A DNA stretch of 64,000 nt from contig NW_014040531.1 in assembly GCF_001186125.1 (NCBI RefSeq), positions 36,289-100,288 of the forward strand, in the 5' to 3' direction. Source of the stretch: Sphaeroforma arctica JP610. Taxonomy: Eukaryota. The position numbers were made by a program, and so were the translations under genes. Below are positions 1 to 64,000 of this stretch, piece by piece (positions within the stretch are counted from its first letter, which is position 1; every line of letters begins with the position of its first letter). Below the pieces are notes generated by a model, which had not been told where the DNA came from, did no database searches, and saw nothing but the letters and a program-made list of their open reading frames with translations.

Positions 1-2067
1 TAATATTTCATATATCAACAGGTGTATATTGTATGTGTATACATAAGATTTAATCTGGACACGTAACAGGTCAATTGTTAACGGATGTCTGTATTTTCAC
101 TGATGCTCAAAATATCAAGGTTTGAATACGATGTATCAAAAGGGGAGAGATTATCAGATGGAGTTGTGCGATGGTATGCCTGTTTGAAATGTTTGCAAAA
201 AATCCTCGTCCTCATGTTTATGTATATACGAATCTATGGTGATTTCTTGGCGCTGATTAGGTACAATCCTTCTGAACTCGAAGTAAACTAAAACAGTCTG
301 TACAGTTGCTCATTGCTTTTTGCTCATGCCTGTCTCTCATTCAGCACTCTGTTGTGTTCGATCACGGCGAGGCGATGGCGGCATTGTATTGATTCAGTAC
401 TGTGTTGCTTAAAACTATATCGTATAAGTCACGCTTTCCCATCCGTTGCGGCCCATATGAGAAAATTGGACGCATCAGTTGTCTGTTGTCACTTGTAGGC
501 CTGTAGCCTTATCACTCGCAGGGCTTTGTCAATCGCTGCCTACAGGCGCAGGGCCCGGAGCCCCGTGCCCGGGATCCCATAAAGGTATCCTCTCTTTTGT
601 TTTAGTAAAAAAAAATAGTATTTCAGTAACAAAAGAGTGATTTATTTTTATTTCTGCATCCTCTGGCTACTCTCTCAATTCTGCTTCTCTATAAACAACA
701 ATACTGCATACACTATACTCTTTTTCTACACTCTAATTACACTACTCTCTCTACTAAAGTCTACAGGCTACACACTACAGCCTTATTTACACTCTATGTA
801 CAGTCTATTTACACTCGCACTCAACAGTCTATTTACACTCTAAATATAGTCACACAGACTCTACACAGCAGCATACACTGTATACACAGGGAGTTAAAGA
901 GACATGATCATGAGCTGGGGTCAACTCATGAATCCTGTGATGGACGCCATCAAGATGACCATGTTTTATTCTAATAAATTTGTTCGTCAGCGCCTATAAT
1001 CAGAGGTCAGAGGGTTATCAGAGAGTCAGAGGCAGCGGCCTCAGACTCAGAGGCTAAATACATTATACAAACCCAAAATATCAGTCATCACCAGTTCACA
1101 TAACAAAATTGAAAATACACCGCCTCCTTTGAGTCCTTTCACAGGTCTTCTTCAGAGTTCAGACTCCCCAGCGAGTGAGAGAGAGAGAGAGAGAGAGGGA
1201 CAACACTCACAACAGTCTCTGAACTTCTGAAGTCTGGCCTCTCTTATACAATTTATGTTTTTACCCCCCCCCCCCCCCCCCCCTTTCCCCACCTCGAGTT
1301 GAGAACTGAGAATGTCGGAGACTGAGAGAGAGAGCTGAAGCCAGAGAGCCTGAGACTCAGAGAGAGAGAGAGAGTCTGTGAAGTGAATTTAAAATACCGT
1401 CTATTTAGAAGGCGGTGAAAATACTCTGTTCTTATCATAGTTCTACAACTCTACACTCTACAGCTACTCACGCTCCCAGTGACCCAGTAGTATTATCTTT
1501 GAGAGACTCGGAGTCTCAAACATTCAAACACTCCAACTCTCACTCAGATGACTCGAGAGTCGAGAGAATCCCAAGATGATGGGGCGGGGGGAATAAACAG
1601 AAATGGCGATTGGTTGCGAAGGCATCGATCAGCTCTTGTTGCTGAATTATTTTGAATGCGATTCAATGTTTCTGCTCAGAGAACCAATGGGTTACGTAAC
1701 TCGTAGTCAAGCAATTTATAGTATATATTTTACTGGCGTGTATTTTTAAAGTATCTATTTTTGGAATGGCTTTTTAATTTAAAAAAACACTAACAAATAG
1801 TATTGGATGTCGACCCGAACCGCAACAGCAAGCTTCCGAGTTGCCACTTCAGAATGATTTTGCCCACTGTTTGCTGTGCCTCTACCGTTAAAGGCGTTCA
1901 GGCAACCAACTCCAGTCGTTTCCGTATAGTCTCGCACACAGCATTTCTTATGACTTCATATAAAATTCGCGAGTTATCGTTGAAAAACAACACTTCTGCC
2001 TACTAGACAGATAGAGAAGTTATTCGACCCCTCGACTAGATCAATAACGTTATTTTCCTTTTATAGG

Positions 2068-2100
2068 TGACACACAACTCGCTAGCAACTGGAACCTGAG
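2068..2100 (+). other. Probable non-coding 5' UTR exon of the Agd3-like gene
   Basis: A pyrimidine tract and TAG acceptor (ttttccttttatag) precede 2068, and GTACGT follows 2100. The first coding exon also has an upstream CAG acceptor near 3224. Confidence 0.4.
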
Positions 2101-2593
2101 GTACGTGTAATCGTGTTCAGGAATGTTAGACGAGTACTACATAACATTGCCCACACATTTGATCGCACATCGATATTTTTTCTTCTTCCATGAGAGCCAT
2201 CACTGTGCATCGCCAATCAGCTTGTAAGTGTCACAGAAGTTGTAAATACGATTTATGCTCAGACTCACACTGTAAATAGGATGTATATCGTTAGCACAGA
2301 GCCAACTGACCGTTTTATATGCACGTTCGCGAAAAATAACTTTGTGCTTAGGCTGAGTAAACATATCGAGATATAGCCACCGACGGTTTAAACATAAGTC
2401 TCCAGTGGCATCTCTCAGATTGTAGTGCGAGGTTTCGTGACATCTCTATAAAGGCAAGACTTGACATTTGATGGTTAGATTCTGTCGGATTAATGTTGGA
2501 CTGAAAGATTGGATTAGAGTTTACGACTCACAGAATTCGTTAAATCGAGACATTGATAGGCAGCAACTACTCCAGTATATAACATCCTTTTAC

Positions 2594-2815
2594 TAACCAA
2601 GATAGCGTGTCGCCTTATTCGATAGGTTTGGGTTCATTGTATATATATAGCTGTATGGTATAAGTAATGCCCTAATACAGTGTTAAAAGGATTGTGATGA
2701 CTAGCCAAGATAGCGTGTCGTCTAATTCGATAGGTTTGGGTCCACTGTATATATTGCTGGTGTTGATACTATGGTACAAGTAGTGCCCTAATACAGTGAG
2801 GAACGTTTGTGATGA
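2594..2815. repeat. Tandem duplication, about 107 bp x2
   Basis: ccaagatagcgtgtcg..attcgataggtttggg..cactgtatata...gccctaatacagtg occurs at about 2597 and about 2705. Confidence 0.85.
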
Positions 2816-3238
2816 AAAGAGTGAAATTTCTGTGAATGTATTGATTGATCTATCACATCAAAGCAAACAGTCGCCACGTATATGAGAACGTACATATTGA
2901 ACAGAAAAGTGTATTGTGTTAAATCTTGATGACTTCGCTGCCTTGTCAAACTTCATCATGTCTGCATTGTCCTATTTTGAATGTATAAGTGCTGTTATTC
3001 TCACACGACGAGCACCACAGGTTTAAATATTGAGGTGGTTATAAAAATACATTGCCGAAATTTGCATGCAAGGATCAAAAAACGCAAGAGGATGTTTTGT
3101 TTAGAACCAAATATCAGAAAAGCCGAACAGTACATCAGTCTGTGCGGCATGAATACTTGAGCGCTTCTAGGGCACTCGTTAAATATATAACAACCATACT
3201 TTTACAAAACCGACTACTTCGCAGATTTCTACGGCAAA

Positions 3239-6200
3239 ATGTTGAGATCTTTCTTAACGGCCGCAATAGGTCTATCGGCCATCGGCAGCTTAGCTGTCGT
3301 ATCAGCTGCACAGCCAGCGAACGGTATGTTGTTTAGTGGTTTATGTATGCATGTATGTCCGGTTGTGTGGGAATAAAGTGAGCGTATGAGTGTTTGTCTT
3401 TTGCTTTCAAATGTAACTCTTATATTGTAAGCTTTGATGCACACGAAAATATTCGCGCACAGATACACAGTGTACAAATACGCGTATAACTATAGTAAGG
3501 GATTCGCCAACATTTACACGCGAGTCTTGTTAAGTGCTGTGTTCACGCATGTCAATGATATTTGATAGACATGAAGTGTTTACAAAATCATAGTGCACAC
3601 ACGGCCCTGTTAGCCCTGTTAGGTACATATTCAAGGCGTGGCAGGTATGGACCATACGCACATCCACTAAGCAATCAAAAGCGAGCCGACTCAGCTCACT
3701 GCAAACAAATTGGTGTATTTGAACGAAATGACTGACATGAAGTGGGGAAGTGCTAATAGCGTACACTAGGCAGGGCCTTAATACAATTTTTTTGAAGGAA
3801 AGGATAGTGTGCCAATTAGTGGAGTGAGGGTGTAAGTACTCGTATACTATACTACCGTGCGCGACCTTGTGCCGTTTATTAGCTTTTAATAGCTTTACCT
3901 GTAGCATTTTCTCTCGATAGACTGACATGTGCGTTGACAGATCGTTTTCAATTCGCAGACCTTCATTGAAACCCCTAATGTTTCTTATCTTTCTCAATCC
4001 CTTAAATCCCCACAGTACTGAGTATGTGTGGCGCAGACTATGCGACGTTGTTCGACACCGACTTCAACGCAGTTTCCGCTAATACCAACTGCAACGACGC
4101 ATACGTTGAGATACCTGAGGGATGGGAAATAGCCGCCGCAGACGATCTGAATGTGCCTTTTATCCTCGGGAAAACGGTGCGTGGCACACTGACATGTAAA
4201 ACGTACAAGTACAACTAGTGGTCATATTGAGATCTACAAGCGAATGATTCTGGGTTTCTATCTACATTCTCCTATTCATGTGACTGTTGTATTGTATATA
4301 TCGGCGGGTATCTTTGTTTAATACGTGAGATGATGTTCCCGTTGCTGTTGTGCACAAATAGGCAGGTTAGCACGAGCTACTCCGTCTGTCGGCGGACAGA
4401 ATAGAGTGCGGTGATGACTAACACTACCCCCAAAATAAATTGGTCGTCATCAAATACAGTCTTCCTTTGGAGTGGATGCTCTGGTTCTAGCCGATGGTCA
4501 TGCCTATCATCATGACAACAAGGGTGTGGCCAAGTTGGACGCTATCCACATTCAGGATAACACAGTGAAGGTTGTATCGTGTGCCACTTCCACTGCAGTT
4601 CTGATTCGAAAGGTGACAGCTAAAGCGACACAGACAGACTACACGATTAGGTAAGCGTATCTGTCCGCCATATATATCGCATAGTAAGGTGGGGTCACCA
4701 CAGCAAGATATCGAAGCTAACTATTTATGTGCGGTTGTTCGTAGGTGTAGGAGCCCACGAATATAACAAATTAACCACATATCATATACTCTGCCCAATA
4801 TGGAGTACACAATGGATAGTGTATAAGGCAACACTTGAACCAGCAATATAAAAGTGGCTCGTACCACCCTACCAACGACGATTAATTCGACCATAGGCAA
4901 ACACAGCGTAATTGAAGGCTGCTCTAAAAGCGTTTTCCCCTTAAACACGAACGCTCGCATCTGCCAACCAAGATTTTTTGGTTTATAACGACACACCAAC
5001 TTGATGATGACAAGAAAATATACAGAACAAAACGATGCAGACTGCCCTGGGTGAGAAATTGTAAAAGTCATATATATCTAAGCAGATAGCGACGTATGAA
5101 GCAGTACATTTGCACATTTCTCGCAGTATGGTAAACCACTGGAAATCTCTTTCAAACTAGGAGCTTTAACACACAGAAATAGTTCTTTACGTCTGAGGCC
5201 GGAACCTTGATTAACCGTGTTTTACACATCTACAGAATGAGAACTCTCATCCTCTCCACCAACGAGGCTGTGCATCAGTCGGTCATCAACATCTACCTGG
5301 GCTTTGGTGCCCCGTACACACTAGTTGACTTGCACGAGAACTCGTTACCCGCCATGCAGGACAGCACTGGTATGCTTATCACCTGTGATTTGAATTGGCA
5401 CTCGTCGCATACGGTCGCGCACTTGTGTGAATTATGGCATATGTGATTTCATGCTCGAAGGACTATCATTGGTACTTTGCATGTTCATCTATCTTTGTTG
5501 ACCAGGATCTAAAAAATCTCAATCTCAATATTTAAAACCGAAATTGATGCAGGACCGTTGTTCAATGCCATTGTGCTGACTTCCGCTGAGCTGATGATGG
5601 CAGGCGACAACGCCGGAGAGTATATGCCTGCACTAGACGGTGAGGGATGGTCACAGCTGTACGAGTACGCCGAGACGTATAATGTGCGCATCACTGTGAT
5701 GCACACCACCCAGAACGCCGACACTGCGCTGCTTGGCACAGGTAATTGTGTGCCAGATATGATTGGTGTTTGGGTCTCAGGTGATCAGTTGTTTATCATA
5801 CATCGCATGCATAGAGTGGACTGGTTTTCCACGTGCGGATAAACCATTTTCATGCTATCCCTGAAGTGCATTTGCCTAGAATAGTTTTGCACTTCAACTG
5901 CCAGCCGTTTGCAGTATGTTGTCGTCAAGGCAACAACCACTTACACAGTGCACTATCTATGTTAACGGTTGCATCCAGAAACTTCTAAAACCATTAACCC
6001 ATTAACTCACGCAATGATCACAGGGGAAGGCACAAGTGATGCACAAGTCATTGAGTGGCTGGACAACCCCATGTCACTGTCTCTTAATGACTCTGTGCCC
6101 CTGACTGCAAAGTTGCCACTCGGCCAAGGTAAGACATTTGTGTGTTGTGGACCAATACTGCAGTTTCAGTTCTTAAGATGTCGCTGTTGTCCTGTACCTT

Positions 6201-9200
6201 TGGATCGAGAAGGTGACGATTGTTATGCATGCGGCGCTTACATTCAAATATGGTCTTTGTTGACTGCTGACTCTAGCAGCGAAAAGGAGACGGATTTCAA
6301 CCATCAGTAAACATATATCAGTAAAATATTCATAAACGTATAGCCAAATAGTTATTTGAAGCCTGAACTCAATGTAAATTGATTCCATATCATAGGCGAG
6401 AGTTGGGTCTATCCCGTCAAAATTAGTTCCGGGTCACGCCACATCCTGCCCTTCATGAAGTTCCAGGGTGATACTGGAGTCGCAGGTTTTATTCGCCAGT
6501 GCTACAATCGAGATGTAAGTGGCGTTATATACCCCACCGCAGTCCTGAGATGACAAGTAAAAGTGCTTTAAAACGCCTATATATTCAATATAAATGACAG
6601 TACATAGCATGCACACTTACATACAATGTATATCAGCTTGACAAAACTGTTGCCGAGTATTTTGTGAGGCGATCTAAGATCGCTGAACTGCACATTTGAC
6701 GTCTTTACACTTACCACTGTTGGTTTCCTTGCATCACAGCATGTGTCAAGAAAACTGGATAACACCAAAGAAAGAACGGCGGGAACAATACCAAACACAT
6801 TCTGTAGACTTCTTATCTTTACCTGGGCCACTAACTACCACCACTCAACTAATCGCATTGCAACCTATCACAACCCGAACAGGAGATGCATTTCACCTTC
6901 GCTCCCAATCAGTTCTTCAACAGCACCTACGTGATTGGAGACGTATGGTTTCACTGGGTAAACAAGGGAGTATACCTTGGTCAGCGTCGTGTGCTACTAT
7001 CTCCTCAGGTCGACGATGTCTTCCTGGCCACCGAGTATTACAATATCGAGGCGAATCGTCAGGCTTTGGATGGAGAACCCATGCACAGAGCAAACGCAAC
7101 GGATATGATCATTCTCCGAGACTTTCAGAAGAAAGTCAATGCCGATAATCCGGGATGGGATATCAGGTTTGCAATTGCAGTTTTATGTTTCATACCCAGT
7201 ATAACTACAAGTGTACCTCGAGTCGTATAAGTTATACCAGCCCCTGATGCATTTGTGTGGTACTACAACATAAATTGAGCCTTTGTTTGTGTCGATTGTA
7301 GTGAATATCTTCATGTGAATGATCATCTGGTGTCTAGTAGATGAAGTCACTTTCTGTCGTAGACGTTTCGCTGATGCTTTGAATACGCTTCTTCAGATAT
7401 GAGTTGGCCATAAATGGACAAGGATGGGGAGAGTTTGCGACTTTCAACGGGGACCTTGACGTTCCCTTGGACAACATGAACGACAATCTCCTAGAGTATC
7501 GTGATGGTAAGTGGGTTTTACAACTCGAATGATCTGGTGCATAAATAGAACCAAAAATGTAGAAGCTAAGTACTTCCATATTGCTGAACTGTACACATTG
7601 ACCGAAACGGGCAGTGGTTTGACAAATAGTGTTTCTACTGCGCCCAGCATGAGTGGTTTAGTTCATTGACCTATGACTTGTTGCAATGGTCTCGTCATTC
7701 TGTCATGTCGCATGTTGTTCTACGAAATGGCGCACATATCATAGTTTTACAGGCCTTCAAGAATTTTGCCACCAGTGGCCGTAAATATGCCATCTAAGTA
7801 TTCTGTACGTATGGACATTGTCTAGATATATACCGTGTCCTATGAATGGGATAATCCTTCTATTCTTTTCCTGAATGAGACCTCTGCTAAGCTTCCTTCA
7901 TACTCGAACATTGTTTACCTCTATCAGATTTCTTCTGGGTGACACACACCTGGAGTCATATGGACTTGTACTGCATCGAAAGCAAGTGTGAAGAATTAGG
8001 ATATACACCATACAATGTGTCCTTCGAAGAATTGAATCTCAACGTCGAATTCGCGCAATCCACTCTGTTCACCGGGATCAAGGTATCCTCGTGAATCTAC
8101 TCCTACTTACATCACCCTGTCGCGGCAGTGTTGTGTTCGCATCAAAGTCAAATGCAAGCTGTACAAGCTATGTAATGTACATCCGCCTTATTGGCAGCAA
8201 AGACTATATGGTTTATTTTGCCTTGTTTTACCTGAAACTTTGTTTTATTCGTCCACTATGGTCGCTACAGTACAGCAACGGTACCGTAGGTGAGCGCCTG
8301 GTCGATCTAAACAACATCTGGAATTGGAGTCCCGAATCAATTGTGACTCCCCGTATATCGGGTTTGAACAGATCCGAATCAATCCAGGCCATGCTGGACT
8401 TTGGAATCAAGTATGCCAACATTTGAAAAATAAGTTTACCTTGAGCTTTATTGCAGCATATTGGTCGAGTAGCTAAACTTGTTTTGCCAGTTCCCTAAGG
8501 GTTTATTTCGCAAGTTAGCTCAAGGTGCATATTCTGACATACCTGGAAGTGCACCCAAGTAACACAATCGGCGATTTTTCGACTAGGTGGCTTCAATGCC
8601 CCTATAGAAAGCTTTAAAAAATGATTTCAACTAGCAAGATCATTTAGCTTTCGCCTACACAACATGGTGTATTTCATACTTACACTGAGTTGGCTATTAA
8701 TTCAGGACTGCTGTTGGAGACAATACACGAACGGACTTGCAGGCTCCCAATCCTTACCATACTTTCATGACCGAAGTTGGTATGTGCATTTGTATGATTG
8801 TGTATACTAAATTGGCTCTGGGTTGTTTTGTAGTGGGCATTATCAACCATCGTGGCTCTAAAAATACTTTATATCGCTGACCATCAAACCTCACTATTCA
8901 TCATATTTACATACCTAGGTGGTCTGACTACTAACGAGAAGATGCATGTAATTGCGAGATATGCCACACGTGTCTACTTTGATGTATCTCTTCCTGAAGA
9001 GAGCGTGGCTGAGTTCAACAGTTTCTACGGACCCCAGTATGCACATTCCATCTTGATTCAACATTTAAATATCTGAATTCCACTGAATGCGATATCCTTT
9101 TAGTTCCATCATTTTGTGAGTATCGACCTTTTCACTGTGATTCTCACAAAAGCAAAATATAATAATATTTAGGCAATCAATTACAGTGTTCTTTGTTTGG

Positions 9201-11583
9201 TTGTCTTCTATAGTACTCTGGTACCGCTCTAAAATAATGTGAAGTAGTGGCATACCAACACAGTTTTCTGACCGTTTATCAGCTGCTACGGTTGGAATGA
9301 AGAAGGTCCCATTGTATTCAAAGGTCGCAAGTGTAACACCACATCGTTCCGATACGATCGTGACTTAGAATTGAACGAAATCATGGATATCGAAGGCGCT
9401 TCGACGGCTCTGAATCTTTTCAAGGTAACATATATATTTATACACACACACACATATATATATATATATATTTAGCCAAAAATTAGGTGCCTGCAAAACT
9501 TTCAGAAATTCGAGATTGGAACCACAACCAATTACGACCATGCTTCACACTACATTGTGCCTCAATCACTCAAAATTGAATCAGTGTAGATCAATCAAGT
9601 CTCTGAATCACACTAAATATCACATGTTTCGTCACGGCACCTCTATTTAAATCATCCGTACTGAAACACGCGCATCCTTTTACATAATGCCATACCAGAA
9701 ACGTGCGGATCCCTACATGTTCCATCAAGCGAACATGAAGGCCTTCTGGTGGGATGGAGAGCACCAGTCTCTGCTCTCAATGTGGACCAAGCACGTCATC
9801 AAGTCTTACAGAGAATTCAGTAACCTGCCTGTAATCACTATGAAGGTGTGATTCTACTTTGCTTGTTGTGTGTAGTGTACTTCAATATGTGACGCTTGCA
9901 ACGAGGAATAGTGGGACTTTGCGACTGTGCTGTGTGGTATCCTGCCGCGCTCCTGTCGAGTAATAGCGATCACTAGATGTCGAGTTTTAGATCACAATTC
10001 CTCGCATGATTATATATAAAAATCTATTCAGAATCTCGCCAAGTAAGACGTTTGACTCCACTAGGACGTGCACATTGCTGATAGCAACAATCACATCCCC
10101 TATCACCTGTGGACAACAATACCTTTACAGATGGACGATCTTAGAAAGCATTACGACGAAAGAGCTGCGCGTGATAACTGTGGCATAGACGCACGTCAAA
10201 TCCACAAGTCTGGCTCTGCGACTGTAGGTCTAAGAGTGCGTACATCAAACGCGTGCAAGGTTAAACTTAGTCGATCAACCGGTGCAACTATGCAGTTCGG
10301 GACAAGTAGGAGACGAGCCACAGAGACGGTATGCCAGTTTTGGTTTTGTTGTTAAGCGGGATATTAGAATACCGTGGAGTAGTCTCAGCTTGATACACAT
10401 AAGTAGATCTGGCATTGTGAGTGGAATGCTTCGTGTGGCATTCTAATATCTATAGGATACGTCGCATTCACCCATATTTTGCACACCCACTCGTTTGTGT
10501 AGGATGGCTATGGCTTCGATGAGACACTGAGTATAGACTCATCTGCCGCCGGTGCTGACCAAACTGTGGAGGTACCGTCTTGCGGCAGTCGTTGCGACCC
10601 GTACCCGCAATCTCGTGCCGCCACACCCGTAGACGACGCCGAGTTCGTAAGTTATCTGGACGTATCTGTGCACAAATACAAACTCGATGGACACCTTGCA
10701 GTGTGTTGATACGTGTTCTCTGCTGATTCCAAATGGATAGATCAAGTGTAAACTCTACGTAATGTAAAAAAACAATCGCTCATCAAGTCGGACACATCGC
10801 TATCACGCATGCCACTATATGCAATATTCGCAACCTCGTATCAAACTTGCAATTTCTACTCAAAGGTGATAACTTCTCACCAATATGTACGCACTCGCCT
10901 AATAATCCGGTACGTTCGCTCCACACGATAGACTGTTCCCGACAGCCAAATGGATGACTTCTACACCACTGAAGAACCGGTTGAACAAGGGCCTGTACCC
11001 ACGGACTTCGACCCAGCTGGATCCCCCTACCCTTCTATTGTCGGCGAGGACGCAAATGTAAGTGTTTTATTCCCGACACTTATTCGTACGGTAGCTGATA
11101 TCTCGTTCATATACAGAGTATCCCTATCATTTTTGTATGTCTTCCGTGGTTGAATAGCCGTTCCATCCTCAAATAGTAAGACAAGGTCACTACAGACGTC
11201 AATTCGAAAATGACTCTTGATAAGATGTGGGTTTGAACCCCGTGTTTGCATTCGAGCTGCAACTATACACGAGTGATCATTAGTTTACCCTCCTCATCTT
11301 TGGTAACCCTTCATCAAGCGCACTCGAATCTTTGCTGCGCAAGCAGACACGAACGCGTACTCAAACGGCAAATTTAAATACATGATCTCAGCGGAAGTCT
11401 GATAGCGGAGTACCCGCGTGGGCCATTGGGGTGGCTGTGGCGGGCGCCATCTTTTGCTTTGGACTGTTTGTAGCCATCATCGTCATTTGCAAACGTAAAC
11501 GCGACCGACAGAAAAAGCTTGCCGCCAAGCAACTCGCCGTTAACCGATACGAAACTACTCAACCCAGTGTTTCTTCTTGTTGA
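3239..11583 (+). CDS. Agd3-like (CE18) polysaccharide deacetylase with signal peptide, extra N-terminal domain and C-terminal transmembrane helix; 19 coding exons, about 937 aa
   Basis: Hand-spliced GT-AG exons with consistent phases: 3239-3323, 4016-4176, 4460-4650, 5236-5369, 5553-5741, 6024-6128, 6396-6514, 6883-7166, 7397-7506, 7928-8082, 8271-8410, 8706-8779, 8919-9036, 9283-9424, 9699-9845, 10131-10328, 10503-10646, 10932-11057, 11392-11583 (2814 nt, open). Signal peptide MLRSFLTAAIGLSAIGSLAVVSA. Agd3-type motifs GQRRVLLSPQVDDVFL, ELAINGQG, WVTHTWSH, SPESIVTPRISGL, AVGDNTR, RYATRVYF, DPYMFHQAN. TM VPAWAIGVAVAGAIFCFGLFVAIIVIC followed by KRKR. Confidence 0.88.
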
Positions 11584-12399
11584 GTGGAGAATATGTTGTC
11601 AAATTACATCTTTGGAATGTGTTTATAGGTCTATACAACATTTTGTATGTACAGCATATAACTAAATGCAACAAAGCTGAGGCATCGGACATCACAAGCT
11701 GATGTAATAATATTAGAAATTGCTCAAAAGCTCAGTCATATAGCACTCACCGCCCCACACTTTACTACATAACTATTTCAAACGAACACACCAAACTATC
11801 ACAATTTGGAATAAAGGAAAACATAAACATAATTGAAGGTCGTATCTGGACTTGGATGCTATTCTAGGAAGTCTTCTGTAGAAATTAACATTAGGGCCTT
11901 AGTAAATAAACTATTCAATCAAAGCAGTAAATTGAGTATGCTGACGTCTTTTTCGTTCCGGGGTTTGACTTCGGCTGGTCTCAATCGGAGTGCTCAAATG
12001 TAAATATCACGAAATATTACACAATTTACTAAAAGTACTAAAGTATTATCCGGACCCGAGGTCAGCTTCTTGAACAGACTGGTGAAATAAAAGGTACAAC
12101 TTGTTCTTTTCAGTACAAGTCTTTCGGCCACTTCCCTCTGGTCCTACAGTCGAATTTGGGGATTTAGTGTTTTTGTAGCATAAAGAGAACCAAATCAAAA
12201 ACAAATACAAATAGTAGATGCAAGAAGGAATGCACACAATCTGTTCTCTTTTAGAAATACTCCGCCTCCCCTGTAAAACTTTCAAAAGCTGACCCACTGA
12301 TACGGGTGATGAGACATCGCCGCAATAAAACGGGAATCGATCTTAATAATAAACGTTTATAACTGTTCAGCTAGACTCCTTCCTGTCACTTTATCTTTT

Positions 12400-12640
12400 T
12401 ACTTCTGGATGAGCTTTTTTGACAAGATGAATTTATCATAACACGTTTTCTCAAACAACCGACGCGGCGAATAGTCAACAACTCGGAGATAAGGTTCATT
12501 CTGGCTGTCTTTGTAATGCAAACGTAGAAACATGTTGTTGGCTCACAGGTACGAGAATTGTATGTATAGGTGTACAAGAATTACAATTTGTAGTCGTATC
12601 CCTAGTATTTCCAATGTGGAACGACATGAGTGAACAGCCT
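12400..12640 (-). pseudogene. Paralog fragment: intron 3' end plus exon 2 homolog
   Basis: DNA similarity to 16950-17142 (gctcacaggt, ttccaat..aacgacatg). After the acaaag acceptor it reads SQNEPYLRVVDYSPRRLFEK, compared with SQNGSFLRVADNQGGWLFGK. Confidence 0.6.
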
Positions 12641-13483
12641 ATCTGCATGATTCACGAACGACTGTTGAGCACGTTGCTTCAGTAATCATGAAATTATTAA
12701 TCACTCTGGTCAATGCATTCTCCCAAAAAACTACAGTTTCATGGCTCCCCCAGTTTTCTTCGCGGGGTGGTCGCTGGAACTACAGTCTGGGCATCTGACC
12801 CCATCTCTACCCTGAATAGTATTGGTTAGTATTTAAGGTATAATATATGTTTCATGAACACTCATTAACGGCAAATGCTTTTTGGGTTCTCAAAGACAAT
12901 TAATTATTTGTTATAAGCCAATACTTTGGGAGCCACAGGTTTGCGCTCCTTTCCAATCGAGTGATTTTACATTCGCGACCGCTCTGCGCCGACCTGTTCG
13001 ACCACTGATATATTTGCGCAATACTTTCCTCTCCATATCTTGGGATGATACAACCCATTTATTCAAAGTGCGGCTGTAGATATAGGTCCAGCGAAATGGC
13101 GACATTAGAAACAGGCGCAACTCGCTGAGCGGATTTTTTTTCCAGAAGCGTTGAATTCACGCACCAGTAAAAAGTGTTCATGTTCAAAACTTCTTTCGCA
13201 GACCACTTAAAATGGCCCCGCATAGTCTGAGAATCGGATCACATGTCTCTGATCACGGCCCCATACGATGTGACGAACATGCATCCCCTTACTTTTTATA
13301 TAATTCAGATGGCTGCTTATAATACCCTCGTAGCCTCCCGATTCGGTAAACCCGGATTTGAATGCAACAAACCACTCCCCGCTGGGACCTAAATGTCATT
13401 CTCGTATTCTCGAAGATTGTGCATTAGTCTGTTAGGAAAGTCACCGTGACCACCCCACGCAAGGCCTTTAGTCTTATTACACC

Positions 13484-16400
13484 TTACTACGTATATGCCA
13501 TCGGATTCTTCATCCTCGCCCAACGCCACCCAATCCGAGGACATTTAGAGATTTGTCCCAAAAGCGAAATTGCGAAGTTCCATTGGCAAAGCGAACTTGA
13601 TATTGTCCAGCACTCCCCAGTGTCGCATCCACCTTTGGCGGGTGGTGAGGTGCCCGGCTTTCTAGCCTGTCATGTAAACTTTCTATCATCCCACTGGTGA
13701 AGTATGTGTCGTTGTAATCAAATGCGAGAGCGTAGTCACAACCGCCAAACAGGAACTCCTCATCAGATCCCAACGCGACAACCCTTGTGTATTTGTCGAA
13801 CCTGATCTCGTCTGAACCGTCTCTCAAATCCGAGAGAAAAAATTCGCCCAGTCTACTCCTGTCTTTTGCCCTGGTCTCTTTTTGTTTTCGTTTTTCGCGA
13901 GCCGCGGACTCCATTTCGATCCGTTCTCTTGCTTCATTGGCCCTTCGTCGTACTAACTGCTCCCGCTCTCTTTCCTCGGCCATTTTTCGTGCTCGCGCGA
14001 TCTTCTCTGCTAATTCCCCTTGCGCTCTGGAAGTGGTTTACACGAGGGAAAAATACAAATTAGAGTAATTCACACTTGATAGCCTTCAAAATATTCATGG
14101 AGGCGACACAGACCTTCACTACCGTCCATAAACCATATTGATTTCAATTACCATGCTAGCAGTACATTATAATTATGAAATTAACTAGGAGAAGTGGATG
14201 CTTGATACCATCATTCACAAACCACTGAACATCTTTTAGCACCCATTTATCCTTCACCTCACCTCTTAACGCGCACATCCTGGCACTCTGCAAGTCGTTC
14301 AACGATGCTTGCGCAGGTCTTGGGCAGTTCTTCAAATTCGACATCAAAGACCTGCAGTGACAGTCTCAGTGCTCTCTCCTCATTCACCACAGACGGGTCA
14401 GCTGAACTCCTGGTACTTGCTCTCCAGTGTACGTCTGCATCGTACTCCTCTCGTGGACGCATCCGATTACGTTGATATCTCTTCGTCGTATGTACTCTGG
14501 GATTCTTCATTATACTGATAAGGTCTTCCATCGAACAATTTCGCCGAAAGAGTTGTGTATGGCCCTGTTTCGGATGTAACAAAGCCGTGCCGACAGTACC
14601 TGTAAACAGTTTTTCAAAATATAACGTGCAATCCGTATTCGAACTGATTTTTTAGTGAGAAGATGCGAAAGCTCCTGTGCGTTCGCATTTTATTGTGCAT
14701 CATTGGTGGTGCTAACACCCATGACAACAGCGAGTTCATTTTATCCTAGTTGATGCAATCTTAGAGAGAGAGGACAGATATAAAAACTTGAACCATCAGG
14801 CTAACATAGGACGAGGCATAGATCAGATACAAACTAAGATGCTGAACAAAACCAGGCTCGAACTGAATAAAAGTGGTTTCGCACATCGACACAGAGAAAT
14901 ATGGAAATAAAGTACAATAATGTATCCAGTGAACAAGATGCAAATTTGATAATTAGGCAAATATTGGCAACTACAGGAACATGCGCAGCAAAATATTGGC
15001 GGATAGAAATGAGAAAATGGACAAAGCAATGAAGTGATATCAACCACAAGGCAAGGTACACACACGCTCGGAAAGATCTTTAGCATGCGAATTGTATCAA
15101 ATACAATGTACCTAGAATGATATTATCGAAAATGAAATATAAATTGCTGACATGTTTCGTGTGATTCAAAACCGTCCGGTCACAGAAATTGACAGTAGAC
15201 AAATTGACATGAGAACAACGCAGACGTTTAAGCACACATAGGAATTTTGAAAATAGTATAGAAGTCACACTGAGACAGAATGAAAAATTGGGCGAAACCA
15301 AATTTCAAAAGCCATAAAAAAAAATCCAAGAACGCGGTAGTTCAATAAACTTGAAACCGAATAAAAACAGCATTCAATTTCAAAATTGAACTTTTTAGGT
15401 TGACGAGTACTCGCAGCATGGAAACATAGATAGACAACAGTTGGACGGTGCAAACGATAAGACTACAAAAACACGAGCAATATGGGACACTGCACAAGCA
15501 CAAGCACGGGATACAAAGGTTACCATCGGTTAGTCTGGAGTCATCGCTAACGACAAGTGAGATGCCGAATAGCCGGAAATAGATGAATGTCACGTCATTT
15601 GTAACTTCTCGTGAAGTAGATTGTGGGCAGTCAAGGGCGAAGGAATCGATCAAGGAAGGTGCTCGGGATAACACCTCAGTACTAACTACACATACTATAG
15701 GACAGATACACGTGTAAGTGCACTTAATGTCAACAGAAACGAACTCCTATTATATACACGTACGCATGCTCGATGCCTGCATATAATTTGGATATGCAAG
15801 CACGTTCAGAAAAGGAATAAAATCTACAGTGGACATGATAGTTCTAGTCGATTGTATCACCAGTAAATGAGCTCATAACAAACAAACATGCCAGTGCTGT
15901 AGTACACGTTGATTCGCACAGTTCCGCCGCCCTCTGTACTTGATCCAGAGTACTTCAGAAAGGCAATCACTCCTCGAAGTAACATTGTGCTGGGCCTCAA
16001 CCAATCCGAGTTCAGTAGCCCACGACCTCGCTTCCTCCAGGTCTAGCTTTACACCTTTCCCATGCGAAGAGATCTCATCCCTTTCCACCGAATCTTGTGT
16101 ACTTTCGAGTGTTGAGAAAGCCTCCTCCAAATCAAGTTCCTGTAATGTATTTCCTCTTCACATTTATCTAGTACCCATCCACTCGTACCTTGTACACGAA
16201 ACCGCTTAGCACAACCTCCGCCCGCACACGCCGCGACCTGGACATTTGTGAAGATCACGGTGCCTATCGGATACACTACTGAAGGTTTCATAGAGTGGTC
16301 GAAGGATGGGCGTGCGTGGAGAACCACGCCATGACCACGAGCGACCTGAATGCGATAGCACTGCCGATAGTTTAAAAGTATGGTAACAAAGCTTGCCGTC

Positions 16401-17385
16401 TGCCACTTGCAGTTCTCGAAAAAGATTCATCATTCACATTAAAGCAAAATAAACGCTGTCTGTGGAATGTTTGTGTGAGCAACAGTGATTCGAAGTTACG
16501 TCTACATCGATCCGAATATAAGCCAATAGGTGGTAGATTCGCATCAAGAAGTGCTATATGTACTTTCACCCAAGAGATATGTTCATTGAGCAATTATGAA
16601 GGCAGGTTGTCAAGATCTGCTATTCAATAACAAATCTTCGCCGACATGCTCTAACCTATAGTTAGGAGGTGGTAAAGGGGCCACTACTACTAATCGTACT
16701 AATTTTTCGGAGCTATGAGCGTAGAATACACATGACGATGGGTACTAATACACATGCTTTCACGTGTACAATACATATATACATACGTAAACCTATCCAT
16801 CTGTTGATATCCACGACACTTGTGACAATTCGATTCGCATAGGGAGACAAAAATCATAGCTGACATAGAAACTTGAACATAAGGATGCGATACCTTGAAT
16901 GCTTGTAGTTTGTATGTGCACGGCATTTGCCAGAGCATCCGTTCTCCAGGAACACCCAACCGCCATGATCGTCAGCAACGCGAACATAAGGTCCACTCTT
17001 GCTGCCTTTGTATTGTACACGTGAAGTAATGTTGTTGTCGGCTCACAGGTGTAAGAAGTGCGCGTAGCGTGTATAGGTATGCAAAATCATAAGCCGTTAT
17101 TCCCCATAAGTTCCAATACGAAACGACATGAGGTAACAACCTCAAAACGAGTAAAGAACGCAGGAAAAGCTATACATGTAACAATAGTAAGTACGCACCC
17201 TTAGATCGCGAAGGACGACGTAAATCGCATGCAACCAAGTGACCGATCCCGACAGCGTGCTCTCTGTCTAATTTGTTATCCTCTCCAGTTCGGCACGTAC
17301 TTCGGACGCTTAGTCGACCTTCATTTGGCCGGTGTGGATACTGGTATACATACACGCGTGGACCCGGCGTCGTACCTAGCGACAT
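13484..17385 (-). pseudogene. Frameshifted multi-exon pseudogene of an uncharacterised protein (N-terminal SH3-like repeats, RINVYYSTGTVGT..HPKQGHTQLFRR..NPRVHT domain, coiled coil, 'VALG' repeats)
   Basis: Exon 17385-17199 (MSLGTTPGPRVYVYQYP...DLRRPSRSK); exon 17005-16894 (GPYVRVADDHGGWVF, frameshift, MLWQMPCTYKLQAFK); about 16400-15892 (VLHARPSFD..RFRVQGTSGWVLDK, frameshift, LQELDLEE..QHNVTSR, frameshift, VIAFLKY..VRINVYYST); 14599 to about 14262 (TVGTALLHPKQGHTQLFRRNC..NPRVHTTKRY); about 14040-13484 (coiled coil, RVVALGSDEE, frameshift, WVALGEDEE). At least four frame changes are needed to keep the motifs continuous. The gene may extend to about 12911. Confidence 0.7.
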
Positions 17386-18556
17386 AGTAGTAAGCAGTAT
17401 CAAAGTAGTTGTCTGTTGTTAATGTCAAACTGGCTACACGAAAGTATAATTGATTCCGAATCCCAACGAAGTACTGGTATGAACATAGGCTGCTCTGAAA
17501 TCTGGCCCCACGAAAGTAAAGGGTCAAAACCCAACAGCCATTCATGAAGAATACCCTACTTCTACTACACTTGTTGCCAGTCGTTAGCCAATACAATTGA
17601 AGATATAGAAAGAGACTGCCACTTCTATTAAAGTAATATCGATGGCAAATGTTAAACATTTGATATTTATTGGTGCGTGATATCAAGTTTGCAATACCTC
17701 TCGTAAGGTTCTATTCTAAGCTACAGCAAACGCCACGGGTCTACTAGTCTAGAGGGAGGGTAGTTCTATTATGAGAGCGGCTACACAGTACACATCCATA
17801 GCCTCCTAAATAGTACAGGGTATAGTGTAAACAGTATATAGTGGGTCGTGCTACAGACAACATCCGATTTCGCGGCAAGCTCCAATTAATGAGCTATGGA
17901 GACTTTTATGAGGCCTTAGTGAGTTGTTCAGTAACATAAACACGTTCCCTGAGGTATCGATACTCAGCTCACGACAATGGTGTTTGTTTTCGTCAGTTAA
18001 GTAATACGCGCCGTGGGGATACAGTGCTATTCTCACTGTATCTTTACATGCTGTTTTTTCATGCCCATCCCACACTTAGAATTGAGCCACGCATAGTAGA
18101 AGATATAATTCGGTATGTGATGATAGGCTCGATATGAAAATCATTTTGTAGTGATAATATAGGTATTGCGTCGTAAAAAAACGGCACTTCGTTGAGCATC
18201 GCTAGTACTCCCTTTCGGATGAAGACTGACTGTGCTTAGTATGGGCTCGCATATATTGCTAAGCATGCTACCGCACATTTAGTGTGTGTATGATGGGTTA
18301 TGCCTAAATTTGTTTCTGATCGCGAGTGTGGAATCCATTTATTTGGAGGCAACATGTCGAGTCGAGTCAACAAACGAGCTTAATTCGCACTAGTCTAGGA
18401 CAGTTGCACACCAATGCAATTTGATAGTACTATGATTGAAACTAATTGTGTCTAAGCTTATAGATAGAAATGAGTTGTATAGGGATATTGTCTTGTTGGC
18501 AATCTCACAGGGTATACTAGGTATTCAAATAAACAGAAGTTGACAAGACGACCAAC

Positions 18557-18624
18557 CTTGAATGTCTGGAGGTTGTAAGTGCACGGTATTTCTACGAGCA
18601 TCTGTTGTCCATATTGTTTCTCGA
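18557..18624 (-). pseudogene. Truncated paralog fragment of exon 2
   Basis: EKQYGQQMLVEIPCTYNLQTFK followed by a GT donor, matching MLWQMPCTYKLQAFK|gt at 16894. Confidence 0.65.
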
Positions 18625-19819
18625 GGAGTTGGGGCGGCAGTTAATAACATGGCAACTGCTTGTGGTATTTTTGCCTGGTGACATTATAGTGTATAAAAGT
18701 GTATGTCACCTTTAGTATAGCACCCCCAGGACCACTTGTTTATTACTGATTTTTTCAGATAGTGGTGATGATGGCGACACGCCGACGCCTGCTGTTCCTT
18801 TAGTCAGCCAATTAAAATGACGCGTCAGTCAGTACGCAGTCGGAAGCACAGGCTCGATTGTGGTATCAATGACACAGTTATCGAACCTCTGCTCTACGCA
18901 CCGTTAATCAATACAGATACAAATCTAAGGCTGCAACTTGCCATTGGAATTTTGCAATGGGTTGTGCTGATGAGTGTTAATTGCTCTGGTAGCATCGGGT
19001 CAAATTGGAAGCATGCTTGACATCCAGTGTTCGTGTTTATGTCTTTTGTGATATGCACGGCTGTTTTATTTAATTGGATTGGCGAGAGGCAACCAATACG
19101 ACACTTGCACTACCCTCACATGTGTACCAGCTAGCATTCACCCTCGGACAACGAACGGGTCTGCCTTTAGTAGTGCACTGAGCTAGTGCTTCTCGAGCAA
19201 GATAGCAGTATATTGAAACTCGGTGGGGATTCCCTTTAGCTGTCATTGTAAATACTAACTGACCAGTGCACACGGCTCAACAAACTGAACCATAAAACCA
19301 AAAACAATGCCTTCCTTGGGGCACTATTTACAATGCCGAACTGAAGACTGCCATAGCAAAGTGACAATGGAATTGTGCCAAGATCTACAATCAGATCGGA
19401 CTCAACCTTTCTTCCCCCCGAAGCTTCCCCCAGCGTACGGTGCAAGATATGCCTCATCGAGACCCGCAGACAAAAAATGAAATACTTTACCCTCGTATCT
19501 GTGGTTGGTTTGTTCCACCCTCATATCTGTGGTAGGATTGTGTGTGCTTATGTACGTGCAGTTATACACTCTGCAGAAACGCCAGGCTAATACCGTCCGC
19601 TCTGCTTTCGGTGTGACTTGTGCACATTCAACTCACTGCAGCGCGCTGTACAGGATGTGATACGGCAATAGTATTGCTTGACTTATTGTGCATCCAAAAA
19701 GCATTCCTCCAGGGGCGAATGAGCTATTTTTAGGTTGTATCGGCCTTCGGCAGGATAAACTCAGCGACCACTTGTATACTAACACCAGTGCCTGCGATAG
19801 GCAGGGGTGTGTGCTTTAA

Positions 19820-20295
<476 letters not shown>

Positions 20296-20565
20296 GTCAA
20301 AACTAGGAAGAAAAATTCAATAGTCGAGGGCAAACAAACAAAGCGATGTACACAATAAACAAGGACACAATAGTATGTACGGCTATGGCGTGTTTAGATT
20401 TGGTATTGAAGGTTCGTTTGGTTTATGTTCGCATTGGGAAGCCGTATGATGACATATCCGTGGACGGAGTTTGTTCTAATATAGTAGAGCCACTAACGAT
20501 CAACTGTTGCTCTTGAGTTCATTACGCAAGTATGACCAACAATGACAAATCCCAAACCAACCTAC

Positions 20566-21046
20566 CTTGAAGGCCTGTAGTTAATGCAAGGCACTTCCGC
20601 GAGCACCTGTGTTCCTTTAACCTTCCCAAATAGCCAACCACCTTGATTATCCGCGACGCGAAGAAAGGATCCATTCTGGCTGTCTACGTGGTACGAAAGT
20701 AGAAGGAAACCAATAGAAGCCCGTAATAATACGAACAGGTTTTTCGATATGCATCAAATTCGATAGTCCGGCACTATAAAACGTTAGAATGACAAGACAC
20801 GATACATCAGAGCAGAGAATCTGGATAAGTATAGAACGCCTCAAATTCAAACAGTTATTGCTTAATTTTAACAATTGAAGGACGACTTAGGTCAATCGCA
20901 ACCAGTTGGCCCTTGGCAACTGAGTGTTCTTTACGTAGTTTGTTATTGTCTGCAGTTGAGGGCGTACTACTCACGCTTATGAAATCCCCAGTGCCCTGAT
21001 ACTTGTATACGTGCACACGGGGCACAGGTGTTGCACTTGAAGACAT
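20566..21046 (-). pseudogene. Paralogous relic of exons 1-2 of the 17.4 kb pseudogene
   Basis: MSSSATPVPRVHVYKY..DNNKLRKEHSVAKGQLVAIDLSRPS aligns with exon 1 at 17385. Exon 20683-20566 (SQNGSFLRVADNQGGWLFGK..LAEVPC, frameshift, LQAFK|gt) aligns with exon 2. The exon 1 donor appears lost (TTAAGC). Confidence 0.75.
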
Positions 21047-22509
21047 TGTTGTAGCTGTCACAATGATATAAACATCAATAATCGAGATGTCACACTACAT
21101 CCTATATGTAAATATATAATTTTATACAACACGTGAGTATGATATTAATAAATAGATGGACAATTATAGTACCATATAGTACATACATAAAAAACACGGT
21201 ATGGCGAAACCCAACAAACTTTGGGAGTCTCTGACTCGCTTGGCCCCTGGTTACCCCTGAACCCTGGGGTACTCTGGACTCTGGACCCTGGAGTCTCTAG
21301 TAGAGTCTCTGGTAGCCTGGGGTTAGGGGTATGTGGTGAGGTACCGAATACCGACTACCGTAGTACCAGGCTACCAGCAGTGATTGTGGCGCGTCTATTG
21401 CACAAAACCAATAGACCATATGTAGCCTCCTAAAATGTCTTCGTATTTTATTAGGTTATAAATGTATGTAATAAAATAATAACAATACAGCGAGTTTAAA
21501 ATTTTGATGGCACGGGACTAGAGCTGGGCAGCTGTTAAAACACGCATAAATAAATACAATGCTCACAACTACAAATTAATCTCTACTGACGTGTCCTGAG
21601 TGTACTAGAAGCCATTATTCGTGTAACAAAGATTTGTATAGCCAGAGCGAGGCCTGTCTAACGATATTTTATCGTATCATTAAAATATCGTGAACCCGGG
21701 TTACGCCATTGTAATACCTTTTGCGTTGTATATAGCGTGGACTAATGATAGCTAACTGGCCCACCCAGTCAGCGAGTCTACTCTACTGATAATTTCATCA
21801 TCCCGCATTTAGATTTTTGCAGTAGTTAGCTATAGACAATCAACTGACAGCATTGTGGACAATGATAGTCGTATACACCATGTATATACATCAGCCGGTC
21901 AGCTGGTGGCAGCCCCATATGTACATTATCTAACATGAACTGGAACCACAATGTTTCTGAATCCTCGTATCGCAGCAGAATAATGGCTTCAGTGTTTAGC
22001 ATGAAAGGACAATAGTGCTAATGAGCCGATCTTAGACAACTAGACTACCTATATAACATTCTGGTGTTGGTTACATAGTGCGTCATCAGTAAACAGTTAT
22101 AGACATAACGGGATAATGAGGCTTCCAAACTGCTAGTCATATTGGAGTTCTCAGATTAAACAATTTATTGATTTTTTATGTATTAAAATATCTCACATTA
22201 TATAAATACTTAAAAGTAATTCTTTTAACATACAGAATTCCAATAATGCAACAACAAAAACATATTTATTCAGTTGCACATGGCCGAATACCTAGTAGGA
22301 CGTCGAAATTTATAATACCACTAGACCCATTATTCAGATATATTGAAGGCATCTGAAGCTATACAAATGTAACAATAGATGTGTAAATACACCAGATGCT
22401 ATTAAAACTGGTCATGTATGCTTCATGTTTCCGTATGCTTTCTTTTGTGTAGCAGCATTCTAATGTCATACTGTTGCAACAGGTCTAGCTCTAGGTTAGT
22501 ACACTTATA

Positions 22510-22568
22510 CTACAGAACTCTGTGGCGAATAGAAGCCATTCCATGACCATTCATTTGAAAGCGTAGTC

Positions 22569-22599
<31 letters not shown>

Positions 22600-22760
22600 A
22601 CTACAGAACTCTGTGGAGAATATAAGCCATCCACTGACCATTCATTTGAAAGCGTAGTCATATATATATATACATATATATATGTATATATATATATTAA
22701 TATATATATAAATATATACATATATTTATATATGTATGTATATATATATATATATATATG
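22510..22760. repeat. Short tandem duplication (about 60 bp unit plus TA tract, x2) and (TA)n
   Basis: ctacagaactctgtgg.gaata.aagccat.cca.tgaccattcatttgaaagcgtagtcatat at about 22510 and about 22601. Confidence 0.8.
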
Positions 22761-23130
22761 ATTTAACCATTCAACAGCAGATCTGATCAACTGAAAGCAA
22801 CTGTAGTCATTCAGCTGCAAGTTGGACAAGACCGTGTAATAGCAATCATGCTGACAGTCACAGAATGCAGTTACTCATATTATTTAAGGCTTTATCGCGT
22901 ACTTAGTCGTAAGCATGCCCAGCTGGATCATTTAATATAGTATACAGCACTCCGAGAGATGGCATGTATATTGGTTAGTACCGCTCGTTCTCGCCAACTA
23001 TTGAGTCGATAAACACTTAAAACGATTCTCCATAGTTCAATAATCGAATCACATACGTCTGATTGTGTCCCCACACAATGTGGACACGTATACATTCTCT
23101 GTTTAAAACAGCTTTAGATCACCTATCACG

Positions 23131-23205
23131 CTGTATTCGACCCCTGTAACCTTTCTCACCGTTGTGGCCTGACTCGAGTGGCAGGAACCATTTCCAACTT
23201 GGCCC
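23131..23205 (-). mobile_element. Possible tRNA-derived SINE head relic
   Basis: The minus strand reads GGCCAAGTTGG (A-box-like), then about 50 nt, then GGGGTCGAATAC (B-box-like). No cloverleaf is evident. Confidence 0.3.
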
Positions 23206-23965
23206 TCAGTACGTCAGGTCACGCAACAATGTATGGGATCTTTACACTACATGGTATTAACAGTAATACATTCAACAAAGTAAGAGATCTTTTCACTACA
23301 TGAAATTAACAGTATTTCATTAGTAGAAAGATTGTCGTCGCGATGCTGCTGCGGTGTGAGATGTGTTAGACGGGAGGGCCGTGTAAATACAGTTTTCGAA
23401 TTTCGCGCCAAAATTGATATTTTAGCCGGCGAGAAGTCTGCGCGTGCAATTTATTTATTTATTTTTTGTCCTTCCAAATCACTTTCTAATTTTTCATAGA
23501 AAAAAGTGATATTTGGCTTCGCGGCTTTCGTAAATTTAAAATATGAATGTCAATGATGTTTTATATTTATTGCCGCTTTATAAGTATCATCAGTCGAATA
23601 TGAAACACCAGACAGTTTTATATCTTGTCGTATGTTTTTATTAACTCTTAGAGCAAACCAAAAACCATGATGAATGATTCGTCACAACGAAACAGTTTTA
23701 AATATAGAACACCCACGCAACCATAAGGTGTGTATGAATAGAATTTAGAATTGCAGCCGTAATACAAATTCTGCAAGCTCATATCGTACCGTACTGTTAT
23801 ACTATCCTTTAGGAATAGGATATAAACTGCCGCCCTGAGTAAATCTACAGTTCCTCCAAACTACTGTAGCATTCGTGGCATACATTCTAGTAGTATTGCG
23901 CTCACCTGTGTGTGGTCTTCACTAATTGTAATTGTATACACAGCTAGAGATATATACTAAACAAG

Positions 23966-24221
23966 ATGGCTGACAAGCTTACCCGTGTAGCTATTGTATC
24001 TTCGGATAAGTGCAAGCCTAAACAATGTCGACAGGAATGCAAAAGGTCTTGCCCAGTCAATCGAATGGGTAAGAATTGTTTTAATGTGCAGAATGTCTTG
24101 CGATCGAATATATCGATCCCCTTTTTCCTCTACTTCGAATATGGATGGTCATTTGAGGTAATTTGGAGCCGCATGTATATATATATATATAAGTATGTAT
24201 GTATGTATGTATGTATGTAAT

Positions 24222-24254
<33 letters not shown>

Positions 24255-27200
24255 ATAATATATATATATATATATATGTATGTATGTGTGTGTGTGTATG
24301 CATATATAAATATCTATATATATATATATATGTATAGATAAATTTATCTATCTATTTATTATTATTCTATATATATATATATATATATATATTGATATGT
24401 GTGTGTGTGTGTGTGGGCCTTTTTCGGTAGAGTGGAACGTACTGAAAATTTCAGTCTTGATTTGTTTTATGGACACGTGTATATGCTTCAATTTAGTCGT
24501 AGTATCGTATGAGCGCGTCTGCATTGCACTGGCGATCCACTTTGACATGTAATGTGTCCGCAAATTCGAAGTTGGATCGCCTACATTGTGTTTAATTTCT
24601 ACAATTGTGTCTTATGTGTCGTGCCGATTTGGACGAAATGTGAAGATTTGTTTCTCGTCCAGTCGCTACATTTGTGTAACCTTGATGTTGTCCGTCTTTA
24701 GGGCAATTGTATAGCATCAGCACAGCGATGTGTTCTTGCATAAAACGAAACGCGACTGGAGACGCATATTCATTCTTTAAAATACGTGTTTCGGTGTTTG
24801 TTCAGTTCATGTCCTGGTAAAATAGTGGTGCAGGGTGTATAGCTGTATATGGACTGGCGCATATATTTTATTATAGCTAATTAAGCTTTATCATCGTATT
24901 TTTCATGCTTCTCAGTAACTTCGACGGACGTTTGAGTATCGTGCCCCTAGCTTGCATCACTGTGTACGAGATACAATATATGTAACTAATTTATGACACA
25001 CCATTTCAAAGTTTACTGGATAGAACTTCCTTGCGGTAGCTTCGTATCTGCATTGTTTTACCATTGAACACCACGTTCTATCCACTGCTATTTAGGTAAG
25101 CTCTGCATTGATGTCACCCCTGCCGCCAAGTGTAGTATCATCTCAGAGCCCTTGTGCATCGGTTGTGGTATCTGTGTAAAGGTAAGTTTATGCAATTCGA
25201 GTTTAAAACATCAATTTGAACCGCGTTTGTATGTCTTGTCGTTTGTGTGCATGAAGTGCACATGAGGTCTTCCGAGAGTAATTGGTCAATGATATCCACG
25301 CAGACTTTTTTTTGTCGATGGGACTTAGAGTTTTTTTTGGACGTGAATAAAGCTCTCATAGCATTTGTGTGGTCGCATATTGGGCGGACGATGTAGTACT
25401 ATATGTTCGATAACCAGTAGAATGTTCACGAGGCCGTGTTGAATAAAAACTATTGGCTCAAATTTGGGCGATCAACTTGGTAATTTGTCCCTCTTAACCA
25501 CATCAGATGCATGCCAATCTCAGTTCACTAAAGCCAACAAAGAGTCATTGATTGTTGACCCTCCATCAAAACTTGGCGTCCACAGAAATGCCCGTTCGAT
25601 GCGATCAACATTATCAATTTGCCGAAAAATCTAGAGAAGGAAGTGACGCATAGATATTCCCAAAACTCCTTCAAGTTGCACAGGTATGTTAAGTTCTGCT
25701 GCGCGTGTGCACACAAAGACGCCTTGGCGGATATCACTACACCACTCAATACGACTGCTGATCGTACTTCTTGTACATGTGTGATACGGCGATGTCGTAC
25801 GCATATAATATTCTGCTGTTATCTTGGCAGGACGAACTAGTGGATTTATCGGTTGGTGCGTGCTTTTTGTAGTTGTACATACACTGTGTGCACTGCTGAA
25901 CAGACAGAAATCACTCTCACATATCAATGTGTAGTCGAAGCACTCCACTATTGCTCGACTCTGTTTAATTGAATTTATCGGTTTTCACAGCCTTCTTGTA
26001 AGTCGTCAATTTAATAATGTTTGCCCAACAATGCACGGCTTCGATTGATCGCCCAATTCCCCTGCACCTCCATCGCTCACAGATTGCCTATGCCTCGTCC
26101 GGGCCAAGTTTTAGGTCTTGTAGGTACAAACGGTATCGGTAAGAGTACAGCGCTGAAGGTGCTTGCTGGTAAAATGAAGCCCAATTTGGGACGATTTGAT
26201 AGCCCCCCAGACTGGGTGGAGATTATCCAATATTTCCGTGGTAGTGATCTGCAGAATTTCTTCACTAAGATTCTGGAAGAGGACATCAAAGCGGTAGTAA
26301 AGCCACAGTACGTAGATCACCTACCCAAGGCTGTTAAGGGTATGTATGTGTAGGGGTGAGAGAGCTTAGATGTATGTGAGGGGTTCATTTTATCTGTAGC
26401 GCTAGCGCACGGATTTGATATATATGGATGTAGTGTCCCGCAATCAGCGACACTAGTATCGCACGAGAAATCTTAATTCACTCTGGATGAAGCGCTTTTC
26501 TGGTCCATGCACGCAGTACTGTATTCACTGATGGATTTAATCGTTCGTGTCTAGGAAGCGGAGTATGGATATGTATGGCTATTGGAACATACATACGAAA
26601 CAGGAGAAAATATTCGTATATCTCTTCGGTGTACATGTGCGTTTGACTGCACGATAATACGGATTCACACTTCAAATGTCAGCGAAACGGGACTCAATTC
26701 TCAACTGATACCCATACAGGTACCGTGAAAGCCATCCTTACGAGAAAGAATGACCGCGACGTTCTGGATGAAACTTCTGAACTATTGGATCTGCAGAAAG
26801 TAATGGATCGTGATATCGCTGTCTTGAGTGGAGGAGAGTTACAACGATTCGCCATTGGAGGTACGGGTGGCGATAAGTATGGGAGTCCATAGTGACTTGC
26901 AATACGCATAATCACTATCTATGGCATTAATAATGTTTGTTAGCCTTACTGGGCAATTTGGTAGTGACTGGCAATGTCTTTGAATGCTATCTATAATGTT
27001 AGTTTGCCTTATTGGGCAATTTGGTAGTGACTGGCAATGTCTATGAATGCTATTTATAATGTTAGTTTACCTTATTGGGCAATATGTATGGTTATCACGT
27101 ATCACTGTCCTCGTGAGATGTTGTTCAGGATGCATCTATTCTGTGCATTGTGGGTATATGACGAACATATGCACTATGATGGTATGCTACTTTTTTGAAA

Positions 27201-30200
27201 CACGCTGATAAGAGTATTCAACGACTTATCTGCATCTGTTTTCACTATCGGACTGGTTTCACGTAGTACAAATGCCGTAGACCAGCCAAACTTTTTTAAC
27301 TCACTTGTCACTCCACGTGTATCTCTCGAAATACCTCTTCTCACAGTGGTGGTTGTGCAGAAGGCTGAGGTTTACATGTTCGATGAGCCATCGTCGTACC
27401 TGGATATCAAGCAGCGTCTAAAGGCCGGCCAGGCCATCCGATCCCTGCTCACCCCCGAGAAGTACATTATCATTGTTGAGCACGATCTGTCTGTGTTGGA
27501 TTATCTTTCGGATTACGTATGTGTGCTGTACGGACTGCCGGGAGCTTACGGTGTCGTGACCATGCCTTTCTCTGTGCGAGAGGGTATCAATGTGTTCTTA
27601 GATGGGTTCGTGCCCACTGAGAATCTGCGGTTCCGACAGGAGTCGCTGAGTTTCAAGGTATGTAAGCACGTATCCAGCTTTATAGCCAGGAGTGAAACAT
27701 CCATTCGTCAAATTCTTCTAGCCGGCAGCGTTGCCGAAGATGAAATTTGTATTAGTTATTTGAATTTCAGACTAAGAATCGTAAATATCTGACGTGAGAC
27801 TTGCAACAAATATATATATGGAAGCTGAAGTGCCCAATATATTTACCACTGTTGTCGCCCTCTATCTCCATCTCGAAGGTATCAGATGCACTCGAACGTG
27901 ATGAGGGTAAGCAGCAGCACAGCAGTGTCTATCCCGATATGACCAAGAAGCTGGGTGATTTCAGCCTCGCTGTAGAAGAGGGTGGTTTCAAGGGTAAGCG
28001 TCTGTGTTTACTCAGGCTCGCTTTGTAGTCCTTACCGTCAGTTTTATTCACTGCGAAACAAGACATAGGGCGTACGGGACCGTCTTATATAATTTGATTT
28101 CTGTTGGTTCGATATTATTAGCCTGATTGTGCGTCTTCATCGTTCTTTATATGGCTTTAGATAATTCATGTCTTTCGAATCTCAGCCGCTCATAGGGACT
28201 GTCTCCAGTGTTCGCAAGTGAGAAATGCGAATGATTAGTAACGTATCGCTTACTTTGATTATCTTCTCACAAGTAATATTTACCAACAATTGATCACATA
28301 CCGCCTGGCACTTGCGCTTGCACTTTTCTGATTCATCTTGCCACCACCATGCTGACTCCCCGCAAATGTCCTTCGATTTCTAATACAGGATCAGAAATCG
28401 TTGTGTTACTGGGTGAGAACGGTATGGGTAAGACCACTTTCATTCGTCTGATGGCCGGTCTACTCAAGCCCGACGATGAGGAAATCTGTAAGTGATTTTA
28501 TGAGGTGGGCATTTGTTTTATTTTACTTCCTGTGTACTACCCCTGGTATCTACCTGAAGCAACTATTCTGATTTTTGGTTAGTGCCGCTGGACTATGGTC
28601 TCTTAATAAGTACCGAGTTCTGTACTTCATGATATGGTCACGTGAGTTTCACAATGTGTATGCATTGTACACAAACGTATAGATTGAGTATGGCCTGCGC
28701 GTTTATAATGGCTAAACCCGAACTCTTGCAAAATAACTGTTTAAATCTCATTGGCGCTCGTTCTATTATAAACCAATGCTCTTATACGAATCCGCCACAG
28801 CTGTACCCAAATTGAATATAAGTTACAAGCCTCAAAAGATCAGTCCCAAGTTTGAAGGTTCCGTGCGATCACTGCTACACATGCGCATCCGTGACGCTTA
28901 CGTCCTTCCTCAATTCGTAACGGATGTGATCAAGGTATGCCTGTCGTAACCGTGTATAGTATTTACGTGCCACGACATATTGGGAAGCGTGATATTTGAA
29001 TGTTATATTCTATGCTATATGGTATGAGAAGTCTCGCTTTCTTTGTGTCGCTGGCAAGGAATTTAATTGGGGGACTACGAAGATATGAAACTTCGTATCG
29101 GATCAGGTCGCAGGCATCTCGCTTAGTTTGTGTAAGGTGGAAGTTAACGTGTTTATATGCTGTTGAACGAAGAGGCTGAACGAGTTTAGCTGGCGTTTGC
29201 GTTAAGTATCACTTTGACGCTCTGCGGCTCTAGAACAACCCTTGGCACAATGTGCACGGACGTACACAAGTGCACACTCATATACACTCATACACAAACA
29301 GACGTGTATCAACACGCATGCACCCTTATACATACACTCACGTGGAGCATATGCAGACATGTTTGTACAGTTACACTTCTACACACAAATACGCGTACTG
29401 TACAACGCATGCATGTACGCTTGTACTATACACTCACTCGCCTGCAAGATATGAAGTCTGTATGTGCACCTACACTCACCAATACATGCACATTATACAC
29501 TCACCCGCAGCCCATGGGAGTAGATCGTCTAATGGACCAGGTGGTAGTGAACCTGTCTGGTGGTGAGTTGCAGCGTGTGGCTCTGTGCATGTGTTTGGGT
29601 ACCCCAGCCGACATCTATCTGATCGATGAGCCCTCAGCCTACCTAGACTCAGAACAGCGTATCATTGCCGCAAAGGTCATCAAGCGGTGAGTCTACATAG
29701 TTATTCACGTGTTTGAATATTTATAGTTTTGCATCTATGTAGTGCTGCTTGGTATGGATTCGATGTGGTCCCGCCTCAATTTCGTTTAGAGTTGAAAGAT
29801 TCCGTTATGATCAGATATTCATGCATAGTGCAACAAGCAGCCAAGCATACCAAGTCAAAACGGAGGTTGAAAGACAAGTATGTGTATCCTTCTCTTGCAT
29901 CACAAACACATTGTTGTGTCACACCATTGCGAACCGCTTCGGCTTAGAATCCGTCTACTATGTGGCTACGATTACCATCTTCCAATCCTGCAACTACTTT
30001 CGAGACAGGGTCCATGATCTATGTTTCGCGATAACTATCTTCTAATCCGTCGCAAATGCCTTCACAACCACAGCTTCATTCTACACGCCAAGAAGACCGC
30101 CTTCGTAGTCGAGCACGATTTCATTATGGCCACATACCTCGCCGATCGAGTGATTGTGTACGATGGTCAACCGTCCATCAAAGCTATTGCGAGATCGTAA

Positions 30201-31253
30201 GTTGGTTTGTTCGTAGTAGTCTCTTGCCGTGCGCGTCGCGTGTAAGAATTGTTTGTGGTCTGGACTGTGGGTGTATAGTGGTTGCCTTGATTGTACTGTG
30301 TACTTGTTGTGAGTGTGTCAGTGCGTACTTACAATTACTACGGGTTTCGCTTACAGAATGATTTTAATGATACTAAAACCACCCTCGTGGCCTTTATGGC
30401 CGTTGCTTGTCGTGCGCTGATCTGATGGAAACTCGAGTCTTTCGTATTGTACGATACAGTTTACAGATGTGAAGTTGTATGCGCGTTTGAATTGACTCGA
30501 TGCAACTGGTTCTACGTGCTGTGCTTTATATATATATATATGCGTGTGTGCTGTGATGTGCTTTATATATATATATATATATTCATACCTGCATACATAC
30601 ACACATATATTAATATATATGTGGTTGTATATTGATTTGTATGAACCGCTTCTAGAATACTTGACGTGAACCTAAATAAAGACACGAGTCAAGTTCACTT
30701 TACACGCACACCCAGGTATATATATTTATATTTGTGTCCACGTATATATTTCTATACGCTTATCTCTTACTCAATCGACTTCATTACTATTTCTACGCTG
30801 AAATGCAGACCTACCAATCTTCTGCAAGGAATGAATAAATTTTTGAAATCGCTCGACATCACTTTCCGTCGTGACCCAACGAATTACCGACCGCGAATCA
30901 ACAAAATGGACTCCATTAAGGTATACCTGTTTCTTTTCATTTGGTCGTTTTGATTGATTGATTCACTCCGCCCAATGAATGAAAACAAGTACATTCTGAA
31001 GTGATTTGGACAAGTTTCTACTGCTTATTGTCGGAGATGCATGCCGGATATCAACCGTTTTTGTTTTGTTTTTGCAACCACATTGATGCCAATATTATTC
31101 ACTACACAGCCAAAAGTTGGAACAACCCCTGTTTTTCATTGAAGTTTGTGTGGCTTTATACGAGAGTTCGTATTCATCCTGATTCTTGCTTTTGAAACAC
31201 AGGATGCTGAGCAAAAGAAGTCCGGGACCTATTTCTACATGGACGACAAATGA
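23966..31253 (+). CDS. ABCE1: ABCE1/RLI1 ribosome recycling ATPase (2x[4Fe-4S] domain plus twin ABC NBDs); 13 exons, 601 aa
   Basis: Exons 23966-24068, 25096-25181, 25586-25683, 26083-26339, 26720-26860, 27347-27657, 27879-27993, 28389-28487, 28801-28934, 29511-29686, 30074-30196, 30809-30920, 31203-31253 (1806 nt, in frame). Motifs [45 protein letters not shown] x2, [30 protein letters not shown]. Confidence 0.98.
24172..24415. repeat. (TA)n/(TG)n/(TATG)n microsatellite in ABCE1 intron 1
   Basis: Seen directly in the sequence. Confidence 0.9.
26930..27083. repeat. About 63 bp tandem repeat, 2.5 copies, in ABCE1 intron 5
   Basis: taatgtt.gtt.gcctta.tgggcaatttggtagtgactggcaatgtct.tgaatgctat is repeated. 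Confidence 0.85.
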
Positions 31254-32039
31254 GTGCCATAAACACCTACACGCTATGACCGAGTGTGGAGGCTGTTTGC
31301 ATTTGCCAAACTGGTCTTACTGTAAATAGAAATGCATGTAGCGTATATAAGGTTTCTGTATATATAAGTGTACACTTCCGTGCGCGCCTACAGGGGTGTA
31401 TATACCCGCATACAAATGGGTAGACATTTGTGTCCACCCGAAACGCCAGGTATTTATATCTTCAAAAGGTATTGTCCTGCGGTCAAGGTCGCTTCCAATG
31501 CGCCGGAAGTACAGGTCTTGGAGTGGATTTCTGGATTCCTGAGTCCTTACCACATGCGTTCTAGCCCACTGATTCGAAGTTTGTAACGTGTAGAGCTACA
31601 TTAGCTGCACTATATTAAACTTAAGATAGCCAATTGAAGAAGGGTAAGCATGCTTGCTACTCAGGATCCGTGGCGATTTTAATGCTCATCGTGGTACAAG
31701 ATGACACAGTTTATTTTCTTGCTTTTCTCTCATTAACGGTTATGTATGGTCAATGCCCAGGACACCGAAAAGTTGTACACCTACCATAATTCGGATAATC
31801 TTGTTCCGCTTAAAGAGCTCATCTATCATTTGTAGGATCCTCTGCGACTTGTAGCGAGCTGCCGTAAATTATGTCATGCTTCGTCGAATATTGTGTTTAA
31901 AACTCTGATTCCAGCTTCGTGAGTTTTTATTTATCCACGAAAGCAGTTGTACAGATGCTTCACAAATGTGACACTGAGATTGATAGCTATGGGAGGATTC
32001 TCAGTTTCAAGTTTTGGTTTTATATATTGTATTTTGGTA

Positions 32040-34435
32040 TATGCAGACTTCATATACTTAGTATACTGAGGTGTTAACATATTAAGCAGTTATATTAAAA
32101 TAACAAGAAGATTCGAACAGCCGAATACACTAAGCTCAGTTCCGTGTTTACCACTGTCGTCGTCTTGGGGCAGGTTTTCATGCTCACGAATGCAAGCGCA
32201 ATTTCTTAACAACGTCGAAGAGTGTTCGCTGATACAGTAGAAAAGATTGAGGGCGAGAAGGGATTCAACTGTGCCTCTGGAGTGTTGACTGAAACCACTG
32301 CTCTGACTGAGGGCGACTCATACAAACGCTTCACAGGAGGCAGATACTGCAATAGTACACTCATCTGGTTCGCACATCGCCTTAGCGCTGATCACCTATG
32401 GAGAAAACAAAACAGAGTGCAAGGATTACCGACGAGAAGAAGGCCTTCGTCGCACTTGATAATGGTGAAGCAGATATGCTAATGTGATATTATAGATTCT
32501 GTGGGTACGCGTCCTGATATCGCTTCCGCGACCAGTCCACTAAGTAGATACCTCGACCAACCGACCAAAGCGAGAGAGGCCGCTGCAAGAAATTTATGCG
32601 GATACTTAGATGCTACCATGCATTGGGGAATATACTTCAAGGCCGGGAAAGACTTGGAGCTTTGTGCTTATGCAGAGGCGAGCTATGGGGGAGTGAACGA
32701 CAAACGATCGCGTACTGGTTACTTGGTATTTCTCACTAATGCGTCAGTATACTGGGGGGCGGGTGGGGTGGGGGGTCAGACCCTTGTCACTTTAAGCACT
32801 TCCGAGTCTGAGTATGTTAATCTTGCAGAGTCCTGTCGTGATGTCAAGACCGCCTTGAACTTGCTACCTGAGCTAAGACGAGCTATTGATCGACCGGCAG
32901 TGTGCTACGAGGACAGTCAGACTGCTAAGATGACGGAAGAATTGTAAGCATTTTGATTTCAAATATTATTATGTGCGAGAGCTATGTGCAAAGAAGACTG
33001 TCGTATTGGAGGACTGCTGGTCTGATTTGATGATTGCAGATGCATTGACCAAGGCGTTGCCTAACGTTGCCTTCGTGAAGCACCGAGGCCACATGATGAA
33101 ACACCGATGTTACCGATATGCTGTCGTGACTACATCTCTATGTCGTTGTGGTCAGTTTGTGGGGGAGACACATGTCGTTCGTTGTTTCAGATCTTTTGTC
33201 CATAGGGGAGTGTTAAAAATCATATTGTCAGGCCTGGATGATGAAGTATTGGACTCAGACTTAGTTCGTCGACAAATTGATATTCTAAGTGTGTTTTCAT
33301 ATGTTGTGTTTACGAACATATTTTGTGTGCCGATTTTGTTTCACTTATTGAATGTACGATTATGTGACATGTATCATTTATAGGGAATAATCTTCTCGTT
33401 AATATGACACCTTGGCCGTTTTCTTTGAGTGACTATTCGTTGAGATATTGGACTTAAGATTAATTGTGTTTGTAAATATTGTGTTTGTGTTTTCAGAGAT
33501 GGAATTGAAGTAGACCGCACGCATCCGGTGGAATTTCTTTGGCAAAAGAAAATTTTCGAGCCGAGAGGGCCGTTCAATTTTGGCGAGAAATAGTATAGAT
33601 AAAATGTAAATAAGGTTGACTTTCACAGAGTTCAAAAATTCACATGAAAGCAGTCATCGCATGAATGTGTGGTACTTCGAATATTGGATTTATGAACCCC
33701 CTAGTGCCATAAGCAAGAAAAATGAGCATCGCAAGTATATTTGAACATATTTCCAGACAAAACAGTATAAAAAACCATATCTATATAGTACATCACTTAC
33801 TTGATATGGCACGTGCCATATAAATTAGATGCTTCGATAAAAAATGCAGCATTGCTGCCCCTACCGGAATGAATTTTGCATAGACAAAAAGGCTTCGCTT
33901 CTGCGACAAGTTTTGTTACTTGTACTATGGTCTGTGCAGTCAATCAACTATACGAAACCCTACATCGATACGATATTCTACCCGCTTGCATGTTGTTTGC
34001 ATCATCTAATGTGTGGTACAATGGGGCACCTCGAACATATGCTTAGACATGGTTCCAAGAAGCATTTTGTTGTATTCGCTTTCGTAACACAGTTAGTGGG
34101 GAAGTATAGTATTATCGACTCCGTACAACTTGATCACGTTCGATGGTACGTGTCTGGACATATATTCTTGTCAATACATTGAGACGTATTCTAAAAGACA
34201 TGCCGAATAACATTGAGGCACAGAATAAAAGCACAGCACGTATATTGTAATCTGCTGTAAATTTATCGTTCGGACTACTTGCTGGCTTCTGACTACATTG
34301 ACAAACTCCACTGGCGACAGGCGGGCACATGAATCAATATATTGTATCAAAGGAGTATATTAACTATTGACAGCATCACAATTTCGTTTGGATCCGGAAT
34401 TTATCACATTTTAGACATACACCAGACTCCAGGAT
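32040..34435 (+). repeat. Degenerate duplicated unit, copy 1 (blocks A 32040-32360, B 33660-33885, C 33955-34435), interrupted by the Copia remnant
   Basis: A matches 43660-43960, B matches 44120-44340 and C matches 43095-43600 (for example agattcgaacagcc.aatac, ttggatttatgaacccc, catcacttacttgatatggc, ttcgtaacacagttagtgggga, tttggatccggaatttat). Confidence 0.85.
32490..33410 (+). mobile_element. Ty1/Copia 3' remnant: RT C-terminus, RNase H, PPT and start of the 3' LTR
   Basis: TRPDIA..LSRY, YAEASYG..DKRSRTGY, TLSTSESEY, CYEDSQ, MIADALTKAL. The purine tract AGGGGAG at 33204-33210 is followed directly by TGTT at 33211. The LTR end is uncertain (possibly TGACA near 33409). Confidence 0.85.
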
Positions 34436-34992
34436 ATTTAATATTTTGTCAAGGTTAACATACAGTAATAAGAGTGTCAATGCTCAGTCTATTTGTTGTG
34501 CCTCTGAGATTTATAGCTGAATGATCAGGGCACTTCCTTGTATATGTCATATATGTGTAGCTATTTCACTATCCTTAGCTTTCGGCGATAACAATATATT
34601 TTCCCGTCTCTCTCAGTACCCTCGTGGCATCTTCATTTCCAGTATCTGCATCTTTCCTCGTGGTCCTTTCCTTCATGCATCTGGTATAGATGAAGCCAGC
34701 TAACCAGGACCTCCTGCGGCCACAGACATACACCTACCTCCATTGAAGTAGTGCATCCCACCAACAAGTTACTGCACATTGTGTAACTACTCGCAAAGTC
34801 TTCTCAATATAGCTGTTAATCATTATGTATGTGACTCTCCGATCCCATCTGCTGTCAATCATTGTGTGCTGACCCCTCGTAGTTTGGTACCCTCCGTGTA
34901 CCGAACTCCAGCCCTGTAGGTCATTGCATCCCTCCAAGCACGTACGTCTGTCGATGAAGCAGTTAAGTCTATCGACGAAGCGTGCCGCATAG

Positions 34993-35735
34993 CTGACAGG
35001 CTGGCCCGTTCATATGATAGTATATAAAGAAACCTGGCCACTCTGGTGACGCAAGCTTACACATATATGTGTATATAGTATAGTTGTTGGCATCCTAGGA
35101 AGACTCTCTCGTGTTGTATGAATATAAATATATGACCGAACCTCTCCTTATCCCTGCCCTGCCAAACTAGGCCCACTTGTCGAACCTGCCAGAGCTGTAG
35201 ACGGCTTTGTCGGCACTCGGGGCTGTATGCAATGCGCTGTGCTCAAATAAGTTTGTACGAGTATGTTTATAGGCATAGGTGAACGCTACCCGCCGAGCTC
35301 AACAAGTGTTAATTTCAGTCTGACATGACACTGCCTCCAGACATGTGAAAGTTCCGATGACAGGATTGGTCCGTTCATATGAATGTATATAAAGAAAGCT
35401 GGCCACTCTGGTGATGCAAGCTTGCACATATATGTGTATAAAGTATAGTTGTTGGTACCGTAGGAAATCCCCTTCATCGTGGTGTATGGATATAATTATA
35501 TGACCGAGCCGCTCCTTATCCCTGTCCTGCCAAACTAGACCCTCTTGTCGTACCTCCCAGAGCTGTAGACGGCTTTGTCGGCACTCGGGGCTGTATGCAA
35601 TACGCTGTGTTCGAATAAGTTTGTACGTGTATGTTTATGGGCATAGGTGAACGCCACCCACAACTGAGCTCAACAAGTGTTAATCCCAGTCTGCCATGAC
35701 GCCGCCTCCAGACAAGTCGTAAAGGTTCCAATGAC
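34993..35735. repeat. About 365 bp direct tandem duplication at the 3' end of the Gypsy relic
   Basis: ccgttcatatga..tatataaagaaa.ctggccactctggtga ... agagctgtagacggctttgtcggcactcggggctgtatgcaat ... gagctcaacaagtgttaat occurs twice. Confidence 0.9.
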
Positions 35736-37490
35736 TGCATTCCTCTCCTCATCCGGGGTGACATCGAACGGACTGTCATATAGGAGCAAATTCGTGTACA
35801 TGGTACCCGTAGGGCACAGCTGTGCCTTGCCGCGCTCTAGCTTGCCTATGGGTATACGATACGCCCGCATGTCCGCAACGTGAACCCGATACAACTTGCC
35901 CGTTGCCCGAAATCTTACAATGTGGTACACCGGCGGATTTAACGTGGCCACCTCCGCCGGCCCACAAACTCCGCTTGAGAACCGTAGAGAAACTTTGCTG
36001 ACCAAAACATCACCATCCGGCCCACGTTGAACATTGGCACATTGTCCCTCTACTTATTTGCTGCTCGAGCCTGTGCCAACTGAGCCTTGCCGTCCATTGC
36101 CCACGCTTGCTTCTCCACCACCACCGGCTCGAGTTCCAAGAGTTCTGGTGTAGCGAAGTCACCTGTTGTCACCCTTGATGATTTCCACCAGATTACCATC
36201 TGCATGCTGGGAGAACAACCGGTCGTTTGTTGCCCGGGTGTACGGCGCCAAACCTGTTGTGAATGACTGAATTGCGTTGTACGCTGAAATGAACTCTGCT
36301 ATTGCGCCCGGCCCAAATAGCCTCGTTTGCAGCCGAGCGAAAGCGTGAGAGTCAGCGGTTGCATGTAAGACAGAGCACCTCTACCAGCTCATTTGCCTGC
36401 TGTCGGCTAAACTGCCTTTCGTACCGGGTCCACTCAGATCTACTTTGAAGCGCACCACGCGGTAGACTCGTTGACCATCAATGTACTGTCCTCGTCCGCA
36501 GTTAACTGGCGTTGTGGCCATCCCCACGGAACTATCTGCTGTTCTACAAATCGGTTGGTCTTCGCGAATGTATGTTCATGCCGTCGTATGGGCCGCCCCG
36601 CCGCTATGCGCGACATACTACCAATAATCAATAAGATGAAATTATACCCATCCGGACTACGAGTGTGATAGTAATAATCCATGTGGCTTGCTGCACCAAA
36701 CACCCGTGCCCGTGTCAGCTGGCATAGAAGCCCGCGCCTCAAACACACCGTTGCCCTTCTGCGGGCAATACACATCGTAAATGTGACAAAAGTGTTCAGA
36801 TCCCGCGGGATATTCTAAAATAACCCTCTGATCCTTGGCGGTCGTGCACACCTTTTGTTTTAGGGAAGGACCAGACCAAACTTAACACAAGGGCTGGCTT
36901 TGCACCCTTCCCACTTTTCCAAGTTGGCACCACTTTCTGACCACCCAATACATCAAACATAGAACGGGGTAGCCTTCTCTTAAGCCAAAGCACCTCTACC
37001 CTCTGGAACACTACAGTCATACTCCCGCTATAATCTTCCACACGGTCTGATACTGAAAGATTTTGTGTGGGTTGGGCTGCATAGCGTATCTCCGAGTGGG
37101 CCCGAGGCAAAACATCTTCCTTATAAGTCCGATCGTCAGTTTGACCACCCTTGTGCCCTTTCTGGAACTCCTGAATTTGCTGTAACGATTGCAACTGTTG
37201 CTCATTCTAATCTGTCAGCGGTTCAGCGATTTGTTGCCAGCCATTGAACACAACCTAGAATATCATTTTTCACCTACCGAGTACTGAGGCGCTGCTGCCA
37301 AGAACACTCTCACTCCCTCTGTTCTCCTTTCATCGCCGACCGCTGCTTCTGCAGCAAACGAATCCTTCCTACACTACTGATGTTGTTCACTCGCTGGCTG
37401 TTCACCTGGCCCCCTTACAAGGTCCGGACCATCCATTCGCCTCGTCGGCATCCTGGACCCTTCCTCACATCTGTCCCCTCTTTGACCACG
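34993..37490 (-). mobile_element. Ty3/Gypsy-type retrotransposon relic (integrase core plus GPY/F region; RT/RNase H not seen; frameshifted)
   Basis: Minus-strand peptides HMDYY..DGYNFILLIIGSMSR, WGWPQRQLTADEDS, QQANELVE, ISAYNAIQSFTTGLAPY and GPAEV..YRVHVADMRAY are typical Gypsy integrase motifs. Boundaries are approximate. Confidence 0.75.
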
Positions 37491-39264
37491 CTTTTTTTTC
37501 TTTCTTTTACAACCACTTAACATTGTCTCAATTATTATGTTCCTATCATCTAGGTCAATACCTAGGATTGCAACACTTAAAATCAGACAACCCTATCATC
37601 ATGGATGTTTCAGAACCCAACTAAGAACTGAAGTGGACACGTCTGAACATAACAGGCGACAACTACGACAAATGGTTACAGTATCTTACACTTGCAGCCA
37701 ATACAGACTATGTAGGTGACATTGAATCAGTTTTCAACTACAAATATGTCAAACAAGAACTATTAGCACGCCCTGCAGCTTCACCAGTCAAAAAACAGAC
37801 ACCAGCCACAGATCGAAGACGATTGGAAGCCCGCAAAACCTTCAGCAAAAACACTAACTAAAGATTACGGACGCTACCAAAGGTGCGGCGATGTCTACTT
37901 CGATCACTTAGCGAGGAGGTCATGGACTCACTCGCACGTGAGGAACTCATGGACGACCCCTGGACTCTACTCTTCTATCTCAAGAAATTGTATTCTCATA
38001 TGTCGACAAACGTTTCGAATACAATCACTCTTGAACTCCTACAAGAATTTCGTCGAGCCGAAGATGACACTATCCGAGCTTGGTCCCGACGATGTGCTCG
38101 CATCTGTACTGATGCTAAATCCCAAGGCACCCGCTTCTCTCCGGCCTTCATGCAAGGTATGTTTATATCGGGTCTCGGCGACCCCGACAAGGATATAATC
38201 AAACATTACTTGGTCAATAATGCTGAACGTGAAACCCTTACACCTATTGACTTATGTGTACGACTAGAGTAGTGGAACAAAGTCACCCCCATGGTCAACG
38301 CATACGCTACCCCTAAGACAGCAGCTATCTCCACCACATCAGCATCCAAATCACCTCCAACTACGGCCGCTTTATTGGTTACACTATTGAAGCGGAGGAC
38401 ACCTACCACACGCCCTCCCATACCGTGTTTTGTGTGCTATACCACAGGCCATAGTTCTAACAATCATCACAAAGGGTGTAAAAAATGTGGTGCGAAAGGA
38501 CACAAAGGGGAATCTTGCACCGCGACCAACCTGAACTGTACTACATGTAATCGCACCAGCCATGTCCAGGAAGTCTGTAACAAACGTATAAATAAACAGA
38601 ACTACAATTATGTTGGTCCCACTTTAGCATCCTTACGCCCCAGAATCAAGGCACTACACAACCCCAATAATAGCTTCCTTATCGATGGCGGTGCCGTCAC
38701 AACTCACGATACTTGCTCGATGCAAGATCGAGACAGGAACTTTCCCACTACTTCTCGCGGACGACAGCGAATGTATCGTCGACGAACGCGGCCACTTACC
38801 GCAACTGGGTACCATATATATCAGTCCAACAGTGAAACAGCAATTGCTATCTCAGAACAATTTACAAGAAGGTGGCTACGACATCTACTTTAAGGGCAAC
38901 ACAAAGACTTGTATTCTCTCCAAGGTCAATAACACCCTTTCTATCCCTCGTACTCAAAGGGGGTATAAAGCATCTTGCTCAGACATTATTACACAAATCA
39001 TATCCACCACTGAGAATAACAATCATGACGCACCACAACACACAGGTACATCTTGCGCCACGCCACCTATGGTATGTACCGCCACCCCAGCACCCACCGC
39101 GGACACCACAACCCCAGCATCACCGAATCTTACAACTTCGACCACCACACAAACATACGATGAATTCCACAGCATCAATAGCCATCGCAGCCGCAACACC
39201 ACTTTAAAAATGACAGCCAAGAAAGGGATCATACTGACGCACACACCACCTGTCGGAGTGACAA

Positions 39265-39640
39265 CGGAAGAATGGATGATCAATATGCAAGATTTTCAAC
39301 AAGGCATGAATCACATAGAATTCCAACCCTCCATTGACCTATTTGCTTACAAGTGTACGCGTTGCCACAGACGGGCGTAAAATAGATCTTCTGAAGGAAC
39401 GAGCATACGCTAATCCAATTTGGCCAGACACATCTGAACTACTCGACAGCATTATCAATACCGCCGCTACCGCCGCAATACTCATCCCACTCCGTCCACA
39501 CGCAAAGTGGTGGAATAAGCTTCTTGTGCGCTTTCAGTATGCTTTATATATATTCCAGAACCACCCTAGCACTATCCTTCGCCACGATTTCACCGCGGTA
39601 GGAAAACCTTCCTGGGCTTACTCTCTCATCGCCAAAATTG
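39265..39640 (+). pseudogene. N6-adenine DNA methyltransferase-like (phage Dam/DIRS MT-like) domain embedded in Copia pol
   Basis: EEWMINMQDFQQGMNHIEFQPSIDLFA (ORF 38685 frame), frameshift, then ATDGRKIDLLKERAYANPIWPDTSELLDSIINTAATAAILIPLRPHAKWWNKL...GKPSW. This follows the W..F....DLFA, DG, YANPP[WY], L.P.R...WW order of this family. The assignment is by motif recognition only. Confidence 0.68.
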
Positions 39641-42600
39641 AACCCGTTCACTCAGCCATTTCCCCCCCCACACGAACTCCATACTGCTATTACACATGTC
39701 TTGGCCGACCCGGGATTTACAAAGCATTGTCACGTATGTATGGAAGGAAAGGTCAAGGCGCAAAATGTAGCACATACCGATTCGACCACTAAAGTCGGTC
39801 CTGGTGAACAATTCCCCCTCGACCTCCTGGGTCCTATGCTCGAAGATCACTACGGGTACCGCTATACCCTCAACCTTATTGATGATGGCAGCCGTTTTGG
39901 CCTGCACGCTAATCTTAAGACAAAGCAAGACATGCATATCCATCTTGAAAAACTCATCCTACAGATTCCAACATATTAGAAACCCCACACATTGACAGCA
40001 GACGGTGACACCACGTTTGTTTGTGCCAAAACCGTGTCTATGCTTCAAACACACAAAATTCACTTTACGAAAACACCACCACATACCCAACAACTCAATG
40101 GAAAAGTTGAACGACCGCAATGTACCCTCAACGACCTCACTCGCACCAAACTCATTGATGCAAGGATGCCCTGGCAATTGTGGAGTGACGCAAAACGTTG
40201 GGCAGATATGATCAGAAATGACACACTACCACAAAGGGCATTACATCATACTCCAATTGACATATGGCACCGTAAAGAAATTCCACGACCACACAACGCT
40301 CGGTTTGGCTGCCTTGTCATATTTAAACCGGAGGGGCTACCTAAGAAGTCAGCCGACAAGTATGCTACTCAAGGGGGGTGTGGAATTCTACTTGGACGTT
40401 CACACAACTCCACCCCCGATACATGGCATATACAAAGCATTTGTGCACAACGCCACCGGGACTCTCAAAACGTTGTTTTCCTCCCCGACAAGAGACCCCA
40501 GTGGTCTCCTGACGGCAACCGCGCAACACTCATCGACACCCCCACTTCCTATGCTACACCGACAGACTGGCATACTTCCACAACCCTTGCGACTATCACT
40601 ATACCACAAATCAGTACCCACCCCCCCCCCCCCAACCGTTGGGACACTACCTCCACCTCATACACCCACTACACTAGACGACACTTCCCCAGACGACACT
40701 GACTCTTCCCCTGGCCACCATGACCACAGACATCGACACACCCACTCCGACCTCCCCTCCTCCTTCCACACACTCATCAGTACACTCATTTGGCAGCAAT
40801 ATTGCAAATGACACAAAAAATACTTTCGACGAAGTCTCTTCTGACTCGAATTCAGAATACGAACTTATACGCGACAACCATCATCACACTGATACTGATA
40901 TCAACCTCAGCGTTTTGGACGAGTGCCCTCCATCCACACCTTTCCCACACGATGACTCCACTCTCAGTATCATAGCTGAAAGTGGGCACATATCAGACCC
41001 TACTCTCCACCATCGGCCACTTATTGACTCCACTCCCGCTGTTCACGTCCGTTCCACACAGCCCACATACTGATGTGATCCCACTCTTTTGGAAACACTA
41101 GTAATGATGGACCTCGCCGTACCTAAGAGTATCGCCCAAGCCCAACGAATGCCCAACTGGCCACTATGGAAGGCCGCTATCGATACCGAACATCAGGCAT
41201 GACATCATACCCCAATCCCAGGTTCCACGTAATACACGTATCATACATTCTAAGTACGTACTTGTTCGAAAGCATGATGAAATGGAAAACTGACCATTTA
41301 AAAGCCCCGCATGGTTGCTAGGGGGCGACCAACAGCAACACGGCGACTCATATAGTGAAACATACGCTCCAGCAGCTTCATCGGTTGCCCTTCGCACTTT
41401 CATCGCTACCGCCGCCTACGAGAACAAAGAGATCCATCATGTCGATGTTGCCACAGCTTATCTTTACGCAAAATTAGGTATTCCTGAATATACGTATCCC
41501 CCGAGAGGGGCTGCCGAATTAGGATTTTACCAACCCGAGACGGTACTCAAACTTACGCGCGGCTTATATGGCTTAAAACAGTCTGGTAGACTGTGTAATT
41601 TTGATATGGGCGATAAACTACAATTCATTGGATTCGCCCGTACTGAAGCCGATGAATCAACTTGGGTCCACTCTACTAAGGATATCACTATTGTTCTATA
41701 TGTCGACCAAATAGTTCCTAAGGTCATACGAAATACCCAAGATGCACTCTGGCTATTTCAAAACTTAGCGAAACACTACATTATCAAGAACCTGGGACTC
41801 GCACGTCACCCTGTCGGACTTAAAACCCAACAGCATCCTGATGGCTGCATCGAAATCGGCCAAAAGGTATACGTTCAAATACTCCTTGATACCTTCGAAC
41901 TTGTGGACTCTCCAACAAAGGCTACTCCCGGCACTCATCTTCACCCCAGTTCACTGACAAGCGATTCCTGTCATGAAAAATACAGATCACTCTTAAGGGC
42001 ACTAGGTTTTGTGGCTAACATGTCCCGTTCGAATATTGCCTGCACACTTAACCAACTTGCATCATACAGCAACAAACCCCTCACATCACATTGGACGGCG
42101 CTACAGCGTATTTTATCATATCTATCTGCCACCAAACATTTTACAACAAACACACCCACAGCTAAATCATTGCAAGCCTGTTCTGATTCAGATTGGGGTA
42201 CCTGCCTCGGCACACGCAAGTTTCAGAGTGGCGCTCTTAACAGCACACCTATTTTATGCAAATCTGCTAAACAAAAGACCATCGCCGGCAGCAGTGGTGA
42301 AGCAGAATATATTGCCGCCGCCGAAATCACGCGAAACATAGCTTGAATCTGCATTATATTAGAAGGCATGAAACACACATTGCAAGCACCCACTATATTA
42401 CATATAGACAACCAATTTGCCATTAAGGTATTTTTGGGCACATGCACACGAAAAGGTCTCAAACACATTGAGGTCAAGGAACACTACATACGCGACTGCG
42501 CTCGACGCAACGTCATCGACCTTCATTACATTTCTACATATGACAATCCCGCGGATTTACTCACCAAGAGCTTATCTCGACCGAAACACGAACATTTCAG

Positions 42601-42718
42601 TGCCATGTTATTATACGCCCATGACGATTACTTCGCCAAGGCTCAATCTATTTGGTTACTACGGCTACTTCGTAAATAGGTACGGTCTCAGCGTATCAGA
42701 GTTTAGCTTCAAGGGGGG

Positions 42719-42893
42719 TGTAGAGTAAGAATTACTCTCTCTATAAATCCTAAACACATCACTAGTTATCCGTACCTCCGACCGCATGGCCTGAACGGAT
42801 ATTTACACCTAGCATAGACTTATAACTAAATATGTCTGACATCAACCAAATAAAATTATTCATTCGGGTTAAGAACTTTATTTCTATTCTACA
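42719..42893 (+). repeat. Copia LTR (175 bp)
   Basis: Follows the PPT AAGGGGGG (42711-42718). It starts TGTAGAGTAAGAA and ends TTTCTATTCTACA (imperfect terminal inverted repeats), and contains TATAAA and AATAAA. Confidence 0.88.
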
Positions 42894-42904
42894 GGTTATG
42901 GGCC
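42894..42904 (+). promoter_or_regulatory. Primer binding site, half-tRNAiMet type (GGTTATGGGCC)
   Basis: Lies immediately after the LTR-terminal CA and matches the copia-type internal tRNAiMet PBS GGTTATGGGCC(CAG). Confidence 0.8.
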
Positions 42905-43094
42905 TCGATTCACCGCTGAAGGTTCGGCTGCTGGATTTCTCCCATGGGATGATGCCGAACCCACCATAAACCCTTGTACTTGTAAGTCAGGGTCCACAAC
43001 TGTTCGTGCCTGGAACCTAGGCACTCGCTCGCGGGTATCACTCCCGACTGATCATAAACAGGACGATAAAAAACAGTACTTGCCGCTGCTTATA

Positions 43095-44420
43095 GAAAAT
43101 CCTACATTGCTGCGATATTCTACACCTTCTGGGTTTGTTTGCTTGTTGTTTGCATCATCTAATGTGCGTCTTGGACAAGGAACGCCTCGAAGATATGGTT
43201 ATCAATGGATATAAAATATATTTTGATGCATTCACTTTCGTAACACAGTTAGTGGGGATATACAGTAGTATCGACTTCCGTACAATTTGGCTACCTCCGT
43301 TCGCAGGAGGTTGCTCGATGGTACGTGTCTGAACACATGATCTTTTTACCAATACATTGAAATGTGTTCTAAGAGACATGACAATTAACAGCGAAGGCAC
43401 AAAATAAAAGCACAGCACGTGTACTGTAATCTGCCGTAAGCTATGCATCCGGTCTACCTGATGACGTCTAACTGCATTGATAATTTTCACTGGCATCAGG
43501 CAGGCAGATGCGTGAGAATAACAGTATTTCAATTTATTGATAGCATCACACTTTTGTTTGGATCCGGAATTTATATATTTTTTATAGACACCAGAGTATT
43601 TTCGTCCCTATTAGATTTCTAACCAATACAAAGTTTCGATTGTATAACATATCGTACTTAGGTATACGAAGACTTCATATAGTTAATATATGTAGGTGTT
43701 ATCTTATTAAACAGTCATATTACAACTACAAGATTCGAACAGCCAAATACAAAACCCAACTTACGCCATGATCAGTTCCATGTTACCACTGTCGTCGTCT
43801 GGTGACAGGTTTTCATGCTGACGAGTGTAAGAGCAATTCCTTCACAGCGTCGAGGTGTGATCGGTGGTATTGTAAGAGGGATTGAAAGCGAAAAGATTCA
43901 TTGCTCTGACCGTGAGCGACTCATAGCTACACAGGAGACAGCTACTTTGATAGTGCCATGTATGGAATAGTTGTGGCTGGCATAGAGGCCGCGGGGAGCA
44001 GAACGGTAGTGCTCTGGAATCGGTTGGACGCGCAACCAACATGGCTACATGTGCTTTGGATGCCAGCTGAACGACATTAGCCACCGATATCTGTCAAATG
44101 CTATCGAGTGTCAAACGTCATTGCATGCAGGTGTGGTGCGTCGGAGATTGGATTTATGAACCCCCGAGTGCAATAATCAACAACGAGCACCACAGATTTA
44201 TTTGAACATATTTCAAGACCAAATTTTCAATAAAGTATCTATATTCAGTATATCACTTACTTGATATGGCGCATACGATCGATGGTATGTTTCGATAAAA
44301 AGTGTAGCATATGCTGCCCCTAGCGAAATGATTTTCATAGCCAAGGGGTCGATCTATGACGGCTTTCTTTACATAGTACAAGGGAAAGGGCATCTCGAAG
44401 ATATGTGTAGCTATTTTGTG
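43095..44420 (+). repeat. Degenerate duplicated unit, copy 2 (order C'-A'-B')
   Basis: Same shared strings as copy 1. Confidence 0.85.
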
Positions 44421-44814
44421 AATCTGACTGGTAGTGACGACACAGATTTGGGTGCAGCTAGAACTTTCACCGGCATTTGTTTTAGGGAATTTGAATCGGT
44501 ATTCATGACACCTCTGGTATACCATCGGTCACACTTCAAAGACTCTCAATCTTGACTGAATTCGACCGCATTCCGCTAAAATTTACTCTTGCCACTGACA
44601 AGTATTTGCTCTGTATACTGACAAATCATGTGCTTACTCAAGCTCTTAAAATTGTCAGTTTCGATGTAATGAGACACTTGTGCATCTAACCATGGCTGAG
44701 TATTGTCGGATATGAGATGTATTAAAACACACTGTCAGTCATCGAACACGGACCGCACGCTATAAAAATTGATCAAATTTAGAAATCGGCCACAATTCAC
44801 AAGGAGTCTAACAT

Positions 44815-44997
44815 CAATTTATTTAAATTGTATTTTTTTTTGCCTAAGGTGCATATCTGCTAAAGCAATAGATAGTTGTCATCGTATTTAAATGATGTAA
44901 GAAGCCCATCAGTAATTTTTTAATTGTAATATTTATCGCCTAAGGTGCATATCAGCTAAAGCAATAAATAAATGTAATCATATTTAGATGATGTAAT
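44815..44997. repeat. About 95 bp tandem duplication covering the SF3B1 stop codon and proximal 3' UTR
   Basis: gcctaaggtgcatatc.gctaaagcaata.ata...atttaXatgatgtaa occurs at about 44842 and about 44938. Confidence 0.8.
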
Positions 44998-47918
44998 CCA
45001 GTTCCGGTCTCTCGTAATTATTTCTGTCGTCATCGCCGATGCGAGGATACGCTGGTATGAGTCCGTCTTGCATCCCTGTTTCGGTACACAAAAATAATGA
45101 ATAGATCATTTACATTAGCGACGTGTCAAGGTATCATCATCGAGTGTTCTGAAAATGAATCAAGGAACAAGAGCACAATGCGGGACAGAAAGCATCCGAA
45201 ACATGTCTGTAAGGAAAGAGCTACAAATAGAGCACAAATGAAGTGAACTGGTGTACGAGTGCATTTAGTATGTGCGCAACTGTGTACATAGAAAGTGCAT
45301 ATATGCATATACGTACAATGACCTTTTCGCAGTCAAAATTGAATACTATGTTTAATTCGCTGAGCGCATACGAAAGTAAAATCATCAAACAGTAAATTCA
45401 TACACTGACAAGAATAATCGCGACCACTCTTGAAATATTATACAGGAGTATTCACTTAATGCAACGCCCCCAGTACTAATCTGCCCGATGGTTTCACACT
45501 CAAAGACCAACTGCAGCTCAGCAGCCATATGCACGCGATGGGAATTGTACGGACTTCAATTGTGTACATCATACCATCACCACCCCATCTGTGAAACTCT
45601 GTTAGCTTGGGGCACAGCTCCTGGGCTCTAATTCTCAAGCAATTGCATACTAGTACACGATTTTAGACTGGAAAAGAAATGTCACAGCCAACAGATGCGA
45701 TATATGTGGTGCGCTGATTGGAGTGAAAAGTTGATATTACTTACACAGACTCAACACAAAAACGGAACAATCGCAAGAGCAACACAAACCTCGCGATCAG
45801 TGCGTCTAAGGTCGTTCAATATAGCGATGTGTCTCACCAAGTATTGTAGTATGTTTTGCTAGCATTCATACAATATAGGCGTGTTGGAGTAGTGCCCCTC
45901 ATCCACCACACAGCAGTCTATGGTGGCCCAAATACTGATAGCAATAGAAGGTATAAGCGATATGCGCATTTAGAGTCGGAAACAAACATACCTATATATA
46001 TGTTGTTGTATATCTTCCAATATACATCCCGTACTTTTCTCGCCGGATGGAATAGACCCTGCAAATTAATGAGGCAAGATAGGGCCAATGAATAAGAGAA
46101 GTCGCGTAATCGCATAACAATGAGATAGGCTGAACTACGTCAGACTGTCAACCAAACTTCTATTACATCCTTGGATGTCTAGACACCACAGTCGGATCTC
46201 AACGAGCGATATAGTAGATATTGTAATCGGTTCAAATCCAGATGTATCCTTTTCGGATTTCAGTCGAGATAATGTTTTACACTAGATTTCAAACACACAC
46301 ACTTGAGGAATTCAAAATCCCAACCCATGATAAGTAAAACTCCAAGCTCAAACACACACTCTTAAACCAACCACTGGTCGCCCCAAAACAAAACTCTCAA
46401 TCCTATTTTTTTTAAGCTGACACATGTGTTTACAATGCGGACTTTAAAATCGAGCACACACTGAAATCTATTTTGCAGCTTATGCCAATACACATACCTG
46501 CAACGTGTACTGTAACACTCGAGCGGGTCCCAAACAGAAGGTTAGACCCAGCACAGCGTCCATTGTGGCGTTGATGACGTGCGGTGATGTTTCAAAGATG
46601 TTCGGCCACACGAAGTTGAGCAGATGAGTCATGGCGTCTTCACAGCCGAAGCCAATCACACCCAATGACATGTGTTTGACTACTGTGCATGCTGTTTGTC
46701 GATGGACCTAGTGTATTGAAAGTATCACCATGGTGACGAGAGTGGAGAGTGAGTGGGAATATGGGTGGTATATTCAGTGGCGTATTGCAAACGATACATT
46801 GGCGATGAAATCTTGAGGAAGGCAGGAAGGTGAAGGAATGTCCGCTTTAAGTGCATGGCAACGAAGAGAGAGAGAGATGCTAGATAGGGGTCGGGATACT
46901 AGCTCAGTGATGTAGGGCCTATACAATCATATGTATAGAAAGCACGTAGTAGAAGAGAGTGTGGTATCATACGCAGCACAGCCAAAAATAAAAATAAAAA
47001 ATGTATGGAATTTGCTTTGAGTAATAAAACAGTTAAACACGCCCAATTTAAGTACGGCACTTTCTTCCGCTGCGACCTGATTAAAAAGTCAGATGACCAA
47101 ATACGCCTGCGATTGCTTAGAATTTACCGCGGAACGTCTTACACAAACTTGTACTGAAACTTAAACGCATTCTCAACACATACACATAGTTGTACAACGA
47201 GCAGGAAAGAGCACAAGCTTCCGATGACAAAGTCTTTACATACCAAGTCACGGTCCATGAGCGCATCCTCCAGTAACGGCGTCACTGCGTAGATGTAATC
47301 CTTGCCCATCTCGCCGATGTATTCAAACACAAAACTCAGACTCTTCAGCACCCCGTTCTGCACATTGAGCTCGGGCACACGGTACTCGTTCATCAGATGA
47401 GGGATGACCGTGAATGGCGAGCAGGTCTCGGCCACGATAGCTATCGCAACCGTCGTGCACACACGGTTTTGTCGCTCTTGTACCTGGGGCGTGTGTGATT
47501 GTGCGAGAGGAGAGTTAATAAGGGATATAATCTAGTAGAGCCCAGGGGTTGATAGACTGAAAGGGAAGATGAACCGAGAAAGGGTTTGGCAAGGTATGTG
47601 TAAACATCAGAGTACATTGAGAGATGTTGTGGAGGATATCCAAAAAACACTGAGCGAAAAGTTTCGCGTTTGAGTGTCTGACAATATGAGACTACAGTGC
47701 ACAACGGGATATACATCGACTTCATGACAACTTGGCTAAGTTGATATATATGTCCAGTATTTGCTAATGTGTGATGCTAGACTAGTATCATACTGTATAA
47801 CAATGGCGCTTCTAAATCACGCTTGCTAGCCACAGGTGGATGCCCCCATGATAAATACACACACACATCTAAAAGCATACACACACACACACAAGCATAC
47901 ATACAAACACAAACACAA

Positions 47919-47952
<34 letters not shown>

Positions 47953-50900
47953 CACATTTGACAATTGAGCAACCCACCTTCAAATTGTTTAGAAGAGTAA
48001 TGAGCACATCCTGTGGACCGATCGCCTTTGCAATGTAACCAAATGTGTTGACGGCCGCCCTTCTGATACTCTTCTTGTGCGCCTTCAGTAATTCCAACAA
48101 CTCAAAGCAAATGCGCATCCATTCTCGCGCACCTACGTACTCGGCACCCCTGTCGGCTATACGTCCCACCTGCAGCGATAATGACGTTCACGTAAGTCGA
48201 CGTAGGATGAAGCGGAGCTGTGACCTTTTAAATCTGTGGATATCTAAGACTTTGGTATTTCTGTGTTGTGTGAAAGCCGTATATAAGGGCTTGGTAAGAT
48301 CTGTGAGTATACAAATTGTTGGTACTTGTGCGATATGTGGGAAGATCCAACAGTGCACTACTGCGATGTTCGAGATGATGATGAGCACATTTGTGATATG
48401 TGAGGTGATGTTTTGAGAGTGTTGTGCAAGGTGGGGGACTGTTCTGCATAATTGTCCCAGTGAATTATTGGCACACATATGTGTGCTGCTTTGCAACTGC
48501 CATACGAGTACACACTTCGATAGGCTAAAAAAGCTACAACATAACCATATACGCACACGCATGTTTTCAATCACAACCAAGTGCACAAACGCGCACGCTG
48601 GACCGGTTAATGACCAAAGCACTATAATGCAAACAATCGGTTTGTTGGAGGCCGCATTGACGTACCAAATCGATGCAGTTCTCCTGCACCTTCTCGTGCC
48701 TATTTTTCAGAATTGGGGTAAGTCGTGGTAACAGATCTCGGATCGGGGGAGTCATTTTGGACATGCCGATCACATTGACAACCGCCTTCAAGGCGCCCAG
48801 AATTGAACCCAGCACCTCCGGGTACTCTTCACCAAGGTACTCATACAACACCAAACCAAGCTGTATGAGGCCGAAGTATAATGTAGCATGTGAAAAGTTA
48901 GCATTGCAGTAGAAGAGTCAAGAGCTCTAACCATGACAGATATGGCAAAGGTATGCGAATTTTAAGCATGGTGTACCAACACAACGGCATGCGCTCCATT
49001 ATATCAATAACAAACGATGTTATACTCATACTAACGTCTTAGGTGACGGGCACGAACCAGCACAGAACCATTGTGTACGTGCAAACAAAAGGTAGTACGT
49101 CATGTTCGGCGAGTGTGACTACAACCATTTACGTGAATATCGAATACGTTGTGTTGGAAATTACACACACACAGAGAAAAAGAAGAATCTGTATCAGCCC
49201 ACATTGGAAATGAAGTGGAAAATGGCCGTGAAGATCATACACAACCCAACAGTTCTACGGTAGCAAGCACTGGTCATCAGCAACAACTCTCTGGCCCTAA
49301 GCAATACTAAATGGGCCTCATTAGGACATACCTGGGACATGAGCTTGTCTTCATTACAGGTTTTCATCACCACCGCAATGCGCGACATGAGATCGGCACT
49401 CTGCTGGCGCACCTTTGCGCTGCGATTGTTGAGTCGCCATAGCAACACTCCCACTATCTGCGGCAGGTAGGGCTTTGTGCGGATACCTAGTACGTTCACA
49501 ATGGTACCGAAACCGTTCAGCATGACACTGTCCTCAGTGGTTTGTTCCTATGGGTGTGGAAATTGTCGCGTTGATTGGGGTTACGAAAAAAGCGCCATAT
49601 TTATATATATGAAATGAAATGATATGTGAAATGATATGATATGATACGATACGTTAAAAAATGATGAAATAGCAACGCGAAATCGGTAAATTATACCTGG
49701 AAAGCGAACAGGATGCCATCGATCAACAGCTCCTCTAACCTCTGGTCCACATCAGCGGCACCGAGATTGCCCAGGACTTTCTCCACACACTCCATCACCA
49801 TCTTACGGTAGGGTTCCGATTCATCCTTCAGATCATTGACGATTCGGCCAATGATCTCTGAGACTCCCACCTGAGAATATAGACATTTGCATAGACAAGA
49901 GAATGAGCGTGGTTGGTGATCGTGGGTAGACGCATAGGCTTGGATAGAAACAAGTTTGCAAGAGATTTAATATAGGAGCCAAAATTGATATGAGAGTGTA
50001 GGTAAGCTCATGGTTGTAAATACGAAGTAGGAAGTGTAGGAATCAGCGGCAAAACGACCAATAGATCACTTCTGGTAGAGCGTAGCTCTGCATCAGCGTC
50101 CATGGGTCGCCAACGAGGTGTGATAGTAATGCCCGATAAAATCAAGCGGTCTTTTTAACTTAAATGTCTTTAGTATGAACGCACGCGCTCAACTGAAGTG
50201 CACATCACCACGCATGAGTACCGGATGCATGAACAGCCCGATGGAAAATAAATCCGAAACTCAATCAGTTACAGACCAAAAAATAGAACGTACCCAGCAA
50301 AAATGCACAACATTTGCGTACCAATGCACACTAAAGATTTTAATTTGTACTGCTTAGTACACGCTCCCGACACACCACATACTCGACGTATACGAGATTT
50401 ATGCACGCTAGTACATACTTGCGAACTAAGTTATATGTTCGTTAAACTCATACACCCTTCCGGAGACCATGCATACCTTATTTGCCAACTCCACAGTTGT
50501 GTCCACCAATTGACGTGCGATCCGTCTGTCGGGCGCAGTACGTCTCACCCAGAACTGCTCAAAGAAAGGCGGCAGAATCTCCTCACGGATATACTGAGCT
50601 TCCACACCATCTGTGGCACAACATTGCTTGACCACCTGGATAGACCAATGCGAATGGGATGCTGAGAAACATTGCGACTCGAATGCTAGAAAACCGCGCA
50701 TTCGGATTCACATGATTGAGCAGCTGTATGCTTTCGTATCTGCACAAAATCAATCCACTTGATCTGTAGTGGAAGCACGTGATTTTGCGAGGCCCTGGAT
50801 AGAATGGGAACCTTGGGTTTGGTGTTGTTTGGGTGTTTGGCAATGCATTTCACCCAGAACAAGCAAAGCAATTAGAGATGAATCTAGTCGGTCGGTCGCA

Positions 50901-53900
50901 CTTTTATGTACACGAGAGCTTTATATTGATACAAAGACAACTGGGTCTGACACGGACAAATGAAAATATTTAGACGATGTGACCCAATTCTGAAAGCAAC
51001 ACAGCAAATTCATCAAACAAAACTCGAAATTTTCGACTTCATTACCTTCAACACAATCTTCTTCATTTCCGGATCGGGCGATTGGAACTCCCGAATCAAT
51101 ACAATCATCACTTCTCGTGTGTAGTAGTTGGCGTGGTCCTCACTCATCAGCGGAATGATGTATCCGATAGCCTTCAAAAACGCAGCCAAACCTGTTGCAA
51201 ATTATAACATGACGCGATACAAAGAAGGTTACACAAGAGGATAAATGTTTAGCCCGATACGTTATTGTTTAGGGCAATACGTATCACAGCGACGAAAAAA
51301 CGGCTTGATAGGAGCATCACAGAATCAATCATAGGTTGAGGTATGAAATCAAATAGCATGGATGGTGTAGTGAACGCATTACGGTCATCAGCAAGAAGCC
51401 TACAAGCGCTCCATCGTCGACAACGGCAAGCGAACGGAAGTCCTGCAAATCGTCTCCGACCGCGCGTTCAGGACTCAGATTCTTTTGAAGCCTGAGCCCC
51501 ACGGATGAGAGTACATACTATTTCGGCCTATTTGCAGACCTTTCGATTTTGGATTATGCCCCATCGAGTGCAATGCTCTATGAGGACACAGACAACACTG
51601 CAGGGTCTTTTCGCCAACTACTTATTAACGAACACACACAGTATACTCTGATAGCTCCAAAGGGCCCAGGAAACTGATAAACTAGCACACGTACGAACCT
51701 TTTCCGTGATGTTGTCGGATACCCCTCCACAGTGGCAGCAGCACAGAATCAAACGATTCTATACCATATGGTGTTGCGGCCTCTGCCAGCGCCGCAAGGG
51801 CTAACGCACAGATGGTACGACACTGCAGAAGGAGAACAAAAGAATGCGCCAGAGTATCAGTATAAGCAAGCAGTGGACCCTAACTGTACTGAATGTCCAC
51901 AAAGTATAATCACACCGTTCTGTGGCGAGTTGGACGGTGATTCGAAACAGAACGAAAGCCTCTACTACATAAGCAAAGGTGCGAGCAGTATACACGTATA
52001 AGGGGTTGGTTGGATGAGGTCATATCGGTATGGTACGAGAATCTTAGAGATACGGGAACATGTAAAGCACAAGCAACAAATGATAAGCGTTTAGGCCACA
52101 CAAGGTAACTAATGGAACAAGTTTGAATATATACCACTCCCTGTACATCGATTGCAAGACACACTTTATCAGGCATACACGCACACAAGTAATATGATAC
52201 CACACACAAGTACGCCAATCCTCATAGAGGGTCTTCGACCGTAGAAGATTTACGCTCCATAGTAACCACCGTAGTACAGGTGACGGGGGTGAACGTACCT
52301 TCTGCTGCTCGTCTACTAGACCCATCTCTATAATCTCCACCAGACTCTTCAGATGAGGCAGCACCGCACAACCCATCAGGATGGCAATCTGCTGACAGAT
52401 CTTGATACCTGAGCACAGCAAAAACGAAGTTACTCAACGTACGGCTTGGAGTGCGCAAAAAATACACGAGTTGCGACAGCACTGCACAGCTTTAGGAAAG
52501 TGGCGAGCAGGGGCAGTGGTCTAATATTTCGATCCAATGCAATTGCAACAATGACGAATAAAGTCTATTGAATGCAATTGCAACAAAGACGAATAAAGTC
52601 TATTAAATGCAATTGCAACAAAGACGAATAAAGTCTATTAAATACAATTGCAACAAAGACGAATAAGGTCTATTGAATGCAATTGCAACAAAGACGAAAA
52701 AAGTCTATTGAATGCAATTGCAACAAAGACGAATAATGTCTATTGAATGCAACTGCAACAAAGACGAATAATGTCTATTAAAATGCAATTGCATCAAAGA
52801 CGAAAAAGGTCTATTGAATGCAATTGCAACAAAGACGAATAATGTCTATTGAATGCAACTGCAACAAAGACGAATAAAGTCTATTAAAATGCAATTGCAA
52901 CAAAGACGAATAAAGTCTATTAATGCAATTGCAACGAAGACGAATAATGTCTATTGAATGCAATTGCAACAAAGACGGATAAAGTCTATTGAATGCAATT
53001 GCAACAAAGACGAATAAAGTCTATTGACAACAGCACAGGCCACCTCAACGAGGGCTATTTCCCGAGTAGATCCTCCCAATCATTGCAACAAAATGACATA
53101 AACGTTTCACACTGCTACGGCTATCGAAACAACTGGCTGAGGACTGTCCGTTCTGTCGACCCCACCCTCAAACAGTTGTAGTCACACATTTACGGCTGAC
53201 AGGAGGTGTCTGCCGCCATCAACATATACACCCACACGCACCGCTACACACAATACATGCCAATGCCGCACAGATAAGCTGCAACACAACATACACGTAC
53301 AAACATTTACGTGCAACGCATTCTCATGCCACTTGGACGCGCCCACTTACCTGTGTGTCTCGCCTGCCAACTCTTCTTACTCTTGCACACCGCTTTGAGG
53401 AAAGGCAACAGTGTGGGGATGCCCAGTGCCGAGGCCACTACGGCAAAGGCTCGGGCCGTGGTGTTTCGCACGTATTCATCGGGATTATCAATATCTGACG
53501 AAACGTATTGGATTGTATAGAACCATTAGGGCCAAGCTTGCTCACATATGTTCATAATATTATGGATAGCTAGCAGAATGGGCAGCGCGACTTGTTACAG
53601 AAGGCACAAATATGTCCGGTGGTACTTCACACGTATCAATCAGTCTATGCAACTTGTGATTCAGGGCGCAGATCATGTCCGTAGCAACGCGCTGGAGAAT
53701 AGTAGAGACGAGTAGAAAGGAACGAATATGAAGCGGGAGGCACAGCACCGCACAGACATCATTTGCAAGTACTTTGAAGAATACAAAAAAATCTCATTCA
53801 TCGGTTATATATATATATATATACACGCACACACACGCATACACATATATATATCATACACACATAAATGCATACCTACATACATGCATGTACATATACA

Positions 53901-56900
53901 TATACAAATATATATATGCAAGTATATATTGTCCTAGACACGCTCAGCAGATATGCAAAACGAAAAGTACATCATCCACCACCAGTGTCGTATGGAGCAC
54001 ACATACCAGGGCGCATAGTGGAAATCATTGTGGCCAAACCCGCAGCTTTCGCCAAATTTGAGATAATCTCTCGACCCTCGACACGGGCGTAGTAGTCCTC
54101 ATCAATCAGCAGTGGTTCAATCACCACCAGAATCTGTTGATATGAGATAGGATGTGAGTGCATGGGTTGTGCACGGCAGAAAACAAACTGCGCTGCAAAG
54201 AGACTCGAGATATTGGAAAGATGCGCACATGGACCAGAGGCTGATCATGGCTCACCAAATTGCATCGCATATGGAACTGATGAACGCCAGCACAAAATCT
54301 GCAAGAGGGTCTGCACCATGTGCCATGCAAGAGATTGAATCCCCCACTAGCCATTCAAAACAGGCAATGACATCACAAAGTGTATCTCGCATGCGCTTAA
54401 CAGGGAGTATAATCAGATCATAGGTATGCCGCGCCGAGGGTCTAAGATTCTACACAATCTAACTACTGCACACACCTTATGTACATAGGGCCGCACGAGA
54501 TCGTCAAGCTTGTAAAGGATACGATCGATGACTTTGACCAGCAAATGTCGCTCTTGATCTTCCAAGGAAGGCGACATCAGCAACGGCAGAATCTGGAGGA
54601 GAGTCGAGGTTCAGTCGATGAATCAATTGTCAAAGAAATATATGACACCGAGTATTGATCTGACGAGGATGTATATATGTAAATTAAATCGATACCTATC
54701 CTTGTTGAGCTTATCGTTTATATTACTTCCCCTAACGTTCAAGTGCATCCGCAAGTAGTCTCATAGCACTTCGCGGAGCATTTCTCTTCGTATCAGCTAT
54801 AACCAGTCATCACTCACCGCACATCTAGATAACATACAAATACGAATCCATGCAGTATATATCTCACCCGCCAAAACGATTGGTATGCCTCATGAGCACG
54901 ACAACAGTCCATACCTGATTGAATAAGGGGCCCGCACCGAACTCGCGTGCTTTGTCGGTGATGTGTCGGAGTGCACTCTTGCGCATCGGGGGAGTGCCAT
55001 TCTTGATCTTCAGCAGAAGTTTCATGATACGACGTTCCTTTGCCTCGGTAGGCGACAGCTCTTCTCCGTCGACTTCGTTGAGAAGCTTTCCAAAATACTG
55101 AGTGATGGAAGTGATAAAAGTCAAAGATGTTAGGTCACGACAACTGAGTGATGGAAGTGATAACAGTCAAAGATGTTAGGTCACGACAACTGAGTGATGG
55201 AAGTGATAACAGTCAAAGATGTTAGGTCACGACTACTATACTCGGCGATATATAAGTTCACGCTTGTTACACAGCTCTGTCGGTATTCATTGCACTGGCT
55301 GGCACTCTGTTGCGCACCGATCACGAGGTAAGGGGAGGAGACTGCACAAACTTGAAGCGTAAAGTTCATACGAACAAAGATTACATTGGCGTTCGTGCCT
55401 GCGACTACACATACCTATGTAATGATACACATACGGCGGGTATATAAATTTGAAGGCTTATATGTACGAATGTTTATATACAAACACGGGAAAGTAAAGC
55501 CTCAGACACGTACGCCTTGATATCCATATACATCTACTGCTCGCAAAATCCATTACAACATACCTGTGTATCATCAGGCTTCAGCCCTGGCAAACTCTGG
55601 TCGGTGGGTTGGGCTTCCTCCAGTCCATAATCCTTTGCGGTCATGGCGGTGCCATCCTCAGCCATCATGAATCTGCGTGCACGGTGGGGTGTAAGAGTGA
55701 TCCATATCTTTAGTGCTCGACGTTGTAAGGAATTGTTGATTGTAATTGTAGTGGATATGGTTATATTGGAAGATAGATACGATTGGTACAGCGATATCGC
55801 GCTAAGATGCAAACACCAAAGAGCACCAATATATATATTCAAAATATATGTATCGGACATTCAGAATCCACCTCCTACGAACCATACACATTTAACGTCT
55901 CCACTCAAAACATCGGCACTAAAGACAAGCTTAGTCGCTTCAAGGAGTAGAGGTAAGGATAGGTAGATACCCCATACAAACCATACACATTTAACGTCGC
56001 CACTCAAAACATCGGCACTAAAGACAAGCTTAGCCGCTTCAAGGAGTAGAGGGAAGGATAGGTAGATACCCCATACAAACCATACACATTTAACGTCTCC
56101 ACTCAAAACATCGGCACTAAAGACAAGCTTAGCCGCTTCAAGGAGTAGAAGTAATGATAGGTAGACTACCCTTACAAACCATACACATTTAACGTCTCCA
56201 CTCAAAACATCGGCACTACAGATTAGCTTTTCAAGGAGTAGGGGTAGGGTTATAGCGTTCAACTTGCGCCCAGAGGTCAATAGCGGCATATATGTAGCGG
56301 GAGCTTTGAAATCAAGCCTTCAGCCGAATCAGTGTCACGAAACAGTCCATCCATGCAGATAATGTGGCACGAAAAGAGAAAAATGCATGATTGAAACCTA
56401 CAGGTATATTTTCTAGCTTCATACGAATTTGCCTTCCATATCTATAAAATTAACTCTCAGCCGGGAATACGGTATGGCCTCACGATTCACTCCCACAACA
56501 CAAATCAACGGCACCCGTAGATGTACAACTACACAGTCCACTCCATTGCATCGGTTGCTCTCATACCCGTTGTCGGCTCGAGGAGTGGGGGTGGCGGTAA
56601 TCTTGCGCCCTGGCGTCATCAGCGGTACATAGCCCGCTGGGGCATCCAGAATAACATAGCCTTCAGCCGGGAACATAGCGTCCAGGTCTTCGTCTGTGAG
56701 GGGTCGGTTGCGGTCATCCAGTTCTCTCTCCATACGGGCCTGGTATAACCGAGAGTGGTAGAAGAAGGTCCAGTGGTTAGCTATGGTATGATGCGTAGAG
56801 AGAGGAGTGTGTGCCGCGTCGTGGTGATTGATCAAATCCGGTTGTGCGTTACAGTCTATTGGAAAGTAACGCGTGATAGAGAGGCATGAGGTGTTGACAT

Positions 56901-59900
56901 GGTATGACCATGTGTGTGTTCCTCTGCTGTTGTTTTGAATATTGACAAGTGGTTTGTCATGTTTAATGACAGTAGTGTGTGCTGCCTCGTGATGTTAGAT
57001 CACTTTATGTGCGATAGAATCTAAGGTAAGGTACAATATGATAGTGCACCCGCAGGAGGTTGATCAGGTAACAGCGCGTGCGTATACCTCTACTGGTGCT
57101 ATTATCGGTAATGCTCGACAGAAAGTGCAATGCACACCTCTCTTCGCTCGATGCTAGGCACAAAGGCGATATTTATCCACCATAAGATGTAGAACACGAC
57201 GTGTGTGGTGAAGACTACCAGACTGATACCGCTAATATGCGATAAGGAGAAATTGATTGTGAGATATGGCTGGCATTGATAGAGCCTGCAAGGTGGTGCA
57301 CACCTACCACAAAACGTTCTCAGACGGCTTCATCAATGCATAACGAGTGTGGGATACAGCATCTTCTGTATGGCGACACGCCAGACAGTTAGTAATTCTA
57401 AAGAGCAGATGCAACAAACTTCATACAGGGGTACAGAAAAATTCTACAGTTGATTCATAAGAAACTCACTTAATTGTCCTCAGATATAATCTAAACCTCT
57501 TAAGCCCGCCTGCCAGACAGAATCTAAATACACAACATTGACAAGTTCAGCACCAAACAAAAATTATTAACCCATAAAAGAATATATACATACATACATA
57601 CCGATTTCTCCTGGTCAGGGGTCATGGGGATGATATTCATCGGTGTCTCCATGCCCAGCGCCATGTTACCTACAGGCGTGGCTCCCACAAAGGCCTGTCC
57701 TCCAACTGGAGTCTCCGCTCCGGCATGTAGACTGGGTGTCTTGTCCCATCGCGATCGCTTGCGCGAAGGTGTTTCAGCCACCTGCAGTATGCGTGCAAAC
57801 ATTTAGAATATACATGAGACATGCGTGCGAGCATTTAAAATATACACGAGACATGCGTGCGAGCATTTAGAATATACATGAGACATGCGTGCGAGCATTT
57901 ACAATATACATGAGACATGCGTGCGAGCATTTAGAATATACATGAGACATGAAACAATATCCGGTAGCAGGGCGGCATAGGTTGTTAACGGCAAGGTGCG
58001 TTCTGTTTTTGGACATGCGGCGATAATGTTCGATATGGAACACTATTTGTTCTGCCTCTGAAACAGGGACCCACCGTGCCCACTTTGCTCGGCTACATTG
58101 CCTAGCTCATCAGATTAAAGCAAAGAAAAATAAATAAAACTGCTCACACGGGTACCGTAATGCACGGGATATACAGTTTAATTTTCTATATACAGACGTA
58201 AAAACAACATAAATAAATAAATACATACATACAGACGAATGTACATAAATACACACACACACCCCACACACACATATATATAATATATATACATGTATAT
58301 ATTTGGATGAATATATGTATAGATATATAGATACAGATTTAGATATAAATTTATATATATATAAGTCCATGCAAGTCCACCTACCCCATCAGCTCGAGGC
58401 GTCTCGCCCCAGCCCGACGTTGCAGCACTGTCATGGGCGGGTGTTGCATCCCAGCGGTTGCGCTTTCTTGCCGGTGTTTCGCCTGGCCGAGGTGTGGCAG
58501 CCACACCAGAGGCCCCATTTGGTGTTGCATCCCAACGCGAGTCTGCTGTAGACCTTGGTGTTTCCTGCACACCCTCCCAGGCCTCTGGAGCTAATTAACG
58601 AACGGATCAAACGTTGGAGAAGGAGTTTGGTGAGAGATGCGTGAGAATCGATCTATTGCTTCTCACTGATATTGACATTGACATTGTGAAAGATTCGTAA
58701 ATATTCATAGTTCACATGAATGAAAAGATCGATGGAGAAAATGTATGTAACAAATTTCACTTAAAATCATTGTGTCGTTTTTGACCATCGACCCCACTCG
58801 GAAGATTTTGAATTTATCAACGCCCGAACGGTCACAAGCACATTGTATTATTGACATACCTTTCGTTTTGGGTGCTTGGTCGAAACGTGATCGCCTCTTG
58901 CGAGGCTCTCCTTCTGTGGCAGCTGCAGCAGGCTTCGACGGTGGCGGCGGCATAACACCTGCAACAACATAAGACCGTGATTAATGAGAGACCTTAAAAA
59001 TGACTTACAAATACCTAGCAGATTGCCGTACACTAGCACTGTGCGTCACCTGAAGCACCGAAAGACCTCGCGAAGATATAAAACAGCACACCTATATACT
59101 TGTAATTGCAAACCTATGTGCATGAATGGTCATTGTAGCAGCGTATCATGGACGCCAATATAAGAACCTATGGTAGACTGCCCCGCCAACGGATGAACCG
59201 AACTCCTGCATTGTAAATGCAAGGCTCAGCACTCGATTCATAGTGTAATGCCTACATCAGGTAAGATCTCTACAGTATACTTAAGTCACTGACACTACTA
59301 AGCCAACCAAACGACGAACCAGGACTATTCGAGGAGCTTAATGGGGTTGTGCGTGAGCCGACCGTAGCTAGTCTGGGCGAAGCAGACGATAAGCCTAAAG
59401 CAAGTCACGAATGCCAATGTAACGAGTACATAGCACGTGGTCTGCAACCGGATGCAGCATATTTCAAATATAATTAGCACACACAAGAAGGCAGGGATAT
59501 GTCATCAACGAGAACAAAAAGAAAATCCTTATGTACACGCTATGATGCTGTACAGCAAAAGCCGTAACACAAGCAGGTATACCATTTGCAGCCTGATCCT
59601 CTTTCTGTTTCTGAATCATCTTAAGCACCTCCCCATGTTCCTTCTCCAAGGCTTGTTCTTTAATAATATCCGCATACGAACGATTTTCGCTACCTGGAGT
59701 GATACAGAAATAGGGCGAGTATAAGACATAGTAGCGGACATGATAGTTTACCACTCCACACGGACAACCTTAGGAAGCGGCCTTCGGCTTGAATATACGT
59801 GAATGCAAATGCGAACAATAGCAAAGCCAGACATAAGAGGGCCACGAGAAACTCTTGCAATTTGTTTATACGAAGAAATGTTCTCGATTCCAGAACAAGG

Positions 59901-60823
59901 GTATCAGGTATCGTAACCGTACCACCATGCTCCATACCGCAATTCTAAGTAATTGTACACAAGTAAACAAGCAGGGTGACGTGACTGACTTTGTTACATA
60001 CTTGGGGCAGGCGTTGCGCCGCCGGCAAAGGGATCTGCACGCTCGGGAGATATGATGCGGTTACGCCGGCGCTGTTGGTATTCGTTCTCTCGCGCACTGA
60101 TGCGCTGATCTCTCTCTGCGAACACATCCTCATCGCCTTCGCCTTGAGGCTGTGACGAAGGACAGGATACGGGTAAGTGAATGCGGAAGTCGATGTGCAA
60201 CCCTCAGGCTATCACCTATGTGCTTGAACGTAACGGCCGATACATCACCCACCAACTCAACTTTAAATATTGCAGTGTATGTGGGTGTGAGTGTGATAGT
60301 GCATGTTATGTGCAAGTGCACTGGAACCAAAGAGTGTAAGCTAGACTCTCCAAATGATGGAATAAAATATCGCTGAGAAATGCATATAAATCCACACATG
60401 GACTTGTGTCTACGTTTCTTGTACAAAATCATGATCATATTAATATTACTCAAGCATGAACAACTAAGACCTAGCAGGCCGCTTTGGGATCACGGCTTGA
60501 AAGGCAGTAGTTCAACTATAGACTACAGCACCCGCCTCATCCTATACACTTCATGCGGTCCCCTACACAGGGCACCCATATCAGTAAAGATGAGTCTCAT
60601 ATCTCAGTACAGACGTAGATATACAAATATTTGAGCAACTGTGTTAGACATATACCATACCATGCACATACTCACCTTTAACAGAGCAGAGGGGGCGGTA
60701 AACTGACGTTTCTTGGTGGCGACGGCGGTGGGTCCCATGCGTGCACTGTGGGCCATAGCGTCGGCCTCAGTCTCGTCTTCATCCTCGTCATTGGCTGCGA
60801 TAGATGTCGAGAACCCTGCATAT
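44984..60823 (-). CDS. SF3B1: Splicing factor 3B subunit 1 (SAP155/Hsh155); 24 exons traced, start exon(s) not located
   Basis: Exons 60823-60676, 60149-60002, 59693-59583, 58958-58860, 58590-58385, 57781-57602, 56739-56567, 55672-55564, 55097-54915, then approximately 54592-54476, 54134-54007, 53494-53351, 52408-52299, 51800-51699, 51191-51046, 50634-50478, 49870-49697, 49547-49332, 48860-48666, 48169-47977, 47483-47243, 46707-46498, 46059-45991, 45075-44984 (TAA). Motifs [63 protein letters not shown]. Confidence 0.97.
52537..53027. repeat. About 35 bp minisatellite, about 14 copies, in an SF3B1 intron
   Basis: Unit aatgcaattgcaacaaagacgaataaagtctattg. Confidence 0.97.
55098..55235 (-). 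repeat. 46 bp x3 tandem repeat, each unit containing a branch point, pyrimidine tract and CAG acceptor
   Basis: Minus-strand unit ttgtcgtgaCCTAACatctttgactgttatcacttccatcactCAG; units begin at plus 55098, 55144 and 55190. Confidence 0.92.
55877..56250. repeat. About 99 bp minisatellite, about 3.7 copies, in an SF3B1 intron
   Basis: Unit accatacacatttaacgtctccactcaaaacatcggcactaaagacaagcttagccgcttcaaggagtaga... Confidence 0.95.
57790..57951. repeat. 32 bp minisatellite x5 abutting an SF3B1 3' splice site
   Basis: Unit gcgtgcgagcatttagaatatacatgagacat. Confidence 0.95.
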
Positions 60824-61289
60824 CTACAGAGGGTTATTCAGACACGAATATTCATTTGATTCAATTCAAGATAAACATGTGTATATACATGCTCATACAG
60901 TCAAGAAGTGACTTGCCTCACTTTCTTGATAGTAGAGCGTGGTGAGTCACATATATGCAAGCGCGATGTGAGTACGTGGAATGAGAAAGCTAAAAATCTG
61001 GAATATCTACGCTTCCCAGAGAGCGAGCACAAATGCACCATATCGCTTCCCACTTTCGGCTGAGAATGAGGGCAGTAATGCGTATATATACTGTAAACAT
61101 TTGGGAATGGAGTGTACAGCGTCATACAGATTTATAAGAGCGGATAAAAAAGATATAATCTGAATAATATTATGAAGAAACTTGCTCCCCTGAAAAAGTA
61201 CGTACACATACATATATGCAAACTGTACCATGTCAATATTTTCTTGTTGATGTTCATCCGTACACACATACATACAACAAAAGTATATA

Positions 61290-61800
61290 AATAATATAAT
61301 AATATGACTATATATATATATACGCACAAAAACAACACACACACACACGCACATATATATATATATATATATAATATACATATATTCCTCAAATTCATAT
61401 ACACACACACATGCACATATATAGATACATATATATACAATACATGCATATATTTAATAATATATACATATACACTATATATATATATATATATATACAT
61501 ACATACATACATACATATATATATATACATACATATATATATATATATATATTATATATATGTATATATTATAAATATATACACATGCATGGATGTGTGT
61601 AAATATACGTTAGCATCACACACACAGATATATATATATATAAGTATATTTATATTTATCTATATGGGTGTGTGTGTTTGTACGTACGTACGTACGTATG
61701 TATGCATTTATATTATATATATATATATATATATATTGTTTTATTCTTATTGTTATCATTGATTTATATTTATAAGTATATTTATATATTTTATACACAT
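61290..61800. repeat. Compound (TA)n/(CA)n/(TACA)n low-complexity tract between SF3B1 and THOC1
   Basis: Seen directly in the sequence. Confidence 0.9.
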
Positions 61801-62399
61801 TTAGTTATATTGAATGCAATATTTTCCGTGTGCGCTCTTGTGGCTGCTACCAAGTGTCTTACTTTCAAGTAATCATCGCGGCAGAATAATATACGTACAT
61901 GGATAAGCAGAAATGTTATGTGCATCAATTTATGTTTGCGTTCGTGTGTATACCATCTACATGCACAGATATTTATGTATATATCGTATTTTTCTGGCTC
62001 GTATTTTCGCTTTAGTTTTAGTCTCTTTTTTGTACAATGTATGTTGTCTCGTGTAATAAGAGCATGTTTCTGACTGTAGAACATGATGACTATTTCTTTG
62101 CCTTAAACGTTGAATCTTTTATCCTTCTATCAATTTTGTCATATTTACACTGATTTTTTTGGGCGGATTCGTGTCTGATTTAGTTCTAAAGTTTTTGCTC
62201 GGCACATGCAATTGTCACAGGTACTTTGGCATTACCACCTTTGATATAACAAAGTGATAAAGTACCGCATCTTCAGCATATCCCTCTTCCCACACTGCCT
62301 GTAGAAGTACGAAATGCTTTTCATTCTCGGACTGTCCAATACTTAATTAAGCTTTTCACTCTGTATTCGAAACTATTTTCTCTTCTAACACTTATACAG

Positions 62400-63523
62400 G
62401 TTACAATCAGCGGATGTCGAACGGAATATGTCCGATCGGGTGCTAACCAGTTTCTTCCGCGAAACGGTGCTCACCATGGCGGCCACTCGGTCAAGGGATG
62501 ATAAAAAACGATTCCTGGAATTATGCGCTATACTACTTGCCATGGACGTTTTACCCGCCAGCACGGTCATGTTCGTAGCTCAGGTGAGTGTGTGGGAGAT
62601 ACATATCAGTCAGACCATAATCGTTAACTTCAGCTGCTTGGCATGTTCTGGGGCTTGCAGTTCATGTGCAACGCTGGAATGTTGCGTTCCATTGTCGTTG
62701 CTTTGCTTTGTCCTCCAAGTGATACCTCAGTATATACATCCTAAAACACACACCACGAACCCGATCGGCAGTCGATCGGATGGTCAGGGATACAACGCAA
62801 TGGCGTACTTCTCATTGGTAACTCTATTCTGACTCTGTTTCTTCCTGTGGTGCTCAGGACTGCCTTGCCACCAGCACCATCTTTGAGTGCGAGCTTCTCT
62901 TCTCTTTCCTGGAGGACAACATGCGCTTCTTCGGCTCATGCAAGAACACACTCCTCATTGTGTGCACGGGTCTTATTGCACGCCTCTCCACTGTTTTAAA
63001 CGCTGGGTTCAGAGGCAGGATACTATTGTTTCTAGCCCGGTTCTATCCACTAACAGACAAGTCTGGGGCAAATGTCATTGGAGCGTTCAACACGGATCTG
63101 AACTTTGGTGATGTGGAAGCCGAGTTGGAGGGTATGTGAGGTTCGCAGCGTGATTGAATGAGGATCGTGTGGTGATTATGTACTGCCAAAGGTGCAGCTG
63201 TGTGTGTACAGCTGCCTATTGAACTAGTCAAAATTATCTGCGTGTTTTGTAGATGACTTGCTTAAAAGCAGGTATCGGGTACGTTCATCTGCTCTGAGAT
63301 CGCGCGAAAACATGTGGAGGAGCTGGGGATCACTGATGAAACAAAAGCTGATACCATTTAGTTTGATATATGTAGATTCTTACTCACACTTTATGTGCTA
63401 CGTTGTTCCTGTTCCCAAATGCGACAGAAGAGAAATCGCGCACCTCGACACCCCAGGTCCTTGGCACAGCCGATCCAATGGACACTGACGAGACTGTGGA
63501 GACCAGTACCAAATCTGTTCCTG
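62400..63523 (+). CDS. THOC1: THO complex subunit 1 (HPR1)-like, partial (start not located; presumably continues beyond the window)
   Basis: Exons 62400-62583, 62858-63131 and 63428-63523 with GT-AG and matching phases. DCL..STIFECELLFSFLE..KNTLL.VC..L..RLS..N..FRGRILLFLARFYPLTDKSGAN..G.FN resembles the THOC1 N-terminal signature. Confidence 0.8.
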
Positions 63524-64000
63524 GTGTGTATATATCATATGTTCGGTACGGGCATCGAGAGACACGTGTGCTGCAAACATTAGATATAAACACAAAGTGG
63601 CGAAGTAGCGAATATCCCGCCTTAGTTTTAGTACTCATCATAAGTCTGGCTGCGGATCTGACAATTGTATTCTGAGTACCGAGCGATTGTCGACATGATG
63701 CTGTTCGAACCAATATGGAGTTATCGAATACCCAAACGTCTACTGATTTTGGTTGGTGAATATATTTATATGCGGTCCGGGCACACTAACTGGCATGTGT
63801 GTCTATGGTAGCAGTCAGGACTATCGGACCTCGTCTCAGTCTAGCTGTTCGCGGCTGCTTTACAATTATACGCATCCAACGCATTCGCACTCAACACCAT
63901 ACCTCTGCGATGCTGAGCATGCATGCCGCTATAAGTCTGCACGAACATTCATAGCCATCCCATTCACCGCGATAGGTGCCAGCGAATACATGCCGATTGA

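What the first reader, a model, noticed from the sequence alone, without database searches (positions are those of the whole stretch)
39168..39739. Copia retrotransposon with an N6-adenine methyltransferase-like domain inserted inside the integrase HHCC zinc finger
Seen: the integrase His pair (FHSINSH, codons 39168 and 39183) and Cys pair (HCHVCMEGK, codons 39728 and 39737), normally a few tens of residues apart, are separated by about 180 codons. The insert reads EEWMI..DFQ..IEFQPSIDLFA / DG.KID...RAYANPIW...AILIPLRPHAKWW...GKPSW, and its start is in frame with upstream pol. Known: W..F...DLFA (SAM-binding motif), [DN]PP[YW] (catalytic motif IV) and L.P.R..WW characterise phage-Dam-like N6A-MTases, which DIRS elements are known to carry; cytosine MTase capture by retroelements is reported in algae and dinoflagellates. 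I do not know of a Copia with a Dam-like domain nested in the integrase zinc finger. Inference: the MTase would be physically part of the processed integrase, placed to modify or bind the cDNA or target site, for example adding 6mA to mimic active chromatin or evade silencing. This copy is decayed (a frameshift after DLFA, and NPIW instead of NPPW).
Basis: partly seen in the sequence, partly recalled or inferred. Interest (0 to 1): 0.9.

Follow-up and report, generated by a model that had tools for sequence, protein, structure and literature searches.

The report
Copia integrase split by Dam-like domain
A broken Copia-type jumping gene carries a domain related to adenine-methylating enzymes wedged between the two halves of what is likely its integrase zinc finger, a layout that its relatives share and that would likely bring the domain onto each new DNA copy, perhaps to mark it as active; we found such domains in print only for other retrotransposon classes.

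Summary
Real, and a family trait. The window holds a decayed Copia element (RVT_2, E 5.6e-26; order PR-IN-RT-RH). Its integrase His and Cys pairs are 542 nt apart, against 24 residues in a canonical Copia finger. The insert is a Dam-like (PF05869-type) methyltransferase. An HMM of Ty3-type DAMs hits it at E 9e-18. An in-frame relative from Sphaeroforma arctica (SARC_09551) has the same His-DAM-Cys layout, hits Pfam Dam (E 1.2e-5, below Pfam's cut-off) and folds like CAPAM/T4 Dam. Diverged copies in the same sequencing runs share the His/DAM junction, so this is no one-off nested fragment. NPIW is not decay: the relative has it too, and it keeps Asn, first Pro and Trp. DAM-carrying LTR elements were described in a May 2026 preprint, but all Ty3/Gypsy. 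This scan's six earlier look-alikes were also Ty3. I found no Copia case and no insertion inside the finger. Likely mechanism: the domain rides inside mature integrase and methylates cDNA or target adenines (about 45%); a non-catalytic binder is the main rival. Not shown: an intact full-length copy, zinc binding or activity. The highest-depth relative appears to have a stop in the domain.

The parts
37601..38620 (+). gag, broken by stops at 37622, 37859 and 38270; CCHC knuckles at about 38426-38580
   Evidence: translation, stops, weak zf-CCHC E 0.026; other copies match 37643-37715, 37943-38259 and 38483-38582
38684..38695 (+). protease motif DGGA (Copia D-S/T-G-A type, recalled); frame changes shortly after
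   Evidence: motif reading by eye
38727..39137 (+). post-protease region and low-complexity spacer, in frame with the His pair
   Evidence: collinear with P0001 residues 20-148; 35% and 26% identity
39138..39251 (+). N-terminal half of the likely integrase zinc finger: H-x4-H (39168, 39183) plus following helix
   Evidence: 59% identical to P0001 149-182; helices in model; no Pfam hit
39255..39353 (+). Dam-like domain, N part (W..F helix, DLFA motif I region), in frame with pol
   Evidence: aligns to Ty3-type and phage DAM N-termini through P0001; 35% to P0001
39354..39360 (+). break 1: about 38 nt missing relative to P0001, with a frame change
   Evidence: tblastn: P0001 216 ends at 39353, P0001 232 starts at 39361
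39361..39645 (+). Dam-like domain core: DG.KID, NPIW (motif IV variant, 39412-39423), ILIPLRP..WW, GKPSW
   Evidence: Ty3-DAM HMM E 8.8e-18; 48% to P0001; P0001 Pfam Dam E 1.2e-5; fold CAPAM Z 9.8
39646..39727 (+). linker with predicted helix before the Cys pair; break 2 (frame change) near the C-run 39662-39669
39728..39751 (+). C-terminal half of the likely zinc finger: C-x2-C-x2-G-K
   Evidence: 58% to P0001 354-372; same pattern as the canonical finger in L001
39800..40255 (+). integrase catalytic core, D39821, D40001, E40109 (D,D35E), one stop at 39977
   Evidence: foamy virus integrase E 2.9e-4
41294..41929 (+). reverse transcriptase, Copia type; YVDQ at 41699 in place of Y.DD
   Evidence: Pfam RVT_2 E 5.6e-26
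42170..42600 (+). RNase H, Copia type (SDSDW ... KHIEVK), stop at 42344
   Evidence: motifs by eye; stop
42711..42718 (+). polypurine tract directly before the LTR
   Evidence: sequence
42719..42893 (+). single LTR, 175 bp, 6-bp inverted ends; no second LTR found in the window
42894..42904 (+). primer-binding-site-like GGTTATGGGCC directly after the LTR (Copia tRNA-iMet type, recalled)
   Evidence: a related contig has this LTR end upstream of gag (joint 42903 to 37943)

Best explanation
This is a decayed copy of a Copia retrotransposon family whose pol gene carries a Dam-like adenine methyltransferase domain between the His pair and the Cys pair of its likely integrase zinc finger, so that the domain would likely travel inside the mature integrase and likely methylate adenines on the new cDNA or at the insertion site. 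Shown: Copia identity, the domain's family and predicted fold, the position, and the same layout in a diverged in-frame relative and the same upstream junction in further copies. Inferred, step by step. (1) The ~145-residue domain loops out of the variable stretch between the two ligand pairs, which still close on zinc, since both halves are more conserved (59% and 58%) than their surroundings. (2) The protease cannot free the domain without cutting the finger in two, so it would stay in integrase, be packaged, and sit on the cDNA ends and target DNA. (3) NPIW keeps the Asn, first Pro and aromatic that do the chemistry, so it may still transfer a methyl group to adenine N6 in cDNA, the RNA:DNA hybrid or target DNA. 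(4) As the 2026 preprint proposes for Ty3 DAM-LTRs, host AMT1 would then maintain 6mA and keep the new copy in permissive chromatin. The domain was probably captured from the Ty3 DAM-LTRs of the same host group. Odds: architecture about 0.92, part of mature integrase about 0.75, catalytically active on DNA about 0.45.
For: Copia: RVT_2 E 5.6e-26; integrase core before RT with D,D35E. Family: of 10 hits at E<=1e-3 among 1.84 billion representatives, 6 hit Pfam Dam (E 2.4e-14 to 1.8e-5; one search scanned 7 of the 10). The other 4 are tandem-repeat proteins by eye. The best, P0001 (S. arctica SARC_09551), runs in one frame through post-protease region, H-x4-H, Dam, helix and C-x2-C-x2-GK, collinear with the window, with 194 residues between His2 and Cys1 against 24 in a canonical Copia finger (L001, PF13976 E 1.3e-12). 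Other copies in the same runs: a 3,039-bp contig matches both gag and the DAM core at near-equal spacing in 3 of 4 runs. A 71-nt piece spans the His-helix/DAM junction without gaps in 2 of 4 runs, and a second contig covers the DAM start in 4 of 4. Selection-like pattern: DAM core 48% against spacer 26% and post-protease region 35%. Insert composition matches the rest of pol, with no convincing termini. Fold: AF2 pLDDT 75; best matches CAPAM/PCIF1 Z 9.8 (rmsd 3.0, 134 aligned), KsgA/Erm, T4 Dam Z 8.1, E. coli Dam Z 8.0. Motif IV chemistry rests on D/N, the first Pro carbonyl and the aromatic (PMC3814359 passages). Donor: pairwise scores of P0001's domain are 137-207 to five Ty3-type DAMs, 60 to one DIRS-like DAM and 44-111 to six phage DAMs. 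Ty3 DAM-LTR copies in S. arctica are more often 6mA-marked and expressed (preprint).
Against: No intact Copia ORF holding DAM, integrase core and RT together was seen. This copy is broken, and P0001 ends before the integrase core. The DAM-to-Cys junction is shown in only two copies. The relative of highest depth (about 14 times this copy in X5; depth is no copy number) appears to carry an in-frame TAA in the DAM N part, read by eye from one loose end. In the 3,039-bp contig the offset pair at 39421/39427 may read as a stop at the motif's Trp (inferred). The finger halves are assigned by pattern and position: Pfam PF13976 hits neither half, the canonical His half does not align significantly (1,919 and 1,107 of 2,000 shuffles as good), and the Cys half only weakly (32 of 2,000). 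The Cys region of the model has pLDDT under 50. NPIW departs from (D/N/S)PP(Y/F/W) (PMC7544214), and the Copia branch is long (1.25-1.47). P0001 is under Pfam's Dam cut-off (25.5 against 28.1 bits). Eukaryotic DAMs gave no 6mA in E. coli (preprint), and DIRS domains were judged likely inactive (PMC4738411 passage). The tree cannot separate a Ty3 from a DIRS donor (p-AU 0.40), and the Ty3 sequences were picked as best hits while the DIRS-like one was not.
Confidence: 0.48

Rival explanations
1. Same architecture, but the domain is a catalytically dead binder. It would hold a flipped or methylated adenine, cDNA ends or a host factor, and so tether the intasome or steer integration towards 6mA-rich linker DNA, as a chromodomain does for chromoviruses.
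For: Family-wide NPIW in place of NPPW; long branch after capture; no activity of related DAMs in E. coli; DIRS domains judged likely inactive; a place inside integrase suits targeting.
Against: Asn, first Pro and Trp, DLFA and the motif III-like Asp are all kept in P0001. The preprint itself blames its negative assay on context.
Confidence: 0.28
2. The domain methylates RNA (the element's genomic RNA, cap-adjacent adenine or primer tRNA) inside the particle rather than DNA.
For: Best structural matches are RNA enzymes: CAPAM/PCIF1 Z 9.8, DIMT1 9.1, KsgA/Erm 8.2-8.9. PCIF1-related clusters in the Atlas. DIRS domains are placed with PCIF1 in PMC4738411.
Against: Z-scores of DNA enzymes (T4 Dam 8.1, E. 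coli Dam 8.0) are close, and a shared fold shows no substrate. The nearest sequence relatives outside retroelements are phage DNA adenine methylases.
Confidence: 0.11
3. The domain is a tolerated passenger: captured once by recombination, kept in frame only because pol must stay open, folded but useless; the family now survives mostly as broken or non-autonomous copies.
For: No intact element seen; apparent stop in the high-depth relative; the stretch between the ligand pairs varies in length (24 residues in L001, 30 in P0005).
Against: Core identity of 48% where the nearby spacer is at 26%; DNA matches of 80% or more from other copies fall inside the domain; motifs I, IV and the C-terminal GK..W are kept.
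Confidence: 0.1
4. One-off nested fragment of a DIRS or Ty3 element, or a misassembly.
For: Two frame changes; a Ty3-like integrase fragment lies on the minus strand just upstream (by eye).
Against: In-frame relative with the same layout; shared junction in further copies; single contigs span the region with 0 differences; longest flanking direct repeat 7 nt, about what chance gives.
Confidence: 0.02

Closest known systems
DAM-LTR retrotransposons, ichthyosporean lineage (Fernandez-Moreno et al., bioRxiv 10.64898/2026.05.21.726589; whole main text read; supplements not seen)
   Same: Eukaryotic DAM family domain inside the Pol of an LTR element; same host group for the nearest named relatives (S. 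arctica, Abeoforma); collinear motifs including the C-terminal G(K/E).PW-type motif.
   Different: All lineages in the text are Ty3/Gypsy-like and were classed by RVT_1; 'copia', 'Ty1' and 'zinc' occur 0 times. In the Ty3 example P0005 the domain lies between RNase H and an intact finger. Here it is in a Copia (RVT_2), inside the finger, with NPIW for NPPW.
DIRS retrotransposon MT/Dam domain (PMC3783388, PMC4738411, PMC5890265; passages)
   Same: PF05869-type domain in a retroelement Pol; same eukaryotic clade against phage DAMs (support 98/99).
   Different: DIRS have tyrosine recombinase, no protease or DDE integrase, and the domain follows RNase H; the one DIRS-like domain tested scores far lower (60 against 137-207).
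Ty1/Copia elements with a canonical GAG-pre-integrase finger (PF13976; example L001)
   Same: H-x4-H ... C-x2-C-x2-GK between protease and integrase core; order PR-IN-RT-RH; RVT_2; PPT and TG..CA LTR.
   Different: 24 residues between His2 and Cys1 in L001 against 194 in P0001 and about 181 codons here.
CAPAM/PCIF1 and phage Dam-type N6-adenine methyltransferases
   Same: Predicted Rossmann methyltransferase fold (Z 9.8 to CAPAM, 8.1 to T4 Dam); phage adenine methylases hit P0001 at E 2e-3.
   Different: 13% or less identity in the structural alignments; no target-recognition or WW domain; NPIW; embedded in integrase.

Membership tests
Ty1/Copia LTR retrotransposon | RVT_2-type reverse transcriptase | tested here: met
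   E 5.6e-26, above cut-off
Ty1/Copia LTR retrotransposon | integrase upstream of RT (PR-IN-RT-RH) with D,D35E | tested here: met
   foamy virus integrase E 2.9e-4 at 39800-40255; D39821, D40001, E40109; rve only E 0.11
Ty1/Copia LTR retrotransposon | two LTRs, PBS after the 5' LTR, PPT before the 3' LTR | tested here: inconclusive
   one LTR with PPT; PBS-like site follows that same LTR; no 5' LTR in the window
Integrase HHCC zinc finger | H-x4-H and C-x2-C between protease and core, conserved in relatives | tested here: met
   59% and 58% identity to P0001
Integrase HHCC zinc finger | profile or pairwise match to PF13976-type fingers | tested here: inconclusive
   no Pfam hit on halves; His half not significant, Cys half 32 of 2,000 shuffles
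Integrase HHCC zinc finger | four ligands bind one zinc | not testable with these tools
   needs a bench test; model coordinates not available and Cys region pLDDT under 50
Dam-like N6-adenine methyltransferase (PF05869, eukaryotic DAM family) | profile match | tested here: met
   Ty3-DAM HMM E 8.8e-18 on the window core, 3.1e-24 on P0001; phage-DAM HMM 5.2e-9 on P0001 but 0.23 on the window piece; Pfam E 1.2e-5 on P0001, under the gathering cut-off, none on window pieces
Dam-like N6-adenine methyltransferase (PF05869, eukaryotic DAM family) | Rossmann methyltransferase fold | tested here: met
   model of P0001 145-373; CAPAM Z 9.8, rmsd 3.0, 134 aligned; Foldseek best E 1.4e-3
Dam-like N6-adenine methyltransferase (PF05869, eukaryotic DAM family) | motif IV (D/N/S)PP(Y/F/W) | tested here: inconclusive
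   NPIW in 2 of 2 Copia copies read: 3 of 4 positions kept, second Pro replaced; NPPW in 5 of 5 Ty3-type relatives
Dam-like N6-adenine methyltransferase (PF05869, eukaryotic DAM family) | methyl transfer to adenine N6 | not testable with these tools
   no assay; related domains negative in E. coli
DAM-LTR as described in the 2026 preprint | eukaryotic DAM domain within an LTR-element Pol | tested here: met
DAM-LTR as described in the 2026 preprint | Ty3/Gypsy-like RT (RVT_1) and organisation | tested here: not met
   RVT_2, integrase before RT
DAM-LTR as described in the 2026 preprint | raised 6mA and expression of copies | not testable with these tools
   only assembled contigs were available
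DIRS retrotransposon | tyrosine recombinase, RVT_1 RT, MT after RNase H, no protease or DDE integrase | tested here: not met
   DDE integrase and RVT_2 present; domain lies before the integrase core

The most novel reading that the evidence does not exclude
The first Copia lineage with an adenine methyltransferase, and a natural integrase-methyltransferase fusion built by splitting the zinc finger: the enzyme writes 6mA on its own cDNA or on the target site at the moment of integration, so that each new copy is born looking like an active promoter.
Probability: 0.35. Interest if true: 0.86.

Novelty: new variant of a known kind. Interest (0 to 1): 0.66.

Why it matters
It extends Dam capture from DIRS and Ty3/Gypsy to the other large LTR superfamily, apparently by a jump between superfamilies inside one host group; an RVT_1-based screen would leave such cases unclassified. 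The position is informative. A domain inside the zinc finger cannot be released without splitting the finger, so it ties the still unknown function of retroelement DAMs to integrase and the pre-integration complex rather than to RT. That makes the open question (what do these domains methylate or bind, and when) testable with one protein. It would also show that the integrase N-terminal finger tolerates a 170-residue insertion, which bears on engineering targeted integrases.

Tried and rejected
No genome was held for the window, so no genome-wide copy survey or dN/dS.

Pfam and PHROGs on window pieces of the insert: no hit.

Word-index protein searches: the window piece against longer proteins found 0 of 97 candidates. 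P0001 residues 148-375 found only itself among 231. Alignment A3 found only 2 of its own members among 791. These are weak evidence of absence.

No related loci in metagenome or viral contigs. PDB sequence search with A3 gave nothing under E 0.4. The Atlas search by features among named clusters had no usable hit.

Complex prediction of the two finger halves with zinc: no verdict (score 0.07); neither for nor against. Full-length P0001 fold: pLDDT 28, discarded.

A 7-nt direct repeat at 39230/39680 was rejected as a target duplication: chance level and out of codon register. RIP-like mutation was rejected: CpA is not depleted (o/e 1.18).

No RNA holder was listed. The high-depth relative shows no like depth over integrase core, RT or RNase H; lack of cover proves nothing.

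Only one DIRS-like domain could be found, too few to fix the donor. In the HMMER list P0002, P0004, P0006 and P0007 were dropped as tandem-repeat proteins.

Not in print: nine searches listed no Copia with a Dam domain. Only searches were listed in full or nearly so; one search showed 20 of 128. Most subscription journals, Repbase and the preprint's supplements were not seen; its supplementary architecture figures could hold RVT_2 cases.
Full report
OBSERVATION. His codons stand at 39168 and 39183 and Cys codons at 39728 and 39737, with 542 nt between the inner pair. The motifs EEWM, DLFA, NPIW, PLRP and GKPSW are at 39267, 39336, 39412, 39487 and 39601. The stretch crosses two frame changes. 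Single contigs from 4 of 4 runs span 39120-39800 with no difference, and one contig joins the insert to RT and the LTR. The breaks and the linkage are therefore in the DNA; these runs may include the window's own source.

THE ELEMENT. From about 37601 to 42893 lies a decayed Copia: gag with knuckles, a DGGA protease motif, an integrase core that matches foamy virus integrase (E 2.9e-4) with D,D35E intact, RVT_2 (E 5.6e-26), RNase H, a polypurine tract and one 175-bp LTR. RVT_2 marks mainly Ty1/Copia (PMC3783388 passage). No 5' LTR was found, and a primer-site-like sequence follows the one LTR. The host was not identified directly. The window has intron-split ABCE1-like and SF3B1-like genes (by eye), and the nearest named relatives are ichthyosporean.

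THE INSERT. Pfam and PHROGs miss the broken pieces. HMMER over 1.84 billion representatives gave 10 hits. Four are tandem-repeat proteins and were dropped; the other six all hit Pfam Dam. Three of them have Ty3-type context (P0005: PR-RT-RH-Dam-finger-rve; P0009 from Abeoforma: Dam-rve; P0010: RT-RH-Dam), two are lone domains, and the best is P0001, Sphaeroforma arctica SARC_09551 (E 6.4e-22, 47%). An HMM built from the five non-Copia domains alone finds the window core at E 8.8e-18 and nothing else under E 0.4 in 1,693 segments. An AlphaFold2 model of P0001 145-373 (pLDDT 75) matches N6-adenine methyltransferases. CAPAM/PCIF1 comes first (Z 9.8, rmsd 3.0, 134 aligned), then DIMT1, KsgA, Erm, T4 Dam (8.1) and E. 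coli Dam (8.0), over model residues 39-187. Foldseek ranks CAPAM first too, at E 1.4e-3.

A FAMILY TRAIT. P0001 is collinear with the window in three frames and itself unbroken: post-protease region, H-x4-H, helix, Dam domain, helix, C-x2-C-x2-GK. It has 194 residues between His2 and Cys1; a canonical Copia finger fetched here has 24 (L001; PF13976 E 1.3e-12). Identity by segment is 59% for the His half, 35% for the DAM N part, 48% for the DAM core, 37% for the linker and 58% for the Cys half, against 26% for the spacer and 35% for the post-protease region. The runs that hold this copy hold further diverged copies. A 3,039-bp contig matches gag and the DAM core at similar spacing (1,041 against 1,125 letters) in 3 of 4 runs. 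In X1, six other contigs touch 39120-39800, at the His pair, the DAM start and the DAM end. A 71-nt gap-free piece spans the His-helix/DAM junction in X5 and X16. The insert has the base composition of the rest of pol and no convincing termini. A one-off nested fragment is excluded for practical purposes.

CORRECTION ON NPIW. P0001 has NPIW too, while all five Ty3-type relatives have NPPW. It is a lineage variant. The consensus is (D/N/S)PP(Y/F/W) (PMC7544214 passage). The chemistry is credited to the D/N side chain, the first proline's carbonyl and the stacking aromatic (PMC3814359 passages), and all three are kept. Activity is neither shown nor excluded.

IS IT THE FINGER? The assignment rests on pattern, position and conservation. 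It is not confirmed by profile: PF13976 hits neither half, the canonical His half aligns no better than shuffles, and the Cys half is marginal. P0001 has C-E-A-W 26 residues after His2, where the canonical finger has C-E-A-C after 24. This may be a relic of the original Cys pair at the insertion point. However, the window has T-E-E-W there and the W belongs to the DAM's own first motif, while the downstream Cys pair is the conserved one.

ORIGIN. In trees of 13 and 14 domains the two Copia sequences group together (99/99, 97/94) inside a eukaryotic clade against six phage enzymes (100/100, 98/99), on a long branch, with no resolved sister. Pairwise scores and a shared C-terminal motif favour the Ty3 DAM-LTRs, above all the S. 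arctica type (207 and 180, against 60 for one DIRS-like domain). One DIRS-like sequence is too few, and the clade test is not decisive (p-AU 0.40).

HOW IT MOST LIKELY WORKS (inferred). The domain is translated in Pol and loops out between the two ligand pairs. It cannot be clipped out without splitting the finger, which in Ty1 serves integrase multimerisation (PMC8487063 passage). It would therefore be carried in the particle and the intasome next to cDNA ends and target DNA. I put about 45% on its methylating adenine there, seeding 6mA that host AMT1 would maintain, as proposed for Ty3 DAM-LTRs. I put 28% on a dead binder or targeting module, 11% on an RNA substrate and 10% on a passenger. 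Against activity: related domains gave no 6mA in E. coli, DIRS domains were called likely inactive, no intact full-length copy was seen, and the relative of highest depth appears to have a stop in the domain (by eye).

WHAT IS KNOWN. The May 2026 preprint (whole main text read; supplements not seen) reports DAM-LTRs in five lineages, including S. arctica, all Ty3/Gypsy-like and classed through RVT_1. It never mentions Copia or a zinc finger. Its screen used E 1e-5, and P0001 scores 1.2e-5 in my scan, so this family may have been missed or left among its 46% orphans (inference). Nine paper searches listed no Copia with a Dam domain (see Tried and rejected). This scan's notes hold six Ty3 cases in other genomes and no Copia case.

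VERDICT. Observation confirmed; interpretation partly supported; a new variant of a recently described kind, with an unusual and testable architecture. Interest 0.66.

Noticed in passing
window 42719-43090: The only LTR has the polypurine tract before it and a primer-binding-site-like sequence right after it, and no 5' LTR exists upstream of gag. This suggests a truncated shared-LTR tandem or a circularly permuted one-LTR circle.
   Followed up: partly
window 37643-37715, 38483-38582, 38767-38876, 39228-39298, 39565-39644: Contigs of 12-22 times this copy's depth match gag, the post-protease region and both ends of the DAM. One loose end reads as an in-frame TAA in the DAM N part. Possibly an amplified non-autonomous derivative.
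   Followed up: partly
P0001 residues 187-190: C-E-A-W stands where a canonical Copia finger has C-E-A-C; possibly a relic of the original Cys pair at the insertion point.
   Followed up: partly
window about 35950-36900, minus strand: Broken Ty3/Gypsy-like integrase core and C-terminal region, head to head with the Copia (read by eye); no DAM found next to it.
   Followed up: partly
window 32483-33380, plus strand: A second, unrelated Copia RNase H fragment with a purine tract (by eye; no Pfam hit).
   Followed up: no
window about 26000-29700 (+) and 47100-58600 (-): Intron-rich host genes resembling ABCE1/RLI1 and SF3B1 (by eye).
   Followed up: no
window 33949-34426 / 43091-43595 and 32009-32356 / 43631-43954: Dispersed repeats of 72-76% identity flank the region; also a 183-bp and a 100-bp direct repeat at 35002-35659.
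   Followed up: no
L009 2266-5036, minus strand: A DIRS-like gag and RT-RH-Dam pol (motif FPPF) inside a 30-kb IMG/VR contig.
   Followed up: partly
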